Assembly: GCF_055900595.2 (NCBI RefSeq)
Contig: NZ_CM148325.1
Length of the DNA stretch: 64,000 nucleotides
Strand: one strand, 5' to 3'
The notes beneath the pieces are model-generated. The model made no database searches. It saw nothing but the letters and a program-made list of their open reading frames with translations, and was not told the origin of the DNA. Shown piece by piece: positions 1 through 64,000 of this stretch (within the stretch, counting starts at the first letter, position 1; every line of letters begins with the position of its first letter). Position numbers and translations under genes: made by a program.

Positions 1-557
1 GTTCAATGGAACTTGACGAAATGCTCTCCCAGCGCGACAGCATCAACTCACGCCTGCTGCGTATTGTCGATGAGGCCACCAACCCGTGGGGGATTAAAGT
101 CACCCGTATTGAAATTCGCGACGTGCGCCCACCGGCAGAGCTTATCTCTTCGATGAACGCGCAGATGAAAGCGGAACGTACCAAACGCGCTTACATCCTT
201 GAAGCGGAAGGGATCCGTCAGGCGGAAATCCTCAAAGCCGAAGGTGAAAAACAGTCGCAAATCCTGAAAGCGGAAGGTGAACGTCAGTCGGCATTCTTAC
301 AGGCCGAAGCGCGTGAACGTTCTGCCGAAGCGGAAGCCCGCGCCACCAAAATGGTGTCTGAAGCCATCGCCTCCGGTGATATTCAGGCGGTGAACTACTT
401 CGTAGCGCAGAAATACACCGAAGCGTTACAACAGATCGGTTCGTCCAGTAACAGCAAAGTAGTGATGATGCCATTAGAGGCCAGCAGCCTGATGGGGTCG
501 ATTGCCGGGATTGCTGAACTGGTGAAAGACAGCGCCAACAAGCGGACTCAGCCATGA
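1..557 (+). CDS. qmcA: QmcA (YbbK) stomatin/prohibitin-family membrane protease modulator, 3' part (5' end outside window)
   Basis: ORF 6..557 translation has SPFH-family character with EAEG/KAEGE repeats; followed by overlapping ybbJ as in the E. coli qmcA-ybbJ operon. Confidence 0.85.
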
Positions 558-1012
558 TGGAGTTAATGGTCGTTCACCCACATATTTTCTGGCTCAGTCT
601 CGGCGGGTTGCTGCTGGCTGCCGAAATGCTGGGCGGCAATGGTTATCTGTTGTGGAGCGGCGTGGCAGCGGTGATTACCGGCCTGGTGGTCTGGTTGCTG
701 CCGCTGGGCTGGGAGTGGCAAGGGGTGATGTTTGCCATCCTGACGCTGCTCGCTGCCTGGCTGTGGTGGAAATGGTTGTCGCGGCGGGTGCGCGAACAAA
801 AGCACAGCGACAGTCATTTAAACCAGCGCGGGCAGCAGTTGATTGGCCAACGTTTTGTTCTGGAATCTCCGCTGGTCAACGGGCGCGGTCATATGCGCGT
901 CGGTGACAGTTCATGGCCCGTCAGCGCCAGCGAGGATCTCAGTGCAGGTACGCATGTTGAGGTGATTGCGATAGAAGGGATAACGCTGATTATCCGTGCG
1001 GTCATCGCCTGA
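554..1012 (+). CDS. ybbJ: NfeD-like inner membrane protein YbbJ
   Basis: 152-aa ORF with N-terminal hydrophobic helices and C-terminal beta domain; start overlaps qmcA stop. Confidence 0.85.
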
Positions 1013-1094
1013 TGCGACGCTGGCGCGTCTTATCATGCCTACAAAATATGCCCGAATCGTAGGCCAGATAAGGCGCTTGCGCCGCATCCGGCAT
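1011..1094. repeat. REP/BIME-type extragenic palindromic element (two REP units in inverted orientation)
   Basis: gatgcgacgctggcgcgtcttatcatgcctac ... gtaggccagataaggcgcttgcgccgcatccggcat immediately after the ybbJ stop. Confidence 0.6.
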
Positions 1095-1114
1095 ATAGCC
1101 GAGTAGAGGCAAAA

Positions 1115-1477
1115 TTACTCTTCCCGGCCTTTACCCATACTTTTTTGGTCTTCATCCGGATAATGTTTTTTTAGATATTCCAGGACGTTTTTATTGACCT
1201 TGTGTTGCGTATACACCCACCCTTTCCAGTAATCAGGCTGGTCCAGGTAAACTTCTGGCGGAATGGTGAAATCAGAAAGCGTTAACCATTCGGCTAACAG
1301 ATCGGGGTTTCGTTTCTGGATCAACTGCAACAGCATAATCAGTGACATAGCTGAGGCAGGAGCCGTACTATCGCCACTTAAATATTTCCACACTGTTGAC
1401 CGGTTCGAACGAAAAAGGATGGGAAGCAATGCCCGGTCCAGATTCATTTCATTAAAAATCTTCTCAAATTCATTCAT
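1115..1477 (-). CDS. hypothetical 120-aa protein, divergent from the autotransporter gene; possible small regulator
   Basis: ORF with plausible composition; separated from the TAA gene by an AT-rich ~370-bp region. Confidence 0.45.
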   Translation of the reverse strand: MNEFEKIFNEMNLDRALLPILFRSNRSTVWKYLSGDSTAPASAMSLIMLLQLIQKRNPDLLAEWLTLSDFTIPPEVYLDQPDYWKGWVYTQHKVNKNVLEYLKKHYPDEDQKSMGKGREE

Positions 1478-1844
1478 TTAAATGTTCCTGCCTGGCGTAA
1501 ACCTCTTAAAAATTGAGATTTATCAAAGAAACGCATTTTAGCACACATCAGGAACCGCTTCACGTTTAGTCCAGAAACAGAATTTATTTCGCTTATCAAA
1601 ACAAGTCTTTACTCTTTTATACATTGAAAGAGCACGAAATAATTTCCTTTTTTATTTATATGAGAAACATTTTTTGTTTCTTATTGGTGGTGTTTACGCT
1701 TACACCAGACAAAAATGCGCTTTACATCACACAAATGGCGGCGTAGATTTCGATCATATTGCAACGTATTTTATTTCTTATTAACAATATTATTTGTTTC
1801 TTATAGAAACATTAATGCGACTTATTTTAAACAAGAGAAAATGA

Positions 1845-2861
1845 ATGAAAACTGTAAACGTAGCTTTACTGGCACTCATAATTTCAGCAACATCCAGCCC
1901 TATTGTTTTAGCTGGTGATACCATTGAAGCGGCGGCAACAGAGCTTTCAGCCATTAACTCTGGCATGTCGCAATCGGAGATTGAGCAGAAGATTACCCGC
2001 TTTTTAGAACGCACCGACAACAGCCCCGCTGCATATACCTATTTGACTGAACATCACTACATCCCTTCTGAAACACCTGATACCACTCAGACTCCCCCTG
2101 CCCAGACAGATCCTGACGCAGGACAAAAAACCGTTGCCGCTACAGGTGATGTACAGACAACCGCCCGTTATCAGAGCATGATCAACGCCCGACAGTCTGC
2201 GGTAACTGATGCCCAGCAAACGCAAATTACAGAGCAACAGGCGCAGATCGTAGCCACACAAAAAACGCTCGCCGCGACTGGAGATACGCAAAATACTGCT
2301 CATTATCAGGAGATGATTAATGCCAGACTGGCGGCTCAAAATGAGGCTAATCAGCGCACTACCACGGAACAAGGGCAGAAAATGAATGCACTGACAACCG
2401 ATGTGGCAGCACAACAGCAAAAAGAAAGGGCTCAATACGATAAACAAATGCAAAGTCTGGCGCAGAAGTCTGTCCAGGCACATGAGCAAATTGAAAGTCT
2501 GAGACAAGATTCCGCACAAACGCAACAACAGTTAACCAACACGCAAAAACGGGTCGCAGATAACAGCCAACAAATTAACACGCTCAATAACCATTTCGAT
2601 TCGCTGAAAAACGAAGTTGAGGACAATCGTAAAGAAGCCAATGCGGGAACTGCATCTGCCATCGCTATCGCCTCACAACCACAGGTGAAAACCGGTGACT
2701 TGATGATGGTGTCAGCGGGAGCGGGAACGTTCAACGGTGAATCTGCGGTGTCTGTAGGAACATCTTTTAATGCCGGAACGCATACGGTACTTAAAGCAGG
2801 TATTTCTGCGGATACACAATCTGATTTCGGTGCGGGTGTCGGCGTGGGATATTCGTTCTAA
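1845..2861 (+). CDS. short trimeric autotransporter adhesin (signal peptide, Q-rich coiled-coil stalk with tandem ~40-aa repeats, YadA-like C-terminal membrane anchor)
   Basis: N-terminal signal peptide MKTVNVALLALIISATSSPIVLA; C-terminus ...ASAIAIASQPQ...GDLMMVSAGAGTFNGESAVSVGTSF...GAGVGVGYSF matches the YadA-type anchor pattern. Confidence 0.75.
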   Translation: MKTVNVALLALIISATSSPIVLAGDTIEAAATELSAINSGMSQSEIEQKITRFLERTDNSPAAYTYLTEHHYIPSETPDTTQTPPAQTDPDAGQKTVAATGDVQTTARYQSMINARQSAVTDAQQTQITEQQAQIVATQKTLAATGDTQNTAHYQEMINARLAAQNEANQRTTTEQGQKMNALTTDVAAQQQKERAQYDKQMQSLAQKSVQAHEQIESLRQDSAQTQQQLTNTQKRVADNSQQINTLNNHFDSLKNEVEDNRKEANAGTASAIAIASQPQVKTGDLMMVSAGAGTFNGESAVSVGTSFNAGTHTVLKAGISADTQSDFGAGVGVGYSF

Positions 2862-2914
2862 TTTTAACAGCAATTTCTTATTCGCAATTTTCCGCACATT
2901 ATTTAAGGTTAACA

Positions 2915-3337
2915 ATGATGAATAGCTCCATTAAATCGTTTTCCCTGCTGGCGGTTATATTACTGGCTGGCTGTAGTTCACCCACTTCCCGCATCGCAGA
3001 TTGCCAAGCGCAGGGAGTCAGTCATGACACCTGTTATCTCGCAGAACAACAGCGTCAGGCGGCTATTTTAAGTGCATCAGAAGCACAGGCATTTAAAAAT
3101 GCAGAAGCCGCACAACATGCCCAGGCCGCTAAAAAATCTATTTATAAAGGATTTGGCGTCACCTTCAGAATGAGCAGTAAGAACTTTGCTTATCTCAATG
3201 ATTCATTATGTGCCATAGATGAAGATAATGCCGATGCCACGGTTTATCAGTCGGGTCTGTATAACGTCATTGTTTATCATCACACAGGAAAAGTCGCCTT
3301 AATGAAAGAAGGCCAGTTTGTGGGTTATTTAAAATGA
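2915..3337 (+). CDS. putative lipoprotein (lipobox LLAGC), unknown function
   Basis: signal peptide plus LAGC lipobox; stop overlaps start of next ORF. Confidence 0.55.
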   Translation: MMNSSIKSFSLLAVILLAGCSSPTSRIADCQAQGVSHDTCYLAEQQRQAAILSASEAQAFKNAEAAQHAQAAKKSIYKGFGVTFRMSSKNFAYLNDSLCAIDEDNADATVYQSGLYNVIVYHHTGKVALMKEGQFVGYLK

Positions 3338-3528
3338 AACTCACGCTTATACATATTATGATTATTGGCGCTTTTATCTTTGCATTCTTGCAAGTGGTAT
3401 TATTAGCCTCCCTGGTTCACGCTGTGAATGTTAACAATGAAATCCAGGAAGGCTTATTTCAATCGGGGCGCATAATGGTAGAAAGTTTGCAGCATATTCT
3501 TTCGGTGCAAACGGGGATTAATGGGTAA
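3334..3528 (+). CDS. small hydrophobic membrane protein (64 aa), translationally coupled to upstream lipoprotein gene
   Basis: ATGA overlap with preceding gene; one clear TM helix (IMIIGAFIFAFLQVVLLASLV). Confidence 0.4.
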   Translation: MKLTLIHIMIIGAFIFAFLQVVLLASLVHAVNVNNEIQEGLFQSGRIMVESLQHILSVQTGING

Positions 3529-3616
3529 GGATACCGTTACCATTTCCAGAGCAATAGTCACCAGCGTAATTTTCTGGCACAGTTCAGGGAACTGAAATTT
3601 TGGCTAAGGAGTAGCC

Positions 3617-4840
3617 ATGCTTTTTCCCTGTCGAAAACCTGAAGTACGTCTACTGAATAATACCGCTGCAGGCGTCATTTTTTCGGTGAAGTCCGGGAAA
3701 GGATTTCTGTGTCAGTGTGTGATTTACGATCCGCACCCTTATGGGCTTATCCGTTCGCTCTGCTGGCAGGATGTCCCGTTAATACGTTTCTGGTCCGAGG
3801 CTGGCTGCCCCACCTGTGCGGAATTTGTCTACAGCGGTTTTGCGGATGATGAACAGGGAGCCGCCCGGTTTTTGTCTGCTCTCGAAAACTGGAATCGCCC
3901 GTGGTCTGGCATGACGGACGCTTTTGCCGCGCTGACACCGCTGTTCTCATGCATGGCTGATGGCTATTATCTGCTCGAAGATCGTGAACTTTACCCGACG
4001 GATGGCAACGGGCATTTCTTTTGGGCGGCAACGGACCATAGCGCCAGTAATCCGGCGACCGTTGCCGTCTGGGATCCTGAATATTGCTATTTCAGTGACA
4101 CCGCCCCCTGTTTTCTTCTACCCGGCCAGCCGCCATCACATTTTAATCCTGAGCGTACGACGTTTTATCGCAATAAACCGGACGCCCCCGCTCTGGCCTG
4201 GTATCTCCCTGATTCCTATCTCTGCGTTCTGCTCGACGGACACCATAAAGCAACAGCCGCCGCGCTGGAAGGGCGACCGCTCAAAACACTGGTGCTCAGC
4301 ACGGCAACCCATTTTAATGATGAGCAACAAACCCTGGTATTTCCTGGCGGAGAATGTCTGCACAAAACAGAGCTGCTGTGTCACGTTCCCAAACTCACTG
4401 AATGGAAAACATTACCGCCCAACGCATGGGAGAGTTTCGGCCCTGATAAGCACATCAGCCCATCCGAAACCTGGTCAGAAGAGTTGCAGCAGAGCGTCAG
4501 CCGGTACCCTTCACTGGATCAAGCCTGGCAAATTGTTGAGGCCGGGAATTTGAGCGAAGCTCGTATTAAGCGCATGATCCAACAAGGTTTGGAGGGGGAT
4601 GAAAAGGCTGATGTTATTTTGCAGGCACTGTTTTCCACACACTCGCCGCTTTTTGTTGACTTTGCTCGATTCGTTATCAGCCATCCGGCATACGCCATTT
4701 ATCGCCCTCTCACCTTCCGGTTGATGGCGCAAAACCGAACGCCGCAAGCAGATGCCTTTTTTCTGGATTTTGCCATCAACGATGACGGCGAACGTCCGGA
4801 GTTGACGAAAATAATGGACGACTATTTCCGTATGCCTTAA
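3617..4840 (+). CDS. hypothetical 407-aa protein, Cys-rich N-terminal part, no family recognised
   Basis: long uninterrupted ORF with RBS (aaggag) upstream; stop codon directly abuts the cueR stop. Confidence 0.6.
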   Translation: MLFPCRKPEVRLLNNTAAGVIFSVKSGKGFLCQCVIYDPHPYGLIRSLCWQDVPLIRFWSEAGCPTCAEFVYSGFADDEQGAARFLSALENWNRPWSGMTDAFAALTPLFSCMADGYYLLEDRELYPTDGNGHFFWAATDHSASNPATVAVWDPEYCYFSDTAPCFLLPGQPPSHFNPERTTFYRNKPDAPALAWYLPDSYLCVLLDGHHKATAAALEGRPLKTLVLSTATHFNDEQQTLVFPGGECLHKTELLCHVPKLTEWKTLPPNAWESFGPDKHISPSETWSEELQQSVSRYPSLDQAWQIVEAGNLSEARIKRMIQQGLEGDEKADVILQALFSTHSPLFVDFARFVISHPAYAIYRPLTFRLMAQNRTPQADAFFLDFAINDDGERPELTKIMDDYFRMP

Positions 4841-5248
4841 TTACCCCGCCCGATGATGACAGCAGCCAGAGAGATTTTCGATAATCGGGCAGTCGGCGCT
4901 GTCATCGCCAGGGCAGGCATTCGCCAGCGCCAGTAGCTGGTCGCGCATGGATTGCAGCTCCTCAATGTGTCGTTCGATCTCCGCCACTTTCTCCAGGGTG
5001 CGCCGTTTTACATCGGCGCTGTGACGCTGCGGGTCGTTAAACAGATTCACCAGTTCGCCGCTCTCTTCCAGGTTAAAGCCCACCTGGCGCGCCTGGCGCA
5101 GTAAGGTCAGTTCGTTGAGATGCTGCTGCGTGTAGGTTCGATAACCATTTTCGCTGCGCATCGGCGGCGTCACCAGCCCCTTTTCTTCATAGAAGCGAAT
5201 GGCTTTGCTGGTCAGGCCGGTAATTTTTGCTACATCGCTAATGTTCAT
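4841..5248 (-). CDS. cueR: MerR-family copper-responsive regulator CueR
   Basis: 135-aa translation [26 protein letters not shown]...[24 protein letters not shown] recognised as E. coli CueR. Confidence 0.95.
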
Positions 5249-6420
5249 CGTTCGCGCAACGCCTCCTGTGCTTTGTTAAAGGGTTTCAACAGATAATCCA
5301 GCACGCTTTTTTTGCCAGTGCGGATATCGACCGTCGCCACCATACCGGGAAATATCGGAAACTGCTGTTTGCTTTTATTTTCCAGATGGTTGCTGAAAGT
5401 GCGAATGTACACCCGATAGTAATAAACATCGCGCCGCACTTCATCCTGTACAGTGTCCGGTGAAATCACCGCCACTTCCCCTGGCAGGCCGCCGTAGATG
5501 GAGTAATCGTAAGCGGTTATTTTCACCAGCGATTTTTGCCCCGGATGGATAAACGCCACATCGCGGGGGGAGATTTTTGCCTCGATCAACAGTTGCTCAT
5601 CCAGCGGCACGATAGTCATGAGTTTACCACCGGGGGCGATGACGCCGCCAACCGTGGTGACGTCAATGTCCTGAACAATGCCTCGCACCGGCGCAGTAAA
5701 GTTGAGCCGGGTGAGAGAATCTTCCCGCCCGCGGATCACCGAACGCTGGGTTTCCACTTCCGCATTGGCTTTCGCTAACTCTTCGCGCGCTTGTACGTAG
5801 TATTGCGTACGCACGTCGCTAAGTTTGTTTTCCAGTTCATTGGCCTGGCGTTGCAGGCGCAGCACTTCAACGCTGCTCGCCGCCCCCTGTTTCACCAGCG
5901 GCTGGGTCATCGCCAGTTCGCGGTTGACCAGGCTAATCCCCTGCGTCAGCCCGGTGGTGGCTTTGTTCAACCCGTCGCGGCGAGTGTTATATAACGCCGT
6001 TTCCGACTCGATAAGTTCGGGGAATTTATTCAGTTCGTCAGGGAAGACCAGCGGTTTATTGCTCACTTCTGCCCGCAGCCGCGCCGAGGTTGCCAGCGCC
6101 GCATACAGCCGCGACATCGCTTCCTGGACGTCGGATTCCGTTTTGGTGCGGTTAAGCTGCGCCAGCGGCTGCCCCTGTTCGACAATATCGCCAACCTTCA
6201 CGTCGAGATGATACAAAATCCCGCCTTCCAGCGACTGCACCACCTGTTCGCGTCCAGAAGGTTCTACCGTGCCGCTGCCGGTGGTGACTTCATCAAGCTG
6301 GAAGTACCACGCCCAGCCGAGAAAACAGAGCAGCATCACAGCGGTAACGCGTACCGCCAGCGCCGAACGCGGCAAGCGGGGTTCAGTCAGGCCACGGTTG
6401 TATTGCAGTTGTCCGTTCAT
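5245..6420 (-). CDS. type I secretion membrane fusion protein (HlyD/LapC family periplasmic adaptor)
   Basis: 391 aa; N-terminal TM anchor, coiled-coil and beta-barrel/lipoyl motifs typical of HlyD family; overlaps ABC gene start and cueR start. Confidence 0.9.
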
Positions 6421-8579
6421 GCAGCAGACCCCTTATTCTTCTCCTGCAACACCACCCGTCGCGCCGTGGGTTCGCTCTGTTCACGCAAAATGGCCTCTTT
6501 CGCGCCATCCATCACAATCCGCCCCTGATCCATCACGATAATGCGGTCCACCAGTTGCAGCATCGCCGTGCGGTGAGTGGCGATGACCAGCGTGCGATGC
6601 CCAATCCACTGTTTTAGTTGTTCAATTAAATACGCTTCCGCCATTTCATCCAGCGAGGCGCTGGGTTCATCGAGCAGGACGATGTTGGGTTGAGAGATGA
6701 GGAGCCGCGCCAGCAGCAGCGTTTGCCGCTGGCCGCCAGAAAGACCAAATCCCCCTTCCTGAATCATGTAGTTAAGGCCGTTTTTCTGCTTCTGCACAAA
6801 CGGCAGCGCCCCGCTGAGGGTTAATGCGCGTTCGATATCTTCATCGCTGGCCTCCGGCATCCCCATGGTGAGGTTTTCCCGCAGCGAACCGAAGAACAGT
6901 CGCCCGGTCTGGCTGAGCAGCCCCATGTCGCGACGCAGATCTGCCGGATCAAGCTGCCCGATGCTGATGTTATCCAGCAGCACCTGCCCCTGCTGGGCGA
7001 TACGCATTCCGGCGAGCATTTGCAGTAGCGTTGATTTACCCGCGCCGTTGCGCCCGAGAATGGCGATTTTCTCACCGGCCTGAATGTTGAGTTTGCCAAT
7101 CGCTACATCGGCAATTTTCTCTTCTTCGTCGTAATAAAACACCGCGTTGCTAAACTGATAATTACCGTGCAGTACCGCTTTATGCACCAGTTTGCCGTGC
7201 TCCGGCTGATCCACCGGGCGCTTCATCAGTTCATCAAGCCCGTTACGCGCCACTTTCGCCTGCTGCCAGCGCGAAAGCACGCCGGATATCTGCGACAGCG
7301 GCGCGATGGTGCGCGAAGCCAGAATCGTCGTTCCGACCAGCGCGCCGGTGGTCATGTCGCCGCTCATCACCATAAAGCAGCCCACCAACAGCACCACCAC
7401 ATAGACGATGGATTGCACTTCCTGCGTCCAGGTGAGCAGCAGCCCGGTGAGAAAACGTTGCTTCATGCTGATAGATGACGCCACGTCGTTGGTGTGATTC
7501 CACTGATTCTGGAAACGCTGTTCAGCACGCAGCAGTTTAATGTCTTCAATCGACTGCACGGCCTCGACAAGCGTAGCGTTGCGCACTGCCGATTCGCGCA
7601 TCCCTTCGTTCGCCAGCCGCGCCAGCGGGCGTTGTACCAGCAGGCCGGGGATCACCAGCAACGGCAGCGCCAGCAAAACAACCAGCACCAGCCAGCCGCC
7701 GATCATCCACAGAATAAAAACAAACAGCAGGAAGAATGGCAGATCCGCTACCGCGCCAATGGTGGTGGAGGTGATCAGCTCCCGCACCGATTCCAGTTCG
7801 CGGATCTGTGAGATAAACGATCCGGTGGATTTCGATCGCACGTTATTTTTCAGCCGTAATGCGTGACCAAACACGCGATCCGAAATACGCAGATCCGCCC
7901 GTTTGCCGATCACATCGGAAAGGTGTGTGCGCACCATGCGCATACAGAACTCAAACAGGATCGCCATCATCACCCCGGCGAACAGCACCCATAGCGTCGG
8001 GTAGGACTGCGCCGGAACAACGCGGTCGTAAACCTGCATCGAGAAAATCATCGCCGCCAGCGCCAGCACGTTCGCCACCAGCGAGGCCAGCATAATATCG
8101 CCGTAGCGCCGCCAGTCTTTTAGCGAAAGATTCCAGAACCAGTTAGCCTGATACGGGCGAATGTAGTCATCCACCCGCGCATCGGGAATGGCGCTGAGCG
8201 GTCGTAGCAGCGCCAGTTCAACGATTTTGTCTTCTATATCCGTGACGTTTAGCGTAGTTTCCAGCCCTTCGTCACCGCTGAACTGAACGCTGATATTGTC
8301 GTGATTGTCGCGGCGGGTGATAACGCCAATCTGTTGATTATCAAACACCGCGATCAGCGGCAGCCGCCAGGGGTTAAGCGAATCAGCGGAAAATTCTACC
8401 AGCCGTAGCCCCATTCCCAGTTGCCGCGCCATGTCGGTGAGCAACTCTTCCCGCTTGCTGTCGCGCTCCCAGTTGACGGTCGCGCGCACATTCTCCTGGG
8501 AAAAATCGAGGCGGTAATAGCGCGCCACGGCGATCATCGCCTCCAGCCAGGCTTCCACGGACTGGGCATTTTTTTTCAT
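6417..8579 (-). CDS. type I secretion ABC transporter with N-terminal C39-like domain (HlyB/LapB type)
   Basis: 720 aa; Walker A GRNGAGKST, ABC signature LSGGQRQ, Walker B LLDEPSASLD, six-TM core, N-terminal peptidase-like domain. Confidence 0.9.
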   Translation of the reverse strand: MKKNAQSVEAWLEAMIAVARYYRLDFSQENVRATVNWERDSKREELLTDMARQLGMGLRLVEFSADSLNPWRLPLIAVFDNQQIGVITRRDNHDNISVQFSGDEGLETTLNVTDIEDKIVELALLRPLSAIPDARVDDYIRPYQANWFWNLSLKDWRRYGDIMLASLVANVLALAAMIFSMQVYDRVVPAQSYPTLWVLFAGVMMAILFEFCMRMVRTHLSDVIGKRADLRISDRVFGHALRLKNNVRSKSTGSFISQIRELESVRELITSTTIGAVADLPFFLLFVFILWMIGGWLVLVVLLALPLLVIPGLLVQRPLARLANEGMRESAVRNATLVEAVQSIEDIKLLRAEQRFQNQWNHTNDVASSISMKQRFLTGLLLTWTQEVQSIVYVVVLLVGCFMVMSGDMTTGALVGTTILASRTIAPLSQISGVLSRWQQAKVARNGLDELMKRPVDQPEHGKLVHKAVLHGNYQFSNAVFYYDEEEKIADVAIGKLNIQAGEKIAILGRNGAGKSTLLQMLAGMRIAQQGQVLLDNISIGQLDPADLRRDMGLLSQTGRLFFGSLRENLTMGMPEASDEDIERALTLSGALPFVQKQKNGLNYMIQEGGFGLSGGQRQTLLLARLLISQPNIVLLDEPSASLDEMAEAYLIEQLKQWIGHRTLVIATHRTAMLQLVDRIIVMDQGRIVMDGAKEAILREQSEPTARRVVLQEKNKGSAA

Positions 8580-8582
8580 TCT

Positions 8583-11500
8583 CTACACCACCATCAACTG
8601 ATGATTCGCCAGTAAAGTGGCGAGGTCGGTGTGCACGCCCGTCAGCGTGACCATGTTAGTTGTCGCAAAGCCGCCGCCCGTGCCGTCACGGTCGATCTGC
8701 ACGATGGTGTCGCTGCCGCTCTGGGTAACTTTGACAAAATCACCGATGTTTCCGGCCTGGGCATCCAGCGTTGCCACACCGTTGACATAGCTGGCTTTGC
8801 CGTTTCCGGTGTAGCCGCTGCCCTGTAACAGTTCACGAATATCAATGCGATCGGTGTCGGCGGTGCCTTCCCAGGTGCCTACCGTAAAGCCATTCACCAC
8901 GTCCGAACCGTTGCCCCCGGCGGCGTCACTGGCGTTAAGCAGTTTATATAGCAAGGTGTCGTGACCGCCGTTACCGATGTTGAGCGTGTCGTTGCCGCCG
9001 CGCCCTTCCAGTTGGTTATCGCCGCTGCTGCCGGTCAGAGTGTCATTAAAATTCGAGCCGGAAATCCCTTCGATATTGGTAAATGTCGAGGTATTAAAAC
9101 CGGTGGCCTGTGCGGTGGTAACGCTTAAGTTAGCGGTGACGCCCACCGTTGAGAGACGGAAATCGACCACGTCCATGCCGCCGTTCGCCAGCCAGGTTCC
9201 TGTGCCGGAGCTGTACACCCAGCCGCCGGAACCGTCGTAGGTGTCGGTGCCTGCGGTGGCGAAGAAGGTGTCGTTATAGCCAGTGCCGACAAACTTGCCG
9301 TTGTTGCTCGCCGTACCCGCTTCAGCACTGAGATCGTAAGCGTGAGTAGCATCGGTGGCCTGTAAGCCACCCCAGCTGGTATTCACCGTCTGGTCGATAT
9401 TGCTGGCGGTGGTGCCAGTGGATTTGATCAGCACCGCGTTGTAGGTTTCTCCAGCGTTAAGTCCGTAGAAGTTGACCAGCGCCGAGGTGTCGTTAACGCC
9501 CATCCCCGACTGCGGGTTGATGATTTGTGTCGCCACCAGCACGCCCGCCGAGTTGTACAGCTTCACGGTATTGCCGTAATAGACATTAATACCGTTGGGA
9601 TCGGTGATACGCAGGTGCAACGAGGTGCCGTAGCTCACCGTGTTAGTGTTACGGATGAGGAACACGCTGCCCGACTGTTTGGTTACCAGCACATCCACCG
9701 CGCCGTCCCAGTCGTAGTCCATTGCCGCCACGCCGCTGGTGGTGCCGCTCTGGCTGCCACCGAGTGCCGATTGTGTCCAGTTACTGGCGTTGCTGACGTT
9801 AGTATAAAGATACGACTGTCCGGTCTGGGCGATACGGGCGATGTCCATTAACCCGTCATGATCCCAGTCGACGGCCAGGCTGAATTGACTGGCGTAGGTG
9901 GTTGCCGTCGCGCCGACCGCCACCGGGCTACCCAGCACGCCGTTGGTGTTGAATAACAGCGAGCCGTAGTTAGCTCTTCCCTGGCTGGCGGGCAGGAAGA
10001 GGTCCATATCGCCGTCACCATCGAAATCGGCCCATGTCATGGAAACGGATGTCGAGTTTCCCCCCGAGCCAGGACTACTGAGGAAAGTATTGACGGTGTT
10101 TTGTCCCCAGACGAAGGTGCCATTGCCCTGGCTTATCAACGATGAGAGGGTGAAGTTGTTGTTCAGGTTGAAAGTGTGCTGAACCAGATCAATTCTGCCG
10201 TCATTATTAAGATCGACACCGGAACCTTCGTTGAGTGACAAATAACCTGTCACCGCCCCACCGACCGTAGCACTCCCCCCGTTATTAGCGGTGGTGGAGT
10301 TGCCTGTCAGGGTGCCGGCGTTGTTCCACAGGAAAGTGTTGGAGTCCGGCCCCCCGGCGTCGCCAATCCAGAAATCAAGATAACCGTCGCCCTCTTTATC
10401 GAACGCCACAATCGAGCCATACCACGTCAGGGTGCCAACGTTCACCTGGATGGCGCTGGAAAACGTACCGTCGCCGTTATTAGTAAAGCCGTTGATATAC
10501 CCCGTGCCGTAGTCATCACGGGTAATAAACAGATCGCCCGTACCGTTACGGTTGTAATCGGCGATGGAGCTGGTGGCATAGTTGTTGCCACTTTGCACCA
10601 GCGTCAGGGCGGTTTTCGACCAGGTGAGCGGATCGGTGGATTGCATAATTTGCTGGTTGGCCAGCACCGTCCACATCCCGTGGTTGTCGAGTCCATAAGT
10701 CAGCCCCCAGGCGGTGGATTTGCTGGTGGTGGTCCAGGTCGGTGTGTAATCTATCGCCGCGTTAACCGTTACCGTGCCAGTGCTGACGTTGGCGGTGTTG
10801 CCATTGCCCGCCGAGCTTTTCACCTGCGCGGTGACGTTATAGGCGGTCGCAGACGCCGCCAGCGCGTCGGTATCCGGCAGTTGTACATACCAGGTGTTGT
10901 GCGCCGGATCGACGACCACCGCACCGCCTGGCTGCGAAGTGTAAGTTTTGCCGTTGATCACCACTTCAACATACTGTCCGCTGGCGAGTGCCGCGGTGAG
11001 TACGCCGCTGATAATCGGCGTGGTATCGCGTGTGGTTTGATTGGTGATTTGCGCAAGCGTGGTCGGAATAGAGGTATCGACCGTCAGGACAAAATCACTG
11101 GAGGAGGTGATATTCCCGGCCAGATCCACCACTCGCGCACTGTAGGTGTACGCGCCGCTGACCAGACCACTGTCGCTGTAAGTCCAGTTCAGCGCGCCGA
11201 CCATCGTTACCGCACCTAACAGCAGACCGTTACGGTAGAGGTAAACGACTTCACCGCTGGCAAGCGGCGCAGAGAGCACGCCGTTGAGCAACGGCGTGGT
11301 GTCGTCGGTGGCCTGCGAATTGCTAAACGTCCCCTGCCGCTGCCCGACATCATCGGTATACGACACAATGGTCGGCGTGGCGGTGGGGTTAATCGTATCG
11401 ACCACCACCGTTTTCGATACCACCGGGCCTGTATTTCCCGCCAGATCCAGCACCCGTACCTGATAAACGTAGCTGCCGTCGGTCAGCGTGCGGCTGTCAG

Positions 11501-14500
11501 TGTAAGTCCACTGCGTACCGTTGGTGGTGAGCGTGGTCCAGGTCGCGCCGCCATCGAGGCTAATCTGCGCCACTTCGCCGCTGGCAAGCCCCGCCCCCAG
11601 CGAACCGGTCAGCGTGAGCGTGGTATCGCTGGTGATAAAGTCGGTGGCCGAACTCCCCGTATCGGTGCTGATGCTGGCGATGGTGAGCACCTGCGCCGGG
11701 TTAACGGTGTCAATCTGCGCCGACTGGCTGCCGGTTGCGCCAACGTTGCCCGCTAAATCAACCACCCGCACCTGCCAGGTGGTGGTGCCGTTGGTCAGCG
11801 TACGCCCGTCCACATATGTCCAGTTCAGACCGTCTGCGGCAACGGTCACGTTCACCCAGGTTGCGCCGTTGTCGGTACTGATTTGCGCGAACTCATTAGC
11901 GCCGAGCGCCGCGCCCAGCACGCCGCGCACGGTAAGCGTGGTGTCGCTGGTAATAAAATCGCTGCTGCTGGCTCCGGTGTCATCGCTGATACCGGTAATA
12001 GTGATGCTTTTCGCCGCTTCCGGGCTGATGGTGTCAACCACCACGTTTTGCGTCGCGGTCTGCCCGACATTCCCCGCCAGATCCACCACCCGCACCGTGT
12101 AATTCCATGTGCCGTCGGTGAGCGTGCGACCATCGGCATAGCTCCAGCTGGTGCCGATAACGGTTAAGGTGGCCCAGGTAACGCCACCATCAAGGCTGAT
12201 TTGCGCCCGTTCATCTGCCGCCAGCGCCGCGCCGAGCGTCCCGCGCACGGTCAACGTAGTGTCACGGGTCACAAAATCGCTGCTGCTTAACCCGGTGTCA
12301 TCGCTGATGCCCGCAATGACGATGGTTTTGCTCGCCAGCGGCGCGGTGGTATCCACGGTGACTATCTGGCTGGCGGTCGCGCCGATATTTCCGGCGGTGT
12401 CGATCACCCGTACCTGATAGTTGTAGTTACCGTCGGTCAGCGTGCGCCCGTCAAGATAAGTCCAGGTTAATCCATTTACCGCCAGATTCTGCCAGGTGGT
12501 GCCGCCATCGATACTGATTTGCGCGAACTCACCGGCAGAAAGTGCCGAGCCCAGCGTGCCGCTTACCGCAAGCGTCGTGTCGCTGGTGACAAAATCATTA
12601 GTAATCAGACCTGTATCGGTGGTGATCGCGCTAATGGCGATGGTTTTCACCGCGGGATCTGGCGCAGTAGTGTCGATCACCACATTCTGGCTATCAGTCG
12701 CCCCGACGTTGCCCGCCGCATCAATCACCCGCACCTGATAGAGATAGTTACCATCGGTCAGCGTGCGGCTGTCGTTATAGCGCCAGGTCGTGCCAGTAAC
12801 GGTAAGCGTGCTCCAGGTTACACCGCCGTCGATACTGATTTGCGCCGTCTCGTTACTGGCAAGCGCGGCGGTGAGTGAGCCGTTGACCACCACCGGGCTG
12901 ACGCTGGTGATAAAGTCGCTGGCGCTAAGGCCAGTGTCGGCTTGCAGGGAATCAATATTAATGCCCATCGCCGGGGCGCTGAGATCGACGGTAATGGTGT
13001 GATTGCTGCTACCGATGTTGCCAATGGCGTTGCTCACCGAAGCGTTAATCACATAGGCATTGCCGTCCGCCAGCGCGGTGACATCGGCGCTGCCGAGGGT
13101 GTAGCTCCAGCTACCACCGGTCTGCACCGTAGTGGTGTAGGTTTTACCGTTTAAGGTCAGAGTCAGCGTCTGCCCGACTGGGGCGGTGGTGGTGCCGCTG
13201 ATCACCAAAGACGCGCCGTGTTCCGCCGCGTTCACCACATCATCGCCCGCAAGGGTGTTAATGGTGACGGTGGGGACGTCGCCATTCAACGTCACGCCAC
13301 GGCTGGCGCTACCGGGGTTTCCGGCCTGATCGCTGACCGTCGCGCTGATGGTGTAGCTGCCGTCGCTTAATCCGGCAAACTGCTGCGCCGGAATAAACAC
13401 CGACCAGCTTCCGCCACTGCCGACCGTTGCGGTCCAGTTTTGTCCGTTAAAGGTGACGCTCACCGTCTGGCCCGCTTCGGCGGTGGTGGTGCCGCTGATG
13501 GTCTGCCCGGCAAGCTGCTCGGCGTTGTTGATAATATCGTCACCCGCCACCGTGGCGATGGTGACCGTTGGCGCAACGGTATCGACGGTCAGGGCGTGCG
13601 TGGTTTGACCGGGGTTACCGGCACGATCGTTCACGCTGGCGGTAATGGTCTGCGCACCCTGCCCGAGCGATGCCAGATCCGCCGCAGGCACGTTCAGCGC
13701 CCAAGTGCCATTGGCGGCAACCGTGGCGGTATAGGTTTTGCCGCCAAAGGTGACGGTGACCGTTTGCCCCACTTCCGCGCTGGTCGAGCCGTTAAGGGTT
13801 AACGGCTGCTGCTGTTCGGCGGCGTTGAGTCGATCGTCCGTCGAAACGGTGTTAATGCTGATAATCGGCGCGGTGAGATCCACCGCCACGCTGCGCGAGG
13901 CCGTGGCGCTGTTTCCGGCGCTGTCCTGCGCGGAGGCGCTAACCGTATAGCTGGTGCCATCCGCAAGCGCCGCAACGTCTGCCGCCGGCACGTTCACGCT
14001 CCAGCTCCCGTTGCTCTGAATGGTGGCGCTGTAGCCTTTGCCGTTAAGTAACACGGTCACCACCGTACCTGCGGCAAAGTTCGTTCCGGTGCCGCTCAGG
14101 GTCAGCGCACTGCCTGCTTCGGCGGCGTTAATCACGTCATCGCTGGCAACGGTGTTGATGCTGATTGCCACCGCCGTTAAATCGACGGTGAACGGATGGC
14201 TGACGCTGACCGGGTTTCCGGCGCTGCTCTGGCCTGTCACGTCAACGGTTAACGCCCCCGCAGGCCAGGCGCTGACGTTTGCCGCCGGAATGCCAACGCT
14301 CCAGCTTCCATCCGCCTGTACCGTGGTGGAATACGCCACACTGTTGATGGTAACCGTCAGCACAGCACCTGCATTCAGGCCGCTACTGCCGCCGGTGATC
14401 ACCAGCGCCTGACCATGCTCGATGCTGTTGACGATATCATCGCCCGCCACGGTATCCACCCGCAGCCCTGGCAGATTGGCATCAATGGTGATATCCCGCG

Positions 14501-17500
14501 TGCCGCTACCCGTATTGCCATTCGCGTTGGTAACCGAGGCGGTAATGGTCAAATCACCATTGCCCAACGCCTGGAGATCGGCTGCCGGAACGCTGACGCT
14601 CCAGCTTAAGTTGCCCTGTACCGTAGCGGTGTAAGTGTTACCGCCCAGCGTCACGGTAACTGTATCGCCAGCGGCGGCGCGGGTCACCCCCCCGCTGATG
14701 GTTTGATCGGCCCCGGCTTCGGCGGCGTTGATAATATCGTCGTCCGCCACGGTATTGATGGTGACGCCTGGCAGGCCGCTGTCGACCAGTAAATTCGCCT
14801 GGCTGCTGGCGGTGTTGCCTGCCGCACTGGTGGCGCTGGCGCTGACGGTATAGTTAGCCTGACCTAAGGCCGCCAGATCGCTCACCGGCACGGTTAAGGT
14901 CCAGTTGCCTGCTGCGTCGGTGGTAGCGCTGTAGTTATGACCGTTGAGCGTGACGGTAACCTGTGCGCCGGTCGCCAGCCCCGTACTGCTACCGCTGATG
15001 GTCAACGGCTGGCCTTTTTCATCGGCGTTCAGAACGTTATCGCTGCTGATGGCGTTAAAGGTAATGGTCGGCAGCCCGGTATTGACCGTCACCTGATGGC
15101 TGGCGTTGCCGCTGTTTCCGGCGGCGTCAGTGACGCTGGCGTTAATGGTCACCGTGCCGTTTGCCAGTGCCGAAACAACGCTTGCCGGGACGCCGACGCT
15201 CCAGTTGCCGCTGGCATCCAGCACCGTGGTGAAGGTATTTGTGCCGATAGTCACCGTCACGGTGTTACCGGTTGCCGCACCAGTGGCAGAGCCGCTGATA
15301 ATCTGCGCCTGGGCGTGTTCCGTCGCGTTGATCACATCATCACCCGCGACAGTGTTGATGGTGACGACCGGAACGGAAGTATCCACCGTCAGGTTGTGGT
15401 TAACCGAGGTCGGGTTTCCGGCCTTGTCGCTCACCGCCGCGCTGACGGTGTAGTTGCTGGCGGTCAGAGCGCTTAAGTCGGCTGGCGGTACGCTGATACT
15501 CCAGCTGCCGTCCGTTTGTACCGTGCCAGTATAGTTTGCGCCATTGAGCGTGACGGTCACCGTCTGCCCGGCTTCCGCCGTGCTGCTGCCGGTGATGGTC
15601 AGCGCCGCACCCGCTTCGGCGGCGTTAAGAATATCGTCGCCCGCAATGGTGTTAATGGTCACCGTTGGCGCGGTGGCATCGACGCTGTAAGCGTGGGTAG
15701 TGGTGGCACTGTTGCCGTTAACGTTGCTGACGCTGGCCTGCGCGCTGGCATCACCATCACGCAGGGCTGCCATATCCGCCGCCGGAACCGTGGTGCTCCA
15801 GGAACCATTCGCCGCGACACTTGCAGTATAGGTTTTACCGCCAAAGGTCACGGTGACCGTTTGCCCGGCCTCCACGCCAGAGGTGCTGCCGGAGAGCGTT
15901 AATGCCGCGCCTTTTTCAGCGGCGTTAATCACATCATCGGTGGTAATGGCGTTGATGCTGACCGCCACCGCCGAGAGATCGACAGTCACTGGATGCGTAA
16001 CGCTGACCGAGTTTCCGGCGGTAGTGCTGCCGCTCGCCGTAATCGTCACCGCCCCCGCAGGCCAGGCGCTGACATCCACCGCCGGAACGCCGACGCTCCA
16101 GGTGCCATCCGCCAGCACTGCCGCAACATAGGTTTGCCCGTTAATGGTCAGCGTGACATTGCTACCCACCGCCAGCCCAGAGCTGCTGCCGGTAATCACC
16201 AGCGCCTGACCGTGCTCGATAATGTTGACCACATCATCGCCCGCCACGGTATCGACCCGCAGACCGGGGAGATTCGCGTCTATGGTGATTTCGCGCGTGC
16301 CGTTACCGGTATTGCCTACGCTGTTCGTTACCGAAGCCGAAATGCTCAGCTCTCCGTTGCCCAACGCCTGTAACGCCGAAGCCGGAACATCGACACTCCA
16401 GCTTAAGTCTGCCTGTACCGTAGCGGTGTAAGTCGCCCCACCGAGCGTCACGGTCACCGTGTCGCCCGCCGCGGCCCTCGTGACCTGCCCGCTGATAGTT
16501 TGAGTTGCCCCCGCTTCGGCGGCGTTAATAATATCGTCCGTTGCCACAACGTTAATGGTGACGCCCGGTAGCGCGGTATTAACCTGCACGTTATGGCTGG
16601 CGGAACCGCTATTGCCATCAACATCGGTTGCGGCGGCAGTCACCGTATAAGTCGCTTCACCGAGCGTACCAACCGCAGACGCCGGAACAGTCACGCTCCA
16701 GTTCCCGGAAGCATCGGCAGTGGTGGTGTAATTTTGCCCGTTGAGCGTAACAGTTACCTGCGTGCCCGCAGGCTGGTTGCTGGTGCCGGAAATCGACAGA
16801 TCCGCGCCTTTCTCCGTGGCGTTGATGATGTCATCGACGGCGATGGTGTTAATGGCGAGTATCGGTGCACCGAGCGCCACGCTGACAGTGTGCGAGGCCG
16901 TGCCGCTGTTGCCTGCGGAGTCGGTAACCGTGGCGGTAATGGTCACATCGCCCTGGGCCAGCGCGGAAATCACGCTGGCAGGCACGCCGATGCTCCAGTT
17001 GCCGTTGGCGTCCAGCACGGTGGTGTAGGTGGTCGTGCCAATCGTCACGGAAACCGTGTTACCCGTCGTCGCGCCCGTTGCCGAGCCGCTGATAATCTGC
17101 GCCTGAGCATGTTCCGTGGCGTTAATGATGTCATCGCCTGCTACCGTGTTAATGGTGACGACCGGAGCGGCAAGATCCACCGTCAGGTTATGCGTCGCCG
17201 AGGTTGGGTTGCCCGCTTTGTCGCTGACCGCCGCGCTCACCGTATAGGGGCTGGCGGTAAGGTCGGCTAAATCGCCAGTTGGTACGCTGACGCTCCAGCT
17301 CCCGTCTGCCTGCACGTTGCCGCTGTAATTGATGCCGTTTAGCGTCACGGTCACTGTCTGCCCGGCTTCTGCGGTGCTGGTGCCGCTGATGGTCAGCGCC
17401 GATCCCGCTTCGGCGGCATTAAGAATATCGTCGCTGGCGATGGTGTTGATAGTAACGGAGGGCGCGGTGGCATCGACGCTATAAACATGCGTTGCCTGGG

Positions 17501-20500
17501 CGTTGTTACCCGCGACGTTGCTGACGCTGGCCTGGATGTTTGCTGCGCCATCCGGCAAGGTTGCGAGATCGGCTGCTGGGATCGTCAGCCCCCAGGTATT
17601 ATCCGCGGCAACCGTGGTGGTGTAGCTTTTGCCACCGAAAATAACGGTAATGGTCTGCCCCGCTTCCACGCCGGAGGTGGTGCCAGAAAGCTGCAAATCA
17701 GTGCCTTTTTCGGCGGCGTTTATCACATCGTCAGTGGAGAGTGTATTGATGGTAATCGCCACGGCAGCGAGATTGACCGTGACCGGATGGCTAATGCTGG
17801 TTGTGGTTCCGGCGGTATTAGTGCCAGAGACGGCAATATTGACCGTCCCCGTAGGCCAGTTAGCCACGTCCGCTGCCGGAACGCCGACGCTCCAGGTGCC
17901 ATCGGCGAGTACCGTTGCGCCGTAGGTGACGCTATTGATAACCACCGTCAACGCCGCGCCCGCCGCCAGTCCGGTACTACTGCCGGTGACCACCAGTGCC
18001 TGAGTGTACTCAATGCTGTTAATCACATCATCGCCTGCCACGGTATCAACCCGCAGACCTGGCAAGTTGGCATCTATCACGATGTCGTGCGTTGCGGTGC
18101 CGGTATTATTTGCGGAATTGGTCACCGAGGCGCTGATGGTCAGTTCACTGTTACCCAGCGCCTGCAAATCTGCCGCAGGCACGCTGACGCTCCAGCTTAA
18201 ATCTGGCTGCACGGTGGCAATGTATTGATTACCGCCGAGCGTGACAGTGACCGAATCTCCTGCTGCTGCCGTCCCCGTAACCTGTCCGCTGAGGGTCTGG
18301 TTAACGGCGATTTCAGCGGCGTTGATAATGTCATCGCCCGCCACGGTATTAATAATCACCCCAGGCAGGAGCGATTCGACATTCACCGTATGGGTGGTGC
18401 TGCCGTTGTTGCCCGCGCTGTCGGTGGCACTGGCGCTAATCTGGTATACCGCCTCGCCCAGTGCGCCGACCGCCGAAGCAGGCACGGTAACGCTCCAGTT
18501 GCCGGAGCCGTCGGTGGTGGCGCTGTACGCCAGGCCGTTCAACATCACGGTGACCGTAGTGCCTGCCGCCAGGCCGCTGGAGACGCCGCTGATGATCAGA
18601 TCCTGGGTTTTCTCGGTATTGTTAATGATGTCATCGCCGGAGACGGTGTTGATGGTCAGCGTCGGGCCGCTGAGATCAACGGTCACATCGTGAGTCGTGC
18701 TGTCGCTGTTGCCCGCGCGATCGCTCAGGCTGGCGGTGATGGTCTGGCTACCGGTTGCCAGTGCCGTGACATCCGCCGCCGGAATACCCACACTCCAGTT
18801 ACCGGAGGCGTCCAGCGTTGTGGTGTAGTTTTTACCGTTCAGATTAACCGTGACCACATCGCCCGCCGCCGCGCCCGTACTGGTGCCGCTCACCACCAGC
18901 GCCTGACCATGTTCGATGGCGTTGATAATGTCATCGCCCGCGACGGTATTAATGGTGAGATCCGGCGCGGTAACGTCCACCGCCAGTGCATGATCCGCGC
19001 TTGCCGGGTTGCCCGCTTTGTCGCTCACCGTGGCGGTCACGGTATAACTGCTGGCGGTTAATCCGCTTAAATCTGTCGCCGGAACGTTCACACTCCAGGT
19101 GCCATCGGCCTGGACGGTAGTCTGGTACGTGTTGTTATTGAGCGTGACAGTCAGCGTCTGCCCGGCCTGCGCCGTGGTGGTGCCGCTGATAGTTATCCCC
19201 GCGCCCGCTTCACTCACGTTGAGAATATCGTCGCTGGCGATGGTGTTGATGGTCACAAGCGGCGCGGTGGCATCGACGCTGTACGCGCGATCGGCCTGGG
19301 CGCTGTTGCCGTTAATGTTGCTGACACTCGCCTGCACGTTGCCCGCGCCGTCCGGCAACGCAGCGAGATCGGCAGGCGGCACATTCACCGTCCAGCTACC
19401 GTTGGCTTCCACAGTGGTGGTGTAATTTTTGCCGCCAAAGGTGACGGTCACCGTCTGCCCGGCTTCTACACCGCTGGTACTGCCGCTCACCACCAGCGTT
19501 TCGCCTTTTTCGACGGCATTGATCACATCATCGCCGGAGAGAGTGTTAATGGTTATGGCGACCGCCGCCAGATCGACGGTAACCGGATGGGTAATGGTGG
19601 AGGTTGTTCCGGCGCTGTTGGTGCCGCTTACCGTGATATCCACCGTACCCGCAGGCCAGTTGCTGACGTCTGCCGCCGGAACGCCGAGGTTCCATGTACC
19701 GTCAGCTAACACCGTGGCAGCGTAAGTGACGTTGTTAATCACGACCGTTAATGCCGTTCCTGCCGTCAGCCCGGTGCTGCTACCTGTTATCACCAGCGCC
19801 TGATTGTGCTCAATGCTGTTAATAACATCATCGCCCGCTACGGTATCGACCCGCAAACCAGGCAGATTGGCATCGATCGTAATATCGCGCGAGCCGCTGC
19901 CGCTGTTGCCCACGACGTTGGTGACCGAGGCGTTAACTGTCAGGTCGCCGTTACCAAGCGCCTGAATATCCGCCGCCGGAACGCTGACACTCCAGCTTAA
20001 ATTAGCCTGCACCGTAGCGGTGTAGGTGTTGCCGCCCAGCGTGACGGTGACCGTATCGCCCGCCGCCGCGCCCGTCACCTGCCCGCTGATGGTTTGCACA
20101 CTGCCCGCTTCGGCGGCATTAATAATGTCATCGGTTGCCACTGCGTTAATGGTAACGCCAGGTAAGGCGCTGTTGACCAGCACATTATGGCTGACGGAAT
20201 TACTGTTGCCTGCCGTGTCGGTAACGCTCGCCGTTACCGTGTAGTTGGCTTCACCCAACGCGCTAGCTGCCGAGGCTGGCACCGTGGCGCTCCAGTTGCC
20301 ACTGCTATCGGTGGTAGCGGTGTAATTTTGTCCGTTCAGCGTCACTGTAATGGTGGTGCCTGCGGGCTGATTACTGGTGCCAGTAATTTGCAGATCCGCG
20401 CCTTTTTCTGTGGCGTTAATCACATCATCGGTGGCGATAGTATTGATACCTATCGTTGGCGAGGTGAGATTCACGGTGACCGTGCGGCTGGCATCATCGC

Positions 20501-23500
20501 TGTTGCCTGCCGCATCGGTAATGGCCGCAGTGATGGTTTGCGGGCCGCTGCCCAGCGCAGTGACGTCTGCTGCCGGAACGCCGACGCTCCAGTTGCCGGA
20601 GGCGTCCAGCGTGGTGGTATAAGTTTTACTGTTTAACGTGATGGTGATGACATCGCCCGCTTCGCCGCCAGTGCTGGAACCGGAGATCACCAGCGCCTGT
20701 CCGTGTTCGGCGGCGTTAATGATGTCATCGCCGGAGACGGTGTTAATGGTTAAAACTGGCACGGTGAGATCCACCGCCAGGCCGTGAGTGGCGGTCGCCG
20801 GGTTACCCGCTTTGTCGCTTACCGAGGCGCTGACCGTGTACGGGCTGGCGGTCAGATTGCTGAGATCCGCCGTCGGCACGCTGACGCTCCAGCTACCGCC
20901 CGCCTGAACGGTGCCGATGTAAGCCACACCATTAAGCGTGACGGTTACCGTTTGCCCCGCTTCGGCGGTGCTGGTGCCGCTGATGGTTAACGGATTGCCC
21001 GCCTCAGCGGCGTTAAGAATATCGTCTGTGGCAATAGTGTTAATGGCAAGCGTCGGTGCCGTGGCGTCGACGCTGTAGGCGTGGGTTGCCGAAGCCGTGT
21101 TGCCGTTAATATTGCTGACACTGGCCTGTACCGTGGCGTCGCCGTCACGTAACGCGCTGAGATCGGCGGTGGGTAGAGTAGTTGTCCAGCTACCATCGCC
21201 CGCTACGGTAGCAATATAGGTTTTGCCGCCAAAGGTGACGGTGACGGTTTGCCCCGCTTCCACGCCGGAAGTGCTGCCGGAAAGGGTTAACTCTGCCCCT
21301 TTTTCAGCGGCATTAATCACATCGTCGCCGGAAACGGTGTTAATGGAGATCGCCACCGCCGCCAGATCGACGGTGACCGGATGGGTGATGGTGGAGGTTG
21401 TTCCGGCAGTGTTAGTGCCGCTTACCGTGATATCCACCGTCCCCGCAGGCCAGTTGCCCACGTCTGCCGCCGGAACGCCAACGCTCCATGTGCCATCGGC
21501 TAATACTGTCGCAGCGTAAGTGACCGTGTTAATCACCACTGTCAGCGCCGCGCCCGCCGCCAGCCCGCTGCTGCTACCGGTTATCACCAGTGCCTGAGCG
21601 TGCTCGATGCTGTTGACCACATCATCGCCCGCCACGGTATCGACGCGCAGACCCGGCAGGTTGGCGTCTATCACAATATCGCGCGAACCGCTGCCAGTAT
21701 TACCCACGCCGTTGGTTACCGAGGCATTAACTGTCAGTTCGCCATTACCGATAGCCTGAATATCCGCCGCCGGAACGTCCACGCTCCAGCTAAAATTGCC
21801 CTGCACGGTAGCGGTGTAGGTTTTCCCGCCAATCGCCACGGTAACCGTATCGCCCGCCGCCGCACCCGTCACCTGGCCGCTGATGGTCTGCGCCACGCCC
21901 GATTCCGCCGCGTTAATAATATCGTCGGTCGCCACCGGATTAATGGTGACACCCGGCAGCGCGGTATTCACCTGCACGTTATGGCTGGCGGAATTGCTGT
22001 TGCCCGCGCTGTCGGTGACGTTCGCCGTCACCGTGTAACTGGCGTCGCCCAGCGCACCGACGGCAGAGGCTGGCACCGTGGTGCTCCAGTTGCCTGCGGC
22101 GTCCGTCGTGGCGGAGTAATTTTGCCCGTTAAGCGTCACCGTAATTGTGGTGCCTGTTGGCTGATTACTGGTGCCGGAAATTTGCAGATCCGCGCCTTTT
22201 TCCGTGGCATTAATCACGTCATCGCTGGCAATGGGGTTGATGCCAATGGTCGGCGCGGTAAGGTTAACGGTGACCGTGTGCGTCTCGTTGTCGCTGTTGC
22301 CAGCCACATCGGTAACGGTCGCCGTCACGGTTTGCGGGCCGCTGCCCAGCGCAGAGACATCCGCAGCCGGAACGCCGACGCTCCAGTTTCCGGAGGCGTC
22401 CAGCGTGGTAGTGTAGGTTTTATTGTTTAGCGTGACGCTGACGATATCGCCCGCCTCCCCGCCAGTGCTGGAACCGGAAATCACCAGCGCCTGCCCGTGT
22501 TCGGCGGCGTTAATAATATCATCGCCCGCAATGGTGTTAATGGTCAGTACCGGAACGGTGAGATCCACCGCCAGATTATGCGTGGTGCTCGCCGGGTTGC
22601 CCGCTTTGTCATTGACCGTCGCCGTCAGGGTATGGCTGCCATCGGTCAATGCCTCAAGATCTGCCGCCGGAATAGTAATACTCCAGCTGCCGTCCGCCTG
22701 CACTGTTGCCTGATAGGTCTGCACGGTCGGGCTGTTAAGCGTTACCGTAACAATCTGCCCCGCTTCAGCGGTGGTGCTGCCGCTCACCGTCACGCCCGCA
22801 TCGGCTTCGCTGGCGTTGACGATATTGTCGCTGGCGACGGTATTGATAATGATGGTTGGCGCGCTGCTATCGACGCTGTAGTTATGCACCGCCGAGGCGC
22901 TATTGCCATTGATATTGCTGACGCTGGCCTGCGCGGAGGCGCTGCCCTCAGGTAATGCTGCCAGATCGGCGGCAGGAACGGTGGCAGTCCAGCTACCATC
23001 GCTCGCCACGCTGGCGGTGTAATTTTTCCCGCCAAAGTTGACGGTGACGGTTTGTCCTGGCTCTACATTAGTGGTGGTGCCGGAAAGAGTTAAATCAGCG
23101 CCTTTTTCTGCGGCGTTAATCACGTCGTCCGTGGCGATGGTGTTGATTGTGATCGCCGCCGGAGTGAGATCCACCGTTACCGGATGCGTAATGCTCACCG
23201 GATTTCCGGCGCTACTTTCCCCGGATACAGCAATAGACACTGTTCCCGCAGGCCAGGCGCTAACCTGCGCCGCCGTGACGCCCACGCTCCAGCTACCATC
23301 GACCTGCACCGCAGTGGTGTATTCCACATTATTAATCGTAACTGTAAGCGGGGTGCCTTCTGCCAGCCCCGAGCTGCTGCCGGTGACCACCAGCGCCTGC
23401 CCGTGTTCGATGATATTGACCACATCATCGCCCGCTACCGTATCGACCCGCAGACCGGGCAGATTGGCGTCGATGGTGATATCCCGCGTGCCGCTGCCGG

Positions 23501-26500
23501 TGTTGCCGTTTTGATTGGTGACCGAGGCGCTCACCGTTAAATCACCATTACCCAGCGCCTGAATATCCGCCGCCGGAACGCTCACGCTCCAGCTTAAACC
23601 GGCCTGCACGGTGGTGCTGTAAGTATTACCGCCCAGCGTAACGGTTACCGTGTCGCCAACGGCGGCTCCAGTCACCTGCCCGCTGATGGTTTGCGCAGCC
23701 CCCGCTTCGGCGGCGTTAATAATATCGTCGGTTGCCACCGGGTTAATAGTCACGCCGGGCAGCGCGCTGTCGACCAGCACGTTATGGCTGGCGGTGGCGC
23801 TGTTGCCGATATCGCTGGTCACCGCCGCCGTTACCGTATAGTTGGCCTGGCCCAGTGCGGTTACCGCCGATGCCGGAACGGTGACGCTCCAGTTACCGGA
23901 GGCGTCGGTCGTGGTGGTGTAATTTTGCCCGTTCAGCGTCACTGTGATGGCGGTATTAACAGGCTGATCGCTGGTGCCGGTAATTTGAACATCGGCCCCT
24001 TTTTCGCTGGCGTTAATCACATCATCGCCCGCAATGGTGTTAATGCCAATCACCGGCGCGGCGGTATCAACCGTGACGGTCAGTGACTGGCTACCCGTAT
24101 TTCCGGCGCGATCAGTCACTGAAACGTTGATCGGATAACTGCCGTCCACCAGTCCGCTGACAACGGAGGCCGGAACGCCCAGACTCCAGTTGCCGGAAGC
24201 ATCCACCACCGTGGTGTAATCCACATCATTCAGCGTAACGGTGACAATATCGCCCGCCTGCGCGCCGGTGACCGTGCCGCTGATGATTTGCGCCTGGGTA
24301 TGTTCCGGCGTGTTAATGACGTTATCGGTTGCCACCGGATTAATGGTCACCACCGGCGGCGTGGCATCGACCAGCGCCACCCGTGAGACGCTGGTCGGAT
24401 TACCCGCGACATCGTTCACGCTCGCGGTCACCGTGGCGTTGCCGTCAGCCAGTGCGCCAACGTTGGCGGCGGGAACGGTCACGCTCCAGGAGCCAACTGA
24501 CTGCACGACGCCCTGATAGGTCTGCCCATTAAGCGTGACGGTCACCGTCTGCCCCGGCTGAGCGTCGGTGGTGCCAGTGATTTGCAGATCCTGACCACTT
24601 TCGGCGGCGTTAATGATGTTATCAGCCGTCAGCGAGTCGATGCTTAAAGCCGGAGCCAGGCTGTCGACGGTAATGGTGCGGGAGGTGTCGCCTGTGTTAC
24701 CGCTGATATTAGTAACGGTCGCAGTGATTTCCGTCGCACCGTCTGCCTGGCTACTCACCGCGCTGGCGGGAACGGTCAGGCTCCAGCCGCCACCTGCCTG
24801 AACGGTAGTGGTAAAGGTCTGCCCGGCGAATTTCACTACTACGGTTTGCCCGGTTTCCACCAGCTGCGTGGTACCGGTCAGCGTCAATGGCGCGCCTTTT
24901 TCTGCGGCATTGATAATGTCATCGCCGGAGACGGTATTGATGGTAATAAGCACCGCGCCCGGATTAACCTCCACGTTGCGATCGATAGTAACCGGGTTCC
25001 CGGCGGGGTCCGTTGCGCTGGCATTAACCACTATCGTACCCGGCGTCAGTGCCTGTAGATCTGCCGCAGGCACGCCTACCTGCCAGTTGCCGTTGCTGTC
25101 GGTCACCCCCTGGTAGGTGTTGCCGCCGAGCAAAACAGTGACCACTCTTCCGGCGGACAAATTAGTACTGCTACCGGTGATAATCAGGTTTTGCTGCTGC
25201 TCAACGGCATTGATCACATCATCGCCCGCGATGGTGTCAATGCGCAGCCCCGGCAGCCCGGCGCTGATGGTGATATCAAGCGCACTGCTACCCGTATTGC
25301 CATGTACGGTAGTAACCGAAGCATTAATGGTTAACGCACCATCGCCCAGCGCCTGTAAATCTGCCGCCGGAACGTTCACGCTCCAGGTGAGATTGCTGCC
25401 CACCGTCGCCGTGTAAGTATTGCCGCCCAGTTCAATAGTGACCGTATCGCCCTGCGCGGCGCCCACGACGACGCCACTCAGGGTTTGATCTGCTCCCGCT
25501 TCGGCGTTGTTGACAATGTTGTCGCCCGCAAAGGTGTTGATGATCACCTGCGGCAGCACCGTATCGACCAGCAAATTGCTCTGCGCGGTGCCAGTGTTGC
25601 CGGTCACATCGGTGGCGCTGGCAGTGACGGTGTAATTGGTGTTCGCAAGATTAACAACATCACTCACCGGAACGCTCAGCGACCAGACGCCGCCGCTGAC
25701 CTGAGCGCTATACGTGACATTATTCAACGTCACGCTAACTGTACCGCCATCGGGCAAATTGCTGGTGCCGCTTAACGTTAGCGGCTGCTGAGACTCCAAC
25801 GCATTCAGTACGTTATCTCCGCTGATAGCATCTATCGCGACTTGCGGCGCGACGCCCGCCAGGGTGATGTTATGAGTCGCTGTACCGGTATTTCCGGCGG
25901 CATCGGTCACCGTGACGATAATATCGTTAGGGCCACGCGCTAGAGTGCGAGTTACCGCCGGATCAAGCGCCACATTCCAGCTACCGTCTGCCTGCACCAC
26001 GCCGGACAGAACTGTGGCGCCTAACTTGACGGTGACCGTGTCGCCAGGGGAAGCCCCACTGACCCGCCCGGAAATAATCTGCGCCACAATCTGTTCGGCG
26101 GTATTAAGAATATCGTCACCCGCAACGGTGTTAACGCTGACCACTGGCGCACCGGTGTCTACTGTGAAATTTACGCTGTTGCTGGTGGTGTTTCCTGCCC
26201 GGTCGCTGACGCTGGCATTTATGGCGTAGTCGCCATCTGCCAGCGCCTGCACTTCTGCGGCAGGCAGCGTCACTTGCCAGGTTCCGTCACTACCGACAGT
26301 TGCTGTGTGGCTTTTCCCGTTAACGGTCAGTGTTACGGTTTGCCCGGCTTCTGCGTTCGAAGTGCCGCTCACTACCAGCGAGGCATTATGTTCTGAGGCG
26401 CTGACAATGTTGTCCTGAGCGATGGTGTTGATTGCAAGTGTTGGCGGCTGGGTATCGACCGTTAGCAGCTGCGCTCCGGTGACCGTATTGCCCGTGGCAT

Positions 26501-27560
26501 CTTTCCCACTGACCAGCACCGCCTGATTGCCTTCGCCTAATGTCTGGGCGTCGGCGGTCGGCACCTGCACGCTCCACGCGCCGTTAGCGCCTACGCTGGT
26601 GGTGTAAGTTTTGCCGTTTAGCGTGACGGTGAGTTCCGTTCCCTGTGCCAGATGGCTACTGGTGCCAGAAAGGGTAAACCCGGCGGCCTGTTCGCTGGCG
26701 TTAATGATGTTATCGCCTGCGGTGGTGGCGAGCTGTACGGCGGCCTGACTATTGTCGATGGTTAACGTTATCGACCCGGCGTTGGTAATGGTGCTGCCGA
26801 CGATTTGCACCACTGACCAGGTATGTTCGCCCGCGCTTTGTGTGGGCAAATCGACGCTCCAGCGTCCATCGCTACCGACCTGGGTACTGGCGATGGTGTC
26901 ACCATTGCTGTCTTTAATCTGGATGGTCGCCCCCGCCTGTCCGCTGCCGCTAAAGGTTGGCGTAGTGTCATCGGTGATATCGTTGGCGGAAAGAATACCG
27001 CGTTGATCGCCCTGATTATCGGTTACCAAAAACGATGGAGTGGCATTGCCGGGTTCGGCTGGCGGAGGGTTGTTAACCACTTCAGTTTTTGAGTCATCAT
27101 CACCACCGCTTGCCAGTAAAGCGCCAAGCGCGCCACCACCTACCGCGGCACCCGCTAACCATCCCCACGGGAAGGCACTGGTCTGAGCGACGGTATCAAG
27201 ATACGGCGCAATGCTTTCAATTGCGGTAGTCTGAGCGGTCAGCTCCACGGGCGCTAATCCACCCGCCGCGGTATCGGCAAAGGTGACATGAGTCAGCTGT
27301 TGCCCATCGGCAAACACCAGTTCGGATTGCTCGCTGGTATTTGCCGCTTGCAGGAAATAACCATTACAGCGGATCACCGTGCCGTCCTGCATATAAATCA
27401 GCAGATCGTTTCCATCGCGCACATAACGCGCAACGGCAGAGGCCTGAGCATGAACCTGCACCACGGAGGGCTCATAAATGACAACCGTAACGTCGCCAGG
27501 ATTAATCAGCGTTTGTTTGACGGATGTTTTTCGCGAAATAACATCAATAATCAGGCTCAT
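8583..27560 (-). CDS. giant T1SS-secreted adhesin (6,325 aa): LapA-like N-terminal module, ~45-50 Ig-like repeats, FG-GAP-like calcium-binding repeats, RTX-type GG repeats and C-terminal secretion signal
   Basis: single 18,978-nt ORF; ~100-aa repeats each with the ...INT(V/I)AGDD(I/V)INAAE... core; DFDGDGDMD / DWDHDGLMD / DYDWDGAVD motifs; GGNDTLNIGNGGHDTL near C-terminus; flanked by T1SS genes. Confidence 0.9.
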   Translation of the reverse strand: MSLIIDVISRKTSVKQTLINPGDVTVVIYEPSVVQVHAQASAVARYVRDGNDLLIYMQDGTVIRCNGYFLQAANTSEQSELVFADGQQLTHVTFADTAAGGLAPVELTAQTTAIESIAPYLDTVAQTSAFPWGWLAGAAVGGGALGALLASGGDDDSKTEVVNNPPPAEPGNATPSFLVTDNQGDQRGILSANDITDDTTPTFSGSGQAGATIQIKDSNGDTIASTQVGSDGRWSVDLPTQSAGEHTWSVVQIVGSTITNAGSITLTIDNSQAAVQLATTAGDNIINASEQAAGFTLSGTSSHLAQGTELTVTLNGKTYTTSVGANGAWSVQVPTADAQTLGEGNQAVLVSGKDATGNTVTGAQLLTVDTQPPTLAINTIAQDNIVSASEHNASLVVSGTSNAEAGQTVTLTVNGKSHTATVGSDGTWQVTLPAAEVQALADGDYAINASVSDRAGNTTSNSVNFTVDTGAPVVSVNTVAGDDILNTAEQIVAQIISGRVSGASPGDTVTVKLGATVLSGVVQADGSWNVALDPAVTRTLARGPNDIIVTVTDAAGNTGTATHNITLAGVAPQVAIDAISGDNVLNALESQQPLTLSGTSNLPDGGTVSVTLNNVTYSAQVSGGVWSLSVPVSDVVNLANTNYTVTASATDVTGNTGTAQSNLLVDTVLPQVIINTFAGDNIVNNAEAGADQTLSGVVVGAAQGDTVTIELGGNTYTATVGSNLTWSVNVPAADLQALGDGALTINASVTTVHGNTGSSALDITISAGLPGLRIDTIAGDDVINAVEQQQNLIITGSSTNLSAGRVVTVLLGGNTYQGVTDSNGNWQVGVPAADLQALTPGTIVVNASATDPAGNPVTIDRNVEVNPGAVLITINTVSGDDIINAAEKGAPLTLTGTTQLVETGQTVVVKFAGQTFTTTVQAGGGWSLTVPASAVSSQADGATEITATVTNISGNTGDTSRTITVDSLAPALSIDSLTADNIINAAESGQDLQITGTTDAQPGQTVTVTLNGQTYQGVVQSVGSWSVTVPAANVGALADGNATVTASVNDVAGNPTSVSRVALVDATPPVVTINPVATDNVINTPEHTQAQIISGTVTGAQAGDIVTVTLNDVDYTTVVDASGNWSLGVPASVVSGLVDGSYPINVSVTDRAGNTGSQSLTVTVDTAAPVIGINTIAGDDVINASEKGADVQITGTSDQPVNTAITVTLNGQNYTTTTDASGNWSVTVPASAVTALGQANYTVTAAVTSDIGNSATASHNVLVDSALPGVTINPVATDDIINAAEAGAAQTISGQVTGAAVGDTVTVTLGGNTYSTTVQAGLSWSVSVPAADIQALGNGDLTVSASVTNQNGNTGSGTRDITIDANLPGLRVDTVAGDDVVNIIEHGQALVVTGSSSGLAEGTPLTVTINNVEYTTAVQVDGSWSVGVTAAQVSAWPAGTVSIAVSGESSAGNPVSITHPVTVDLTPAAITINTIATDDVINAAEKGADLTLSGTTTNVEPGQTVTVNFGGKNYTASVASDGSWTATVPAADLAALPEGSASAQASVSNINGNSASAVHNYSVDSSAPTIIINTVASDNIVNASEADAGVTVSGSTTAEAGQIVTVTLNSPTVQTYQATVQADGSWSITIPAADLEALTDGSHTLTATVNDKAGNPASTTHNLAVDLTVPVLTINTIAGDDIINAAEHGQALVISGSSTGGEAGDIVSVTLNNKTYTTTLDASGNWSVGVPAADVSALGSGPQTVTATVTDVAGNSDNETHTVTVNLTAPTIGINPIASDDVINATEKGADLQISGTSNQPTGTTITVTLNGQNYSATTDAAGNWSTTVPASAVGALGDASYTVTANVTDSAGNSNSASHNVQVNTALPGVTINPVATDDIINAAESGVAQTISGQVTGAAAGDTVTVAIGGKTYTATVQGNFSWSVDVPAADIQAIGNGELTVNASVTNGVGNTGSGSRDIVIDANLPGLRVDTVAGDDVVNSIEHAQALVITGSSSGLAAGAALTVVINTVTYAATVLADGTWSVGVPAADVGNWPAGTVDITVSGTNTAGTTSTITHPVTVDLAAVAISINTVSGDDVINAAEKGAELTLSGSTSGVEAGQTVTVTFGGKTYIATVAGDGSWTTTLPTADLSALRDGDATVQASVSNINGNTASATHAYSVDATAPTLAINTIATDDILNAAEAGNPLTISGTSTAEAGQTVTVTLNGVAYIGTVQAGGSWSVSVPTADLSNLTASPYTVSASVSDKAGNPATATHGLAVDLTVPVLTINTVSGDDIINAAEHGQALVISGSSTGGEAGDVITITLNSKTYTTTLDASGNWSVGVPAADVTALGSGPQTITAAITDAAGNSDDASRTVTVNLTSPTIGINTIATDDVINATEKGADLQITGTSNQPAGTTITVTLNGQNYTATTDSSGNWSATVPASAASALGEANYTVTASVTDTAGNSNSVSHNVLVNSALPGVTINAVATDDIINAAEAGSVQTISGQVTGAAAGDTVTVTLGGNTYTATVQANLSWSVSVPAADIQALGNGDLTVNASVTNVVGNSGSGSRDITIDANLPGLRVDTVAGDDVINSIEHNQALVITGSSTGLTAGTALTVVINNVTYAATVLADGTWNLGVPAADVSNWPAGTVDITVSGTNSAGTTSTITHPVTVDLAAVAITINTLSGDDVINAVEKGETLVVSGSTSGVEAGQTVTVTFGGKNYTTTVEANGSWTVNVPPADLAALPDGAGNVQASVSNINGNSAQADRAYSVDATAPLVTINTIASDDILNVSEAGAGITISGTTTAQAGQTLTVTLNNNTYQTTVQADGTWSVNVPATDLSGLTASSYTVTATVSDKAGNPASADHALAVDVTAPDLTINTVAGDDIINAIEHGQALVVSGTSTGAAAGDVVTVNLNGKNYTTTLDASGNWSVGIPAADVTALATGSQTITASLSDRAGNSDSTTHDVTVDLSGPTLTINTVSGDDIINNTEKTQDLIISGVSSGLAAGTTVTVMLNGLAYSATTDGSGNWSVTVPASAVGALGEAVYQISASATDSAGNNGSTTHTVNVESLLPGVIINTVAGDDIINAAEIAVNQTLSGQVTGTAAAGDSVTVTLGGNQYIATVQPDLSWSVSVPAADLQALGNSELTISASVTNSANNTGTATHDIVIDANLPGLRVDTVAGDDVINSIEYTQALVVTGSSTGLAAGAALTVVINSVTYGATVLADGTWSVGVPAADVANWPTGTVNIAVSGTNTAGTTTSISHPVTVNLAAVAITINTLSTDDVINAAEKGTDLQLSGTTSGVEAGQTITVIFGGKSYTTTVAADNTWGLTIPAADLATLPDGAANIQASVSNVAGNNAQATHVYSVDATAPSVTINTIASDDILNAAEAGSALTISGTSTAEAGQTVTVTLNGINYSGNVQADGSWSVSVPTGDLADLTASPYTVSAAVSDKAGNPTSATHNLTVDLAAPVVTINTVAGDDIINATEHAQAQIISGSATGATTGNTVSVTIGTTTYTTVLDANGNWSIGVPASVISALAQGDVTITATVTDSAGNSGTASHTVSVALGAPILAINTIAVDDIINATEKGADLSISGTSNQPAGTQVTVTLNGQNYTTTADASGNWSVTVPASAVGTLGEATYTVTAAATDVDGNSGSASHNVQVNTALPGVTINVVATDDIINAAEAGATQTISGQVTRAAAGDTVTVTLGGATYTATVQADLSWSVDVPASALQALGNGELSISASVTNSVGNTGNGTREITIDANLPGLRVDTVAGDDVVNIIEHGQALVITGSSSGLAVGSNVTLTINGQTYVAAVLADGTWSVGVPAVDVSAWPAGAVTITASGSTTAGNSVSVTHPVTVDLSAVAVSINAITTDDVINAAEKGAALTLSGSTSGVEAGQTVTVTFGGKTYTASVAANGSWSTTVPAADMAALRDGDASAQASVSNVNGNSATTTHAYSVDATAPTVTINTIAGDDILNAAEAGAALTITGSSTAEAGQTVTVTLNGANYTGTVQTDGSWSISVPPADLSALTASNYTVSAAVSDKAGNPTSVNHNLTVDTSVPVVTINTVAGDDVINATEHAQAQIISGSATGAATGNTVTVTIGTNTFTTVLDASGNWSVGVPASVVSALANGTVTINASVTDAAGNSGNASHQVTVNTGLPTITFNAISSDNVLNADEKGQPLTISGSSTGLATGAQVTVTLNGHNYSATTDAAGNWTLTVPVSDLAALGQANYTVSASATSAAGNTASSQANLLVDSGLPGVTINTVADDDIINAAEAGADQTISGGVTRAAAGDTVTVTLGGNTYTATVQGNLSWSVSVPAADLQALGNGDLTITASVTNANGNTGSGTRDITIDANLPGLRVDTVAGDDIVNSIEHGQALVITGGSSGLNAGAVLTVTINSVAYSTTVQADGSWSVGIPAANVSAWPAGALTVDVTGQSSAGNPVSVSHPFTVDLTAVAISINTVASDDVINAAEAGSALTLSGTGTNFAAGTVVTVLLNGKGYSATIQSNGSWSVNVPAADVAALADGTSYTVSASAQDSAGNSATASRSVAVDLTAPIISINTVSTDDRLNAAEQQQPLTLNGSTSAEVGQTVTVTFGGKTYTATVAANGTWALNVPAADLASLGQGAQTITASVNDRAGNPGQTTHALTVDTVAPTVTIATVAGDDIINNAEQLAGQTISGTTTAEAGQTVSVTFNGQNWTATVGSGGSWSVFIPAQQFAGLSDGSYTISATVSDQAGNPGSASRGVTLNGDVPTVTINTLAGDDVVNAAEHGASLVISGTTTAPVGQTLTLTLNGKTYTTTVQTGGSWSYTLGSADVTALADGNAYVINASVSNAIGNIGSSNHTITVDLSAPAMGINIDSLQADTGLSASDFITSVSPVVVNGSLTAALASNETAQISIDGGVTWSTLTVTGTTWRYNDSRTLTDGNYLYQVRVIDAAGNVGATDSQNVVIDTTAPDPAVKTIAISAITTDTGLITNDFVTSDTTLAVSGTLGSALSAGEFAQISIDGGTTWQNLAVNGLTWTYLDGRTLTDGNYNYQVRVIDTAGNIGATASQIVTVDTTAPLASKTIVIAGISDDTGLSSSDFVTRDTTLTVRGTLGAALAADERAQISLDGGVTWATLTVIGTSWSYADGRTLTDGTWNYTVRVVDLAGNVGQTATQNVVVDTISPEAAKSITITGISDDTGASSSDFITSDTTLTVRGVLGAALGANEFAQISTDNGATWVNVTVAADGLNWTYVDGRTLTNGTTTWQVRVVDLAGNVGATGSQSAQIDTVNPAQVLTIASISTDTGSSATDFITSDTTLTLTGSLGAGLASGEVAQISLDGGATWTTLTTNGTQWTYTDSRTLTDGSYVYQVRVLDLAGNTGPVVSKTVVVDTINPTATPTIVSYTDDVGQRQGTFSNSQATDDTTPLLNGVLSAPLASGEVVYLYRNGLLLGAVTMVGALNWTYSDSGLVSGAYTYSARVVDLAGNITSSSDFVLTVDTSIPTTLAQITNQTTRDTTPIISGVLTAALASGQYVEVVINGKTYTSQPGGAVVVDPAHNTWYVQLPDTDALAASATAYNVTAQVKSSAGNGNTANVSTGTVTVNAAIDYTPTWTTTSKSTAWGLTYGLDNHGMWTVLANQQIMQSTDPLTWSKTALTLVQSGNNYATSSIADYNRNGTGDLFITRDDYGTGYINGFTNNGDGTFSSAIQVNVGTLTWYGSIVAFDKEGDGYLDFWIGDAGGPDSNTFLWNNAGTLTGNSTTANNGGSATVGGAVTGYLSLNEGSGVDLNNDGRIDLVQHTFNLNNNFTLSSLISQGNGTFVWGQNTVNTFLSSPGSGGNSTSVSMTWADFDGDGDMDLFLPASQGRANYGSLLFNTNGVLGSPVAVGATATTYASQFSLAVDWDHDGLMDIARIAQTGQSYLYTNVSNASNWTQSALGGSQSGTTSGVAAMDYDWDGAVDVLVTKQSGSVFLIRNTNTVSYGTSLHLRITDPNGINVYYGNTVKLYNSAGVLVATQIINPQSGMGVNDTSALVNFYGLNAGETYNAVLIKSTGTTASNIDQTVNTSWGGLQATDATHAYDLSAEAGTASNNGKFVGTGYNDTFFATAGTDTYDGSGGWVYSSGTGTWLANGGMDVVDFRLSTVGVTANLSVTTAQATGFNTSTFTNIEGISGSNFNDTLTGSSGDNQLEGRGGNDTLNIGNGGHDTLLYKLLNASDAAGGNGSDVVNGFTVGTWEGTADTDRIDIRELLQGSGYTGNGKASYVNGVATLDAQAGNIGDFVKVTQSGSDTIVQIDRDGTGGGFATTNMVTLTGVHTDLATLLANHQLMVV

Positions 27561-27668
27561 AATGGCATTCCTGATAAATGGCGCATATCCTTAGCGAGTC
27601 CATTTATCTAAATAAGACAAAGGTAATCACTTAACAACGATGCATACCTGATATTAATAATGGCAGGA

Positions 27669-29024
27669 TTATTTTAAGTCGGGTAAGTCGTTGTATAAGC
27701 CCTGTTTAATTCCCGCTAATGGAATAAGGTTATTCACCGCAGCGGCATAATTTACGGCGGCGACCCAGCCATCATAATTGGCATTTATTTCAGCCGATTG
27801 CGCCTGAAAAACATCTTGCTCGACGGTTAATAGATCATTCAGGCTTCGGTTACCCAATTTATATTCATTTTGATAAACATCCCGCGTTCTGTGCGCACTT
27901 TCGGATTGCGCTAAACCGGCCTCTTCACGTCCCCGTGCCCCAGTCCAGTTGGCATACGCCACCGACGCCCGTTGCATAACATCTAATTTCGCCTGCTCAA
28001 CCTGCGAGGCAGAGATTTTTTGTTGCCCTTCGGCCTGTTGCACCTGGGCTGAAACCGCGCCGCCCTGATACAACGGCGCGTTGACGTTCAGTTGTAACTG
28101 GTCATCCCAGTACGAGCGGTCGCTGGTCTGGTAGCGCGTTTTGCCGCCCTGAATACTGAGCGTCGGCCAGTATTGCGATTTGGTTTTTTCCACACCGTAC
28201 TGAGCAGACTGACGTAAGTTTTCTGCCGCCAGAACCAGCGGTATGGACTGGTAATCAATATTTTTTAGCGACACTGGCTGCTCGGCTAATTCAGCAGGTG
28301 GCGCGGCTATCCTCTCCGGCTGTACACCAGTGAGCACCGCCAGTTGCGCTTTGGCGCTTGCCATTTGCGCCTGGTATTGCTCCAGCGTCGAGCGCATTGC
28401 CGCTATACGCGTCTGTGCCTGTAATTCATCGGATGATGAGTTAAGCCCGGCGTTGGCGCGCAGTGCCGCCATGTTGTAGACATTTTCCAGAGAGTGAATA
28501 TTACGCTGCGCAGCGTCGCACAACGCCTGATATCGGCTCACTTCCATATAGGTCGTCGCCGTTTTTTCGGCTACGTCAGTTAAGGTTGCCATCAGTTTAA
28601 AGCGGTAGCTGTCACGAGCGGCGGTTTGTAGTTTGATATCGTTATCTGTTTTACCGAAGTCATACACCAGCTGCGTCAGGGTTATGCCATAAGAGACGTT
28701 GTTATCCAGCCTGCCGCTGGAGTCCGTTTGCCGGGACGGCCCCGCGTTGCCGGTTAATCCAACGTGTGGATACCAGGCACTTTTGGCTTCATCGATTTGC
28801 GCTTCGCCAATACCTATCTGCGCCGCCTGTTGAGTGACGTCGGGATTTCGCGCAAAGGCGCGTAATATACTTTCCTGTAAAGATAATCGGGCAACTGGCG
28901 TTACCGCTGGGGCGTTCGCCCATTGTGGCAGCGGTGCAGCAATTGTAGCTTCTCCCATCACCATAAAACTTATTAAAAAAATAAGTCCATTATTTTTACG
29001 GTTTTTAAACTGGAATCGCGCCAT
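27669..29024 (-). CDS. TolC-family outer membrane channel of the type I secretion system
   Basis: 451 aa with signal peptide and two repeated coiled-coil/beta halves typical of outer membrane efflux proteins; first gene of the OMP-adhesin-ABC-MFP cluster. Confidence 0.85.
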   Translation of the reverse strand: MARFQFKNRKNNGLIFLISFMVMGEATIAAPLPQWANAPAVTPVARLSLQESILRAFARNPDVTQQAAQIGIGEAQIDEAKSAWYPHVGLTGNAGPSRQTDSSGRLDNNVSYGITLTQLVYDFGKTDNDIKLQTAARDSYRFKLMATLTDVAEKTATTYMEVSRYQALCDAAQRNIHSLENVYNMAALRANAGLNSSSDELQAQTRIAAMRSTLEQYQAQMASAKAQLAVLTGVQPERIAAPPAELAEQPVSLKNIDYQSIPLVLAAENLRQSAQYGVEKTKSQYWPTLSIQGGKTRYQTSDRSYWDDQLQLNVNAPLYQGGAVSAQVQQAEGQQKISASQVEQAKLDVMQRASVAYANWTGARGREEAGLAQSESAHRTRDVYQNEYKLGNRSLNDLLTVEQDVFQAQSAEINANYDGWVAAVNYAAAVNNLIPLAGIKQGLYNDLPDLK

Positions 29025-29327
29025 AGATAAGTCACTTCCTTCCAGGTCATTATTTTAACTGGTTTTTATAACCAGTCTCATTTTATTAAGAAGGGTAATA
29101 ACTTGTGCACCTCTTTTGTCGAACATTGAGATTGGAAAAGAAATGCAGTTAAAAAGCTTATACGTTATTTATTTAGAATACACTACGACTTTTAGATTAC
29201 CATCATACGCATTAAGAATAATCCACAGCAATAAGTGATTAGTATCACAGATTTATCGCGTATATATCATTTTTTTGTGACTTATTTATTAAAGGAATAA
29301 GAAAGGAAATTTGAATTAAAGACAAAG

Positions 29328-29350
29328 GCGCAGTACAGAAAGTACTGCGC
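29328..29350 (-). terminator. putative terminator hairpin downstream of ybaT
   Basis: perfect 9-bp inverted repeat gcgcagtac-agaaa-gtactgcgc just 3' of the ybaT stop. Confidence 0.45.
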
Positions 29351-29361
29351 GCAGAGAGGTT

Positions 29362-30654
29362 TTATACGGCTTTATTGCGCTTCATGACCATTGCCACAAT
29401 AAGGCTGAGTAAGAGTGCGCCAATAATCCATATCAGCGCACGACTGCCCTGGGACCACAGACTGTAGATGAAGCCAACGATCACCAACAACATAACCAAC
29501 GTGCCAACGATAAGAATCGGCAACGAGGCATGGATATCATGACGCAGGCGCATCGCCACCACAAACACCGCCAGGTAGCAGATCAAAAAGGTGGCACTGG
29601 CAACGCTGGCGAGTGAGCCTAAATTTAGCGCCGCCGTCATCAGCATAATCAACACCACGACGATGATGTTGCCCCAGGTACTCTGCCGCCACAGAGATTT
29701 ATTCATTAGCTTCGGCAGTTCGCGTTCGCTTCCCATGTTGTCCATGATGTTAAACACGGCGAACAGGTTCGCGTTGATGGCTGAAGCCGTCGCCAGTAAA
29801 GCACCGATGACAACGATCACATAACCCACATGCCCGAGGAGCGGAGATGCGGCCTGCGCTACGGCGGTATCGGCATATTTTTCTAACTCTAATGCCGATA
29901 CATCGCTAAGCAGTACCAGCGCCAGCGCGATGTAAAGCAGTGTGGTAACGCCAATCGCCACCAGAAACGCCCGTGGCATAATGACCGCCGGATCTTTCAC
30001 TTTATCCGCCGCGTTCGCCATCATGCCAAAGCCCGCATAGGCAAGGAAGGTTATCCCGATACAGGAGAAGAACGCACCGGAGCTGGGAGGCGCAGAGACG
30101 GAAATATGCGCCGGTTGTAGCGACCAGACACCGGCAATAATCAGCAATAACAGGATCATCATTTTAATGCCGACGAGGATCACTTCCAGCCGCCCTACCG
30201 CATGGTTGCTTAAGGAGTTGAAAAGCGTCATCACCGCAATGATCCCCAACGCGTAGAGCAAAATAAGGTGCTCCTCCTGGCTGCCTTCATGCAAAAACTG
30301 CACGGCATAAGCGCCAAAAGCACGGGCGACCATGGCGATACTCACCGCCAGCGTCAACAGGTACAGTAACGAGAGCGCCAGCGAAAAGACGCCGTTGCCT
30401 AATCCGCGACGAAAGAAGTCGATAATACCGCCATTGCTGGGATAGCTCGCCCCCAGACGCGCATAGGCATAACCGGAAAACATCGCCACAATACCGCCAA
30501 AAGCAAAGGCGACCCAGGTCGAGGCTTCCATTAGCAACGCAGCCTGCCCCAGCAGCGCGAAGATCCCCGCCCCCACCATTGCCCCAATGCCGATGGAAAC
30601 GACGTTCCATAGACCGAGAGGTTTGTTACCGTTATTACCTTCCGTGTTCATCAT
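29362..30654 (-). CDS. ybaT: APC-family amino acid transporter YbaT
   Basis: 430-aa polytopic membrane protein, immediately downstream of glsA as in E. coli. Confidence 0.9.
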   Translation of the reverse strand: MMNTEGNNGNKPLGLWNVVSIGIGAMVGAGIFALLGQAALLMEASTWVAFAFGGIVAMFSGYAYARLGASYPSNGGIIDFFRRGLGNGVFSLALSLLYLLTLAVSIAMVARAFGAYAVQFLHEGSQEEHLILLYALGIIAVMTLFNSLSNHAVGRLEVILVGIKMMILLLLIIAGVWSLQPAHISVSAPPSSGAFFSCIGITFLAYAGFGMMANAADKVKDPAVIMPRAFLVAIGVTTLLYIALALVLLSDVSALELEKYADTAVAQAASPLLGHVGYVIVVIGALLATASAINANLFAVFNIMDNMGSERELPKLMNKSLWRQSTWGNIIVVVLIMLMTAALNLGSLASVASATFLICYLAVFVVAMRLRHDIHASLPILIVGTLVMLLVIVGFIYSLWSQGSRALIWIIGALLLSLIVAMVMKRNKAV

Positions 30655-30656
30655 GA

Positions 30657-31589
30657 TCAGCCCTTAAACACGTTATAGCCGAGTTGCTTAGCGACCGATG
30701 CCACCATTTTTTGACCGCGAACACTGTTGCCTTCTTCGTCCAGCGGTGGTGAGAACGCGGCAATTCCCATCACGCCAGGGACGACCGCCAGAATACCGCC
30801 ACCTACACCGCTTTTGCCCGGTAAACCAACGCGATACGCCCAGTCACCGGAGCGACCATACAGCCCTTCCATCATCATTTCGGCCAGAATGTACGGCACG
30901 TTGTCGGCCTGAAGAACGCGTTTATGCGTCAGCGGATTCACACCACCCGCCGCCAGCGTCGCGCCAAGCGTTGCCAGTTCAATAGTATTGAGGAGCGTGG
31001 AGCACTGACGGGTATACACGTCACAGGCTTCCATTGCATCACAATAGAGATATCCGGCGGAGTACAGCAGCCAGGCTATGGCCCGGTTATGGAAGTTGGT
31101 TGTTTATTCCGACTGGTTGACTTCATCAGAGAGCGCTACCTGCTCACCAGCCAGTTGTTGTTGGATATGTAAAATTCGCTGCCAGCGTTGTTCGGCATTT
31201 TCAGCGTTAATCAGGCTGGTGGTGGCAATAGCGCCAGCATTTACCAGTGGCGAAAGCGGTTTGCCGCCATGCAACTCTAAGGCGATAACCGAGTTAAAGG
31301 GCAATCCGGTCGGGTCAGCGCCAATTTTGTCCTGTACCGCCTGCGGGCCGACATCTTCTAACGCGAGGGCTAACGTACAGACTTTTGAAATGGATTCCAG
31401 CGCAAAGCGGTAATCACTGTCACCCGCGCTAAAGACTTTACCATCGCAGGTCACGATAGCCACTGCCGCCAGTTGACTGGGCACATTCGCCAGAAAGGGA
31501 ATGTAATCGGCATTTTGTCCGCCGTTAAGTGAGTGAAATTGGGTGTAAGCCTGATCCACTGCCTGCTGTAATGTGTTTGCATCTAACAT
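30657..31589 (-). pseudogene. glsA: glutaminase 1 gene interrupted by one in-frame TAA (codon 162); otherwise full length
   Basis: ORFs 31104..31589 and 30657..31034 are in the same frame and together give the 310-aa glutaminase; minus-strand reads tcg gaa TAA aca acc. Confidence 0.8.
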
Positions 31590-31780
31590 CTTTTGTTAAC
31601 TCCTTTTTATAGATGCGGGAGGGGATTCCTCACCCCGGTGCCGATTTTCAGGCATCCTGATTTAACTTAGCACCCGCGACTTAACTACAGGAAAACAAAG
31701 AGATAAATGTCTAATCCTGATGCAAATTGAGCCGATTTTTTAATCTTTACGGACTTTTACCCGCCTGGTTTATTAATTTC

Positions 31781-31799
31781 TTGACCTTCCCCTTGCTGG
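31781..31799 (+). promoter_or_regulatory. copA promoter -35 hexamer and left half of the CueR operator, cut off at the prophage junction
   Basis: TTGACCTTCCCCTTGCTGG matches the copA promoter/CueR box recalled from E. coli K-12, but the right half of the dyad and the -10 are replaced by different sequence from about 31800. Confidence 0.55.
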
Positions 31800-31868
31800 G
31801 GACAAAGAACTGCGTGGTGTAAAATAACACCACGCAATATCAATAAGTTACATAACCACTTTAACTCT

Positions 31869-32882
31869 CTACCTCCCTTTTTCCTCAAAATGTGGACACT
31901 CAATGGACATATCACATAGCGGATTATGCATCACAGCATCGCTTAAATAATCCGGCGAAAAATGCGCATAAGTCATTGTCTGAGATATATCTGCATGACC
32001 GAGGATTTTTTGAAGAGAAATAATATTCCCCCCATTCATCATAAAATGGGTGGCAAATGTATGCCTCAATACATGAACCGCTTGACCGTCCGGCAAATTA
32101 GGCTTAGCCACCTTCAGTTTCAGCCTAAACCATTTATAACTCACCCGAAATAAACGCCCCTCCTTGCGATGTTTTACAAGCCTAACAACATCATCAGAAA
32201 CAGGAACAACCCGACGCTTATTATTTTTTGTGAAATTAAATACAACCTTATTACCGATAATATGTTCCCCCATTAGCTGATATGCTTCATTCCAGCGACA
32301 GCCTGTAGACAACAAAAGGACAGCCATTCGGTAATAATCTCCCGAACCCTTGCAGATAGAAAGAAACGCACCAATCTCTTCATGATTAAGATAAGCCATC
32401 TCTGGGGTTTTTTCCTTGAGGCGAGGAAGCGACAATACAGGGTTACTACCGTGATATTCACCAATCTCTGCCATAGCCTTTAACGCAGCGCTAAACGCAA
32501 AAAGATCATGGTTGATTGTAGATGCCTTAACCCCTTGATCGAGACGGCGCGATCTATATTCAGCAACCATGCGTTCATCAATCTCGTACATCATAGGGTC
32601 ACCCATATCAAGACAAATACACTGGAGGTTATTCAGTCTACGATTCGCGTAATCCTTGTGACGACCTATCAGTAACCACCACGTCGCAATGAAATCGCTT
32701 AAATATCGCTTGTCCAGAAGATTACCGAAAACATCAACAGAAGGGCGATCAGCAAGAACTTCGCGTTCAAATGCTACAGCCAGATTTTTTTTCTCAAACT
32801 TCCGACGAATGCGCCTTCCCTTACTTCCGTCGGGTCGAATGTCCACAAAATAGCGACCATCTTCGAGCTTCTTAATTGACAT
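31869..32882 (-). CDS. int: P2-family tyrosine integrase
   Basis: MSIKKLEDGRYFVDIRP... close to P2 Int N-terminus; C-terminal R..H..R..Y catalytic region (HVLRHTFATH, MTYAHF); ORF track start 32912 probably too far upstream. Confidence 0.9.
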   Translation of the reverse strand: MSIKKLEDGRYFVDIRPDGSKGRRIRRKFEKKNLAVAFEREVLADRPSVDVFGNLLDKRYLSDFIATWWLLIGRHKDYANRRLNNLQCICLDMGDPMMYEIDERMVAEYRSRRLDQGVKASTINHDLFAFSAALKAMAEIGEYHGSNPVLSLPRLKEKTPEMAYLNHEEIGAFLSICKGSGDYYRMAVLLLSTGCRWNEAYQLMGEHIIGNKVVFNFTKNNKRRVVPVSDDVVRLVKHRKEGRLFRVSYKWFRLKLKVAKPNLPDGQAVHVLRHTFATHFMMNGGNIISLQKILGHADISQTMTYAHFSPDYLSDAVMHNPLCDMSIECPHFEEKGR

Positions 32883-32951
32883 AAGAAGACCCTCCAACAG
32901 TCCATTCTCCATCTTGAAAACAGATAGAGAAAACGTATTCCTTATAAAGAG

Positions 32952-33251
32952 TTAACCAGTCTGTTTCCCTGATTGGGGTGACGTTGTTTCGACGTGCCCA
33001 CAGTGTGCGAGAGCCGGGGCTATTTGCCCGTGTTCTGGGTCGATGCGGTCATACATAAACCAATTCTGATACTTATGAAAACGGGGGTGACCAAATATCT
33101 TAATTGCAGATTCCAATGTCATCTTAGATTTGTCACGCTCATAGCCGTGATAGGTTGTGTAATTAAGCCCTACTAAATCAACAAATTGCTGTTTTGTTAG
33201 CCTTTCCGAATCTCGCATGATCGCTAACTTTTCACCTTGAGTATTTGACAT
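32952..33251 (-). CDS. C: P2 C-type immunity repressor
   Basis: 99 aa, MSNTQGEKLAIMRDSERLTKQQFVDL...GQIAPALAHCGHVETTSPQSGKQTG closely resembles P2 C. Confidence 0.9.
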   Translation of the reverse strand: MSNTQGEKLAIMRDSERLTKQQFVDLVGLNYTTYHGYERDKSKMTLESAIKIFGHPRFHKYQNWFMYDRIDPEHGQIAPALAHCGHVETTSPQSGKQTG

Positions 33252-33345
33252 ATTTACGAGTACTCCATATAGTTACGCAAAAACAACATTCCTAGCCTAA
33301 AACGGCAAAACACCGTCAAAGGCCGATTAGGCTAAGCAAGCCTCA

Positions 33346-33993
33346 ATGAATGGCAACCTTGGAGTGTATCAAAAAATGGCAAAACAACGAGATTTTGAAC
33401 AAATCACGACACATCAGCATTGCCGTCTCTATCCATTAGACGGCTACATCACGATGAACGTGTGCAAAATGAGTTCAACGCAGGCTGGACGCATACGTGA
33501 TATGAGTCTGAGCGACTTACAACAACAGGAGTTTGTTAGCCCAGAGGAGTTTGCATACATCACGGGGCGCACCTACAAAGCAGCCAAAAACATCATGGAC
33601 CGAAACGAAAGCCTGCTTATTAAGGAATACGCCACGCCAGACGCAACACGACCTAAGCGATTTATCAGACTCCAGCACTACTGGGCCGCAATTATCAACA
33701 ACAAAGCATCGCTGACACCACGCGAGCATCTATTTATCAATGAGATTCGAAACAACAAAACGCTTTACCGCGAGATGATGAAAATCAATCTCAAGATTCG
33801 CGAAGGGCGAGAAGTCTCGAAAAAAAACCAAGATACTCCCATCAATCGCAATCAGCGGCATAACACCAAAAGGAGTTTTCCCATGTGCGACCTGAGCAAA
33901 GCAGAGCTAATTGCAATCATATTGTTTGCCATAGATTTTGGTTTTCTTTTGAGCGGCGCAATTCTCCTTCCTGCAATTAACAGGAAAAATTAA
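33346..33993 (+). CDS. Cox/Apl-like HTH excision and switch regulator; start uncertain, C-terminal hydrophobic tail
   Basis: segment EFAYITGRTYKAAKNIMDRNESLLIKEY resembles Cox/Apl HTH; divergent from C; probable true start near 33502. Confidence 0.45.
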   Translation: MNGNLGVYQKMAKQRDFEQITTHQHCRLYPLDGYITMNVCKMSSTQAGRIRDMSLSDLQQQEFVSPEEFAYITGRTYKAAKNIMDRNESLLIKEYATPDATRPKRFIRLQHYWAAIINNKASLTPREHLFINEIRNNKTLYREMMKINLKIREGREVSKKNQDTPINRNQRHNTKRSFPMCDLSKAELIAIILFAIDFGFLLSGAILLPAINRKN

Positions 33994-34023
33994 TCACCAC
34001 TGCAAATAACAAGAGCCAACAAC

Positions 34024-34239
34024 ATGACCCCAAGACAAGTATTAATCTCCAAAAATGATGACATATTGCACTTTCAAGTAAAATACATAATAGCCACAAC
34101 AAAGGTAGGAACATCAATCTATATACACTATCAGAATTTCTATCTGGAGAGAGTCTTCGAAACGGAAGGAGAAGCCCAGAAGTTTTTGATACACATAAAA
34201 GATTGCATAGAAGGAAAAATAAGACCAGGGGATCAATAA
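34024..34239 (+). CDS. hypothetical early protein (71 aa)
   Basis: ORF in early operon; stop overlaps next start (TAATG). Confidence 0.35.
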   Translation: MTPRQVLISKNDDILHFQVKYIIATTKVGTSIYIHYQNFYLERVFETEGEAQKFLIHIKDCIEGKIRPGDQ

Positions 34240-34547
34240 TGCGAAAACATTATTCACAACCATATATCCGTAACAGTGCGCCACGCAGCAATAACCGCTG
34301 GAGCCTGCGCGAAACACACGCAACACCAGGCGGTCACGTTGTAAAACAAACTGGGGAACACACCTGGCTGATTGAGCAGGCTGGACTCGTGATCCACAGA
34401 TGCAACCGCAATCCGTTTACCGGAAACCGCATCTTTGCACTGAGCAGCGGCGACAACCAGTTCGGGCAGGATTTCACGCTACACGAAGCCCTGCGAACTG
34501 CCGACCGCTTAATCGCGGGGCGCAGCTTTCAGCACCCGGATTACTAA
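34239..34547 (+). CDS. hypothetical early protein (102 aa)
   Basis: ATG at 34239 overlapping upstream stop. Confidence 0.4.
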   Translation: MRKHYSQPYIRNSAPRSNNRWSLRETHATPGGHVVKQTGEHTWLIEQAGLVIHRCNRNPFTGNRIFALSSGDNQFGQDFTLHEALRTADRLIAGRSFQHPDY

Positions 34548-34590
34548 AGAAAAGTCGGCTTAATAAGCCCTGAGCCAGTCTTAATAAGAC

Positions 34591-34848
34591 ATGAGAGGCG
34601 ATAAGATGAAAAGAGCCTACAAAGAAATCGCTAACGACATACTTCAGAATTATCACCTAACCCTTGCAAACGAGGGTGTCGCCTATGATGAGCAATCGTT
34701 CCGCGCAATGCAGGGTGGGATTCTTGGGCTGTATATCGCCGCCACAGCCAGCGGCGACCTCGAAGCGCTGGCAGAATTAAAGGTTATCTATCCGAAAGAA
34801 CTTGGCGAAGACCTGATTAAACCCTATCTCATTGAGGAGCTGGCATGA
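34591..34848 (+). CDS. hypothetical early protein (85 aa)
   Basis: ORF with RBS; co-directional with early operon. Confidence 0.4.
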   Translation: MRGDKMKRAYKEIANDILQNYHLTLANEGVAYDEQSFRAMQGGILGLYIAATASGDLEALAELKVIYPKELGEDLIKPYLIEELA

Positions 34849-34970
34849 ATATTCTTATCTCGTGGTTAATTCTCATCCTCGCCATTATTTGCGCGGTGGG
34901 AATCATGCGAATTATTAACGGCATTAAAACCATCGAATCATTATTTACTGGCGACAAGCGCCATAAATAA
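34845..34970 (+). CDS. small hydrophobic peptide (41 aa, MNILISWLILILAIICAVGIM...), translationally coupled
   Basis: hand translation; ATGA overlap with upstream ORF; below the ORF-track size cut-off. Confidence 0.3.
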   Translation: MNILISWLILILAIICAVGIMRIINGIKTIESLFTGDKRHK

Positions 34971-35050
34971 ATAACCGGAAATTACCAGAAAGCAAGAAAA
35001 CATCCGCAACGGCGGAGGGATTCCCTTACGCCTGAAATAAGGAGCAGCGA

Positions 35051-35266
35051 ATGAGTAAACCACTAACCAGCATTGAGCGAAAAATTGTTTTTATGAATGT
35101 GGCAGGCGTGCAGTTCGAAGTGGATAAGCAGGTCATCGTCTCCGAAACGAGATGCCCGGCAGCAGGTGAGCAATGCACCTACCTGACACTGGCAGACGGC
35201 ACGCAAATAACCGCCGTCACCGACACCATTCGCGAGCTTGTGATTATCAGAGGGGTTAAACGATGA
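35051..35266 (+). CDS. hypothetical early protein (71 aa)
   Basis: ORF with RBS aaggagc; stop overlaps next ORF. Confidence 0.4.
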   Translation: MSKPLTSIERKIVFMNVAGVQFEVDKQVIVSETRCPAAGEQCTYLTLADGTQITAVTDTIRELVIIRGVKR

Positions 35267-35475
35267 CCAGCAAATACACCACCAACGCACGCAAGCCAGG
35301 CAAGGAGGCACGTCATCACATTGCCGTTCTGCGCAATCTCATCATGTGCGAAATCGACGACTTTGTGGCGGGACTGGGCCAGCCGGGCGAGCCAGCAACA
35401 CCGGGCGAAATACACAAAGAACTACGCCGCCGCATAGAAAGCGCGGTGGATTACGTCATGAACCCGAACGACTGA
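35263..35475 (+). CDS. hypothetical early protein (70 aa)
   Basis: ATGA-coupled to upstream ORF. Confidence 0.4.
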   Translation: MTSKYTTNARKPGKEARHHIAVLRNLIMCEIDDFVAGLGQPGEPATPGEIHKELRRRIESAVDYVMNPND

Positions 35476-35515
35476 CCAGAACGCGAGCGCGCGCCGGATG
35501 ACGCACGCATAACGC

Positions 35516-36001
35516 TTAGCGGGAAGCGCCAACCGTAAGGCTGGCAATGATTTTTTCGGAGAGTGAGAGAGATTCGCGATGATTAAGACCAAGAGCAGCA
35601 CAAGCTTTATTGCGCGCCGGGTTGTCCATGCATTCAAGCACCGGAGAGTCCTGCTTCTCAATTTCCACCAGTCGCGCCAGCAACACCTCCGTGCTGAGAC
35701 CGTCGCTTTCAGTAATCAGGACGTTATAGCGATGAGCCTGTTCTTTTGCAGCCTGAGCGCGTCGCCCAAATTTCCAGGCGATATTGCAGCCACTAAGCAC
35801 AGCCACGATACCACCCAGCAACCAACTGAAATTGCTGTCTGCAAACACAGTAGCCCCAGACGTAAGGATGACAGCATTAATCACCGTATCCATACGGCGG
35901 TTAAACACCTCCGAAATATGTTCAAGCCAGTAACTGTTCCAGAGACGAAACATGACCTCGTGTCGCCGTTCGGCATGATTTTCAGTTGGTTGTCTGTTCA
36001 T
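35516..36001 (-). CDS. 2-TM membrane protein encoded antisense to the early operon (possible moron)
   Basis: 161 aa with a hydrophobic hairpin (VINAVILTSGATVF ... FSWLLGGIVAVLSGCNIAW) followed by a charged helical tail. Confidence 0.5.
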   Translation of the reverse strand: MNRQPTENHAERRHEVMFRLWNSYWLEHISEVFNRRMDTVINAVILTSGATVFADSNFSWLLGGIVAVLSGCNIAWKFGRRAQAAKEQAHRYNVLITESDGLSTEVLLARLVEIEKQDSPVLECMDNPARNKACAALGLNHRESLSLSEKIIASLTVGASR

Positions 36002-36244
36002 TGCGGTTTAACCCTCCTCATCATCTCGCCCCTGCCCTTTTTCAGGCGCGGGAGCCGGTTGCCGTGGCACATGAAATTTATCGCTATCAGACATTTATTT
36101 TTTCCCGTGTGTTGTTGAACAAACTGCCCGCACAGTTTTGACGGAACGGCGGGCGCTTCAAGCGTAACACACCCTTCTTTTCCGGTTGAAGGCGAAAAAA
36201 ACCGGACAGCTACCCGACACAAACCAGACCAGCGGAGAACTGCC

Positions 36245-36799
36245 ATGTACGCACTTAAACCTATGGGGATACCAGGCAAAGCCCCGGCGCATGTGAAAGC
36301 CTGGACACAGCAGGAAGATGATTTGCTGATCACCCTGTACCCGCAGCACACAGCACGAGATATCGCCGGACGTCTGGGGCGCAGCTACGAAGGAGTTCGC
36401 GGCCGCATTTCTCGTCTGCGTGAACAGGGCAGGATTGGCATCAAGCAGCAAAGACTAAGCGATGAGATGATCGCCACGCTCATCAGGAACCGCCACACCA
36501 GGTCCCTCAAGGAACTGGCACACATGGCGAAAGTTTCGACACGCACGGTAACCAACCGATTGAGGGCGCTGGGCTACAGCCTGATCAAATGCGGAGAACT
36601 GCATAAAAACGCCGTCTACAGCGACTGCATCGTTGAGATTATCAACCAGTTACGCGACGAGCAGGGCCTGACGTTCAGGGAAATCGCGCAGCGCCTTAGC
36701 CACGAACTACAGCCGAACCCCACCCCGGCACTTGCTCGCCATCTCTACTGGCGCCGCACAGCAGCCGACGCCGTACTCCGCGAACTGTTACCAGATTGA
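36245..36799 (+). CDS. hypothetical DNA-binding protein with three HTH-like segments
   Basis: 184-aa ORF; repeated ...(R/K)x(L/I)AxxLGxSxxxVxxRLxxL... motifs. Confidence 0.5.
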   Translation: MYALKPMGIPGKAPAHVKAWTQQEDDLLITLYPQHTARDIAGRLGRSYEGVRGRISRLREQGRIGIKQQRLSDEMIATLIRNRHTRSLKELAHMAKVSTRTVTNRLRALGYSLIKCGELHKNAVYSDCIVEIINQLRDEQGLTFREIAQRLSHELQPNPTPALARHLYWRRTAADAVLRELLPD

Positions 36800-37119
36800 G
36801 CAATCACCATGTACACACAAAAAAACCGCTTGCAACAACAAACCGGAACAGGGTACGCTTCCCCCGCACCTCATAAAACGGGTGTCGGGTTTCGCAGCCT
36901 GCTGACTAGCAAAGCGCACAACCGCGCCAGCGGTTTTTTTGTGCGTACTGTATTGCCACGTCTTTTTCGCACACGAATTATGGCGGGGCGTACGGGGCCG
37001 ACTTCGGTCGGGCCGGGTTCTTTGCTAGCCGGTACTGCGAACCTCGTACGTCTCGCCACCCACAGTTTCGCAGCTCTGGATGGTGAGTTTTTAAAACTTA
37101 CTAGCAAAGAGGCCACACC

Positions 37120-37338
37120 ATGGCAAACCGCAAACAGCGCCGCGCTACTGCGGAGCATCACCACGTCCGCGCCCAAATCGACAAACGCCTTTTCCGCGCA
37201 TCACGCGTTGCACGCATCATGCACATCAACATGCTGCATGAACGCAGAGGGGCACTACCGAACACCTATATCGCCTCCGTTTTCAGCTATCTGGCGGACG
37301 ATCTCGCCGAGCTGCAACACCTCATTAACCAGCACTGA
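37120..37338 (+). CDS. hypothetical small protein (72 aa)
   Basis: ATG preceded by aaagagg RBS. Confidence 0.35.
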   Translation: MANRKQRRATAEHHHVRAQIDKRLFRASRVARIMHINMLHERRGALPNTYIASVFSYLADDLAELQHLINQH

Positions 37339-37410
37339 TAAACATCCCGAAGCCATCCTGCGCCCGTTCGCGGGAGGCTTCCACACATCTGTAGTCGGGA
37401 GGATTGCGCC

Positions 37411-37779
37411 ATGATTCTGGCTGACGATTTTCTGGAGTACCTGAACAACACCGAGCGCGACCTGTACGCGCGCGTTCTCACCCGTTACGAGAAATACAAA
37501 CTTTCACTGCCAGAGCATCAACTCCGCGAAGGCGATATCGACATTGAAGGGCGCTACATCGTCAGGCGCCGCATAGCGGGCTACGGCATCTGGCGTGTCA
37601 CCGGACTTGAGCATTCATTGCTGACCATCTGCCAGAGTCCGTCCGGCGTGATAACGGAGATCGTCGCCGATAGTCTGCGACTCACCCATCACAGCGCCAC
37701 CCCGGAAGAAACGCTGGCAGAAACCCAGCGTCTGTGTCGCGTCATTGCCAACGCCGCCCTCCGCGCAGACAGGAGGTAA
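37411..37779 (+). CDS. hypothetical protein (122 aa) immediately upstream of gene A
   Basis: ORF with RBS ggagg; ends 4 nt before A. Confidence 0.45.
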   Translation: MILADDFLEYLNNTERDLYARVLTRYEKYKLSLPEHQLREGDIDIEGRYIVRRRIAGYGIWRVTGLEHSLLTICQSPSGVITEIVADSLRLTHHSATPEETLAETQRLCRVIANAALRADRR

Positions 37780-37782
37780 GCG

Positions 37783-40272
37783 ATGGAGTTCGTCAGAGAC
37801 TGGCAAAAACCGCGCCCCGCTATCGGGCGCGAAGGCTTACCCGTACCTGAAACCGCACTGGATACCATCCTGAAGTGTTACCGCGCAGACGAAGAGCGCG
37901 CACTGCACGCTGAAGAGCAGGGTCATCCGCTTGCGGGCACAACCATCGGTAACGCGATCGACAAGTGGGAAGGCGCACAGGAGCGCCAGGAAGAGGCCAT
38001 CACGCTCACACAGGAAGCGAGAAGACACCCGCCCACCCTTATTGAGGAAACCCTCAAAGAGCTGGACACCCTGCCCAAGTGGTTGAGGCTGCCGCTGATT
38101 AAGCACCTGAACTTTTTAAGGCGCAAACAGGAGGACGAACAACAGAAAGGCAAGCGCGGCAAGGACACCCGCAAATATGAGCGCTTCCTGAAAAACGGCA
38201 TCCCCGCACGTCTTCGCCGTATTCGTGAGATTAACGCTCGCTTTGCACCGTTAAGTTTTCAGGCCGCTGCCATGCGCGAGAGTCTGGAAGAACTGATCAC
38301 ACTGCCGAACCTGAGCCGTGAACGCATCCAGAAAATAGCCGTACTGCTTGCCAGCGCCGTTAAAATGCATCTTGCCGACGCAATGGACAAGGCCCGCGAA
38401 ATAACAGGGAACGACAAAGACGACAACCTGAACAACTGGCTGATTGCCTACCAGTATATTGGTCGCCGTGTCCTGAAGCTGGGGATCACCCCACCATACT
38501 GGAGCGCCCTTGAACTCCGCCCCGACCGCAGAAGCCCCCCGGACGTGACACTGGTTCCGGGCGCTGTTTTGCGCCTGAACGACGCCGAATGGTGGAATAA
38601 AAAACTTCGCCAGATGCACGACGTCTGGCGTGAGGAACTTTTACGTGCAGCGGGCCTTGTATCCCGCCAGACCTCCGTTTATGTGAGCCGTGAAGCGCTG
38701 GCAGACTTCCGCGAAAAACAGGCCCGTACCCGCGATTTTCTCAAAGCGCACGACGTGGAGAACGAAGACGGCGAACGCATCAGTCTGGAAGATATCTACT
38801 ACGCCAGTACATCCAACCCGCATAACCGCCGCAACGAGATGATGGCGTGCGTTAAGGGAATGGAGCTTATCGCACAGGAACGCGGCGACGTGGCCTTCTT
38901 CGTCACGGTCACAGCCCCGTCTCGTTTTCACAGCGTCACCGACGCAGGCACGCTGAACCCGAAATACAAAGGCGCAACCGTAAAGGACGCCAGCGACTAT
39001 CTGGTTTATAACTTCTTCGCCTCCGCCCGCAAACTCATCAAAAAAGAGAAGCGGGGCTGGTACGGCATTCGCACCGTGGAGCCTCACCACGACGGCACGC
39101 CCCACTGGCACATGCTGGTATTCACAAGCCCTGAGAACGAAGAGCGCATCACGGAAATCATGTGCAATGCCGCCATTCGCGAAGACCGGGCAGAGCTGGG
39201 CGACGACATCACCCCGCGCTTCAAGTGCGAGAAGATAGATCCCGAAAAAGGCACGCCAACCAGCTACATCGCCACCTACATAGGCAAAGGCATTGACGCC
39301 GCTGCATTCGGCGACACGGATCCAAAAACAGGTAAACCGCCCGTTGACCACGAAAGCGGAAAACCTATGGCGGACACCGTGGAAAACGCCGTCGCCTGGG
39401 CGCGCCTGCATCGCATTCGCCAGTTCCAGTTCTTTGGCCTCCCTTCCCGTCAGGTGTGGCGTGAGTTCCGCCGCCTTGCCGGACAAATGGCACGCAACCC
39501 GAAGGGGCCGCAGGCACTGACCAACCCCAAAGCCGACGCCCTCCTTGTTGCAGCCGATACGGGGTGTTTTGCCAGCTACATCATGCATCAGGGCGGTGTG
39601 CTCATTCCCCGTAGTGAATATCTGGCCCGCACAGCCTACGTCACCGCAGAAGAGCCGAACAATTACAGCGAATTCCCCGAGCGCATTTACGGTATCCGCA
39701 TGCCGGAACTGGGGGAGGACTTCACGTTATGCACCCACCCGGAAGAGTGGAAAATCGTCAGAAAGGAACCGGAACCAGACAACCGCACGGGCGAGGGTTT
39801 TGACCTTCAGGGCGGCCCCGCCGCCCCTTGGACTCGTGGCAATAACTGTCACCCTGACGAAAAAACAACCAACAACAGCACACAAACAGAACAGTCAGAG
39901 TGGGCAAAACTGCCCCCCTTACCCCCATCGTCGGACGGTTTTGTGAGCTGGTTTAAGTCGCTTAAGAGGCCGGACAGGAAAAAACTACAAAGATTGCTCA
40001 AAAAACGCACCGAAGAGAGTCGCCAGAACGCCAGCGGCGGCACCGACACACCCACCGACACCATTAACCTGGGCGTTGTGCTGCCGGAACTGCCGGAAAT
40101 CGTGCAAGTCCGCCGCGATCTGGAAGCGCTGGGCGCGGACTTCCCCGAAGCAATGGCCCATTCCGTCTTTATGGGTGCCCGCGTTCGTCTGGGTGACGGT
40201 CGCACCGTTCACCGCGACGAGCAGACCGGGCGCATCACCGTCACCAGTCTGCAACCGGAGGCGAAACCATGA
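37783..40272 (+). CDS. A: P2 gpA-type rolling-circle replication initiator
   Basis: 829 aa; position after the early genes and length fit the P2/186 A protein; HxH-type motif region (HWHMLVF). Confidence 0.85.
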   Translation: MEFVRDWQKPRPAIGREGLPVPETALDTILKCYRADEERALHAEEQGHPLAGTTIGNAIDKWEGAQERQEEAITLTQEARRHPPTLIEETLKELDTLPKWLRLPLIKHLNFLRRKQEDEQQKGKRGKDTRKYERFLKNGIPARLRRIREINARFAPLSFQAAAMRESLEELITLPNLSRERIQKIAVLLASAVKMHLADAMDKAREITGNDKDDNLNNWLIAYQYIGRRVLKLGITPPYWSALELRPDRRSPPDVTLVPGAVLRLNDAEWWNKKLRQMHDVWREELLRAAGLVSRQTSVYVSREALADFREKQARTRDFLKAHDVENEDGERISLEDIYYASTSNPHNRRNEMMACVKGMELIAQERGDVAFFVTVTAPSRFHSVTDAGTLNPKYKGATVKDASDYLVYNFFASARKLIKKEKRGWYGIRTVEPHHDGTPHWHMLVFTSPENEERITEIMCNAAIREDRAELGDDITPRFKCEKIDPEKGTPTSYIATYIGKGIDAAAFGDTDPKTGKPPVDHESGKPMADTVENAVAWARLHRIRQFQFFGLPSRQVWREFRRLAGQMARNPKGPQALTNPKADALLVAADTGCFASYIMHQGGVLIPRSEYLARTAYVTAEEPNNYSEFPERIYGIRMPELGEDFTLCTHPEEWKIVRKEPEPDNRTGEGFDLQGGPAAPWTRGNNCHPDEKTTNNSTQTEQSEWAKLPPLPPSSDGFVSWFKSLKRPDRKKLQRLLKKRTEESRQNASGGTDTPTDTINLGVVLPELPEIVQVRRDLEALGADFPEAMAHSVFMGARVRLGDGRTVHRDEQTGRITVTSLQPEAKP

Positions 40273-40679
40273 ACCGTTATCATTGTGTACTGCCGCGCCA
40301 CTACTTCGGTCAGATTATGCGCTCGCGTATTCCGGCGGTCACGCTGCGAAACCTGAGCACGGTACCGCAGCCGGGCGATGAGCTGGAAATCGCCGTAGCA
40401 GGCCCTGACCGTTCAGCCAGCTGCGTGACCGCCGACGTGCTGAACGCCGTGCCCGTAGGTGGTGACTGGCTGGTTGCCATCCGCTTCCGCCAAGACCCGT
40501 TCGCACCTGAACCGCTCACCCCCGCAGGCCGCATCATGCAGAACTGGCGGGATGAACGCGCGAAGGCGAACTGCGAAAAACTGATTAACAGGATTGCCAC
40601 GACAAACCGACATGCCGCGCTGGCGCGCCGGATATACCCCGCAAAATCAACACAACCAACAGGAGTAAAAGGCCCATGA
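40269..40679 (+). CDS. hypothetical 136-aa protein translationally coupled to A (position of P2 orf91)
   Basis: ATGA overlap with A stop. Confidence 0.5.
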   Translation: MNRYHCVLPRHYFGQIMRSRIPAVTLRNLSTVPQPGDELEIAVAGPDRSASCVTADVLNAVPVGGDWLVAIRFRQDPFAPEPLTPAGRIMQNWRDERAKANCEKLINRIATTNRHAALARRIYPAKSTQPTGVKGP

Positions 40680-40822
40680 AAAGAATCGCCGGAACTGACT
40701 ACCAGGAGCTGCTTAAAGCGGTGGAAAACTACCGTTCAGCGCTGGTGTGGTGTGAGATTAAGCCCTGTGACCCGGGAGCAGTTAAGGATTGCAACCGGCG
40801 CGTGAGGACATTCAGCGCGTAA
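40676..40822 (+). CDS. hypothetical 48-aa Cys-containing peptide, coupled to upstream ORF
   Basis: hand translation MKRIAGTDYQELLKAVENYRSALVWCEIKPCDPGAVKDCNRRVRTFSA; ATGA overlap. Confidence 0.3.
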   Translation: MKRIAGTDYQELLKAVENYRSALVWCEIKPCDPGAVKDCNRRVRTFSA

Positions 40823-40937
40823 TTGGCTACCGCTATGTAGCAGCCATTATTGACCTTGTGAATGAACTGGAGGAAGCAAAAGAGCGCATCGCAGAACTGG
40901 AAACCCAGAATAACCCCAACCAGCAGGAGCAGAAGCC

Positions 40938-41519
40938 ATGAAAAAAAGAGACCTTAAAAAACACCTCCGTAGTCAGATTGAATATTTTGAAGATAAGGCT
41001 GCAAAAACAGGGCTTTCCGGTAAAGAGAACATGAACTTCAGGGCACACCTCCTGACGTGGAGAATACTTAATATCACGAGAGATGGACTTGAGCCGCTAG
41101 CCTACCTGATGGAAGATGGCGAGACCCTCATACAGGATCCCAATGTGGAAATGGAGAAGAAAGAGATGGACCTGCCGATAATCGGGCTGTTTGAGATCCC
41201 TGAACTAATAGGACGTTATGAACACGAAAACCGCCAGCTTGCCGCCTTTTTATCCGTGACAATCGAACGACTGGAAACCGTGAAACACGATATTCCGTTC
41301 GGTTTTGATGAGCGCACCGAGGGTGATTTGCTCAGCTTTCAGATTGCCCTGAACGTGCTCACCGCAGAGCCTTCTGCGTGGCTACGCCCGGAACGGCACC
41401 ACAACACGTTCGCATTTACCGTAATTCCCTACGATGCCGCACAGGAAGAGGATAACTTCGAGACCAGGCTTGTTCCCCTGTATCAGATTGCGGATTTCTA
41501 TACGTTGATTCGCTGGTAA
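40938..41519 (+). CDS. hypothetical 193-aa acidic protein (prophage cargo)
   Basis: ORF followed by a strong intrinsic terminator; no recognisable family. Confidence 0.55.
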   Translation: MKKRDLKKHLRSQIEYFEDKAAKTGLSGKENMNFRAHLLTWRILNITRDGLEPLAYLMEDGETLIQDPNVEMEKKEMDLPIIGLFEIPELIGRYEHENRQLAAFLSVTIERLETVKHDIPFGFDERTEGDLLSFQIALNVLTAEPSAWLRPERHHNTFAFTVIPYDAAQEEDNFETRLVPLYQIADFYTLIRW

Positions 41520-41534
41520 TCCCCCACAGTAAAA

Positions 41535-41557
41535 CAGCCCGACCGGGCTGTTTTTTT
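41535..41557 (+). terminator. rho-independent terminator
   Basis: cagcccgaccgggctg hairpin followed by T7. Confidence 0.6.
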
Positions 41558-41614
41558 ATCTGATATTTTTGATAACGTTGACCGGCTCATTAGCAAAAAA
41601 GCAAAGAGGAAAAC

Positions 41615-42001
41615 ATGAAAGCCCGTATCGGGATCATCCCGGAAAAAGCCCTGCGCCAGCACCTGATTGATATTGCCAGAGGGAAGCGAAAACCACAGCC
41701 CGACGAGCCAAAGGTATGGTTTTCATCCATCAATGCGGCAGGCCAGACGCTGAGCAATGAAAATATCGCCCTTCTGCGTCTTATGAATGAGGAGAAGCCG
41801 CAGACCATGACCGCACTTGCGGAGTTATCCGGCAGAAAACTGAGCAACCTGTCTGTAACCCTGAAAATGCTGAGCAGCTACGGTTTTGTCAGTCTGGAAA
41901 AGAAAGGGAATACTGTACACCCGAAAGCACTTTTTACCGATTTTGAAATCATCGTTGATCCGTCCGTGGGTTCAGTACATCGCGCCACCGCCCGGCCCTG
42001 A
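41615..42001 (+). CDS. standalone winged-helix DNA-binding protein (128 aa)
   Basis: C-terminal half TMTALAELSGRKLSNLSVTLKMLSSYGFVSLEKKG has wHTH character; RBS agaggaaaacATG; flanked by terminators on both sides. Confidence 0.5.
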   Translation: MKARIGIIPEKALRQHLIDIARGKRKPQPDEPKVWFSSINAAGQTLSNENIALLRLMNEEKPQTMTALAELSGRKLSNLSVTLKMLSSYGFVSLEKKGNTVHPKALFTDFEIIVDPSVGSVHRATARP

Positions 42002-42012
42002 AGTGCGCAATA

Positions 42013-42040
42013 AACAGCCCCGTTCGGGGCTGTTATTTAT
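42013..42040. terminator. bidirectional terminator between convergent genes
   Basis: cagccccgttcggggctg hairpin with T-rich flank. Confidence 0.55.
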
Positions 42041-42411
42041 TCCAGAATCAGCTGTTCAGGTGTGCAGCCGTACAGTCTGGCAAGGCGCTCAATATTTGCC
42101 CTGCGCGGGCGTTCTGTTCTTTCGAATTCGGACACGGTAGCCTGCCTGATACCCAGCGCATCCGCCACCTGCTTTTGCGTCATTCCGCGATAGATTCGCC
42201 ACGCCGCCTGCATGGTGCAGCCACGTTCCGAGAGGATGTTGACCACCTCGTTGGGATACAGCGTATCAGGCGATGCACTCGGTTCGTTCTGGACGTCCTC
42301 GTAGAGTTCGTCAAGGTCGCTGTCTCCTGCCAGTTTTTCAAACAACGCCACTGGCAGAATGACGGATACCCTGTTACCCGCACCGTCAGTAATAAACTGA
42401 ATCTGACTCAT
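42037..42411 (-). CDS. XRE-family HTH antitoxin (HigA-like)
   Basis: C-terminal MTQKQVADALGIRQATVSEFERTERPRRANIERLARLYGCTPEQL is a Cro/C1-type HTH; adjacent to RelE/ParE toxin gene. Confidence 0.7.
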   Translation of the reverse strand: MSQIQFITDGAGNRVSVILPVALFEKLAGDSDLDELYEDVQNEPSASPDTLYPNEVVNILSERGCTMQAAWRIYRGMTQKQVADALGIRQATVSEFERTERPRRANIERLARLYGCTPEQLILE

Positions 42412-42484
42412 TTGCCCCTCCTGCTAAACATCGGTTTATTTTTTAATTTGCTGCCGGTGATAAAAAACGGCGGGTCGCCCCGCC

Positions 42485-42757
42485 TTAGTATGTTGTCGAG
42501 GTTCTCCGCTGAATACGGAGGATCCTGATAACCACTATCTGCCCTCCCTCAATCGTGAACCTGACACGGTAATGATTTACCCTGAGTCTGTACTCCCCGC
42601 CCGAGTCAGTGAGCTTTTTAATATCCAGATTCTGGAACTTCGGATAGCCATAAAGCGCGTTAACTTTCTCGCGTAAGGATTTCTGATCCCTCGCTGGCAA
42701 AACCCGTAAATCTTTGATTGCCCGAGGGGTCCACATGATTTCAGTCGTCATAAACAC
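42485..42757 (-). CDS. RelE/ParE-family type II toxin
   Basis: ~90 aa with the ...EYRLRVNHYRVRFTIEGGQIVVIRILRIQRR core typical of RelE/ParE toxins. Confidence 0.7.
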   Translation of the reverse strand: MFMTTEIMWTPRAIKDLRVLPARDQKSLREKVNALYGYPKFQNLDIKKLTDSGGEYRLRVNHYRVRFTIEGGQIVVIRILRIQRRTSTTY

Positions 42758-43340
42758 ACCGGAAGCAAATTATTAAAGAGCCGTGCCCGCTGGCACACCT
42801 TAAATATAGGTTTTAACCCCTATATTGTCAAACAAAATCCCTATATCATGAAGTAAAAAAGCACCTCCCGCGACCTCCCTTTCCGGTGCACGAAAGTGCA
42901 CAAATTTGCACAATTTTTTTGAACGACTTTTTGCCCTTCCGGCCCGTGTGGCGTCTGGATCCGTCGGGGATCCGTGCGTGCACGAAAAAAGGCCTTTTTC
43001 TGCGCGCAGGTGACGGGGGAACAGCCCGCGTTTCAGGGGGTAAATAGCATTCCCTGAACGATGTTGCAGTGACACAACAGAATGGCTGTATTTCTCACGC
43101 TGAGCGTGAAAAAGACGTAAGGGCTTTTGATTTGATGGGGTGAAAGATAAGGCCGTCAAAATCGCACTGAGGCAGCGAGAATATGTCGTCAGAGTTGCGG
43201 GGTTGCGTAAGCATCCGCCCGGCGATGATGGCTACAGGGCTGGAGATGTTGTGAAATTATCTGAAGGAATAACCAGCTTGCAGGAGAACCCGGGCAAAGT
43301 CAGAATAGCGGCAGGCATCAACTCAAAAGAGGATAATGTC

Positions 43341-43844
43341 ATGAGCCACTTTAATGATTTATGCCAGATCAATCGTGAAGCTGAAGAAAAACGCGCTGAG
43401 GCAGCTCAAATTTTGCGGGATGAAGCGGCAAGGCTGATTGATTTCTATGAAGAATGGCTGGGGCTTCCATCCATGTACTGGGAAGACGATGATGGCGACC
43501 TGCACCGCTACGTGGAGACAGGCTTGCCATGTAAGACAGCGGCGGATTTTAGTCCTCTTTCAGTCCACAATATCGCATCTGCACCAGACAATATTTTCCG
43601 CATGGCCGTACGAACCTGGGTTAAGTCATCTGACAGCAGCTACCCGGTAAGCGTGGTTATTGCACTTGAATTATATTCAGTAGATGCGGAACGGGTGTCT
43701 CTGAGAGTCCGGGTGGAAGACGATATTTCTGTTCGCGTATTTATCAATAAACCCAGCGAAGAAGCCTGGGGCGATGTTGTTATGCACATGAAAAAGCACA
43801 TCGCTAATCACCTGAAAAAGCGAGCGCCATCAGCACTTCGTTAA
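43341..43844 (+). CDS. hypothetical 167-aa protein (prophage cargo); alternative GTG start at 43140
   Basis: ATG at 43341 with aaagagga RBS; followed by bidirectional terminator before Q. Confidence 0.5.
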   Translation: MSHFNDLCQINREAEEKRAEAAQILRDEAARLIDFYEEWLGLPSMYWEDDDGDLHRYVETGLPCKTAADFSPLSVHNIASAPDNIFRMAVRTWVKSSDSSYPVSVVIALELYSVDAERVSLRVRVEDDISVRVFINKPSEEAWGDVVMHMKKHIANHLKKRAPSALR

Positions 43845-43859
43845 GCAGAGCTGGAGAGT

Positions 43860-43884
43860 CGGGGCATAAATTTTTTATGCCCCG
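43860..43884. terminator. bidirectional terminator between the cargo gene and Q
   Basis: cggggcat-aaatttttt-atgccccg hairpin. Confidence 0.5.
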
Positions 43885-43910
43885 GCGAAGCAGCAGACAA
43901 GCGAAGCGCG

Positions 43911-44966
43911 TCAGGATATGGGCCGGGTGTCTAACAGTGCGTAAGGGTTAAAACGGATCACCTCTTCGCCCAGCCAGTCGTTGACGTGTTTCATTGCTTC
44001 CATGACGGGCATCAGTTCGTTAATGGCAAACACACGGGCTGCCTTCTCCACATCCCCGAATGACCCCTTCTCACCCGGCATGGCCCCCATCAGCTGAGGT
44101 GGCACGCGGTGCACAGCCAGCACGTCATCACGCGATGCGGCCTTGACGTTCATGAACTCATCCTTTGCGGTGATTTGCTGAAACGGCAAAATCTGTACGC
44201 CATCCTTACCACCTCCCGCCGCGTGGATGAGCAGATTTTTAAACGCCCCGCCACCACGCGCGCTTTGCAGTGTTTCCCGCAGTTTTTCCATGCTTTCACG
44301 GTCAACCTGCGCCGCACCGATGTAGACAATACAGCCCGCGTGTGAGCCGTTATCGTAGTAGAGCTTGCGGAAGATATCGGCGGAATGTGACAGGCTGGCA
44401 GACAGCAGGCCGCCCAGGTAATCCGGCATCCCGTAAATCTCCTGGTTGATATCAGGATTCATCAGGTGGCATATCGTCCCCTCACGAAAGCGGTACTCTT
44501 CCTGTCCTTCCTGTATATACCACCATGATTTCATATCGCTGCCACGTCGCATGTATTTCGCCAGCGCCCGGCGCAGGGCCAGCGGTTCGCCAAGCATGTT
44601 GCGCCGCAGCTCAAGACAGGCATTACCGAACACAAACCAGTCCATCGCCACCCCGGCGAACTCCTGGCGGGACAGCAGAGGATGTGGAATATAGCAGCCC
44701 AGCAGCACATTACGTTTGAAGCTGAGCGCCGACTGGTGCCAGGACGTCTGGCGGGCAGCCCGTGCCAGTCCGTACCAGTCAACGGGCGTTTCAAACCACC
44801 GCCCGTTGTCGGCGCAGTACATGCTGTCCAGCAGGTCGGCCCCTGACAGCCGGTAAGGTCCTTCAAACGTGAAGGCACTCAGTGTCGGGTCGCTTCGCAG
44901 GGAATCCGCAAGGCTGCCCTGCGCTGCGCGGGCGTTCGTACGTCGTTGTTTATTTTTTCTGCTCAT
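43911..44966 (-). CDS. Q: portal protein (P2 gpQ-like)
   Basis: 351 aa; position downstream of terminase P in the leftward P-Q operon. Confidence 0.85.
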   Translation of the reverse strand: MSRKNKQRRTNARAAQGSLADSLRSDPTLSAFTFEGPYRLSGADLLDSMYCADNGRWFETPVDWYGLARAARQTSWHQSALSFKRNVLLGCYIPHPLLSRQEFAGVAMDWFVFGNACLELRRNMLGEPLALRRALAKYMRRGSDMKSWWYIQEGQEEYRFREGTICHLMNPDINQEIYGMPDYLGGLLSASLSHSADIFRKLYYDNGSHAGCIVYIGAAQVDRESMEKLRETLQSARGGGAFKNLLIHAAGGGKDGVQILPFQQITAKDEFMNVKAASRDDVLAVHRVPPQLMGAMPGEKGSFGDVEKAARVFAINELMPVMEAMKHVNDWLGEEVIRFNPYALLDTRPIS

Positions 44967-46717
44967 CAGAACTCCGTAACACTGAAGGGGGCGGCATCAT
45001 GTTCACCGCCGACAGGTTCGTTGATAACGGCCAGCATGGTGGCCCATGCAAGATCGCCATGGCTTACGCCTCTTGCGCGATCTGTTTCGTAGGTGATAAA
45101 TCCGGCCTGCGTTTTTGTTTTGCGTACCGCGTTAAAGGCGCTCACCAGTTCGCGCTCGCTGCGGTCGTACTCCCACCGCCCGGCGCGCATGAGCTGCAGC
45201 ATCTTCAGAACCAGCGTGCGCTTTGATGACAGGGTGAAGGTGTAGGGAATGGCTGCCGGAAAAAAGCGCTTCACAATCTGATACACCGCATCCCCGTGAC
45301 CGCCGGTTACGTCAATACCGATATGCTCAACGTTATAGCGAAAGGTGAACTCTTCAATCACCTTCGCCTGCGCCTCAAACTCCAGCCCCTGCACCCGCCG
45401 CGTCTCCACGGTGCGAAAACGCCCGCCCGGTACGGCTGGCGGCACCACCACGACAACCGCCCCGCTGTCACCGTTCCCGCTACTGCCGTTGGCGTCGTAC
45501 CCAATCCACACAGGGCGGTTCCCCATCGGACGCGGTGCAAACGGCTTCCAGTCCGGCCACTCGTCGTATCCGTCAACACCGCAGCCAATCAGGATATTCA
45601 GGTTAAATGCCGATTCCCCTTCGCGAGCAAATTCACACATGTAGAGATTGCGGAACTCGTCTTCAGTGTTATTGCGCCGGATTTTGTCAATGTTGGTTAA
45701 CGTCCATCCCTGACTGACCACATCTTCCAGCGTCACAATTTGCCGCCAGATATAGTCAGGACAGATAAGGCCGTTATGAAGCGCATTCCAGCTCACATCA
45801 AAATGCTGACGTTTATGAGTACGAAGCCCTTCATTCCAGTGATCGCCGTTCCAGTATGCATACGCCTCATGTGTTTCACTTGATGGCGTGGAAAAATAGG
45901 TACACCGCAAACCATCCAGCGTTGCCATAGCAGCAGCCACCTTGCGCAGCTCTGCGAAACGCCCCGTCCAGAAAAACTCATCAAAATACAGATTCCCTGT
46001 GTACGCTTGCGCGGTGGCCGCAGAAGTGCCGAGAAAATGCAGCTCTGCACCGTTGGAGAGGATGACTTTATCGCCCCCTTTCAGTTCCACATCAACTTCA
46101 GATGCAGCCTTCTGAATAATGCTTTTAAACTGGAGCGCCTGACGACGAGACGCAGACAAAAAAATCTGGTTACGCTGGTAAGGTTGTGCCACATCGTCAC
46201 GCAGCGCCATCAGCAGCGCTTCCTGCGCAAAATACCAGGTCGCCCCAATCTGGCGGGATTTCAGGATCATCCTGTCAGTAATTCCGGCACGCTCACAGGC
46301 ACCGATAGCATCAAGCCATTTGCGCTGGTGTCCGGCCAGCCTGTCGGTAATTTTTTCCCGCAGCGCCGCGATCTGTTCCGGCGTGAAATGATTTTTGTGT
46401 TTTTTCGCCCGGCCTTTCTTTCCTGTTGCCGTCTCATCCGGCAGACCGTCATGCAGCTTTTTAAGCTGACGGGTCAGCAAATCAATTTCCTTAAAGTCCC
46501 CGCCTGTTTTATTCTGTTTTTCCGTGAGCTGAATGAGTCGCGCATCCATGGACTGCGTGACACGCTGAACCGGGGGCGTCTCATCCCACTGGTCGCGTTT
46601 TTTCCACGAATGGATCGTGTTCTGGTTGATACCCATAAGGCGGGAAATTTCCGCAACAGGGTAACCCTGCCAGTACAGCTGGCGTGCCCGCTGGCGAACA
46701 AATGTATCCTGAATCAT
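44966..46717 (-). CDS. P: terminase large (ATPase) subunit (P2 gpP-like)
   Basis: 583 aa; N-terminal HTH-like segment, ATPase and nuclease regions. Confidence 0.9.
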   Translation of the reverse strand: MIQDTFVRQRARQLYWQGYPVAEISRLMGINQNTIHSWKKRDQWDETPPVQRVTQSMDARLIQLTEKQNKTGGDFKEIDLLTRQLKKLHDGLPDETATGKKGRAKKHKNHFTPEQIAALREKITDRLAGHQRKWLDAIGACERAGITDRMILKSRQIGATWYFAQEALLMALRDDVAQPYQRNQIFLSASRRQALQFKSIIQKAASEVDVELKGGDKVILSNGAELHFLGTSAATAQAYTGNLYFDEFFWTGRFAELRKVAAAMATLDGLRCTYFSTPSSETHEAYAYWNGDHWNEGLRTHKRQHFDVSWNALHNGLICPDYIWRQIVTLEDVVSQGWTLTNIDKIRRNNTEDEFRNLYMCEFAREGESAFNLNILIGCGVDGYDEWPDWKPFAPRPMGNRPVWIGYDANGSSGNGDSGAVVVVVPPAVPGGRFRTVETRRVQGLEFEAQAKVIEEFTFRYNVEHIGIDVTGGHGDAVYQIVKRFFPAAIPYTFTLSSKRTLVLKMLQLMRAGRWEYDRSERELVSAFNAVRKTKTQAGFITYETDRARGVSHGDLAWATMLAVINEPVGGEHDAAPFSVTEF

Positions 46718-46782
46718 TTCTCCCCCTCATGTGATTCAGGCAGTTTACTCACCCCTTACAGGCCTCCTGCCATGCCCGGTGT

Positions 46783-46806
46783 TGTCGGCATTCGCTTACA
46801 ACAAAC
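46783..46806 (+). promoter_or_regulatory. Ogr-type late promoter element (TGT-N12-ACA dyad) in the divergent P/O control region
   Basis: TGTcggcattcgcttACA at 46783-46800, about 70 nt upstream of the O start. Confidence 0.45.
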
Positions 46807-46871
46807 GCACTTTGTCTGTCCCTGCCCCGTTTTGCCATCATGAGACAAACGATCATCACGAGGGCCCGACA

Positions 46872-47708
46872 ATGCCTGAACAGAAAAAAACATCCCGTAA
46901 AACATTCCGCGTGGCCGTTTCCGGTCCCACCGCAGACGGTCGCGAAATCAGTGCCGCAGATTTGCGCGCGGCGGCCAGTAACTTCAACCCTGAGATTTAC
47001 GGCGCACGCGTGAACGTGGAGCACTGGCTTTCACCGGTTCCGTCCAGTGAATTTTCCGCCATGGGTGATGTGACGGCACTGAGCACAGAAGAAATCACCG
47101 AAGGTCCGCTGGTCGGTCGTACTGCGCTGTATGCGGAAATCGAACCCACCGACCGCATGAAAAATCTGGTCTCCCGGGGTAAGAAAATTTACTCCAGTAT
47201 TGAGCTGGCACGAAATTTCACCCCTACGGGCACCCCGTATCTTATTGGCCTTGCCATGACAGACACCCCGGCAAGCATCGGCACGGAGCGTCTTCAGTTC
47301 GCCCTGCAGCAGCGCCGTTCGGTCATGACCTTCAATAATCAGCAGACGGAAGCACCGATGTTCTCTGACGCCATTGAGGCTGAAGTGATCGAACTGACGG
47401 AGCGCCGCAGCGAGGAAGGTGCGCAGTGGTTTAACCGCGTGATGAACATGATTGGGCGAGGACGCAGGGCTGACGACACCCGGTTCTCCCGCATTCATGA
47501 CGCCGTTGAGGGGATAGCCTCATCGCATGCCGACCTTCTCGACCGCTTCAGTGCACTGGAATCGCGCCATCAGGCAGACAGACAGAAAGTCGCCACCCTG
47601 TCCACTGAGCTGGCAGAGCTGAAAAACAGACTGCGCGGACTGGACGCTGATCAGCAAAGTCGTTTTACGGCAACCGGCGGGCAGTCCAGACAACTGGCTG
47701 ACTACTGA
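46872..47708 (+). CDS. O: capsid scaffolding protein (P2 gpO-like)
   Basis: start MPEQKKTS with RBS; position between P and N. Confidence 0.85.
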   Translation: MPEQKKTSRKTFRVAVSGPTADGREISAADLRAAASNFNPEIYGARVNVEHWLSPVPSSEFSAMGDVTALSTEEITEGPLVGRTALYAEIEPTDRMKNLVSRGKKIYSSIELARNFTPTGTPYLIGLAMTDTPASIGTERLQFALQQRRSVMTFNNQQTEAPMFSDAIEAEVIELTERRSEEGAQWFNRVMNMIGRGRRADDTRFSRIHDAVEGIASSHADLLDRFSALESRHQADRQKVATLSTELAELKNRLRGLDADQQSRFTATGGQSRQLADY

Positions 47709-47736
47709 CAGAAATAACCACAAGAGGTGATAACCG

Positions 47737-48876
47737 ATGAATCTGATCATGAGCGATGCCGCGCGGGCCGAGCTTTTTGCTTACCAGGCACAACAGGCAG
47801 AGATGAATAACATCACGATATCTGCGCTCTCCTCCCGCTTTTCGGTACAACCGGCAGTGCAGCAGAGATTTGAAAACGCATCAAAGGAAAGCCATGATTT
47901 TCTTCAGAAAGTCAACAGCATTGGTGTGACAGAGCAGAAAGGTGAAAAGGTACTCCTGGACACCACCGGGCCGGTTGCGCGCACGAACAGCAGTTATGAC
48001 GGCACAAATCGTCGTAACCCGCTGAATGTGGTGGACATGAAAGCGCGACGCTATGAGTGCGAGCAGGTGAACTACGACACCTTCATCTCCTACCCTCAGC
48101 TTGACATGTGGGCCGGACACCCTGACTTCCAGCTGCGTGTGAGTCGCCAGATTGCCAGACAGGTGGCACTTGATCGCATCATGACAGGTTTTAACGGTAC
48201 GCACCATGCGGAAGTCTCGGATATAAAAAAACACCCGCGACTTGAGGACGTCAATAAGGGGTGGCTGCAGGATATCAGGGACCAGGCCCCGCAACGCGTC
48301 ATGAAAGACGTGATGCTGACTGCGCGCAATATGGACAATTCGGTGGCATACACCGGCAGATACGCCAATCCCGATGCACTGATCCAGGATGCACGCTCAT
48401 CCCTGCTTGACGAATGGCACAAGGACGCAGACGACCTCGTTGTCATCATGGGGCGAAACCTCTTTAACTCCCTGCGCCTGCCGGTCCTGAACAGTATCAG
48501 CATGCAGAATCCGAATGCCGAACTGCTTGCCGGACAGCTCATTGTGTCAACGCGGACCATTGGCGGCCTTGATGTGTACCTTGCGCCATTTTTCCCGGCT
48601 CAGTCAATACTCATCACCTCATTCAGCAACCTGTCGGTTTACTGGCAGAAGGGGTCCATGCGTCGTCTCATGAAGGATGAGCCCGAATACAACCGTATCG
48701 CCATCTATCAGTCCGTTAACGACTGCTATGTGGTTGAGGACCATGGTAAGTGCGCACTGATTGAGAATATCAGCTTTGCCGAATATGACCATGACGCGCC
48801 GGACTGGTACCGGGACGCCACAAAAGCACTGTCAGCGCAGGCTGAAGACAGGGATGCAGGGGAAGAGGAGGATTAA
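47737..48876 (+). CDS. N: major capsid protein (P2 gpN-like)
   Basis: 379 aa; segments YECEQVNYD, DFQLRVSRQ, IMTGFNG align with P2 N as recalled. Confidence 0.9.
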   Translation: MNLIMSDAARAELFAYQAQQAEMNNITISALSSRFSVQPAVQQRFENASKESHDFLQKVNSIGVTEQKGEKVLLDTTGPVARTNSSYDGTNRRNPLNVVDMKARRYECEQVNYDTFISYPQLDMWAGHPDFQLRVSRQIARQVALDRIMTGFNGTHHAEVSDIKKHPRLEDVNKGWLQDIRDQAPQRVMKDVMLTARNMDNSVAYTGRYANPDALIQDARSSLLDEWHKDADDLVVIMGRNLFNSLRLPVLNSISMQNPNAELLAGQLIVSTRTIGGLDVYLAPFFPAQSILITSFSNLSVYWQKGSMRRLMKDEPEYNRIAIYQSVNDCYVVEDHGKCALIENISFAEYDHDAPDWYRDATKALSAQAEDRDAGEEED

Positions 48877-48878
48877 CC

Positions 48879-49661
48879 ATGCTGACACCGGCACAGGCTC
48901 ATTTCCAGCGCGTGATGGCTTTACGGGCAGGAACGGCAGCAGAAAACGAGGATATCGTGGCCCGCACGGCTCATGAGCAGGTCCTTCACCGTCTGCGCCT
49001 GGCACAGCAACGCATAAAGGGCGTCCAGGCAAAAGCGGCAAAGGCCGCGCTCAAGCGTGAAATGCTGCCGGGTTTTGCAGGCTGGATAGACGGCACGCTG
49101 GAAGCCGACGGCGGACAGCAGGATGAGGTGATAGCCACACTCATGGTGTGGGCCGTGGACTGTGGCGACCTGGCGCTTGCACTGCGCATCGGGGATTATG
49201 TGGTTCGCCACAACCTCACGATGCCTGACAACTTCGGGCGTACGGCAGCCACGGTACTGACCGAGGAAATCTGCAACCCTGTTCTGACACAGGCCGGAAC
49301 GGATGCACACGCCGATTTGTCCGGCTACATCGAACCGCTGGACACCCTCTGGCAAATTGTCGCGAACCGGGACATGCCCGATGAGGTCCGCGCCAAGCTG
49401 TGCAAGGCATGCGCCTTTGCCCGTCGTGGCCTGACCGATGCCGACAGCATGGCGGTGAGTCTGAAGCTGTTCCGTGAGGCAATGCACCTTAACCCGAATG
49501 CGGGGGTAAAACGTGAGATTGCCACGCTTTCACGGGCCCTGAAAAAGGCCGGACAGGATGAAGCCGCTGCCGCACAGGAGCCTGCGGCACAGAAAGATAC
49601 AACCAGAGAACAGACCACGACGCCGAAGGCGAAAGCGAAAGCGAAGGCGAAACGTGGTTAA
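48879..49661 (+). CDS. M: terminase small/endonuclease subunit (P2 gpM-like)
   Basis: 260 aa; position and P2-like order. Confidence 0.85.
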   Translation: MLTPAQAHFQRVMALRAGTAAENEDIVARTAHEQVLHRLRLAQQRIKGVQAKAAKAALKREMLPGFAGWIDGTLEADGGQQDEVIATLMVWAVDCGDLALALRIGDYVVRHNLTMPDNFGRTAATVLTEEICNPVLTQAGTDAHADLSGYIEPLDTLWQIVANRDMPDEVRAKLCKACAFARRGLTDADSMAVSLKLFREAMHLNPNAGVKREIATLSRALKKAGQDEAAAAQEPAAQKDTTREQTTTPKAKAKAKAKRG

Positions 49662-49763
49662 CGGCTGACCCCGTCAGAAGGCGGCGTGCCGGGCGTTCCG
49701 GTTACGGTTTTCCGTTCCCCTTACACCCGGCACCCACCGCTTTTTTTTCTGAAGGAGCGATTT

Positions 49764-50258
49764 ATGAGCATGGTCGCAAGACCGGAAGCCGCCCCTGCGC
49801 GGGACGACATCACCGACACCGACGACGGCGACGCCACCATCACCGCCGGGGCATTCTGGCCGGAGATTGTGCTGCGGGAGCTGCGCCTTGCAGTACGCCT
49901 GCCGGGCCGCATCACCTCCACACGTCTGGCGCACGTTGCCACGGGAGCCGTGGCTCACGTCACGCGGGAGCTGGAAGAGTGGCAGCAGGCGCAAATCGCC
50001 GCAGGATTCAGCACGCTGACAGACGTACCTGCCGCCACCATCAACGGTGAGAGCGTCAACGCCTGGCATTACCGGCACGCCGTCTACAGCGCCACCCGTG
50101 CCCTGATTCTGGAGCGCTGGCGGGATGTGGACACCACCGACAAGGGGGACCGCAGGGCTGACGCACTGGATGAGCAGGTGGAGGACCTGTGGCGCGACGT
50201 GCGCTGGGCGATTTCCGATATTCTCGGCTTTCCCCGTCTTTTTGTGGAGCTTGTGTGA
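49764..50258 (+). CDS. L: capsid completion protein (P2 gpL-like)
   Basis: ATG at 49764 with aaggagcg RBS. Confidence 0.8.
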   Translation: MSMVARPEAAPARDDITDTDDGDATITAGAFWPEIVLRELRLAVRLPGRITSTRLAHVATGAVAHVTRELEEWQQAQIAAGFSTLTDVPAATINGESVNAWHYRHAVYSATRALILERWRDVDTTDKGDRRADALDEQVEDLWRDVRWAISDILGFPRLFVELV

Positions 50259-50455
50259 TGAAAGTGAGGGCACTTCAGGGGGACACCGTGGATTTACTCT
50301 GTTTCCGGCACTACGGCACCACGCAGGGGGTGACCGCACAGGTACTTGATGCCAATCCCGGGCTCTGCCGCCAGGTAATTCTGGAAGCGGGACAGGAGGT
50401 GGAGATGCCGGAGCCGGAAAGGAAACAGCAACGCGAAAAGGTAAAGCTATGGTGA
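50258..50455 (+). CDS. X: tail protein X (P2 gpX-like)
   Basis: 65-aa ORF MKVRALQGDTVD... at the X position. Confidence 0.75.
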   Translation: MKVRALQGDTVDLLCFRHYGTTQGVTAQVLDANPGLCRQVILEAGQEVEMPEPERKQQREKVKLW

Positions 50456-50739
50456 CGGGATTTTTTCAGCGCGTCAGTGACTGGATCACCTTCTGGGCGT
50501 CAGTGACGGCAACAACCATTGGTGTTATGACCATCAGCGAAAAAATTGCGCTGGCCGGGCTGCTTCTGGGGTCACTTTCCGCCATCCATGCCTGGCGCCA
50601 CCGCAGGCGTACGGAGCAGGCAATGAAGCGCCGCAATGACCTTATCGCCCGCATCCTGGCACGTTCAGAAAACCGCGAGCTTCACGACGGTGAGAGACGG
50701 GCACTGGACAGCGTGAGACAGGACGGAGAAGAGCGGTGA
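50449..50739 (+). CDS. holin (probably pinholin, partner of SAR endolysin)
   Basis: 96 aa with hydrophobic helices, charged C-terminus; precedes endolysin. Confidence 0.7.
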   Translation: MVTGFFQRVSDWITFWASVTATTIGVMTISEKIALAGLLLGSLSAIHAWRHRRRTEQAMKRRNDLIARILARSENRELHDGERRALDSVRQDGEER

Positions 50740-51281
50740 AGCTGCCGGTAAAACGTTATGCGGTGGCGGCCATTGTGGCGCTGGGCGTCTCCATGGCACC
50801 CGGTGAACTGAGAACCTCACGGGAAGCACAGATAAAAATCGCCACCCGGGAAGAGTGCCGGGCGACACCGTACCGTGATATTGCAGGAGTAATGACCGTG
50901 GGATGTGGTTCAACAGGGGGCGTGGAGAACCGGGTTTACGGAGAAAAGGAGGTGGCCCGCCGCTGGGTGAATGACCTGCGGCACGCGGAAAACTGTATCA
51001 ACCAGAACTTCAGCGGTGCCGCCATGCCCCAGTCCGCCTTTGAGGCGATGACCGACGCGGCGTTCAACGTCGGCTGTACCGGCCTGATGTGGTACCGGGA
51101 CAGGAGCGGCAACCGGCAGCGCACCACCATCTGGAAGCACGCACAGGCGCACCGCTGGGTGGCGATGTGCGGGAGACTGACCGATTTTGTCAACAGTGGC
51201 GGACGCCGCTCACAGGGGCTGGTTAACCGCCGGGAGGAGTTCAGACAGTGGTGTCTTCGCGACACGGGAGGCAGCACATGA
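50736..51281 (+). CDS. SAR endolysin (T4-lysozyme-like muramidase with N-terminal signal-arrest-release segment)
   Basis: N-terminal YAVAAIVALGVSMAP; catalytic E-D-T spacing in REECRATPYRDIAGVMTVGCG; GTG start overlapping holin stop. Confidence 0.85.
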   Translation: MKLPVKRYAVAAIVALGVSMAPGELRTSREAQIKIATREECRATPYRDIAGVMTVGCGSTGGVENRVYGEKEVARRWVNDLRHAENCINQNFSGAAMPQSAFEAMTDAAFNVGCTGLMWYRDRSGNRQRTTIWKHAQAHRWVAMCGRLTDFVNSGGRRSQGLVNRREEFRQWCLRDTGGST

Positions 51282-51685
51282 GACCGGTTTACGCCGTGAT
51301 TGTTGCCCTCATGGTGACCGCCCTGACGGCAGTGGCCATGTGGCAGTCATACCGGCTGGGGCGTGCCGGTGAGGCACGTGACGCCGCAGAGCAGCAGCTG
51401 GGCGAATACAGCCGTGCGCTGCGTGAATCCTCCGCCGTTATCAGCGATGCCTCCGCCGTACTGCATGAGGTGATGACGCAGCGACAGCAAAGGGCACAGG
51501 AAGGAGAAGCCAGACGTGAACAGCTTCGCGAAATTACTGCGACGGATGAGTGCGCCCGCGCTCTTCCTGACCACCGTTTTACTGACCGGCTGCGCGAACA
51601 CACGGAACGCGCCACTGCCCGCGCCCTCCTTCCGGTTCATTCCGGCGGGACTGACGACGGGAACACGGCCCCCGCCCTTCCCTGA
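51278..51685 (+). CDS. lysB: i-spanin (LysB/Rz-like)
   Basis: N-terminal TM helix then coiled-coil; ATGA overlap with endolysin. Confidence 0.7.
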   Translation: MRPVYAVIVALMVTALTAVAMWQSYRLGRAGEARDAAEQQLGEYSRALRESSAVISDASAVLHEVMTQRQQRAQEGEARREQLREITATDECARALPDHRFTDRLREHTERATARALLPVHSGGTDDGNTAPALP

Positions 51686-51830
51686 ACACCCCACCTGGGG
51701 AAATATCGGGATATGGAGCGACAGCCTCCTGGATGCACTGGAAACCTGCAACGCAGACAAACAGGCCATTGAGGCGCTGGAGCGCCGGAGACTCAACCGA
51801 CAGAACGGAGGGGGACATGCTGAAAAGTAA
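51516..51830 (+). CDS. lysC: o-spanin lipoprotein (LysC/Rz1-like), overlapping lysB in another frame
   Basis: lipobox LLTGC after signal peptide; Pro-rich; overlapped arrangement as in P2. Confidence 0.7.
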   Translation: MNSFAKLLRRMSAPALFLTTVLLTGCANTRNAPLPAPSFRFIPAGLTTGTRPPPFPEHPTWGNIGIWSDSLLDALETCNADKQAIEALERRRLNRQNGGGHAEK

Positions 51831-52281
51831 ATCCCTGAGCACACACATGAGTACAGCGTGCCGGTGGTGCAGGGCCAACCCGGAAAAGTTCACCGTGTTC
51901 ATTGAACGTGGCGGGATAGAGACCACCGGCGAGACGCCGACGTTCGTGTACAACTACCGGCTCGTGATGTTCGTCATGGACTACACGGGCGACCTGGACG
52001 ACCTGACGCTGCCGCTGATTGTCTGGCTGGCAGAGAACCAGCCGCAGTTGCTGCTTAATCCTGAGCGCAACGGCGATATTCAGTTCACGGCGGCCATTAA
52101 CGACGACGACAGTGCGGACGTGCTTTTTGAGGTGCCGCTGCGCGAGCGCGTGCGCGTCACCCGCAGGGATGACGGCACCCTCACAACGGAACATCTGCCG
52201 GAGCCGAAATCGCGCATCCCGCAGGACGGCGACTGGTCGCACATTCTGGAGGATGTGACGTGGGAGGTGACCGGTGACTGA
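51817..52281 (+). CDS. R: tail completion protein (P2 gpR-like)
   Basis: start MLKSKSL with RBS ggaggggg. Confidence 0.8.
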   Translation: MLKSKSLSTHMSTACRWCRANPEKFTVFIERGGIETTGETPTFVYNYRLVMFVMDYTGDLDDLTLPLIVWLAENQPQLLLNPERNGDIQFTAAINDDDSADVLFEVPLRERVRVTRRDDGTLTTEHLPEPKSRIPQDGDWSHILEDVTWEVTGD

Positions 52282-52915
52282 CAGGGCTTTCACTGAACTG
52301 GACCGCACAATGCGGACCATCAGTAGCGGACTTTCCCCGCAGGCACTGAGCCGGATTGCCGGGCAGCTTGCCAGAGAGCTTCGCCGCAGCCAGCAACAGC
52401 GCATGCGTGCACAGAAAGCGCCGGACGGTACACAGTGGGAGCCGCGCAGACGGCGCATCAGCCGCCTGCAGCAGCGTATCCGCTTCATCCGGAACAACGA
52501 AACCCGCACGCTGAAAAACTGGCATCACGACGTGAGCAGACACGGACGCACCATCACCGGCTGGGATGAGGATAAGGGAGGCCTGCGCACCTTCTACCGG
52601 GAGGATATCACCCGTTATATTGAAATCAGCACCCGCCGCATCAGCCGCAACGCCACAAAGACCGTACCGATGTTTGCGAAGCTGCGCACGGCACGCTACC
52701 TGAAAGCCAGAGGCGATGCGGGCGGTCTGACCGTCGGTTATGACGGCGTGGCGGCACGCATTGCCCGCGTTCACCAGTTCGGGGAGCGCGACCGGGTGGC
52801 CGCAGGGGTGTATACGGATTATCCGGCCCGTGAACTTCTTGGAATAACACCGGCAGATGAACGGCTGATTGCCGACAGGTTACTGAACCGCATTGCGGGA
52901 GAAATATCATCATGA
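52274..52915 (+). CDS. S: tail completion/virion morphogenesis protein (P2 gpS-like, longer than P2 S)
   Basis: position after R; overlapping reading frames. Confidence 0.75.
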   Translation: MTDRAFTELDRTMRTISSGLSPQALSRIAGQLARELRRSQQQRMRAQKAPDGTQWEPRRRRISRLQQRIRFIRNNETRTLKNWHHDVSRHGRTITGWDEDKGGLRTFYREDITRYIEISTRRISRNATKTVPMFAKLRTARYLKARGDAGGLTVGYDGVAARIARVHQFGERDRVAAGVYTDYPARELLGITPADERLIADRLLNRIAGEISS

Positions 52916-53493
52916 ACGCGGAGCTTATGCGCCTTATCAGCAACATTATCAGAACCGGCGTGATTTTCGACGTGAACCCGCAGACCTGGGAGGTCCGGGT
53001 GCGCAGTGGCGGACTGGAGACAGGCTGGCTTCGCTGGAGCACCGCGCGGGCGGGCGCGTTCAGTGTCTGGGTGCCGCCAGCCACCGGTGAACAGGTGGCG
53101 TTCGTCTGTATCGGTGGTAATCCCGAAACCGCGATAATCATCGGCAGCCTCTGGAGCGATGATATCCCGGCACCGGGCAGCACACTGAAGGAAATCATCA
53201 TGACAGCACCGGACGGTGCGGTATTCCGCTACGATGCAGACGCCGGTGCACTGGAGGTTAAGGGGATTAAAACAGCCAGCATTCAGGCCGACACGCGCAT
53301 CACCCTGGACACGCCGGAGGTGGTGTGTACCCGCAAACTTATCACCGCCACCCTGGAGGTGCAGAACGGCGGCGAGATGCGCGGCAGCATATCCCACAGC
53401 GGCGGCAGCCTGACATCCAACGGTATCACCGTTCATACGCACACCCACGGTGGCGTCAGGACGGGCCCGGGCACCACGGGAGGCCCGCAATGA
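52912..53493 (+). CDS. V: baseplate spike protein (P2 gpV-like)
   Basis: 193 aa; conserved HTHTHGG-like C-terminal apex motif. Confidence 0.85.
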   Translation: MNAELMRLISNIIRTGVIFDVNPQTWEVRVRSGGLETGWLRWSTARAGAFSVWVPPATGEQVAFVCIGGNPETAIIIGSLWSDDIPAPGSTLKEIIMTAPDGAVFRYDADAGALEVKGIKTASIQADTRITLDTPEVVCTRKLITATLEVQNGGEMRGSISHSGGSLTSNGITVHTHTHGGVRTGPGTTGGPQ

Positions 53494-53840
53494 CCGCTGT
53501 TTACAGGGGGATGAACCCGCAGGGAACCGGCACGCTGAGCGACAGCGAACACCTGAAAAACAGCGTGCGGGATATCCTGACCACACCGCCAGGCAGCCGG
53601 GTGATGCGCCGCGAATACGGCAGCCTGTTACCGGACCTCATCGACGAGCCCATGAACGACACCACGCGTTTACAGTGCATGAGCGCCACGGTGACTGCGC
53701 TGGCGCGCCATGAACCCCGTATAGCACTGCAGAACGTCGATGTGAACTGGCGGGCTGGCGGACGCGCCGTGGTGACGTTATCCGGCATCATCACCGAAAC
53801 CATGCAGAACATCACATTCAGTATCACCATAAGGGAGTAA
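53490..53840 (+). CDS. W: baseplate wedge protein (P2 gpW-like)
   Basis: start MTAVYRGMNPQGTG; P2 order. Confidence 0.85.
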   Translation: MTAVYRGMNPQGTGTLSDSEHLKNSVRDILTTPPGSRVMRREYGSLLPDLIDEPMNDTTRLQCMSATVTALARHEPRIALQNVDVNWRAGGRAVVTLSGIITETMQNITFSITIRE

Positions 53841-53843
53841 ATC

Positions 53844-54740
53844 ATGCCTTCCGTTGACCTGTCACAGTTACCGGAACCGGCCATCATCGCGCAGCCGGAT
53901 TTTGAGTCCATCCTGGCAGACATTAAAACCATGATGGTGAGCTCCTTCCCGGAAGAATACCGCGCCGCCGTCACCCGTGCCCTTACTCTGGAATCCGAGC
54001 CATTGAACATCATTTCCCAGGCCATGGCCTTTCGTGAAATGCTGCTTCGCCAGCGCATCAATGAAGCCGCCCGCGCCTGCATGCTCAGCCACAGCCGGGG
54101 CAGTGACCTGGACAATCTGGCTGCCAACAACAACACCCGCCGCCTGGTCATTCATCCGGCCACTGATACCACGGAAGCAGTGATGGAAAGCGACACATCG
54201 CTGCGTCTGCGTGCCCAGTCAGCCTGGGACGGCCTGAGTGTGGCCGGACCGTCCGGCGCGTATGAGTATTTTGCCCGGAGCGCAAGCGGTCTTGTCCGTG
54301 ATGCGCGCGCCATCAGCCCGTCACCGGCCACAGTCACCGTCTCCATCCTGTCAGCAGACGGTGACGGCACCGCCGGTGAGGCGTTACTGAACACGGTGCG
54401 CACCGCCCTGAATGCCGAGAACGTGCGCCCGGTTGCCGACCGCCTGACTGTGCAGAGTGCTACCATCGTGAACTGGGAAATGGAAGCGAAGCTGTATTTT
54501 TATCCAGGGCCGGAGTCTGAACCCATGCTTGCGGCCGCTGACGCCGCTTTCCGTGCATGGCTGGCAGACCAGGGCCGTATCGGTCAGGATGTGGCCCTGT
54601 CAGCCATCACTGCAGCGCTGCATGTTCACGGTGTCCAGCGCGTTGAGGTCATAAAACCCACGCAGAACATCACCATCAGTGACACTCAGGCAGCCAGATG
54701 TACCACATTCAGCATCAGCGAAGGAGGACGCAATGAGTGA
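53844..54740 (+). CDS. J: baseplate protein J
   Basis: 298 aa at the J position. Confidence 0.85.
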   Translation: MPSVDLSQLPEPAIIAQPDFESILADIKTMMVSSFPEEYRAAVTRALTLESEPLNIISQAMAFREMLLRQRINEAARACMLSHSRGSDLDNLAANNNTRRLVIHPATDTTEAVMESDTSLRLRAQSAWDGLSVAGPSGAYEYFARSASGLVRDARAISPSPATVTVSILSADGDGTAGEALLNTVRTALNAENVRPVADRLTVQSATIVNWEMEAKLYFYPGPESEPMLAAADAAFRAWLADQGRIGQDVALSAITAALHVHGVQRVEVIKPTQNITISDTQAARCTTFSISEGGRNE

Positions 54741-55461
54741 CAGGAAAAAAACAGACAGCGCACAGCACAGTACATCACTGCTTCCACCGTCCGCAGGGCC
54801 ATTCATGCGCGCCACAGAGGCGACAGGAGTACGCATCAGTACCATACCGGTGGACGCCGACACCCTGTGGTCGCCGGACCGCTGCCCTGCTCACCTCCTG
54901 CCCTACCTTGCATGGGCATGTTCCGTTGACCGCTGGGACCGCAACTGGCCGGAAGAGACCAGACGACAGGTGATTGGCCAGTCCTGGAAGGTACACCGCC
55001 AGAAAGGAACGGTCAGCGCACTGAGGGAAACAGCCGCAGCATTCGGTTATGAGATGACCATCAGTGAATGGTGGGAGCATGGAGGGCAGCCGGGCACCTT
55101 TACTGTGACCATCGGGGCAGACACTCAGGGCATCGGCCCTGAAACATGGCTGGAGATGGAGGATCTGCTCAATGATGCACGTCCGGTTTCACGTCATATG
55201 ACGGGGCTTTATGCCGCCCTGCGTTCTGGCGTGACGGTTTACTGCGCTGCGGGAGCAGGCTGTGATGAGCTTGTAACCATTCACCAGAAAGCTCGCGCCT
55301 CCCTGGCGGGCCAGGTGACCATCATCGCAGCAGGAGACACACACACAACCGACAGTGTGACCGTACTGCCGGGGGTTCCGTCAGGTATGTACGGGGAGAT
55401 CTGTATCCGTACCGGCGCAGGTATATTCGTGAGTGAGATTGTGGAGGTTATCACCTTATGA
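54733..55461 (+). CDS. I: baseplate/tail protein I
   Basis: start MSDRKKTD with RBS aaggagg, overlapping J stop. Confidence 0.8.
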   Translation: MSDRKKTDSAQHSTSLLPPSAGPFMRATEATGVRISTIPVDADTLWSPDRCPAHLLPYLAWACSVDRWDRNWPEETRRQVIGQSWKVHRQKGTVSALRETAAAFGYEMTISEWWEHGGQPGTFTVTIGADTQGIGPETWLEMEDLLNDARPVSRHMTGLYAALRSGVTVYCAAGAGCDELVTIHQKARASLAGQVTIIAAGDTHTTDSVTVLPGVPSGMYGEICIRTGAGIFVSEIVEVITL

Positions 55462-56573
55462 ACACCGATTTTTATTCCGTTCTGACGGATGCCGGGCTGA
55501 AAAAACTGGCGGCAGCCGCAGCATCAGGGAATCAGATGAAAATCACCCATATGGCTGTAGGCGACGGAAACGGAAAAGCCGTAACACCCGGCAGGGCCGA
55601 CACCAGGCTTGTCAGGGAAAAATACCGTGCGCCACTGAACAGTCTGGAAGAAGACACAGAGAGACCGGGGCATGTTATCGCAGAAATGGTGATACCTGAA
55701 AAACAGGGAGGGTGGTGGATCAGAGAATTCGGATTATTCGACGAAGACGGCGGAATGATTGTTACAGGCAAATTTCCTGACACATGGAAGCCTGCACCTG
55801 GTCAGGGTGGAGCACGACTGATATCAGTGAAAGTGGTTGTGGCAGTATCACATACAGAAAACATTGTGCTGAAAGTGGATCCTTCTGTTGTCATGGCAAC
55901 CCGGGAATGGGTGAACACAAAAGCAGAGCAGTTAAAGAAAGAGCTCAGACAACCTGATGCAACCACCAAAACAAAAGGCATTGTTCAGCTTAGCAGTGAC
56001 ATCAACAGCACCTCTGAAACGCAGGCTGCCACCCCCGGAGCGGTAAAAGCCGTGAATGATCGTGTGGACGGAAAACAGGACGCGGATCCCACGCTCACAT
56101 CTCTGTCCGGGAAAAATGCACAGCAACTGAGGCAGCTTCTGGGGCTGGGCACGCTTGCCACCCTGAACAGGGGCACCGGTTCAGGGAATGTGCCGGACAT
56201 GAGTCACTTTGCGAGTAAAAAAGCAGACTACGGTTACCAGTGTTTTCCTGGCGGCATAATGATCCAGTGGCTGCGGATCCCCTCAGACCACACAGAAAGA
56301 GCTGTCAGTCAGGAAGCCCGGGTGGCACTAAGCGGCGTGCGACTGTTTTCAGTGGAGGGTAACTGGAACGGTAATAACATGATTAAGACCCTGGCAAACT
56401 ACCAGTGGCCGAGAGTTTTCGGGGCAATTTATGCGACCGTTGCAACCAGGAATCACGGATCTGCATGGCGAGTATATCCGGTGTCCGCGAACAAGGATGT
56501 GCGTGTCGTATCCATTGCCTGGGCGGGAGAAGGTACAGATGACACTTATGTGGTTGGGGTGGGAAGAGTATGA
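55458..56573 (+). CDS. H: tail fibre protein (gpH-like conserved N-terminus, short divergent C-terminal receptor-binding region)
   Basis: N-terminus MNTDFYSVLTDAGLKKLAAAAASGN..ITHMAVGDGNG resembles P2 H; 371 aa versus ~670 in P2. Confidence 0.8.
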   Translation: MNTDFYSVLTDAGLKKLAAAAASGNQMKITHMAVGDGNGKAVTPGRADTRLVREKYRAPLNSLEEDTERPGHVIAEMVIPEKQGGWWIREFGLFDEDGGMIVTGKFPDTWKPAPGQGGARLISVKVVVAVSHTENIVLKVDPSVVMATREWVNTKAEQLKKELRQPDATTKTKGIVQLSSDINSTSETQAATPGAVKAVNDRVDGKQDADPTLTSLSGKNAQQLRQLLGLGTLATLNRGTGSGNVPDMSHFASKKADYGYQCFPGGIMIQWLRIPSDHTERAVSQEARVALSGVRLFSVEGNWNGNNMIKTLANYQWPRVFGAIYATVATRNHGSAWRVYPVSANKDVRVVSIAWAGEGTDDTYVVGVGRV

Positions 56574-57016
56574 AAATGATGTGGTCGCCGTCTGTGGGCG
56601 GTTTTTTTGGTGAAGACAGCAGCCATATACCGGAAGATGCGGTGGAGGTTGATGAATCGATGTGGAGCAGGATGATGGAGGGACAACTTGAGGGAAAAAT
56701 TATCGTTAACGGCCCTGACGACCTGCCTGTTCTGGAAGAGCGTCCGGGACCGGGGCCAGAAGAATACCGGCATCAGGCTCGCCTTGAGCTTGCTGACCTT
56801 CGCCGACAGGGGCTGGAACACATAGAGTCGATGCGCTGGCGTGACAAAGCGGTCATGAACAGGCTGGGAGAAGAGGAGAAGCAGGAGTATAACGCCTGGC
56901 TTGACTGGCTCGACGCGCTTGACAGTACGGACATATCAGGGGCACCGGATGTGGTGTGGCCGGTGATGCCCGTCACGGTGGTTCCTGAACATCCTCAGAA
57001 AAAATTGCCGGAGTGA
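56570..57016 (+). CDS. tail fibre assembly chaperone (Tfa/gpG-like)
   Basis: C-terminal ...YNAWLDWLDALD...VVWPVMP resembles the conserved Tfa C-terminus. Confidence 0.65.
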   Translation: MKMMWSPSVGGFFGEDSSHIPEDAVEVDESMWSRMMEGQLEGKIIVNGPDDLPVLEERPGPGPEEYRHQARLELADLRRQGLEHIESMRWRDKAVMNRLGEEEKQEYNAWLDWLDALDSTDISGAPDVVWPVMPVTVVPEHPQKKLPE

Positions 57017-57022
57017 ACAGCC

Positions 57023-57050
57023 TCCGGCCTGAGACTGCACTCAGGCCGGA
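57023..57050. terminator. bidirectional terminator hairpin between convergent tfa and U
   Basis: 11-bp stem tccggcctgag / ctcaggccgga. Confidence 0.55.
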
Positions 57051-57057
57051 AATTCTG

Positions 57058-57504
57058 TTATCTGCCAGCATTGCGGATGATACCCGAAAGCATATCAGAC
57101 ACCGACGGCATCATTCGCTCCCGCAAATCCTCATCACAGCGTTCCATACTGACAGTGAACTCAATTTTTTTGGCCTTACCGTGGCGGTCAAGTTCGCTTC
57201 GCGTTGTGCGGACAGCCGTTATCACATACATGCCGTATATCTGCCCCACACCGTCAATCAGCGGCCATGGGCGGCCAGTGTAAGCCTGCGTCGTTAAAAG
57301 GCTGAGGGAAACCTCACCGCCGGTAATTTCGGGATAAAGCACACCGGACAACGTGATCTGGTCGTCACCCGCCCCGATATACTGCCAGCTGGCCGAACGA
57401 TTGATGCGTTCATTTTTAACGTGGCGCCAGGTTTTATTATGTTGCAGTTGTTGATGAGGCAGCGTGCGCAACTCAAAAACAAACATGCCGTAAATCATCA
57501 TCAT
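57058..57504 (-). CDS. U: tail protein U
   Basis: 148 aa; MMMIYGMFVFELRTLPHQ...ITLSGVLYPEITGG...GRPWPLIDGVGQIYGMYVI resembles P2 U. Confidence 0.85.
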   Translation of the reverse strand: MMMIYGMFVFELRTLPHQQLQHNKTWRHVKNERINRSASWQYIGAGDDQITLSGVLYPEITGGEVSLSLLTTQAYTGRPWPLIDGVGQIYGMYVITAVRTTRSELDRHGKAKKIEFTVSMERCDEDLRERMMPSVSDMLSGIIRNAGR

Positions 57505-57515
57505 GCGAGGTACTC

Positions 57516-60500
57516 CTAATCTCTGTCACGGAAACTACCGACTGTCTGGCGGATACGGCGTTCCATTTCCGCACGGACGGCATCACCCACCATTTTTGCC
57601 AGTTCGCGCGGGTTTTGCGTGTGAACATCATGCAGGTGAATATGCAGTTCGCCAGTTAATCCCCATGGTGCCGGATCACTCTGACGCGGTCGGGGCGATG
57701 CGGGGGATATGGGCTGGCGCACAGCCTCAACCACCGGACGGGATGTTGCCGTTACGACGGGTGTCATTACCGGCGCAATATTGCCGGACACTACCGGTTT
57801 AATTACCGGGGAGAGCGTCGGTATAACATCGCCAGCCATAACCGGTTTGATCGCTGGCGAAATAACCGGAGCAACAGACTCAGCCATGACGGAACTGACA
57901 GGCTGAGGCGCTCTCACTATGCCAGCATCGATAACCAGCATGAGCTCGCGTACTGCCTCAAGGACAGGACGGGATATTGCCGCCATCACTGGTGTCATTA
58001 GCGGGGAGAACGTCGGCATGACATCGTGAGTCATAACCGGTTTGATCACCGGCGAAACCACCGGCGTAATATTACCGGACAGTACCGGACGGACGACCGG
58101 AGGAATAACCGGCACATTATTCACGGACACCACCGGCTTCACGACCGGCGACACGTTCGCCGTGGTGGATATCAGCGGCGAAACACTGACAGGCGGTGGC
58201 GCTGGCAGCGGTGGCAACGAAGGCACACTGACCGACGGCACCTGCGGCAGTCTGACAGGTGGCTCACTGACACTACCCGGTAACAGGGAAGCTGCGCGGT
58301 TAAAGCGTTCCTCCTTCCACTCACCACGAACGGCCAGCGCTTCCGGCAGGTTTTTAAAGATAATATCGCCGGGACCAGTGCGTTTTTTCGCCTGTTTCGC
58401 CTCATCCAGCAGGCCACCGGTGTTATCGACGATTTTATTCAGGCGACGCATGGTGCCGGTATTCTCCCCCGTCAGCGGAGCAGTTGCTGCAGGTGCAGGT
58501 ACTGGCGGCTTTTTGTCTTTGTCATTTTGCGGCGGATTAATGACATTAACATCCGCCAGGAGCATGGCGGCTTTCTCGTTCAGCAGCTCCTTCTGCTTCA
58601 GCTCTTCCGCCTTTTTCCGGGCGCGCTCAACCGCCGACGGAATCAGCCCGAGTTTTTCCAGCACCCGGGTTAATGAGTCAATCAGCAGCGTAACCGGACC
58701 GGTCACCAGATTGCTGATAAACTCCCCGACCTTCTGCCCGAACGTCCGCCCGGCTTCCGTGCACTTGTCCAGCTCATCCTTTGTTGTGCTTACCGGCGCG
58801 AACAAATCCACGAACCACTGCCACACACGCCCGATTGTCTGCCCGACATACTCAAACAATGGTCCCAGTGGTGCCACAGCCTCGCGCAGTGGCGTAAGCC
58901 CCTGCCACAGGCCGGACAAGAACCCGCCCACGACAGCCTTCAGCTGGTCCCAGTGCCGCCAGATAAGCACTGCCGCACCGACCAGTGTCGCCACCACAAG
59001 GCCCACCGGACTTAACAGAAAACCCAGCGCCCCGCCAAGTGCGCCCACCGCACCACTCACCATCCCCCACAGTGCGGGCAGACCTGACAGTCTGAGCGCC
59101 AGTATTCCGATACCGCGCCCCAGTGAAATCAGTGCGCCGCCAGGTGAAGTGAACGCAGCCAGCAGACCACCACGCAGCGCGCCAAGTCCCGCCTGCACAC
59201 CACGAAGCCGCCCCGCAACTACGCCCAGCAGTGCAGCAAACCGTCCGGCACCGGAGGTGATACCGACAAACAGCACGCGCCAGCCACCGATACCGCCCAG
59301 CGGACCACCGAGTACGCCGCGCAGCTGCGTCAGTAACGGCAGCGCACGACCGAGGCCGGATGTGCCGGTCAGCAGGGCAAACCCAAGACGCAGTTTTGCC
59401 AGCGGCCCCATCAACACACCAGTGGCAAGTGACAGCGCCCCCATGGCCGCAACCGCAGCCAGCAGTGCACCACCGGCAATCAGCAGTTGTTTTGTCAGTT
59501 CAGGGTGCGCCTGGGCCAGCGCGGTGACTTTCGCAATAACCCGGGTGAACGACTGCGTGACAGAACGCAGCGGCCCGTCAACGAGGTCAGCGACACGGAT
59601 ACGCAGCCCTTCCCATGCGCTGTTCAGTGATTTCAGGTCGCCGTCCAGGTTGTCCGCCATGATTCTGGCGTTTTCTTCCAGTTCGCCGTTCGCTGCCTGA
59701 ATCTCACGCGTCAGGCGCGGCAGGTTTTTTTCGCCTGCCTGTTCAACCAGGCTCATCAGGGAGACATACGCCTCCTGCCCGGCAATATCTGAAAAGAACG
59801 AGACTTTTGCCGCGTTACCGTATTTACGGGTGGCCTGATACAGCTCATACAGGATATCTTCCATCGGGCGCATGTTCCCGTAAGCATCCTGCGTTTCCAC
59901 GCCCAGCTGTTTCAGCGCCTTTGCTGCCGCTTTAGGCGGGTTCACAAGGCGGGACAGACTGGAGCGCAGCGCCGTACCAGCATCACTGCCACGTATCCCC
60001 ATCGACCCAAGCAACCCGGTCATGGCTGCGGTCTGTTCAAGAGACAGACCGAGTGAGGCGGCGACCGGTCCCGTATATTTCATCGTCTCACCAAGCCCGC
60101 GCAGGTCGGTATTGGTGCGGGTGAACGTTGCGGCCAGCGTGTCACCCACGCGGTTCATCTGGTCGGCAGACAACCCGAACTGCGTAAGGATATTTGAGCT
60201 GATATCGGCCGTCTGACCGAGGTCCATGCCGCTGGCCGTTGCCAGATTCAGCACGCCGGGAAGAGCCGCCTGTATCGCCTGCGGCGTGAACCCCGCCATG
60301 GCAAGGAACGCCTGACCGCTGGCAGCATCACCTGCGGTAAACTGCGTTTCGGAGCCGAGTTTAAGCGCCTGTTCGCGCAGCGCCTTAAACTGCGGACTGT
60401 TTTTGTCAATACGGGTCAGCGCCTGGACGCGCGACATCTCCTTACCAAAACTGACCGCCGGTTGCAGGAAACGCCCGGCCGCATAGCCACCTGCCGCTGC

Positions 60501-61094
60501 CGTGCCGACTGCCGTAAATCCACCCGCTTTCAGTTTTCCCGCCATCTCCTGAGCGCGGAAATATTGCTGGCGTGCCTGCGTGACGCGTGCCAGAGTCTGC
60601 CGTTCACGTTCCAGCTGTTCGTTGTATTGCTGTGTTCGCCGTATGGCCTGTTGAATGGTGTTGTCACTGCCGGAAAGCGCAATACCGTGACGCCGCAGCT
60701 CACCACCCAGTTCGCGCATTCGCTGAACTTCACGCGCACGGACCTCATTGAGACGCTCAAGTTTGAGGCTCAAATCGTTCATCAGCTTTTTCTGTTTGTC
60801 AGACAGCACGGTTCCGGCGCGCTGAATTTGCTGAAGTGCGCTTAACTGGCGTTGTGCCCGGGCAATGCCGTTTCCGGCCTTGTTTGCAGCCTCGCGGGCG
60901 CGATCAAATGAACGGGCGTGGCGTTCCAGGTTTTTGATCGCACCCTGCGTTCTCTGTATGGAGTCGCCAAGCTGGCCCATCATGCGACGGGCGTTTTCGG
61001 TGGGACGGGTCAGCCTGTCAACAGCGCTGAAGGCGACCCGTATATCAAGCGTTTTCATGCTCTGCGTTCCCGCTGCGAAGGGCCGCCCGCTCAC
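57516..61094 (-). CDS. T: tail tape measure protein (gpT-like, 1,192 aa, with Pro/Val-rich tandem repeats near the C-terminus)
   Basis: long helical protein with a transmembrane-like glycine-rich central region; located between E and U. Confidence 0.85.
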   Translation of the reverse strand: MSGRPFAAGTQSMKTLDIRVAFSAVDRLTRPTENARRMMGQLGDSIQRTQGAIKNLERHARSFDRAREAANKAGNGIARAQRQLSALQQIQRAGTVLSDKQKKLMNDLSLKLERLNEVRAREVQRMRELGGELRRHGIALSGSDNTIQQAIRRTQQYNEQLERERQTLARVTQARQQYFRAQEMAGKLKAGGFTAVGTAAAGGYAAGRFLQPAVSFGKEMSRVQALTRIDKNSPQFKALREQALKLGSETQFTAGDAASGQAFLAMAGFTPQAIQAALPGVLNLATASGMDLGQTADISSNILTQFGLSADQMNRVGDTLAATFTRTNTDLRGLGETMKYTGPVAASLGLSLEQTAAMTGLLGSMGIRGSDAGTALRSSLSRLVNPPKAAAKALKQLGVETQDAYGNMRPMEDILYELYQATRKYGNAAKVSFFSDIAGQEAYVSLMSLVEQAGEKNLPRLTREIQAANGELEENARIMADNLDGDLKSLNSAWEGLRIRVADLVDGPLRSVTQSFTRVIAKVTALAQAHPELTKQLLIAGGALLAAVAAMGALSLATGVLMGPLAKLRLGFALLTGTSGLGRALPLLTQLRGVLGGPLGGIGGWRVLFVGITSGAGRFAALLGVVAGRLRGVQAGLGALRGGLLAAFTSPGGALISLGRGIGILALRLSGLPALWGMVSGAVGALGGALGFLLSPVGLVVATLVGAAVLIWRHWDQLKAVVGGFLSGLWQGLTPLREAVAPLGPLFEYVGQTIGRVWQWFVDLFAPVSTTKDELDKCTEAGRTFGQKVGEFISNLVTGPVTLLIDSLTRVLEKLGLIPSAVERARKKAEELKQKELLNEKAAMLLADVNVINPPQNDKDKKPPVPAPAATAPLTGENTGTMRRLNKIVDNTGGLLDEAKQAKKRTGPGDIIFKNLPEALAVRGEWKEERFNRAASLLPGSVSEPPVRLPQVPSVSVPSLPPLPAPPPVSVSPLISTTANVSPVVKPVVSVNNVPVIPPVVRPVLSGNITPVVSPVIKPVMTHDVMPTFSPLMTPVMAAISRPVLEAVRELMLVIDAGIVRAPQPVSSVMAESVAPVISPAIKPVMAGDVIPTLSPVIKPVVSGNIAPVMTPVVTATSRPVVEAVRQPISPASPRPRQSDPAPWGLTGELHIHLHDVHTQNPRELAKMVGDAVRAEMERRIRQTVGSFRDRD

Positions 61095-61571
61095 GCCAGG
61101 CGACCACCTCGCCGGGATCCATCAGGAAGATTTCAGCGGGAGACCAGTTGAAAATAACGGCGATATCCGCCACAAAGTCTTCAATATGCTCAAAGGGCAC
61201 GACGGTTATCAGCCTGCCGTCGCCGCCACGCTCTTCCCGCCAGAGTCCTGACCGGCCAAAAAATTAACCGCCACCCCGCACAGCTGAATAAAATCAGCGG
61301 ACCCCATGCGCTTAAGCAGAACCTCGTCCAGTCGCGGCGAAGTGACGCGCGGGAGTAACTCAAACATCGCGTCCGTTTTCATGTTCAGCACGTCAAGCAG
61401 TGACAGCCCGCGCAGTGAACCGGCCTGCTGTACAGCAGGCGTGATTTCCACATACGTGATTTTTTTGTTACCGAGCACAAGGGGCGTTTTCAGCGTCACG
61501 CCGCGCTCACTGGTCACGTCCGCCGCATCAGCACCGTCAGTAACAGGGGCAACAACCGGATTTTCTTTCAT
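61045..61571 (-). other. predicted E+E' product made by -1 programmed frameshift at TTTTTTG (61257-61263), extending to a TGA at 61045 and overlapping the T start
   Basis: hand translation of the -1 frame after the slippery heptamer gives ~70 more codons. Confidence 0.5.
61209..61571 (-). CDS. E: tail assembly chaperone E
   Basis: 120-aa ORF between FII and T containing a T6G slippery site near its 3' end. Confidence 0.8.
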   Translation of the reverse strand: MKENPVVAPVTDGADAADVTSERGVTLKTPLVLGNKKITYVEITPAVQQAGSLRGLSLLDVLNMKTDAMFELLPRVTSPRLDEVLLKRMGSADFIQLCGVAVNFLAGQDSGGKSVAATAG

Positions 61572-61621
61572 GAATAAAACCTCAAATCAGGGGGCGACGC
61601 CACGCGCCGCCGTGGAAAACA

Positions 61622-62140
61622 TTAACCACCAAGACCAATCGCCGAGCGCACGCGGTCCGGGAAGACGCTTTTGCCGTCCTTGCGTTCGATGTGGTTCAGT
61701 AAATCAATCTCCAGCACCGGACGGTCGTTAATGCTGAGTTTGTAGTAGGTACTTTTGACCGCATAGGTGTGAGACGTGACCTCACCCTGTTTGGCCTCCC
61801 CGGTATCAATTTCCGTCACGCGACCGCGAAGCTCAATCTCGTACAGGTCACTCTGTTCTTCATCGTTGTAGTACTCACCGACAAAGCGCAGCAGCGTACC
61901 GTCAATCGTTCCGCCGTACTTGAGGAACAGTTCGCGGGTCGGCCCGCCCATGGTGAAACTCGCATCCAGCGCGCCGTCATCCAGGCCAAGGTCGATATTT
62001 ACTGCACCGGCCATACCACCACCGCGATAGGCTTCCGTTTTACGGGTCAGTTTGGGGGCCGTGAAGCCGGTCACTCTGCCAATCTGGTTCACCCCGTCAG
62101 TAAACAGCGTGAACACCCTGAGATTTTTTGGTACGGCCAT
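61622..62140 (-). CDS. FII: tail tube protein FII
   Basis: 172 aa, position after the sheath gene. Confidence 0.9.
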   Translation of the reverse strand: MAVPKNLRVFTLFTDGVNQIGRVTGFTAPKLTRKTEAYRGGGMAGAVNIDLGLDDGALDASFTMGGPTRELFLKYGGTIDGTLLRFVGEYYNDEEQSDLYEIELRGRVTEIDTGEAKQGEVTSHTYAVKSTYYKLSINDRPVLEIDLLNHIERKDGKSVFPDRVRSAIGLGG

Positions 62141-63423
62141 TAAGCACCTCCAAGCGTCGCAAATGCAGGACCAAAGAATTCATCAGTAAACGTCTGGTAA
62201 AGTTCCATATCCTCAAGCGGCGGAACGGGCGTGTACTTGTAGCGGATACGCACGCGTCCCTGACGAAGTTCCGTGGTGCTGTTATCCACCACGTCATACC
62301 AGCACTCCGCACCAACGAGACGTCCTGACGTAACCAGCGCATCCAGTTTTGCGCGAATTGCGCTTAACACGTCTTTCACATTAGCAGGGGTCAGCGGGGC
62401 ATCAATCGTTTCAAACTGCGCTTCCGCAACAGAATCAGCCAGCACCTGAGCGGTTCGCGTGTACACCTCAAAGATATACGCCTTCGTTTCCGGCGTACGG
62501 TTGCCCCAGAAGCGGAAACCGTTACGGCGAATGATGGTGGTGATTTCCTTGTTGTTGAGATTGTTGGCATCGCTGTCTTCGGACTGAAGGGACCAGAACA
62601 CCGGGCTGGAAATACCCAGCACATTTCTTACCGGCACGTTGGACAGCGATTTATGCCAGCCCTGTTCGTGGTCAATACGTGCACGTAAACCGCAGGCGTA
62701 CGCCGCAGCCGGGAAGACCTCATTAGCGCCGGATTTCGGGTTATGGGCGATGAAGTCAGGCCAGAGCAGCATAAGTTCGCGCTCGTTAAATCTGGCGCGG
62801 TAGCTGATTGCATCAGCGGGCTTCTTGCAGTTGTGACAGCCCGCGTAGACAAATGCGCGAAGTTTTTCTGCAATTACACACAGGGATTTTGTGACAGCTT
62901 CAGTATCCAGTCCGGGCGCTGCGATGATGCGCGGACGGTAACCGATGGCATCATCCTGTTCAGCTATCAGAAGTGCATACATACCGGTATAATTACCGTC
63001 GTCATCCGTGCCACCAATGACATACTGGTCCTGCGTTTTGTGTGGGTATACAGGATGTGCATCTTCAGACTCATCAATACCAAAAAATGCCCTGTCTTCA
63101 GGATCCAGATGACCGAATGATGTAACTCCTGTATCCGGGGCGCCCTGAGAACTGGCATCAGGAACGCGCACCACAATCACCTTCGTGCTCACCTGGTCGG
63201 CGACAGCCTTAAGTGAACGGTACAGCGTGCCCTTTGTGCCGGTCTTACCCAGCACATCACTGACGCGGGTCAGCAGTATGGGTTTGTTCAGCGGGAACAG
63301 AGTTTCATCCGCGTCATCTGCCGTAGCCACAATACCAATAACACTGGAATCCACATCATTAATGGCGGTGGTAAGGCCGGTACTTTCCCTTACGCGCGCA
63401 CCATGAAAGCGTGTTTCACTCAT
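62140..63423 (-). CDS. FI: contractile tail sheath protein FI
   Basis: strong similarity to P2 FI (KLRAF, IDHEQGWHKSLSNV, RRNGFRFWGNRT, YKYTPVPPLE); likely start MSETRF at 63423. Confidence 0.9.
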   Translation of the reverse strand: MSETRFHGARVRESTGLTTAINDVDSSVIGIVATADDADETLFPLNKPILLTRVSDVLGKTGTKGTLYRSLKAVADQVSTKVIVVRVPDASSQGAPDTGVTSFGHLDPEDRAFFGIDESEDAHPVYPHKTQDQYVIGGTDDDGNYTGMYALLIAEQDDAIGYRPRIIAAPGLDTEAVTKSLCVIAEKLRAFVYAGCHNCKKPADAISYRARFNERELMLLWPDFIAHNPKSGANEVFPAAAYACGLRARIDHEQGWHKSLSNVPVRNVLGISSPVFWSLQSEDSDANNLNNKEITTIIRRNGFRFWGNRTPETKAYIFEVYTRTAQVLADSVAEAQFETIDAPLTPANVKDVLSAIRAKLDALVTSGRLVGAECWYDVVDNSTTELRQGRVRIRYKYTPVPPLEDMELYQTFTDEFFGPAFATLGGA

Positions 63424-63583
63424 ATGTTTCACCCTTGTCTGGCTGGTTGATTTTGCGTAATCATTACCCACGATGCCGCCGGTATCATCTCCTGCCCGTT
63501 CTCACCGTTCGCTTACAACAAACAGCCGTTCACCACGGTCGCACGCCGTGAAAACATGACGGGACACACCACGAGGGCAGACC

Positions 63584-64000
63584 ATGACCGACCTGTTAAT
63601 CAACGTTCCGTCACCGGATATCGAAATCACCATCAACAACAACAGACTCCGTAACGTCACGGAGCGGCTCATGACGCTGTCACTGACCGACAACCGGGGC
63701 TTTGAGGCGGACCGCGTCACCCTGACCATTGACGACGCGGACGGGCAGCTTCAGCTGGCACAGCGCGGCGCACGCCTGAACGTGATGATTGGCTGGCGCG
63801 GGGAGGCGCTGGTTAACAAGGGTGTCTACATCGTTGATGAAGTGACGTGGGAAGGCCCGCCGGACAAACTGACCATCACCGCCAGCAGCGCCGATTTTCG
63901 CGAAGAGTTCAACGTGAAGCGTGAAGTCTCCTGGCACGACGTGACGGTAAAACAGGTTGTGTCAGCCATCGCGCACCGCTACGGCCTGAAAGCACAGATA
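63584..64000 (+). CDS. D: tail protein D, N-terminal part (continues beyond window)
   Basis: MTDLLINVPSPDIEITINNNRL... resembles the P2 D N-terminus; ATG at 63584. Confidence 0.75.
   Translation, partial: MTDLLINVPSPDIEITINNNRLRNVTERLMTLSLTDNRGFEADRVTLTIDDADGQLQLAQRGARLNVMIGWRGEALVNKGVYIVDEVTWEGPPDKLTITASSADFREEFNVKREVSWHDVTVKQVVSAIAHRYGLKAQI

Follow-up and report, generated by a model that had tools for sequence, protein, structure and literature searches.

Does a frame of only 41 codons, whose start codon overlaps the stop codon of the gene before it, encode a protein in the early region of a P2-like prophage, and if it does, what might that protein do? We address both questions for one such frame in the window, by which we mean the whole stretch of 64,000 nucleotides analysed from contig NZ_CM148325.1 (RefSeq assembly GCF_055900595.2).

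A short frame in a prophage early region

An earlier note on this DNA had translated by hand a hydrophobic peptide of 41 amino acids from an ATG at position 34845, in an ATGA overlap with the upstream stop, and had described it as an unannotated single-TM peptide coupled into the early operon. The hand translation was exact: re-translation of 34845-34970 on the plus strand, 41 codons from ATG to TAA, returns the same residues, MNILISWLILILAIICAVGIMRIINGIKTIESLFTGDKRHK. The overlap holds as well, the ATG at 34845-34847 lying over the TGA at 34846-34848 that closes the DUF4754 open reading frame (34606-34848). A Shine-Dalgarno sequence lies 5 nt before the peptide ATG, inside the last codons of DUF4754. 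The length of the frame, taken alone, is no better than chance, with 94 ORFs of at least 25 amino acids in the surrounding 6 kb, and its standing as a gene rests on comparative evidence rather than on the presence of an ORF per se. The features to which the text refers are as follows.

31869-32912, minus strand: tyrosine integrase
32952-33251, minus strand: small HTH repressor-like gene
33245-33273, plus strand: strong candidate for a Pe-like early promoter, TTGACA-17-TATAGT, 11/12 consensus matches, divergent from the repressor
33346-33993, plus strand: first gene of the early operon, 215 aa, with a hydrophobic C-terminal extension
34239-34547, plus strand: DUF4761 family gene, member of a conserved early-operon block (PF15958, 2.6e-46; synteny)
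34606-34848, plus strand: DUF4754 gene, 80 aa, predicted three-helix bundle (PF15946, phrog_2549)
34834-34839, plus strand: Shine-Dalgarno sequence GAGGAG
34845-34970, plus strand: coding sequence of the predicted small membrane protein of 41 aa (translation, conservation, identity to RefSeq WP_029399920.1)
35003-35016, plus strand: hairpin of 5 bp, TCCGC-AACG-GCGGA, 32 nt after the peptide stop (covariation)
35516-36001, minus strand: ORF of 161 aa, probable membrane moron (phrog_6315, 5.6e-51)
36866-36940 and 36976-37063, plus strand: matches to isrK and C4 RNA (Rfam)
37783-40272: gpA replication endonuclease

These features belong to the immunity and early region of a P2-like prophage, which is inserted beside glsA; the closest phage records are those of Xuanwuvirus (Peduoviridae), such as P88. 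The beginning of the divergent repressor gene and the -35 box of the Pe-like candidate overlap; the promoter scan found overall no more promoter-like sites than shuffled sequence, and the Pe-like call is a prediction from position and score. Scanning revealed no plus-strand terminator-like site from the Pe-like promoter to 35958 and no plus-strand promoter-like site between 33273 and 36953. Since neither kind of site intervenes between the Pe-like promoter and the peptide gene, we place the latter in the early operon, and with that promoter upstream, gpA downstream, and both the ATGA and the Shine-Dalgarno sequence at its start, calling it coupled into the early operon was fair. Two ORFs of about 70 aa follow it in the rightward string of genes; beyond the 161-aa ORF come an HTH protein, a 'derepression' protein and then gpA. 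DUF4754 and DUF4761 were not found in P2 or 186, so the genetics of those phages cannot be transferred to this region, and a paper on phage 186 names fil and gives no function for it.

Several other observations concern the surroundings. Over 160 residues the product of 33346-33993 is a perfect match to RefSeq WP_029490301.1 (172 aa). The two sequences part after ...SKK, as a frameshift could produce, and Pfam gave no Cox match for the product. The 161-aa ORF breaks up the rightward early operon, relatives having other genes in its place; it resembles the ATP-synt_I and SLATT_4 membrane domains only faintly and has no PADLOC match. Further on, the Rfam matches to the Hfq-binding RNA isrK (63.2 bits) and to C4 antisense RNA (82.8 bits), both above the gathering score, lie directly upstream of an ORF at 37120-37338 that falls just under the cut-off for the 'Derepression protein family' (PF25738); a weak match to the c4 a1/b1 target lies at 36853-36905. 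This block resembles an antirepressor control module of the P1 c4/ant or Gifsy isrK kind, set within a P2-like early region. Elsewhere in the window a giant ORF of 6325 aa (8583-27560, minus strand) is flanked on the same strand by ORFs of 391, 720 and 451 aa (5245-8579 and 27669-29024, minus strand). Size and layout alone lead us to presume a very large repetitive adhesin with its type I secretion components, and the group is unrelated to the prophage.

Relatives and constraint on the frame

The description of the peptide as unannotated proved wrong, for RefSeq, GenBank phage records and UniRef already list it or its relatives under the names hypothetical, membrane or 'Prophage membrane' protein. 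An identical RefSeq entry, WP_029399920.1 ('hypothetical protein'), occurs in several chicken-associated E. coli genomes; the exact peptide is present in 995 contigs of a large collection, and a UniRef entry exists. Its homologues include gp07 of P88 ('membrane protein', YP_009113050.1), a 'putative membrane protein' of vB_EcoM-705R2, the UniRef 'Prophage membrane protein' A0A0C2F1Q7 and WP_000021655.1 of O157:H7. They are 49-63% identical to it and 37-45 aa long, with profile E-values of 1e-17 to 1e-26; full-length members match the profile at 1e-23 to 1e-12, and the P88 and 705R2 homologues match the family HMM at 1e-24 to 1e-26. In the Shae_phiSM phage record the peptide gene is present but uncalled.

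Like the window's peptide, the members of the P88 gp07 family stand directly after DUF4754 with an ATGA overlap and carry the TM core S-W-L-x-L-I...A-I-G-I-M-R-I-I; the variant in the window differs from the P88 type in that it ends in ...SLFTGDKRHK and is four residues longer. By similarity, by position, and by length together with an N-terminal predicted TM segment and a basic tail, the peptide belongs to the Xuanwuvirus P88 gp07-like family. Among 5426 complete E. coli genomes the window subtype could be detected in 45, and it is rarer than the P88 type, whose cassette of DUF4754 and peptide is found in 1363 of the 5426, including UTI89, O157:H7 and O104:H4 C227-11. When 1.84 billion representatives were searched with the profile, only 18 clusters came back, all of them the family itself or its fragments and fusions; with its own kin the sole result, the search ties the peptide neither to Hok, TisB, AcrZ and Blr nor to proteins of their sort. 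There was likewise no match to the peptide in Pfam, PHROGs, NCBIfam or PADLOC, or in a sequence search of the PDB. Literature searches turned up no paper on the peptide accessions, its sequence strings, DUF4754 or DUF4761, and nothing relevant to the peptide in the literature that mentions Xuanwuvirus; the peptide is also absent from the small-gene supplements of the Sakai Ribo-seq work. The gene is one already in databases, coding for a predicted small phage membrane protein that is common in E. coli and is assigned to no curated family.

Related loci were gathered in two independent ways, anchored on DUF4754 and anchored on the peptide, and RefSeq genomes were added; for the DUF4754-anchored search an alignment was used as the query, as a single protein had retrieved 1 locus only. 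In all 105 related loci a peptide ORF comes directly after a DUF4754 ORF, and the overlap of 4 nt between them is kept in 104. In the first 17 loci examined the ATGA was invariant, although the C-termini of DUF4754 vary, and purine-rich, Shine-Dalgarno-like elements could be seen by eye at the equivalent site despite those differing C-termini. The peptide ORF measures 37 aa in 74 loci, 41 aa in 29, and 45 and 55 aa in one locus each.

Frame and dN/dS tests were carried out on the first 36 codons of 44 distinct nucleotide versions by pooled Nei-Gojobori counting. The peptide frame alone is open in all 44, and in it pS is 0.43, pN is 0.13 and dN/dS (omega) is 0.21; the ratio lies at 0.94-2.3 in four other frames and at 0.34 in the antisense frame with shared third positions, which is itself open in only 20 of the 44. 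Counted by codon position 1, 2 and 3 of the peptide frame, the variable sites number 24, 13 and 34. Over the same loci the peptide is more constrained than its neighbour, with dN/dS of 0.215 against 0.344 for DUF4754. An antisense ORF at 34829-34957 was considered and rejected, being open in just 20 of the 44 sequences. The earlier note had named lack of conservation elsewhere among the grounds that would refute it; the frame is conserved, and it is under purifying selection. The peptide gene is almost certainly a real, translated gene.

The reading opposed to this, that there is no functional protein and that we are looking at a chance hydrophobic ORF, or at a cis-acting leader regulating the hairpin or gene downstream, draws on the facts that short ORFs are plentiful, that hydrophobic ORFs arise easily in T-rich frames and that a conserved hairpin follows the frame at 32 nt. 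It is very hard to reconcile with a single open frame in every version, a conserved start codon and Shine-Dalgarno sequence, and a dN/dS that stays low from one end of the frame to the other with synonymous divergence near saturation, and we consider it extremely improbable. A leader peptide in particular was rejected because the constraint acts at the level of amino acids.

Of the side observations, the hairpin is the most notable. Relatives carry TCCGC-N4-GCGGA followed by GG, some 30-45 nt after the peptide stop and with an A-rich tract before it, and it stays with the cassette although at least five different genes come next in different loci; it occupies the equivalent place in L003, L004, L005, L009, L010, L021, L022, L033, L044 and other loci. 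Across 23 distinct sequences 99.1% of the stem cells are paired, and two pairs show compensatory changes from C:G to U:A. Two single-sided changes give G-U pairs on the plus strand only, suggesting that it is the early mRNA that carries the structure. The same element was called by the scan as a weak minus-strand terminator-like site, and thermodynamically it is unremarkable within the window. It might set the expression of the peptide or of the variable genes behind it.

The predicted product and its partner gene

The earlier proposal of a single TM segment is supported by prediction, which places one TM helix at residues 3-21 (nucleotides 34851-34907), the most hydrophobic 19-mer of the peptide, with a mean Kyte-Doolittle value of 2.99. 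No charged residue precedes this segment, and the segment itself is almost without polar residues. The tail, RIINGIKTIESLFTGDKRHK (residues 22-41), holds five K/R against two D/E, for a net charge of +3, and has a high helical hydrophobic moment. AlphaFold2, given 39 homologues, models one continuous helix over residues 2-37 (mean pLDDT 82). Under the positive-inside rule a basic tail is expected on the cytoplasmic side, so the tail would be cytoplasmic and the two-residue N-terminus periplasmic; that the peptide is inserted in the membrane with its C-terminus inside is, on these predictions, very likely. A lipoprotein or signal peptide was rejected by eye, there being no basic n-region and AIIC misfitting a lipobox; C16, again by eye, is not conserved and is M, S, Y or I in relatives.

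Conservation reaches at least 90% at S6, W7, L10, I11, A17, G19, I20, I24, I30 and F34 and is high at R22 and K28 too (about 90% of 67 sequences); position 19 is E or D in some common variants. The TM segment and the tail are under equal constraint (dN/dS 0.22 each). This set of conserved residues exceeds the needs of a generic membrane anchor.

Variation in the tail was observed in several forms. A 45-aa version of the P88 type is common in E. coli prophages, in which ...VKRLNAFSLANNRANKTTG replaces ...VKKIERFFTGE (for example L006 2456-2593, and proteins P0045, P0047, P0030, P0033, P0062 and others). By eye, the cause is apparently a difference of one A in the A-run at codons 28-29, by which the frame shifts into the intergenic region. 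Tails of the 37-aa type and of the 45-aa version are both common, and in these frameshift variants a different sequence stands in place of the tail beyond about residue 28. Part of the tail past that point is therefore perhaps dispensable, unless the explanation is a hypermutable A-run. In one subgroup (L012 2878-2973; L013-L019) a second hydrophobic ORF of 31 aa, MKNVKAILTIATVWLIFQVCALIWLALKIWG, begins 12 nt after the peptide gene, and a database entry of 77 aa, P0054, is a fusion of the peptide with this ORF.

DUF4754 is the obvious candidate for a partner, because the adjacency is invariant and the distribution the same, both families being confined to the same narrow range of Xuanwuvirus-type phages. 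The window's DUF4754 protein matches PF15946 at 8.5e-05, below the gathering score, and phrog_2549 at 7e-17, and its homologues carry PF15946. Its AlphaFold2 model consists of three helices in a generic bundle (pLDDT 82), for which no informative structural neighbour was found, and the protein bears a conserved acidic patch, DDxxAxxEL.

Could the peptide then be purely a membrane anchor, one that tethers the three-helix DUF4754 protein to the cytoplasmic face and has no target of its own? The unbroken adjacency, the nearly unbroken ATGA coupling and the shared narrow distribution would all be accounted for, and the basic tail of the peptide might face the acidic patch of DUF4754, a pairing that is speculative. 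The modules nevertheless recombine: a peptide identical to the window's is found also beside a DUF4754 only 38% identical to the window's, and six pairs of sequences combine near-identical peptides with DUF4754 proteins that differ by at least 50%. Such discordant pairs indicate that a tightly co-adapted complex is not required, and the TM segment is constrained as much as the tail, which a pure anchor would not need. An anchor and nothing else is therefore, in our estimation, improbable.

The recombination can be seen as a mosaic junction between window 34548-34848 and L002 3249-3506. In the E. coli prophages H6-H9 the DUF4754 protein is 38% identical to that of the window, the DNA on either side is about 99% identical, the identical peptide gene included, and the boundaries of the mosaic module are the ends of the DUF4754 gene.

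Possible modes of action

The earlier note had suggested that the peptide might be a modulator or a toxin. Three groups of known proteins offer points of comparison. The E. coli inner-membrane regulators AcrZ, MgrB, MgtS and Blr form a functional class of proteins that, like the peptide, have at most 50 aa and one TM helix, and their expected mode of action is to bind a larger membrane protein, helix against helix. In contrast to the AcrZ/MgrB/MgtS class, to which it has no detectable homology, the peptide is phage-borne and translationally coupled inside an operon. The type I toxins Hok/Gef, TisB, Ldr and Fst are likewise small hydrophobic helices with a charged tail, and in the type V system ghoST (GhoT/GhoS), as here, a gene for a small membrane peptide follows a gene for a small soluble protein on one transcript. 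Lastly, small phage proteins that target host machines have been reviewed, among them lambda Kil and T7 Gp0.4, which act on FtsZ (PMC11323111). These two, together with T4 Imm and HK97 gp15, resemble the peptide in being small, early, non-structural products of a dispensable kind that probably act on the host; Kil and Gp0.4 are soluble, unlike the predicted membrane peptide, while T4 Imm and HK97 gp15 are larger than the peptide and unrelated to it in sequence.

The second comparison suggests a membrane-damaging small toxin, type I-like or GhoT-like, which would depolarise or permeabilise the inner membrane and so shut down the host or tune the timing of lysis, and which DUF4754, coupled upstream as antitoxins usually are, could neutralise. 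An N-terminal TM helix with a short charged tail is the architecture of Hok, Fst and TisB, and the gene order, from a small soluble acidic protein to a coupled hydrophobic peptide, is like that of antitoxin-toxin pairs. The type I and GhoT toxins are nevertheless distinguished from the peptide by features that it lacks. The gene has neither a promoter nor a folded 5' UTR of its own and sits within a long operon. No antisense RNA or sRNA was detected, Rfam over 34500-35100 giving only a sub-threshold STnc250 hit (E = 0.49), and the sole antisense promoter-like site scores the minimum of 9/12 in a scan no richer than shuffled sequence. Searches of PADLOC, Pfam and NCBIfam gave no match and no homology to these toxins was found; the TM segment has almost no polar residues, and a lytic toxin expressed early would hurt phage yield. 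How the gene is organised speaks against both a classical type I toxin and a holin, and the toxin reading as a whole seems to us quite unlikely. A holin or antiholin was rejected on position, since the gene is part of the early operon, with the repressor/Pe region before it and gpA after it, in relatives also, and not of a late lysis cassette; the peptide does have the holin feature of a TM segment with a charged C-terminus, but that feature is not specific.

T4 Imm and HK97 gp15 block the injection of the genomes of later-arriving phages, and the peptide might in the same manner exclude superinfecting phages or block DNA entry during lytic growth. A predicted inner-membrane location, small size and early expression would all suit exclusion in the lytic cycle, and membrane exclusion proteins encoded by phages are well known. 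Against this, the gene does not have the layout of a moron with its own promoter and is predicted to be silent in the lysogen, where exclusion would be most useful; it shows no homology to exclusion proteins or defence models, and its invariable linkage to DUF4754 would be left unexplained. We regard this role, too, as doubtful.

The explanation that we consider best, and that as a whole we would accept about as readily as reject, is that of an early-operon gene with coupled translation whose product binds or modulates another protein at the inner membrane. Lifting of the C-type repressor would permit transcription from the Pe-like promoter, and as the gene has no promoter of its own the peptide would be made only on derepression. 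Translation would be coupled to that of DUF4754 through the ATGA overlap together with the gene's own Shine-Dalgarno sequence, and termination-reinitiation at the ATGA would tie the level of the peptide to the level of DUF4754. The peptide would then insert with its N-terminus out and its C-terminus in, residues 3-21 spanning the inner membrane and the amphipathic helix of the tail lying in the cytoplasm. The helix would bind another protein in or beside the membrane and alter its activity in early lytic growth, and this partner may be a host inner-membrane protein, DUF4754, or both.

The mode of action, binding and modulation, is the more tentative part of this explanation, one that we hold with somewhat less than even confidence. 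Binding is favoured over a pore because the TM segment is nearly without polar residues and is constrained at specific positions, not in hydrophobicity alone, because the gene is predicted to be expressed early, when collapse of the membrane would cost the phage, and because binding to other proteins is how the majority of characterised proteins with one TM segment and no more than 50 aa act. Perforation of the membrane by the peptide alone is probably not what it does. What counts against the proposal is that membrane-damaging toxins, too, combine a hydrophobic helix with a basic tail, that some common variants have another tail beyond about residue 28 or carry E or D at position 19, and that near-identical peptides stand beside divergent DUF4754 proteins. 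A further reading, rather unlikely as we see it, would make the cassette an early 'host-takeover' module in which the peptide specifically inhibits or modulates an essential inner-membrane machine; the divisome, FtsH, Sec/YidC or a transporter could be such a target.

The locus illustrates that an ORF below the usual threshold can be a real and strongly constrained gene. The cassette of DUF4754 and the peptide is carried by roughly 25% of complete E. coli genomes and yet has been without study. At present the peptide gene is an ordinary phage accessory gene, already in databases; if a target were found, a phage-derived effector would join the short list of small membrane-protein effectors, and it could provide a handle on a host membrane machine.

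Follow-up and report, generated by a model that had tools for sequence, protein, structure and literature searches.

Why does the early operon of a P2-like prophage carry one gene that points the wrong way, and what could this gene do for the phage or its host? In the window, by which we mean the whole stretch of 64,000 nucleotides analysed here (NCBI RefSeq assembly GCF_055900595.2, contig NZ_CM148325.1), 35516-36001 (-) is the sole minus-strand annotated gene between the first early gene (33346) and gene A (37783-40272), which encodes the replication endonuclease. An earlier note, made from the sequence alone, had described it as a gene for a membrane protein with two transmembrane (TM) segments, and had read it as a membrane effector carried by the prophage as a moron. 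We analysed the gene, its surroundings and its homologues, and found that it forms a small cassette together with an unannotated gene directly upstream. The features that frame the gene are:

35263-35475, plus strand: upstream gene of the early operon, convergent with the cassette, encoding a 70-aa protein of phrog_4144 (ORF, RefSeq, PHROG)
35516-36001, minus strand: gene for a 161-aa membrane protein with a predicted SLATT fold (ORF, RefSeq CDS, substitution bias, phrog_6315, AlphaFold2 (AF2), Foldseek)
36245-36799, plus strand: next early gene, divergent from the cassette, encoding a 184-aa DNA-binding protein of phrog_323 (RefSeq, PHROG)

The minus-strand gene encodes a protein under purifying selection

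The window is here 100% identical to the P2-like prophage of E. coli CM2, which adjoins glsA. An ORF of 161 codons with an ATG start coincides exactly with 35516-36001 (-), and its RefSeq product in the CM2 prophage is WP_032353759.1, a hypothetical protein. Its stop codon is separated by 40 nt from that of the convergent 70-aa gene. When homologues of the SLATT-fold protein were collected, 24 were found with identities of 54-99%; those with 54-79% identity come from Escherichia, Salmonella, Enterobacter, Citrobacter, Pantoea and one Yersinia phage. An exhaustive HMMER search yielded 102 cluster representatives, nearly all of them 150-165 aa long, and no further members came from a second, word-indexed search that used the family profile.

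In a codon alignment of five diverged SLATT-fold homologues, the differences at codon positions 1, 2 and 3 numbered 498, 320 and 907, indicating that purifying selection acts on the minus-strand protein. The presence of a minus-strand gene for 161 aa among plus-strand early genes, as described in the earlier note, is thus confirmed by the ORF, the RefSeq annotation, the third-position bias and the homologues. The reading frame, on whose conservation that note had made its proposal depend, is kept in related prophages. The ORF at 35516-36001 (-) is a real protein-coding gene.

At the beginning of the operon, the first early gene (33346-33993, plus strand), which occupies the position of cox, had no match in Pfam or PHROG, so that the label cox in the earlier note finds no support there. 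RefSeq assigns this gene a shorter product of 172 aa in CM2, and the coordinates of the window and of CM2 are off by one base.

The 161-aa protein is predicted to adopt a SLATT fold

To characterize the protein, we modelled it with AF2 using 80 family members as input (pLDDT 92.7, pTM 0.85). The predicted helices comprise residues 8-52, 59-76 and 78-101, and the hydropathy maximum falls on residues 50-79. According to this model, the protein consists of an N-terminal cytosolic helix, a TM hairpin at approximately residues 38-78 and, on the C-terminal side, a cytosolic domain of four helices, with 80 residues in the folded cytosolic domain. Basic residues are found in the sequence on either side of the hairpin. 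The hydrophobic hairpin followed by a helical domain, already noticed in the letters of the DNA, is therefore seen again in both the AF2 model and the hydropathy profile. The arrangement at the core of SLATT proteins, a two-TM hairpin between N- and C-terminal helices, is present in the model.

A Foldseek search against AFDB50 returned 155 matches at E <= 1e-3. The best 50 of these 155 are about 150 aa long and have TM-scores of 0.83-0.94; approximately 22 of the best 50 are annotated as SLATT and three as DUF4231, and one 'Fels-2 prophage protein' is included. In the viral structure library (BFVD), the top matches were SLATT proteins of giant viruses, and these were weak (E 4e-3). No solved relative of the 161-aa protein was found in the PDB, either by sequence-profile search or by Foldseek.

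At the level of sequence, the protein matches phrog_6315 (unknown function) with an E-value of 5.6e-51. The curated SLATT profiles tried were those of Pfam (SLATT_1-6 and DUF4231) and NCBIfam (NF0336xx). The best NCBIfam match was SLATT_4, with E 0.099 and 12.5 bits versus a cut-off of 55 bits, and distant family members gave sub-threshold NCBIfam matches to SLATT_4 and SLATT_1 (E 0.02-0.08). Pfam had no match for the protein or for the 80 family members, and PADLOC had none for the protein. Structure and profile searches, which had been suggested as a check of the effector reading, gave a divided answer: the fold is SLATT-like, whereas the curated profiles stay below threshold. On the strength of the model, we conclude that the protein has a SLATT fold and belongs to a divergent, stand-alone clade that lies outside the curated SLATT families by sequence. 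The proposed function as a membrane effector is consistent with the fold suggested by the structure search.

A small protein of this topology might instead serve the phage in a non-lethal manner, either as a block of DNA injection like Sie and Imm proteins, or in the timing of lysis, as holins and antiholins do. Small two-TM proteins with the N-in/C-in orientation predicted here are common among Sie/Imm proteins and class II holins, and the SLATT gene is phage-borne in every context. We nevertheless consider such a function improbable. A cytosolic domain of 80 residues and a SLATT fold are unlike a holin, and the lysis genes of the prophage, for lysozyme and LysC, form a block of their own in the late region, at a distance of about 15 kb. 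Moreover, a gene that opposes lytic transcription should be off during lysis, and no lysis or exclusion family in PHROG matched significantly (Rz-like, E 0.045). We therefore return to the reading of the 161-aa protein as a SLATT-fold effector, and turn to the DNA upstream of its gene.

A conserved micropeptide gene precedes the SLATT gene

The minus-strand gene had been credited with flanking intergenic regions of its own. Such regions exist, but the 243 nt on its 5' side are not empty, as they hold a conserved and unannotated gene of 28 codons (36094-36008). Upstream of it, the conservation continues into a 5' block:

36008-36094, minus strand: unannotated 28-codon gene, MSDSDKFHVPRQPAPAPEKGQGRDDEEG (conservation, codon-position differences, distant analogues, fusion model)
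36095-36220, minus strand: conserved 5' block of the cassette (alignment of upstream regions, two cassette subgroups)

The gene measures 87 nt with its stop codon and encodes a proline-rich micropeptide with an acidic tail. Only 6 nt lie between its stop codon and the SLATT ATG, and the ribosome-binding site of the SLATT gene, GAGGAGG, is located inside its 3' end. It is kept in 11 P2-like loci. The differences at the three codon positions amount to 92/72/253, and 192 synonymous codon pairs were counted versus 112 non-synonymous ones, indicating that the ORF encodes a peptide under selection. Distant homologues of the SLATT gene, found in lambdoid, Mu-like and other phage contigs, are preceded by a Pro-rich ORF of 26-50 aa that ends 4-10 nt upstream of the SLATT start, as in ...SDTDKFNVPHRPAPVPVRPPQR, ...PKPIRPTPPPPSTPSDGGKK, ...QRPAPKPEPKPKEENKG and ...HKPINERPVPPPKPQRKS.

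A Pro-rich peptide was found upstream of every homologue examined, with the exception of one lineage (L015-L017, IMG/VR contigs of the E. coli P0017 type). In these contigs a frameshift disrupts the micropeptide ORF about 90 nt upstream of the SLATT start, and the SLATT gene is intact. Another ORF of 31 codons overlaps the SLATT start in this lineage, and the TM region of its SLATT protein is the most divergent in the clade. The RefSeq record has no annotation of the micropeptide gene, and PHROGs contains no family for its product. With a length of 87 nt and no RefSeq entry for this gene, the module is invisible in current annotation.

When the micropeptide was joined to the SLATT protein by a linker and the fusion was modelled with AlphaFold, peptide residues 11-20 reached a pLDDT of 84, compared with about 52 for the linker. 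We regard this as a hint, and no proof, that the micropeptide docks on the SLATT protein.

The pair could also be read as an addiction module of the toxin-antitoxin type, in which the SLATT protein would be a membrane toxin and the micropeptide its labile antitoxin, so that the module would stabilise the prophage or kill the cell when translation is disturbed. A small first gene coupled to a larger membrane protein does resemble antitoxin-toxin operons, the core of the peptide is predicted to dock on the SLATT protein, and the family is found on mobile elements only. However, the L015-L017 lineage keeps its SLATT gene beside a frameshifted peptide gene, a state in which a free toxin should not survive. 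In addition, the 28-aa Pro-rich acidic peptide has no fold, no family and no DNA-binding domain for autoregulation; no toxin-antitoxin family was matched, and the SLATT protein matches no toxin family. An addiction module is therefore unlikely in our view. We prefer a SLATT-fold effector whose activity is tuned by the micropeptide, a reading in which the cassette would be expressed in the lysogen.

The 5' block contains the T-run CCTTCAACCGGAAAAGAAGGG and, at 36169-36161, about 66 nt upstream of the micropeptide ATG, the TGnTAnnnT motif TGTTACGCT. In both cassette subgroups TGnTAnnnT precedes the peptide ATG by about 60-66 nt, with a hairpin or a T-run before the motif. In the window, a terminator-like hairpin followed by T7 is located at 36218-36201; the terminator-like sites over 35000-36600 fell within the range obtained with shuffled sequences. 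The sequence TGnTAnnnT is a possible extended -10 promoter. Since a scan for consensus sigma-70 promoters over 35000-36600 found none, this candidate is taken from the motif as spotted by eye in the alignment of the upstream regions.

The cassette is phage-borne and changes its position

The cassette was phage- or prophage-borne in all of the at least 12 contexts that we examined, and it is rare, being present in 33 of 5426 complete E. coli genomes. In P2-like prophages it is always opposed to the early operon, at varying position: in E. coli, Pantoea and Yersinia it lies within the early operon upstream of the A module, and in Enterobacter between cox and the C repressor, where it points to C and int. 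Lambdoid prophages carry it antisense in the pL region beside cI, or directly past Q, and Mu-like contexts also contain homologues. In most sampled contexts the cassette is opposed to the surrounding lytic genes; one locus (L025), in which it is co-oriented with its neighbours, is an exception. No gene for a generator of nucleotide or DNA signals (SMODS cyclase, SLOG, TIR or reverse transcriptase) was found adjacent to the cassette in the window or in the homologue contexts.

In the P2-like prophage of E. coli AVS0542, the cassette only (query 545-1207, corresponding to window 35544-36206) matches, at 80%, and the flanks are unrelated. The antisense position, the unrelated flanks and the varying sites fit a moron, and the proposal made in the earlier note is in this respect supported.

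In P2-like phages, the early-strand frame opposite the cassette is kept free of stop codons

On the opposite strand, the same DNA contains a long open frame in the direction of the early operon:

35579-36118, plus strand: early-strand open frame of 179 codons (ORF list, codon counts in P2-like homologues, CDS of a Yersinia phage)

This frame runs antisense, in codon alignment, to SLATT codons 141-1, to the spacer and to the entire micropeptide gene, and the matching frame is open in every P2-like homologue, over 175-455 codons. A stop codon can arise in the early-strand frame only where the sense strand reads TTA, CTA or TCA. Among the 234 Leu/Ser codons that ten P2-like homologues have within SLATT codons 1-141, these three are absent, so the early-strand frame stays open, whereas after codon 141 they account for 13 of 53 Leu/Ser codons (9 of 31 events). 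The 234 codons correspond to 112 distinct column-codon events, and all nine other Leu/Ser codons are used fairly evenly. The chance of observing zero events was calculated as 7e-7 when the most GC-rich background was assumed and as 2e-16 for that of Yersinia, and a Fisher test comparing the 5' and 3' parts of the SLATT gene gave 8e-11. In the Yersinia phage, such codons number 0 of 155 in the SLATT gene, versus 4.5% per codon in the neighbour genes.

For the window alone, the depletion of antisense stops is not significant, given a background of 1.6% per codon and several comparably long genes that also lack such codons. Ordinary codon bias would thus be a sufficient explanation for the window taken by itself; for the clade it was rejected (0 of 112 events). 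For the P2-like clade, the codon counts make a statistically solid case for selection against antisense stops over the cassette. In AT-rich lambdoid homologues, 10-19 codons of the type TTA, CTA or TCA occur and the opposite frame is closed. The openness of the frame in the P2-like clade is the most unusual feature of the locus.

One explanation would be dual coding, with 35579-36118 (+) as a genuine early gene and, in the extreme form, the minus-strand ORF as a mere shadow. The frame is open beyond chance in all P2-like homologues, and its ATG, the complement of SLATT His141, is found in nine of ten homologues and has a purine-rich stretch upstream. In several loci it is spaced from the flanking early genes as in an operon, and -14 to +29 nt separate it from the next early gene (the gaps in the window are 103 and 126 nt); the annotation of Yersinia phage vB_YenM_42.18 calls a CDS on the opposite strand over the same DNA. 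However, the third positions of the minus frame, which are the first positions of the plus frame, vary most (907 vs 498), indicating that the amino-acid sequence of the plus frame is not conserved. As 78% of the His codons of the gene are CAT, finding CAT conserved at His141 is not significant, and PHROGs contains no family for the product of the early-strand ORF. Furthermore, the minus-strand protein folds at pLDDT 92.7 in the AF2 model, and AT-rich phage homologues have an opposite frame filled with stops. We give dual coding a small chance. Its extreme form, with the plus strand as the only real gene, is excluded by the codon-position pattern together with the homologues in which the opposite frame is closed. 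An early-strand frame that is translated, and whose sequence is irrelevant, remains part of the best explanation.

A proposed role of the cassette in lysogeny and lytic growth

We propose a two-gene moron cassette, in which a lysogen-expressed SLATT-fold effector is tuned by a micropeptide and the stop-free frame shields the early RNA from Rho; we put the chances of this proposal as a whole at about even. From the features described above we infer expression in the lysogen, pore activity, binding of the peptide, a role in defence and the Rho rationale, which would fit together as follows. The micropeptide would be translationally coupled to the 161-aa inner-membrane protein, which is predicted to have its N-terminus inside, to cross the membrane with two TM helices and to carry a helical domain in the cytosol. 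While the early promoter is repressed in the lysogen, the cassette would be transcribed from its own 5' control region. The SLATT-fold protein could then lie dormant in the membrane, as an effector of the pore or ion-leak type, and the micropeptide might hold or tune it via the cytosolic domain, as an inhibitor or as a sensor. Perturbation by an infecting phage would release the effector and depolarise the cell, resulting in abortive infection or exclusion. During the phage's own lytic growth, convergent early transcription would silence the cassette.

In the P2-like clade, the early transcript would run through the cassette in antisense direction for about 600 nt, and the early-strand RNA over the cassette is C-rich (GC skew -0.11 to -0.17). 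Most probably, ribosomes on the stop-free frame would cover this RNA and thereby prevent Rho polarity on the downstream gene A. Rho polarity is a known trait of P2 operons, and P4 Psu relieves it (references in PMC7552001). The lambdoid homologues may do without an open frame because antitermination makes the shield unneeded, their transcripts being presumably N/Q-antiterminated; base composition is an equally good reason.

Several observations count against our proposal: the L015-L017 lineage, which has no intact micropeptide gene and yet an intact SLATT gene; the co-oriented cassette of L025; the rarity of the cassette; the failure to match PADLOC, or Pfam and NCBIfam at threshold; the absence of a sensor or nucleotide-synthesising gene nearby, in contrast to characterised SLATT systems; the negative promoter scan; the non-significant stop depletion in the window alone; and the pseudogenes of the prophage. 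Regarding the latter, the tape-measure gene is annotated as truncated and a baseplate assembly gene has an internal stop (L018 1966-4161 and 9688-10584; late region, window approximately 53400-62000). The CM2-type prophage is probably defective, with the accessory cassette intact. A further comparison concerns the open frame: E. coli AVS0542 carries a 63-aa backward gene in a P2-like early operon (L024 2418-2609, minus strand) whose opposite frame is not open, which is why the Rho explanation is offered here as a hypothesis. This backward gene sits between a hypothetical gene and a DUF4761 gene.

In a sharper form, the cassette would be a minimal two-component immune module, in which the micropeptide gates the SLATT pore or senses for it, combined in P2-like phages with a 'sequence-irrelevant' frame that acts against Rho or against a duplex with the cassette mRNA. 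We offer this version tentatively and consider it less likely than not. If it is true, a reading frame would be selected for being open, and not for its product. The stop-free antisense frame offers a clean, falsifiable case of selection for frame openness, with a bearing on how phages tolerate backward insertions in essential operons and on the interpretation of 'shadow ORFs' that are annotated as genes. SLATT effectors are widespread in bacterial immunity, and a stand-alone one with a micropeptide as its only conserved partner would make the simplest system for gating studies.

Other elements in the early region

In the same early operon, 0.9 kb downstream of the cassette, Rfam found two RNAs above the gathering score on the plus strand, the Hfq-binding RNA isrK (36866-36940, 63 bits) and the C4 antisense RNA (36976-37063, 83 bits). 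A weak match to the c4-a1b1 target was also obtained within 36853-37063 (plus strand). Both isrK and C4 lie in an unannotated gap of 320 nt between the gene for the 184-aa DNA-binding protein and an ORF of 72 aa (37120-37338), whose homologue in L007 carries the Pfam domain 'Derepression'. Judged by these matches, the region looks like a control module for an antirepressor of the P1/Gifsy type, placed in a P2-like early operon.

A plus-strand ORF of 201 codons (36809-37414) extends over isrK, C4 and the 72-aa gene, using a different frame, and its stop codon shares bases with the ATG of the gene that follows (37411, ATGA). In E. coli 2013C-3033 (L007, rc 5959-7326), this 201-codon frame is continuous with the frame antisense to the SLATT gene, giving 455 stop-free codons. 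The ORF at 36809-37414 (+) may be a second early-strand frame that is kept open over non-coding or antisense sequence.

To the right of gene A (approximately 40800-42400; L001 11817-13309), a DUF6516 gene is paired with a transcriptional regulator, and a RelE-family toxin is accompanied by an HTH protein. We take the position of these accessory pairs to be the tin/old variable position of P2.

Comparison with known systems

Lambda RexB, which works with RexA, and SieB of P22 and lambda are lysogen-expressed membrane proteins that mediate exclusion or abortive infection, and RexB is a membrane channel component gated by its partner. Tin, Old and Fun are morons of P2. These genes and the cassette have in common that they are prophage-borne accessory genes thought to be active in the lysogen, as we propose for the cassette. 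However, none of them has sequence or profile similarity to the SLATT protein, and the partner here is a micropeptide. With respect to the stop-free frame, a comparison can be made with the c4-icd-ant-type control of P1 and P7, which works through translation-dependent escape from Rho, and with P4 Psu. A C4 antisense RNA and isrK are present in the operon that contains the cassette, as described above. The stop-free frame would likewise keep Rho off, in this case by means of ribosomes. In contrast to these systems, the cassette frame has no regulator, its amino acids are unconstrained and its openness alone is conserved; the link to Rho is one that we infer.

SLATT effectors and prophage morons are known already. 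In the literature on SLATT with prophages and on DUF4231, we found no description of the family of the 161-aa protein. Apparently undescribed, as far as this literature goes, are the family itself, a micropeptide as the partner of a stand-alone SLATT protein, and a stop-free frame over a backward moron.

SLATT proteins have been predicted to act as pore-forming effectors in conflict systems, which occur on prophages and satellites (10.64898/2026.04.29.721553; PMC9122126). The 161-aa protein resembles them in its predicted two-TM hairpin between helices, in its length (SLATT proteins have about 150-170 aa) and in the strong superposition of its model, but it scores below every curated SLATT HMM threshold. 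Unlike the SLATT conflict systems of the CBASS-like, SLOG and DRT10/UG17 types, the cassette has no cyclase, SLOG, TIR or reverse transcriptase gene adjacent to it; the Pro-rich peptide is its only conserved partner, and the gene lies antisense in phage lytic operons. How SLATT effectors are activated is an open question according to the DRT10 preprint (10.64898/2026.04.29.721553). P2-like phages are known reservoirs of defence genes, for which two hotspots have been described (PMC9122126). The cassette, in contrast, is found within the early operon or in the switch region.

Follow-up and report, generated by a model that had tools for sequence, protein, structure and literature searches.

The question raised by this locus is whether a short, repeat-rich segment in the early region of an Escherichia coli prophage acts as RNA, as DNA bound by a protein, or as a coding sequence. 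The segment lies in a window of 64 kb (the whole stretch of DNA that we analyzed), which shares 100% DNA identity with E. coli strain CM2. The host element is a P88-like (Xuanwuvirus) prophage of the P2 family whose integration adjoins glsA; among isolated phages, P88 and further members of Xuanwuvirus (Peduoviridae) are closest to it. Its early genes run from integrase, a 99-aa repressor (32952-33251), a gene in the cox position with small early ORFs, and a minus-strand 161-aa gene to a 184-aa multi-helix-turn-helix (HTH) protein, after which come the segment itself, ORFs of 72 and 122 aa, and a P2 gpA-type replication endonuclease. The repressor is of the P2 C type and matches the solved P2 C over its full length (PDB 2xcj/2l49, E 7e-25). 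In public records the segment is either labeled 'hypothetical protein' or has neighboring CDSs drawn through it.

We conclude that the segment is, with high probability, an RNA-based secondary immunity cassette of this prophage, homologous to immI of P1/P7, seqA-CI-seqC of P4, and isrK of Gifsy-1, and that its most likely effect is to hold an anti-repressor-like gene and a replication gene silent. Because its two RNAs, C4 and IsrK, belong to curated, experimentally studied families, the kind of element is already known; it is this member that is unannotated and its setting that is slightly new.

Two tandem RNAs and their recognition boxes

An Rfam scan of the whole 64-kb window at the curated gathering cutoffs yielded only two matches, isrK and C4, both full length and on the plus strand. 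The former is an IsrK-like (P4 seqA-like) leader RNA at 36866..36940 (+; RF01394, 63.2 bits against a cutoff of 50, E 3e-12), made up of hairpin 1 (36866-71/36880-85), hairpin 2 (36886-90/36897-901), and an intrinsic terminator with a 6-bp GC-rich stem (AACCGC-GCCA-GCGGTT, 36920-36935, followed by U7, T7 in the DNA, at 36934-36940), with which a terminator scan agrees. The latter is a C4, or P4 CI-type, antisense RNA at 36976..37063 (+; RF01695, 82.8 bits against a cutoff of 45, E 9e-16); the match covers model positions 1-87 of 87 and comprises a 17-nt basal stem (36981-36997/37042-37058), hairpin 1 with a UUCG loop (36998-37002/37007-11), and hairpin 2 with a 12-nt loop (37012-16/37029-33). 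The c4-a1b1 model (RF03163), which scores 44.1 bits in P4 and 47.7 in Klebsiella NAR688, remained below its gathering score at 36853-36905 (22.3 bits against 46.7), the isrK model capturing that region instead. A match to STnc250 at 34950-35025, which reached 23.5 bits where the cutoff is 42, was rejected, and no tRNA or tmRNA was found in the 64-kb window.

A preliminary description of the segment had proposed, from its repeats and hairpins, either a structured RNA or a set of protein-binding iterons, and we recovered every one of its features, displaced by at most 1 nt. They map onto the two RNAs: its terminator-like hairpin is the IsrK terminator, its CCGAC-TTCG-GTCGG tetraloop hairpin (36998-37011) is C4 hairpin 1, its long-range inverted repeat is the C4 basal stem, and, among the copies of a 9-mer, the inverted one (CTTTGCTAG, 37020-28) makes up the recognition loop of hairpin 2 in C4, the direct ones (CTAGCAAAG) lying on the plus strand at 36906-36914 and 37101-37109. 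These three are the only copies in 64 kb, where shuffles give an expectation of 0.35. Two further repeats had escaped that description, namely a second set consisting of GTTTCGCAGC at 36889-98 and 37065-74 with the complement CTGCGAA at 37035-41, and a 23-nt inverted repeat (36811-33/36926-48). The structured-RNA proposal is borne out by the two full-length plus-strand family matches above cutoff and by compensatory changes in C4, although the known C4/IsrK system of P1 immI and P4 immunity had gone unrecognized in it.

For comparison we used 17 related loci, drawn from BLAST against phage records because no more than 3 viral contigs were retrieved with the 72-aa protein as query. The set holds P2-like loci (P88, 569R5, PhiR44_2, Citrobacter Shae_phiSM, and three IMG/VR contigs) together with lambdoid or Stx phages, ST64B, and Klebsiella NAR688. 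The repeats and their pairing potential, whose lack of conservation in related phages the preliminary description had named, together with the lack of a stable transcript, as what would speak against its reading, prove to be conserved: isrK is followed by C4 in 17/17 loci at a spacing of 24-35 nt (35 nt in the window), and also in P4. The minimum free energy (MFE) structure of the isolated C4 is the canonical three-helix fold, at -47.7 kcal/mol (z -4.8; 0/200 shuffles as low). Over 15 distinct C4 sequences, 99.8% of the cells in the 27 pairs hold standard pairs, and 13 of the 27 are altered on both sides in compensatory fashion; none of 500 shuffles paired as well, and the pairing collapsed once the partners were slid. 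Pair counts were left out for IsrK, where the MAFFT alignment mis-registers the terminator in some rows. G-U pairs, which function only in RNA of the plus strand, are frequent in the C4 stems (e.g., column pairs 11-78, 13-76, and 37-58), and we therefore conclude that selection acts on the plus-strand RNA.

Both repeat sets can be read as recognition boxes, all on the plus strand. C4 carries the recognition sequences b' (CUUUGCUAG, 37020..37028), the inverted 9-mer of the preliminary description, in the loop of hairpin 2, and a' (CUGCGAA, 37035..37041) in its single-stranded junction. Upstream, the perfect complement of a' lies in the loop of IsrK hairpin 2 (a1, UUCGCAG, 36891..36897) and that of b' lies in the single-stranded linker of IsrK (b1, CUAGCAAAG, 36906..36914); downstream, a2 (UUCGCAG, 37067..37073) begins 3 nt past C4, and b2 (CUAGCAAAGA, 37101..37110), a 10-nt perfect complement of the C4 loop, overlaps the Shine-Dalgarno sequence AAGAGG (37107-12) of an epsilon-like gene whose ATG is at 37120. 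Pairing in the window thus extends over 7/7 nt from a' to a1 and to a2, over 9 nt from b' to b1, and over 10 nt from b' to b2. The a'/a2 match is perfect over 7 nt in 18/18 loci, a2 starting 3-7 nt past C4, and a'/a1 is perfect in 16/18 and 6 nt long in the other 2, at fixed positions, even though there are 9 different a heptamers among the 18 loci: boxes change along with their targets. For b'/b2 the match is at least 9 nt in 15/18 loci, with b1 usually matched too, and b2 abuts or overlaps the Shine-Dalgarno sequence of the next gene in every locus. The a and b boxes are moreover re-assorted between loci. Where the window has CUUUGCUAG/CUAGCAAAG for b'/b and CUGCGAA/UUCGCAG for a'/a, P88 has CUGUAGUUG/CAACUACAG and GUGGAAA/UUUCCAC, and another locus (L004) has CUGUGAUAA/UUAUCACAG and GGGCAAA/UUUGCCC. 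The 9-mer is the recognition code of an antisense system, and a'/a is its second pair.

The iteron half of the preliminary description fares differently. With its three occurrences inside 200 bp, next to the gene of a multi-HTH protein, the 9-mer could be an operator or iteron of an early HTH protein such as the 184-aa DNA-binding protein encoded just upstream. Yet the inverted copy falls precisely within the loop of an RNA hairpin, so that the copies amount to an antisense loop and two sense targets that covary in the manner of pairing RNAs; box sequences differ freely from one relative to another, always as complementary sets; the G-U pairs indicate selection on RNA of one strand; and the upstream gene is not conserved alongside the module, for P88 has a protease/lipoprotein gene there, PhiR44_2 an Ead-like one, and the lambdoids a CII/YmfL-like one. 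Because the boxes covary across loci as a complementary antisense code, we exclude this reading, to which we give very little credence. Still less probable, to the point of being negligible, is that a GC-rich spacer acquired its repeats and hairpins by chance. Taken by itself, the IsrK part does fold no better than its shuffles (z -0.4), but covariation and Rfam family matches refute such an origin, and the segment is conserved in 1108/5426 complete E. coli genomes (about one fifth).

Flanking elements, downstream genes, and a long open frame

A putative isrK promoter lies at 36830..36859 (+), with a -35 hexamer TTGCAA (36830-35), an 18-nt spacer, a -10 hexamer TACGCT (36854-59), and a predicted start at G36866. 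Because TTGCAA-18-TACGCT falls below the threshold of a consensus scan, its -10 being poor in this copy, we grade the promoter as weak here; better hexamers occupy the same position in relatives (TTGCCA-17-TACATT in P88; TTGATT-17-TACACT and TTGACT-17-TATATT in lambdoids). A second promoter-like sequence, TTGCCA-17-AATTAT at 36953-81, was judged to be due to chance because its -35 is not conserved beyond close relatives and its start would fall within the C4 stem.

The 23-nt inverted repeat joins an upstream arm (GTACACACAAAAAAACCGCTTGC, 36811..36833, +) to the 3' half and tail of the IsrK terminator (36926-36948), to which it is 91% complementary. The predicted duplex has an energy of -27 to -32 kcal/mol (z -5 to -8) in 8/8 P2-like loci and shows covariation (GUGCGUAC/GUACACAC vs ACGUGC/CACGUAC); the same duplex-energy comparison found no comparable arm in the lambdoid and Klebsiella loci. 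The arm lies 5' of the putative isrK start and is present only on transcripts that read in from upstream. We infer from these sequences that it is a candidate antiterminator, which could let early-operon transcripts bypass the IsrK terminator. On the other side of C4, a box resembling the 5' arm of the basal stem (GGAUGGUGAG, 37079..37088, +) is able to pair with the 3' arm, and boxes of this type covary (GCGGTGG/CCACCGC in phi349 and GGTGGTAGC/GCTACCACC in NAR688, as read by eye from the loci), which suggests an alternative structure with the C4 3' arm.

The presumed regulated gene is the 72-aa ORF at 37120..37338 (+), a distant homologue of epsilon, the helper-derepression protein of P4. Its product scores just under the cutoff of Pfam PF25738 Derepression (26.9 bits against 27, E 4e-6), aligns with P4 epsilon in BLASTP at 38% over 40 aa (E 4e-8), and is colinear with it in an alignment of 26% identity; RefSeq names its close relatives 'derepression protein'. 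Among 50,697 phage records, it occurs in nine P88-like records only. The C repressor of P2 represents the known target class of P4 epsilon. Downstream, and in the same presumed unit, are a 122-aa ORF (phrog_3237, 37411..37779, +) and gene A, the P2 gpA-type replication endonuclease (37783..40272, +; Pfam Phage_GPA, E 5e-102, in agreement with RefSeq annotation), presumably the last gene of the unit. A search of the small ORFs against NCBIfam gave no match.

The 201-codon open frame of the preliminary description (36809..37414, +) takes in the promoter, both RNAs, and the target boxes, crosses the epsilon-like gene out of frame, and ends in an ATGA (37411-14) whose stop overlaps the ATG of the next ORF; the frame as such is open over 36800-37414. 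It is open in 8/8 P2-like loci, with the ATGA ending on the next start each time, and in 15/18 loci it alone stays open through the module, the other two frames being closed. In P4, ORF 8812..8168, which we take to be the eta/kil reading frame with kil nested within it, is likewise open across the whole RNA module. In lambdoid relatives and P4, the first gene after b2 starts MAT(I/T)... and is in the long frame; no kil homologue was found in that frame as the first gene after b2 in the window, where the epsilon-like gene, at offset 2, takes this place. An AUG at the 5' edge of C4 (36980) is invariant, with AAUUAUGG in nearly all sequences, and corresponds to that of the translated orf45 of Gifsy-1. 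Judged by its position, the long frame is an analogue of P4 eta and may be translated.

Known systems compared and a proposed mechanism

When applied to P4, the same Rfam models place isrK at 8615-8692(-) (60.8 bits) and C4 at 8420-8507(-) (74.9 bits). In P1 and P4, C4 RNA is matured by RNase P from a longer transcript into a stable RNA of ~77 nt; details of the CI mechanism in P4 were reportedly worked out by Sabbattini in 1995 and by Forti in 1999 and 2002. IsrK has been equated with seqA and C4 with CI, in agreement with these P4 positions (PMC3632133, PMC10111431), and pairing of CI RNA with seqA and seqC leads to premature termination of the P4 replication operon (PMC4825925, PMC3632133, PMC10111431). 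The likeness to P4 comprises a leader RNA, an antisense RNA, a2/b2 beside a Shine-Dalgarno sequence, an epsilon-family gene, ORFs, and a replication gene, in the same order, as well as the long frame across the whole RNA module. The differences are equally plain. Past the P4 RNAs come kil, epsilon, orf151, orf106, and alpha; the first gene beyond b2 is thus kil (MATTLTP...), which epsilon follows with an overlap, whereas here b2 lies on the Shine-Dalgarno sequence of the epsilon-like gene, with no kil homologue, and the long frame crosses epsilon out of frame to end on the next ORF. The spacer between IsrK and C4 measures 35 nt here vs ~107 nt in P4, P2 gpA takes the place of the alpha primase as the replication gene, the 122-aa ORF shows no similarity to orf151, and the cassette is carried by a complete phage of the P2 type rather than by a satellite. 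The a/b codes also differ from those of P4, and cross-immunity with P4 is therefore not expected.

With immI of P1/P7 (c4-icd-ant1/ant2) the segment shares the RNA family (Rfam C4) and the a'/b' logic, in which the upstream boxes are a1/b1 and the next gene has a2/b2 at its ribosome-binding site. The a/b-box logic of c4 and its bearing on hetero-immunity are said to go back to Citron and Schuster in 1990. In these phages, c4 RNA blocks the region of the ribosome-binding site and prevents anti-repressor synthesis, and box changes lead to hetero-immunity (PMC8198154, PMC12197685); an anti-repressor function is under control there and is the candidate for such control here. The downstream genes there (icd/ant) are unrelated to the epsilon-like one, however, and P1 differs further in its C1 repressor and in being a plasmid prophage. 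The isrK-orf45(STnc1160)-anrP module of Gifsy-1 resembles the segment in that IsrK has its own promoter (putative here) and a leaky terminator, a C4-like region with a 5' AUG follows, and an anti-repressor-type gene lies downstream. In Gifsy-1, the read-through leader is silent, the middle part of IsrK being paired with the downstream region in the demonstrated 'structure A', and short IsrK in trans activates translation (PMC4825925); a corresponding cis pairing is predicted here, the MFE structure of a 260-nt leader pairing a1/b1 with a'/b'. Gifsy-1 differs in being lambdoid, in having a Rha/AnrP-type anti-repressor, and in its short orf45; here the frame that opens at the C4 AUG has ~145 codons, and the gene is epsilon-like. 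The conserved antiterminator-like upstream arm is specific to P2-like copies.

The mechanism that we propose builds on family membership, fold, box complementarity and covariation, overlap with the ribosome-binding site, gene order, and the P2 C-type repressor, all of which are observed. Transcription from the promoter at ~36830-36859 would produce a leader, most transcripts ending at the IsrK terminator (36940) to yield an IsrK-like RNA of ~75 nt with boxes a1 and b1. Read-through RNA would include the C4-type RNA (36976-37063), presumably excised by RNase P as in P1 and P4, which would display b' in the hairpin 2 loop and a' in the junction and pair with a2 and b2 just downstream. With b2 paired at the ribosome-binding site, translation of the 72-aa epsilon-like gene would be blocked, and the untranslated RNA would be subject to premature termination, silencing the epsilon-like gene, the 122-aa ORF, and, by a polarity that we infer by analogy with P4, gene A. 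Such silencing would act in the lysogen and on superinfecting phages that share its a/b code. The a1/b1 boxes of IsrK would compete for the C4 sequences, in cis giving an inactive fold, and short IsrK in trans may serve as a decoy or an activator, as for Gifsy-1. Two routes of escape can be envisioned: transcripts from the upstream early operon could sequester the terminator with the upstream arm, and ribosomes on the long frame would open up the folded RNAs and so keep transcription from terminating, as eta does in P4.

The sign of regulation here, repression or activation, is not certain, because the Gifsy-1 module acts positively through IsrK and a repressor role of its C4-equivalent RNA was not shown (PMC4825925). 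It is possible, if doubtful, that activator logic of this type dominates, such that the long transcript is silent through a1/b1-a'/b' pairing in cis and C4 is mainly an mRNA leader or ORF rather than a repressor acting in trans. The MFE structure of the whole leader, the invariant AUG, and the frame that starts there (in 8/8 P2-like loci open for 144-149 codons, up to an ATGA that meets the next start) are in keeping with this, as are the Gifsy-1 experiments (PMC4825925). A mere leader, however, would not need the three-helix C4 fold, on which compensatory selection is strong, the a2/b2 boxes beside the Shine-Dalgarno sequence covary with the loop as expected of an antisense repressor in trans or in cis, and the homologous RNA is an immunity repressor in P1/P7 and P4 (PMC8198154, PMC3632133, PMC12197685). 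The activator and antisense-repressor models are not mutually exclusive. We consider it unlikely, and less likely than a dominant activator logic, that the segment is mainly protein-coding, with ORF 36809..37414 a real 201-aa protein and the repeats incidental. The frame is open in all P2-like and most other relatives while other frames are closed, it is annotated as a CDS in several GenBank records (L006 and L008), and a comparable frame is translated in P4, namely eta. Against this, the predicted protein is poorly conserved among relatives while the RNA pairings are kept, and the ORF overlaps the epsilon-like gene, itself supported by homology; over this overlap a synonymous-shuffle test was weakly significant, an open frame having a probability of 0.08-0.65 per locus by chance, which is not very improbable. 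The orf45 of Gifsy-1 is also conserved in nucleotide rather than amino-acid sequence (PMC12197685). Because of the poor protein conservation and the weak shuffle result, the long frame is probably a leader kept translatable for antitermination or coupling, which any translation would serve, rather than for a functional product. The preliminary description had taken the low-complexity translation of this ORF as a sign that the DNA is non-coding; an RNA gene is indeed present, but with one frame kept open in 15/18 loci and in P4 that argument is an oversimplification, and the segment may be both an RNA gene and a translated leader.

Implications for P2-family phages

The main value of the antisense cassette proposed here is one of annotation, as a C4/IsrK RNA pair is encoded where records give 'hypothetical protein' or extended CDSs. 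The RNA immunity cassette of P1, P4, and lambdoid prophages is found also in P2-family phages, before an epsilon-like gene and gene A, a setting for which we found no description in the P88 paper, a 2026 survey of P2-like viruses, or keyword literature searches. The C repressor of P2 is not known to be SOS-cleavable, and the cassette offers a testable route for induction and superinfection immunity in phages with such a repressor. The related P88 has been recovered after mitomycin C treatment (PMC5285337). We found no LexA/SOS box or other input signal near the module; the sole perfect CTGT-N8-ACAG, at 35835, is within another gene, and the total count was at chance level. A comparable case is Tum of phage 186, a P2-family phage with a small anti-repressor-type gene outside the C-cox switch. 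Tum is controlled by LexA and unrelated in sequence, in contrast to the antisense RNA control proposed here with no LexA box nearby.

P88-like phages of the P2 family are of the helper kind exploited by P4-like satellites. We advance only tentatively the idea that these helper-type phages have a complete P4-style cassette of their own (IsrK/seqA, C4/CI, an epsilon-like gene, and a replication gene), supplemented in this lineage alone by a conserved upstream antiterminator arm and an eta-like frame overlapping the epsilon-like gene. Should an RNA-controlled epsilon-like protein turn out to inactivate the P2 C-type repressor of its own phage, this would constitute an undescribed layer of induction and immunity in P2-type phages; it would suggest a direct shared origin of the P4 immunity-epsilon module and that of its helper, and RNA-coded cross-talk between helpers and satellites would become possible. 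The many combinations of a and b boxes also make up a natural set of orthogonal antisense codes.

Recognition codes and the regulated gene

In the table of target boxes, the a and b boxes re-assort independently of each other between loci, as seen in the window, L003 (a P2-like locus) and L012 (a lambdoid one). The C4 recognition sequence a' CUGCGAA is common to the window, the P2-like loci L003, L006 and L008 and the lambdoid ASU11 and EH1910, but the window has a different b'; such sharing of one element without the other implies, at the level of sequence, that immunity codes are combinatorial and pass between P2-like and lambdoid phages. In the lambdoid loci (L009-L017) the genes after b2 begin MAT(I/V)P(T/A)L..., much as P4 kil (L019 8364) begins MATTLTPSHPE, a likeness suggesting that the RNA cassette carries the start of the regulated gene along with it.

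Possible alternative pairings within the RNA module

The 3' half of the IsrK terminator (36926-36948) has a long-range complement at 36811-36833 that is conserved and covarying, among the compared loci only in P2-like copies; on read-through transcripts this upstream arm could serve as an antiterminator. Downstream of a2, the box GGAUGGUGAG (37079-37088) resembles the 5' arm of the C4 basal stem, and because the box at this position covaries with the 3' arm of that stem in phi349 and NAR688, comparison of the sequences suggests that the two could form an alternative structure.

Open frames and annotation

Frame comparison found the promoter, IsrK, C4 and target boxes all spanned by a single open frame in 15 of the 18 loci (36809-37414 in the window; also L002-L008) and in P4 (L019 8168-8812, minus strand), where the equivalent is eta. 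In the P2-like copies this frame runs over the epsilon-like gene in a different reading phase and stops on the ATG of the next ORF (ATGA). Protein CDSs are annotated right across the RNAs in public records (L006 1450-2067; L008 1502-2119; L009/L010 1141-2295; L014 1147-2304; L019 8168-8584), with labels including "hypothetical protein" and over-extended Rha or "transcriptional regulator" genes; that of P4 is the "cI gene product". RefSeq E. coli records lack an ncRNA feature at the IsrK/C4 segment.

Neighbouring features

Phage TL-2011c (L017) has a strong Rfam match to sRNA-Xcc1 at 2523-2606 (79.6 bits; cutoff 53), ∼0.9 kb downstream of its C4 module. A sub-threshold match to STnc250 at window 34950-35025 (23.5 bits versus a cutoff of 42) is probably due to chance. 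A perfect CTGT-N8-ACAG, resembling the LexA-box core, lies at 35835-35850 inside a minus-strand gene for a 161-aa membrane-protein-like product; the window-wide total of such sites is at chance level. Downstream of gene A, at ∼40800-42300 (L001 10017-11509), DUF6516, two HTH regulators and a RelE-family toxin form a cargo or defence-like islet of the prophage.

Follow-up and report, generated by a model that had tools for sequence, protein, structure and literature searches.

The closest described counterpart of the locus analyzed here is the old/tin hotspot of P2-like phages. This variable site lies between the replication endonuclease gene A and the portal gene Q, adjoins cos, and has been experimentally validated as a defence hotspot, for which 1,650 arrangements of genes are described (Rousset et al. 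2022, PMC9122126). In P2, a promoter near cosR drives leftward transcription of old and tin, and GTGCAT repeats stand just before cosR. Among the unknown proteins of the P2 hotspot, 15-32% are predicted to be antiviral (preprint 10.64898/2026.02.27.708500). Smaller parts of the locus resemble RelBE/HigBA/ParDE type II systems, the experimentally validated TumE-TumA toxin-antitoxin family (Durairaj et al. 2023, PMC10584680), and the mosaic early-region ('ea'/exo-xis) proteins of lambdoid and P22-like phages.

We analyzed a 64,000-nt stretch of DNA (contig NZ_CM148325.1; hereafter, the window) whose A-to-Q interval presents the same flanks as the old/tin hotspot, replication endonuclease A and portal Q. 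As in that hotspot, close relatives differ greatly in what they carry, and the promoter of one leftward operon lies at the end nearest cos, like that of old-tin in P2. In contrast, the interval analyzed here lacks Old, Tin and any PADLOC-recognised system, its cargo consists of toxin-antitoxin modules and small proteins without known function, and the interval is split into two slots by a conserved non-coding stretch. The features are collected in Table 1.

Table 1. Features of the gpA-gpQ interval (window coordinates) and the evidence for each.
Feature	Position	Strand	Evidence
gpA replication endonuclease, left hotspot flank	37783..40272	+	phrog_91 'nicking at origin of replication', E 6e-222
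orf136, translationally coupled to A (ATGA overlap)	40269..40679	+	phrog_14984, E 4e-41
orf88, broken by 1-bp deletion near 40797	40676..40941	+	Alignment to L001: one G missing
orf193, last gene of the A-coupled chain	40938..41519	+	Full-length homologues always 3' of A-orf134/136 in P2-like prophages
Intrinsic terminator closing A-orf136-orf88-orf193	41531..41554	+	10-bp stem, then T run
tumE remnant, last ~20 codons, in frame, overlapping tumA start	41553..41618	+	LSDIFDNVDRLISKKAKRKT-stop against TumE ending LLSDFFDNVDRLINEVTKGKA-stop
tumA (orf128), winged-helix antitoxin of TumE-TumA family	41615..42001	+	Pfam HVO_A0114 PF25212, E 3e-16
Bidirectional terminator between tumA and xre	42013..42034		9-bp stem
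Xre-type antitoxin, HTH in C-terminal half (residues 72-121)	42037..42411	-	Pfam HTH_3, E 8.6e-11
RelE/ParE-family toxin, upstream of its antitoxin	42485..42757	-	Pfam ParE_toxin, E 4.7e-9
Sigma-70 promoter of relE-xre (TTGACA, 17 nt, TATATT)	42803..42831	-	11/12 consensus matches
Conserved non-coding stretch of P88-like phages, GTGCAC repeats at 42885-42911	42887..43264		87-93% identical in P88 and P88_4B11 despite differing cargo
Weak promoter-like site for orf167 (TTGCAG, 17 nt, CAGAAT)	43278..43306	+	Read by eye; under threshold of promoter scan
orf167, separate cargo unit in its own slot, convergent with Q	43341..43844	+	Indel 43265-43847
Bidirectional terminator common to orf167 and Q (43861-43883), then conserved GGCGAAGCAGCAGACAAGC (43884-43902)	43861..43902		Element 88-94% identical beside Ogr or Q in L003 and L007
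gpQ portal, right flank	43911..44966	-	phrog_68 portal protein, E 1.5e-146

A probable mosaic of modules at a known hotspot

The interval is likely the variable region between gpA and gpQ in an E. coli prophage of the P88-like group (Xuanwuvirus, P2 family), where insertion, deletion and recombination have assembled a mosaic of separate modules rather than one system. It is flanked by gpA (named 'replication endonuclease' by RefSeq in a 99.5% identical relative), the portal and the terminase, and GC drops from ~0.60 to ~0.48-0.52 over 40.6-43.8 kb. Every ORF was found where a first-pass annotation had placed it, and each gene has conserved homologues of the same length elsewhere, which indicates that these ORFs are real genes. 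They comprise a complete toxin-antitoxin pair, an antitoxin left over from another such pair and three genes without assigned function (orf88, orf193 and orf167). PADLOC identified no known defence system in the interval, its sole matches being generic HTH hits to orf128 and Xre. The first-pass annotation was right that the site is a variable cargo site holding none of the classic systems.

Its further proposal of one compact multi-unit defence arrangement is not supported, because the units occur independently in relatives and the gene set is not kept together across related prophages. All combinations of modules occur in relatives, among them TumE-TumA alone, TumE-TumA with RelE-Xre, orf193 homologues with neither a toxin-antitoxin pair nor orf167, and orf167 with quite different upstream cargo. 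Homology to the TumE-TumA-bearing relative L002 stops at 40695 and restarts exactly at 41553, the segment 41990-42811 is absent from L019, and the segment 43265-43847 is absent from P88. The window arrangement was present in only 3 of 5426 genomes (>=99% identity) and is rare and recent.

Two distinct variable slots are parted by the non-coding stretch, which is probably the cos region: its repeats recall those preceding cosR in P2, and the linear record LR595891 ends at window position 42931 and starts at 42932. Since the P2-type 19-mer is absent from the window, the exact position of cos is tentative. The GGCGAAGCAGCAGACAAGC element is an alternative cos candidate; it is 88-94% identical beside Ogr or Q in L003 and L007, where the portal proteins are only ~33% identical to the one in the window.

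The replication-coupled chain and orf193

The chain A-orf136-orf48 described by the first-pass annotation is indeed translationally coupled, but its last member is not a gene. orf48 is the 5' fragment of the 88-aa orf88 after a 1-bp deletion (CGGGC to CGGC), and the 88-aa ORF is unbroken in all three complete genomes with the same arrangement (L001, L016 and L017). The coupled chain therefore runs A-orf136-orf88-orf193, with orf88 and orf193 coupled start-to-stop to A-orf136 and a terminator closing the chain; the same hairpin lies 3' of the orf193 homologue in L003. orf136 had been counted as cargo and is instead a backbone partner of A. It has no Pfam match, homologues of 134-143 aa stand immediately 3' of A in other P2-like prophages (85% identical in L003, ~45% in L007 and L012), and its GC content (0.603) is near that of A (0.580).

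orf193 had been presented as an acidic protein with its own terminator. The terminator is present, but the protein is only mildly acidic (pI 5.0, net charge -11), and the gene does not stand alone as a unit, since its translation is coupled to that of the replication operon. A consensus scan found no promoter-like site upstream, although such a scan cannot exclude an internal promoter for orf88-orf193. The translational coupling suggests that orf193 is probably expressed in lytic growth and not in the lysogen. orf193 presented no match in Pfam, PADLOC or NCBIfam, and its AF2 model (pLDDT 65) had no Foldseek match. Its family is small, with two clusters among 5.8 billion proteins, four representatives among 1.8 billion and 42 sequences in its own cluster. 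Residues 96-193 match a 95-aa protein of common P88-like prophages (A-ParM-ParR-orf95-Rrf2-Ogr-Q; z = 15.8; 0 of 1000 shuffles), which is likewise encoded between A and Q, in the orientation of orf193. This homologue is half the size of orf193 and has other neighbours, and, unlike the rare orf193, it is very common (2544 blocks).

A weak match to phrog_660 links orf193 to the ea/exo-xis proteins, neighbours of Ea22 and of DUF551 proteins such as YfdS, whose N-terminal module (phrog_660, phrog_60, phrog_5117) matches residues ~104-148 (..DIPFGFDE..IAL..LTAEPSAW). It is possible, albeit doubtful on balance, that orf88-orf193 are not defence genes but accessory factors of the lytic cycle, acting like those lambdoid proteins on host takeover or on the choice between lysis and lysogeny. 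Their coupling to the early replication operon is consistent with this, as is the module shared by the C-terminal half of orf193 with proteins adjoining Ead_Ea22 and DUF551 genes; one protein bearing the module itself carries DUF551 and adjoins an Ead_Ea22 gene. One contig without P2-type genes (L070) has an orf88-like sequence beside a module-bearing gene, and the 324-position profile phrog_16519 is matched at its N-terminus by the intact orf88 protein (E 1.8e-9) and further along by module-bearing proteins. Moreover, Ea22 biases phage towards lysogeny (PMC10834534). However, the shared module has no known activity, and in orf193 it lies mid-protein, behind an N-terminal half with no relatives detected beyond its own small family. 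orf193 itself lacks an Ead_Ea22 or DUF551 domain in Pfam, and its gene lies within a P2-type replication operon.

Possible defence cargo, orf167 and the orphan tumA

The hotspot cargo might include a new gene for anti-phage defence or superinfection exclusion among those left unnamed (orf193, orf167, or orf88 and orf193 as a pair), but we regard this as unlikely. A role in defence is conceivable for orf193 or orf167 because the hotspot is proven (PMC9122126) and because of the predicted antiviral fraction given above. In addition, unknown random loci of the P4 hotspot are often defensive (six of the eight tested; preprint 10.64898/2026.02.27.708500), GC is low (0.48), and the unnamed genes have no known family or fold, their structure models being of low-to-moderate confidence (pLDDT 65 and 69). 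orf167 further is served by a promoter-like site and a terminator of its own, and a sequence similar to the former (TTGCCA, 17 nt, CAAAAT) lies 5' of its 31%-identical homologues in L030-L033. Its position next to Q is kept across P2-like phages down to that identity. orf167 has diverged far more than the adjoining portal gene (31% vs 67-71% identity). In contrast, PADLOC gave no match for the unnamed proteins or their homologues, orf193 is tied to the operon for lytic replication, and the proteins related to it are ordinary mosaic products of the early region in P2-like and lambdoid phages. The gene set is also not kept as a unit, and orf88 is frameshifted in the window copy.

The first-pass annotation could name no family beyond the toxin-antitoxin pair. 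This holds for orf193 and orf167 but not for orf128, which it had read as a monocistronic winged-helix gene. orf128 is neither a new regulator nor a self-standing unit but the antitoxin that is left of a TumE-TumA module after its decay. RefSeq names it 'HVO_A0114 family putative DNA-binding protein', and it is 91% identical to the antitoxin that accompanies PF20126 TumE in sister prophages. In relatives, tumA is translationally coupled to the PF20126 TumE gene (PF20126 and PF25212 pairs in L018-L023), and the intact pair stands in place of orf88-orf193. A tblastn search with TumE matched the window at 41553-41612 (E 0.002) and found no intact tumE elsewhere in it. The segment 40696-41552, comprising orf88, orf193 and the terminator, occupies the place of the promoter and most of tumE in relatives, and the promoter region 5' of tumE in L002 is missing. 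tumA has thus been orphaned by deletion of its toxin gene and promoter, and the window copy, its toxin gene cut to a 20-codon stub, cannot act as a toxin-antitoxin system. The hairpin downstream of tumA is close in sequence to the one that closes the replication chain.

tumA could nevertheless be read through the upstream terminator and be functional: the four copies examined (the window and three complete genomes) all have an unbroken ORF and a good ribosome-binding site. Orphan antitoxins with anti-addiction roles are known from ccd. TumE-TumA is common in sister prophages, with the exact TumE protein in 662 blocks of the collection, and tumA might have been kept because it neutralises the TumE of incoming or co-resident P2-like elements, as anti-addiction or anti-abortive-infection immunity. 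We consider this quite unlikely. Deletion has removed its native promoter, a strong terminator stands 60 nt 5' of the gene, and the arrangement is so rare and recent that an intact ORF says little about selection. Cross-neutralisation of the L002 TumE is also uncertain given 11 differences from the L002 allele within the first 67 TumA residues, the other 61 being identical.

It is highly improbable that orf193 is a new toxin that replaced TumE and is neutralised by orf128: it does occupy the TumE place directly 5' of the same antitoxin gene, and TumE toxins partner diverse unrelated antitoxins (PMC10584680), but a terminator and the tumE stub separate it from tumA, it belongs to the A operon instead of being bicistronic with tumA, no HVO_A0114 gene adjoins its homologues in L003 and L007-L010, and hhalign found no similarity between orf193 and TumE.

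The RelE/ParE-Xre operon and the proposed roles of the modules

The RelE/ParE-Xre pair recognised on the opposite strand was confirmed, and sequence features of the module 41990-42811 indicate a complete type II toxin-antitoxin operon with a near-consensus promoter. The toxin also matches PDB RelE3 3bpq (E 3.7e-4) and the RelE-like toxin phrog_1213 (E 1.2e-14). It scores 22.6 bits against NCBIfam RelE_StbE, under the curated cut-off of 27.9, and hence its activity may be of either the RelE or the ParE type. Translation may start at ATG 42751 (88 aa, as annotated by RefSeq in two relatives) or GTG 42757 (90 aa). The Xre antitoxin matches phrog_7241 (E 1.3e-29), its RelB-like match reaching only E 0.028 (residues 5-28). 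As in RelBE/HigBA/ParDE systems, a small basic ParE/RelE-fold toxin (pI 10.6) adjoins an acidic HTH antitoxin (pI 4.7), with the toxin-first order of HigBA and a palindrome in the promoter, the 8-bp inverted repeat AATATAGG/CCTATATT, which is likely an operator. The window system differs in its score below the RelE_StbE cut-off and in that its toxin gene is bracketed by a terminator-like hairpin and a 21-nt inverted repeat. The place and orientation of the promoter are those of the old-tin promoter of P2.

The variable site was already known, and we read the interval as separate modules rather than a single new defence system. Under this mosaic reading, orf88-orf193 would be made with the replication operon during lytic growth and may belong to a large, modular and uncharacterised class of early-region accessory proteins in temperate enterobacterial phages, while orf167 would be a self-transcribed moron. 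tumA is most likely a relic that lost its toxin and promoter, and at most would give immunity to TumE toxins brought by related elements. RelE would be an mRNA-cleaving inhibitor of translation restrained by the labile Xre antitoxin, which may also repress the relE-xre promoter through the palindrome. Expressed in the lysogen, RelE-Xre would have a stabilising effect on the prophage and may cause infections by other phages to abort, a role likened to that of old-tin at the same site in P2.

A variable hotspot in a P88-type prophage

The left flank of the interval encodes a P2-type replication endonuclease, gpA (phrog_91, E 6e-222), and the right flank the portal protein gpQ (phrog_68, E 1.5e-146) followed by the large terminase; RefSeq names in related prophages also support these identities. 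The interval thus lies between gpA and gpQ, the position of the P2-family variable hotspot, and its content varies accordingly: other cargo was found at this site in phage P88 and in three relatives' loci (L012, L013 and L019), although these prophages are otherwise closely related. The host element is a P88-type prophage (Xuanwuvirus, P2 family) of E. coli. GC content drops from approximately 0.60 in A and orf136 to 0.48-0.52 over 40.6-43.8 kb. Among 5426 complete E. coli genomes, the full interval was present at 99% identity or more in only three, and a variant covering 77% of it, in which tumE replaces orf88-orf193, was found in six others.

All the open reading frames named in the first-pass annotation exist at their reported coordinates. 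Its description of the interval was largely right and required four corrections, which concern orf48, orf136, the winged-helix gene and the division of the interval into two slots. It had also found none of the classic defence systems, and PADLOC (PADLOC-DB v2) likewise returned none: orf136, orf88, orf193, RelE, orf167 and their homologues had no match in this database, and the sole matches reflected generic HTH similarity of orf128 and Xre. Nothing exceeded the Rfam threshold; the one match, to gyrA RNA, scored 22 bits where the gathering score is 45 and sits on a terminator hairpin.

Several loci beyond the interval were recorded alongside it. At the hotspot position occupied here by relE-xre, L013 (NZ_AP045789.1, 4391-6919, minus strand) carries a leftward operon of three genes for hypothetical proteins of 459, 114 and 269 aa, which, as a candidate for an unknown defence system, looks more promising than any part of the window. 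Between A and Ogr or Q, common P88-like prophages (L078-L080 and P88 itself) have ParM/ParR-like partition genes together with a regulator of the Rrf2 family. Outside the prophage, the minus strand of the window holds a single ORF of 6325 aa (8583-27560), after which come, again on that strand, two ORFs of 720 aa (6417-8579) and 391 aa (5245-6420).

Features of the interval and copies of the Q-side element in two relatives' loci
Feature	Coordinates	Remark
orf88-orf193 insert	40696-41552	
Terminator closing the A-orf136-orf88-orf193 chain	41531-41554	
relE-xre module	41990-42811	not in L019
orf167 module	43265-43847	not in P88
Q-side element, window	43861-43902	
Q-side element, L003	6712-6777	
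Q-side element, L007	6565-6632	

Genes coupled to A and the orf193 family

The annotation treated orf136 as cargo, but its GC content is near that of A and its homologues directly follow A elsewhere, which places it in the prophage backbone. The protein falls in phrog_14984 (E 4e-41), and its homologues (134-143 aa) adjoin the 3' end of A in further P2-like prophages, where the A protein shares only about 56-58% identity with that of the window across the part that aligns. P2 itself has a small gene unrelated to orf136, orf91, coupled to A in a similar manner. In one relative that is 99.7% identical (L016, E. coli GF60, NZ_CP172185.1), A is annotated as two overlapping coding sequences (1-573) and is therefore apparently frameshifted; this prophage copy may be defective.

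The supposed gene orf48 proved to be the 5' fragment of an 88-aa ORF. All three complete genomes with this arrangement have a single intact orf88, whose start overlaps the stop of orf136 and which, with its own stop, overlaps the orf193 start. In the window a single G is missing (CGGGC to CGGC near 40797, at 40796-40797). This loss splits the ORF and is either a genuine pseudogenising change or an error in sequencing the window. Because orf48 is a broken orf88, the coupled chain reads A-orf136-orf88-orf193. Scanning the plus strand from 40000 to 41886 gave no sigma-70-like site, so that the simplest reading is that orf88-orf193 would be transcribed together with the early replication operon.

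No Pfam match was obtained for orf193 even at E 10, nor any match in NCBIfam or PADLOC, and the Pfam search found neither an Ead_Ea22 (PF13935) nor a DUF551 (PF04448) domain. Its AF2 model is weak (pLDDT 65) and had no structural neighbours, and profiles of the orf193 and orf167 families gave nothing significant against PDB sequences. Full-length relatives are few (two clusters among 5.8 billion proteins and four representatives among 1.8 billion). These homologues, 53% and 36% identical, all belong to P2-like prophages, where they invariably come after A-orf134/136 and ahead of Ogr or Q, in neighbourhoods that have neither a toxin-antitoxin pair nor orf167. A pattern search of viral contigs yielded 44 loci sharing the central motif ..DIPFG[FL]DE..IAL..L.AEP.AW. 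About half are P2-like, with the gene again between A and Ogr or Q; the remainder have no P2-type genes, and the two viewed more closely are lambdoid or P22-like.

A 95-aa protein that P88-like prophages carry extremely often, in the order A-ParM-ParR-orf95-Rrf2-Ogr-Q, is clearly homologous to the C-terminal half of orf193 (z = 15.8 for the alignment against shuffles). On lambdoid contigs, this C-terminal module makes up the N-terminus of mosaic proteins. One of them has DUF551, and its gene adjoins an Ead_Ea22 gene in the region from erf to int; what orf193 shares with DUF551 proteins is limited to the N-terminal module of some of them. Moreover, orf88 matches the N-terminus of phrog_16519 and the module-bearing proteins match later parts of this profile, and orf88-like sequence adjoins a module-bearing gene in a contig without P2-type genes. 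Judging from the contexts of the relatives and the modules they share, orf88-orf193 appear to belong to a large, modular and uncharacterised class of early-region accessory genes in temperate enterobacterial phages. We discarded an internal duplication in orf193: its halves look similar by eye (..EPLAYL and ..EPSAWL), but their alignment was no better than that of shuffles (z = -0.6).

A toxin-antitoxin pair, an orphaned antitoxin and two slots

The annotation's RelE/ParE-Xre pair on the opposite strand was borne out. The toxin shows the RelE/ParE fold signature, with matches to Pfam ParE_toxin (E 4.7e-9), PDB RelE3 (E 3.7e-4) and phrog_1213, and scored 22.6 bits against the curated RelE_StbE model (TIGR02385), below the cut-off of 27.9. 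On these matches, its assignment to the RelE/ParE superfamily holds and assignment to the RelE subfamily is unproven. The partner, Xre, carries an HTH_3 domain (E 8.6e-11) in its C-terminal half (residues 72-121). The two genes are neighbours in the same orientation and share one leftward promoter (TTGACA, 17 nt, TATATT; 11 of 12 consensus positions), which holds an 8-bp inverted repeat. The operon has the same position and orientation as the old-tin operon of P2. A toxin of the RelE type would inhibit translation and would be kept in check by a labile, autoregulating Xre antitoxin; such a pair may stabilise the prophage and perhaps abort infections. Of all the modules in the interval, only relE-xre allows a mechanism to be proposed with some confidence.

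The relE ORF is bracketed by a 21-nt inverted repeat, 86% complementary (42439-42459 and 42757-42777, mRNA of the minus strand). In the predicted mRNA fold (MFE -131 kcal/mol, z = -4.3), the bases immediately preceding the relE start pair with the gap between relE and xre, and the whole toxin ORF is enclosed. All copies of this region are nearly identical. The predicted structure could control translation of the toxin or the antitoxin.

The gene annotated as a monocistronic winged-helix gene is instead an orphaned antitoxin. Its product, orf128, matches the antitoxin partner family HVO_A0114 (PF25212, E 3e-16) and is 91% identical to the TumA of a relative (L002), where it is coupled to TumE. 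TumE-TumA is an experimentally validated toxin-antitoxin family that targets translation (PMC10584680). In six genomes of E. coli, and in many assemblies besides, the same antitoxin gene is translationally coupled to an upstream gene for a 124-aa TumE (PF20126), and the intact pair is present in relatives L018-L023. The L002 TumE was identified from precomputed Pfam PF20126 and RefSeq names, and had no match in NCBIfam or PHROG. Homology between the window and L002 ends at 40695 and starts again at 41553: the window has 857 bp of its own (orf88, orf193 and the terminator) and L002 has 429 bp (the promoter region and most of tumE). The segment 41553-41618, which overlaps the start of tumA, still codes in frame for LSDIFDNVDRLISKKAKRKT and a stop codon, matching the last 20 residues of TumE; only codons 104-123 or so of tumE are left. 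Both the toxin and the native promoter of tumA have been lost, and a strong terminator lies 60 nt upstream. Since tumE is only a stub and no intact copy (DUF6516, PF20126) was found within the 64-kb window, this copy cannot act as a toxin-antitoxin system, and the winged-helix gene is a relic antitoxin. The claim that only the toxin-antitoxin pair could be named therefore stands for orf193, which has no family match, and falls for orf128. Neither orf193 nor orf167 is a divergent TumE (hhalign probability <1% for each), and orf193 was rejected as a toxin partner of TumA on its gene context.

The interval is divided into two slots by a conserved non-coding stretch (42887-43264) that is 87-93% identical in phages P88 and P88_4B11, whose cargo, ParM/ParR-like and other genes, is quite unlike that of the window. 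The linear record LR595891 has its termini inside this stretch, at 42931/42932, and GTGCAC repeats at 42885-42911 resemble the GTGCAT repeats just ahead of cosR in P2. These features make the stretch the probable cos region. Beside Q lies another conserved element, which comprises a hairpin (43861-43883) and GGCGAAGCAGCAGACAAGC (43884-43902). Its general form is a hairpin followed by GGCGAAGCAGCAGACAAGCG(A/T)AGCGCG, adjoining the stop codon of Q or Ogr, and it is 88-94% identical in P2-like prophages with portal proteins only about 33% identical. In L007, it fills essentially the whole 62-nt gap from the orf193 homologue to Ogr. This element could be cos, or else a conserved recombination joint for cargo exchange. 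The search for phage records starting or ending at 43845-43915 found none; the P2-type cos 19-mer was absent from the window with up to three mismatches allowed, and a BLAST comparison of the window with the P2 cos region yielded no match.

Rebuilding of the locus

The annotation viewed the interval as one compact multi-unit defence arrangement. The evidence favours independent modules, which have separate boundaries and are missing singly in relatives. Relatives also retain traces of lost modules: L002 still has the initial seven orf88 codons, and in L003 the terminator after the orf193 homologue is fused to an xre stub of about 85 nt. Two sister prophages, L019 and L020 (GCA_964249815.1 and GCA_958430555.1; locus 5747-5851), have TumE-TumA and no relE-xre. 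Because both retain the -35 box of the relE promoter along with one half of its palindromic operator, they are deletion derivatives. The terminator closing the A-coupled chain and that at 42013-42034 are near-copies of each other, and L003 has an apparent hybrid of the two (approximately 6585-6675) just before its xre stub. This suggests deletion or exchange of modules through recombination at terminators. The locus has been rebuilt repeatedly, through deletions and through recombination between short stretches of shared sequence. Such a history agrees with the 'swap' dynamics that a preprint (10.64898/2026.02.27.708500) describes for hotspots of P2 and P4.

In P2-like prophages, the gene orf167 has a fixed place, with the probable cos region on one side and the portal gene on the other, and it has its own promoter-like site and terminator. 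Its divergence far exceeds that of its neighbours, and its predicted fold matches only uncharacterised proteins spread across Proteobacteria. We regard a defence role for orf167 or orf193 as unlikely. It is quite improbable that orf167 founds a new single-gene family for lysogenic conversion or phage exclusion and that, additionally, the orphan TumA provides portable immunity against the TumE of competing elements.

The finding is real, and it represents a new arrangement at a type of locus that has been described before rather than a new system. Two small, well-delimited families without an assigned role, orf193 and orf167, emerge from it and are cheap to test, and the ParM/ParR-like genes of P88-like prophages raise the question of whether these phages can be maintained as plasmids. 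The locus also offers a natural orphan TumA for asking whether antitoxins outlive their toxins for a reason. Finally, this one locus displays how a P2 hotspot is rebuilt, with modules exchanged at shared terminators and short junctions that leave readable scars: the tumE stub in the window, the orf88 stub and half operator in relatives, and the xre stub in L003.
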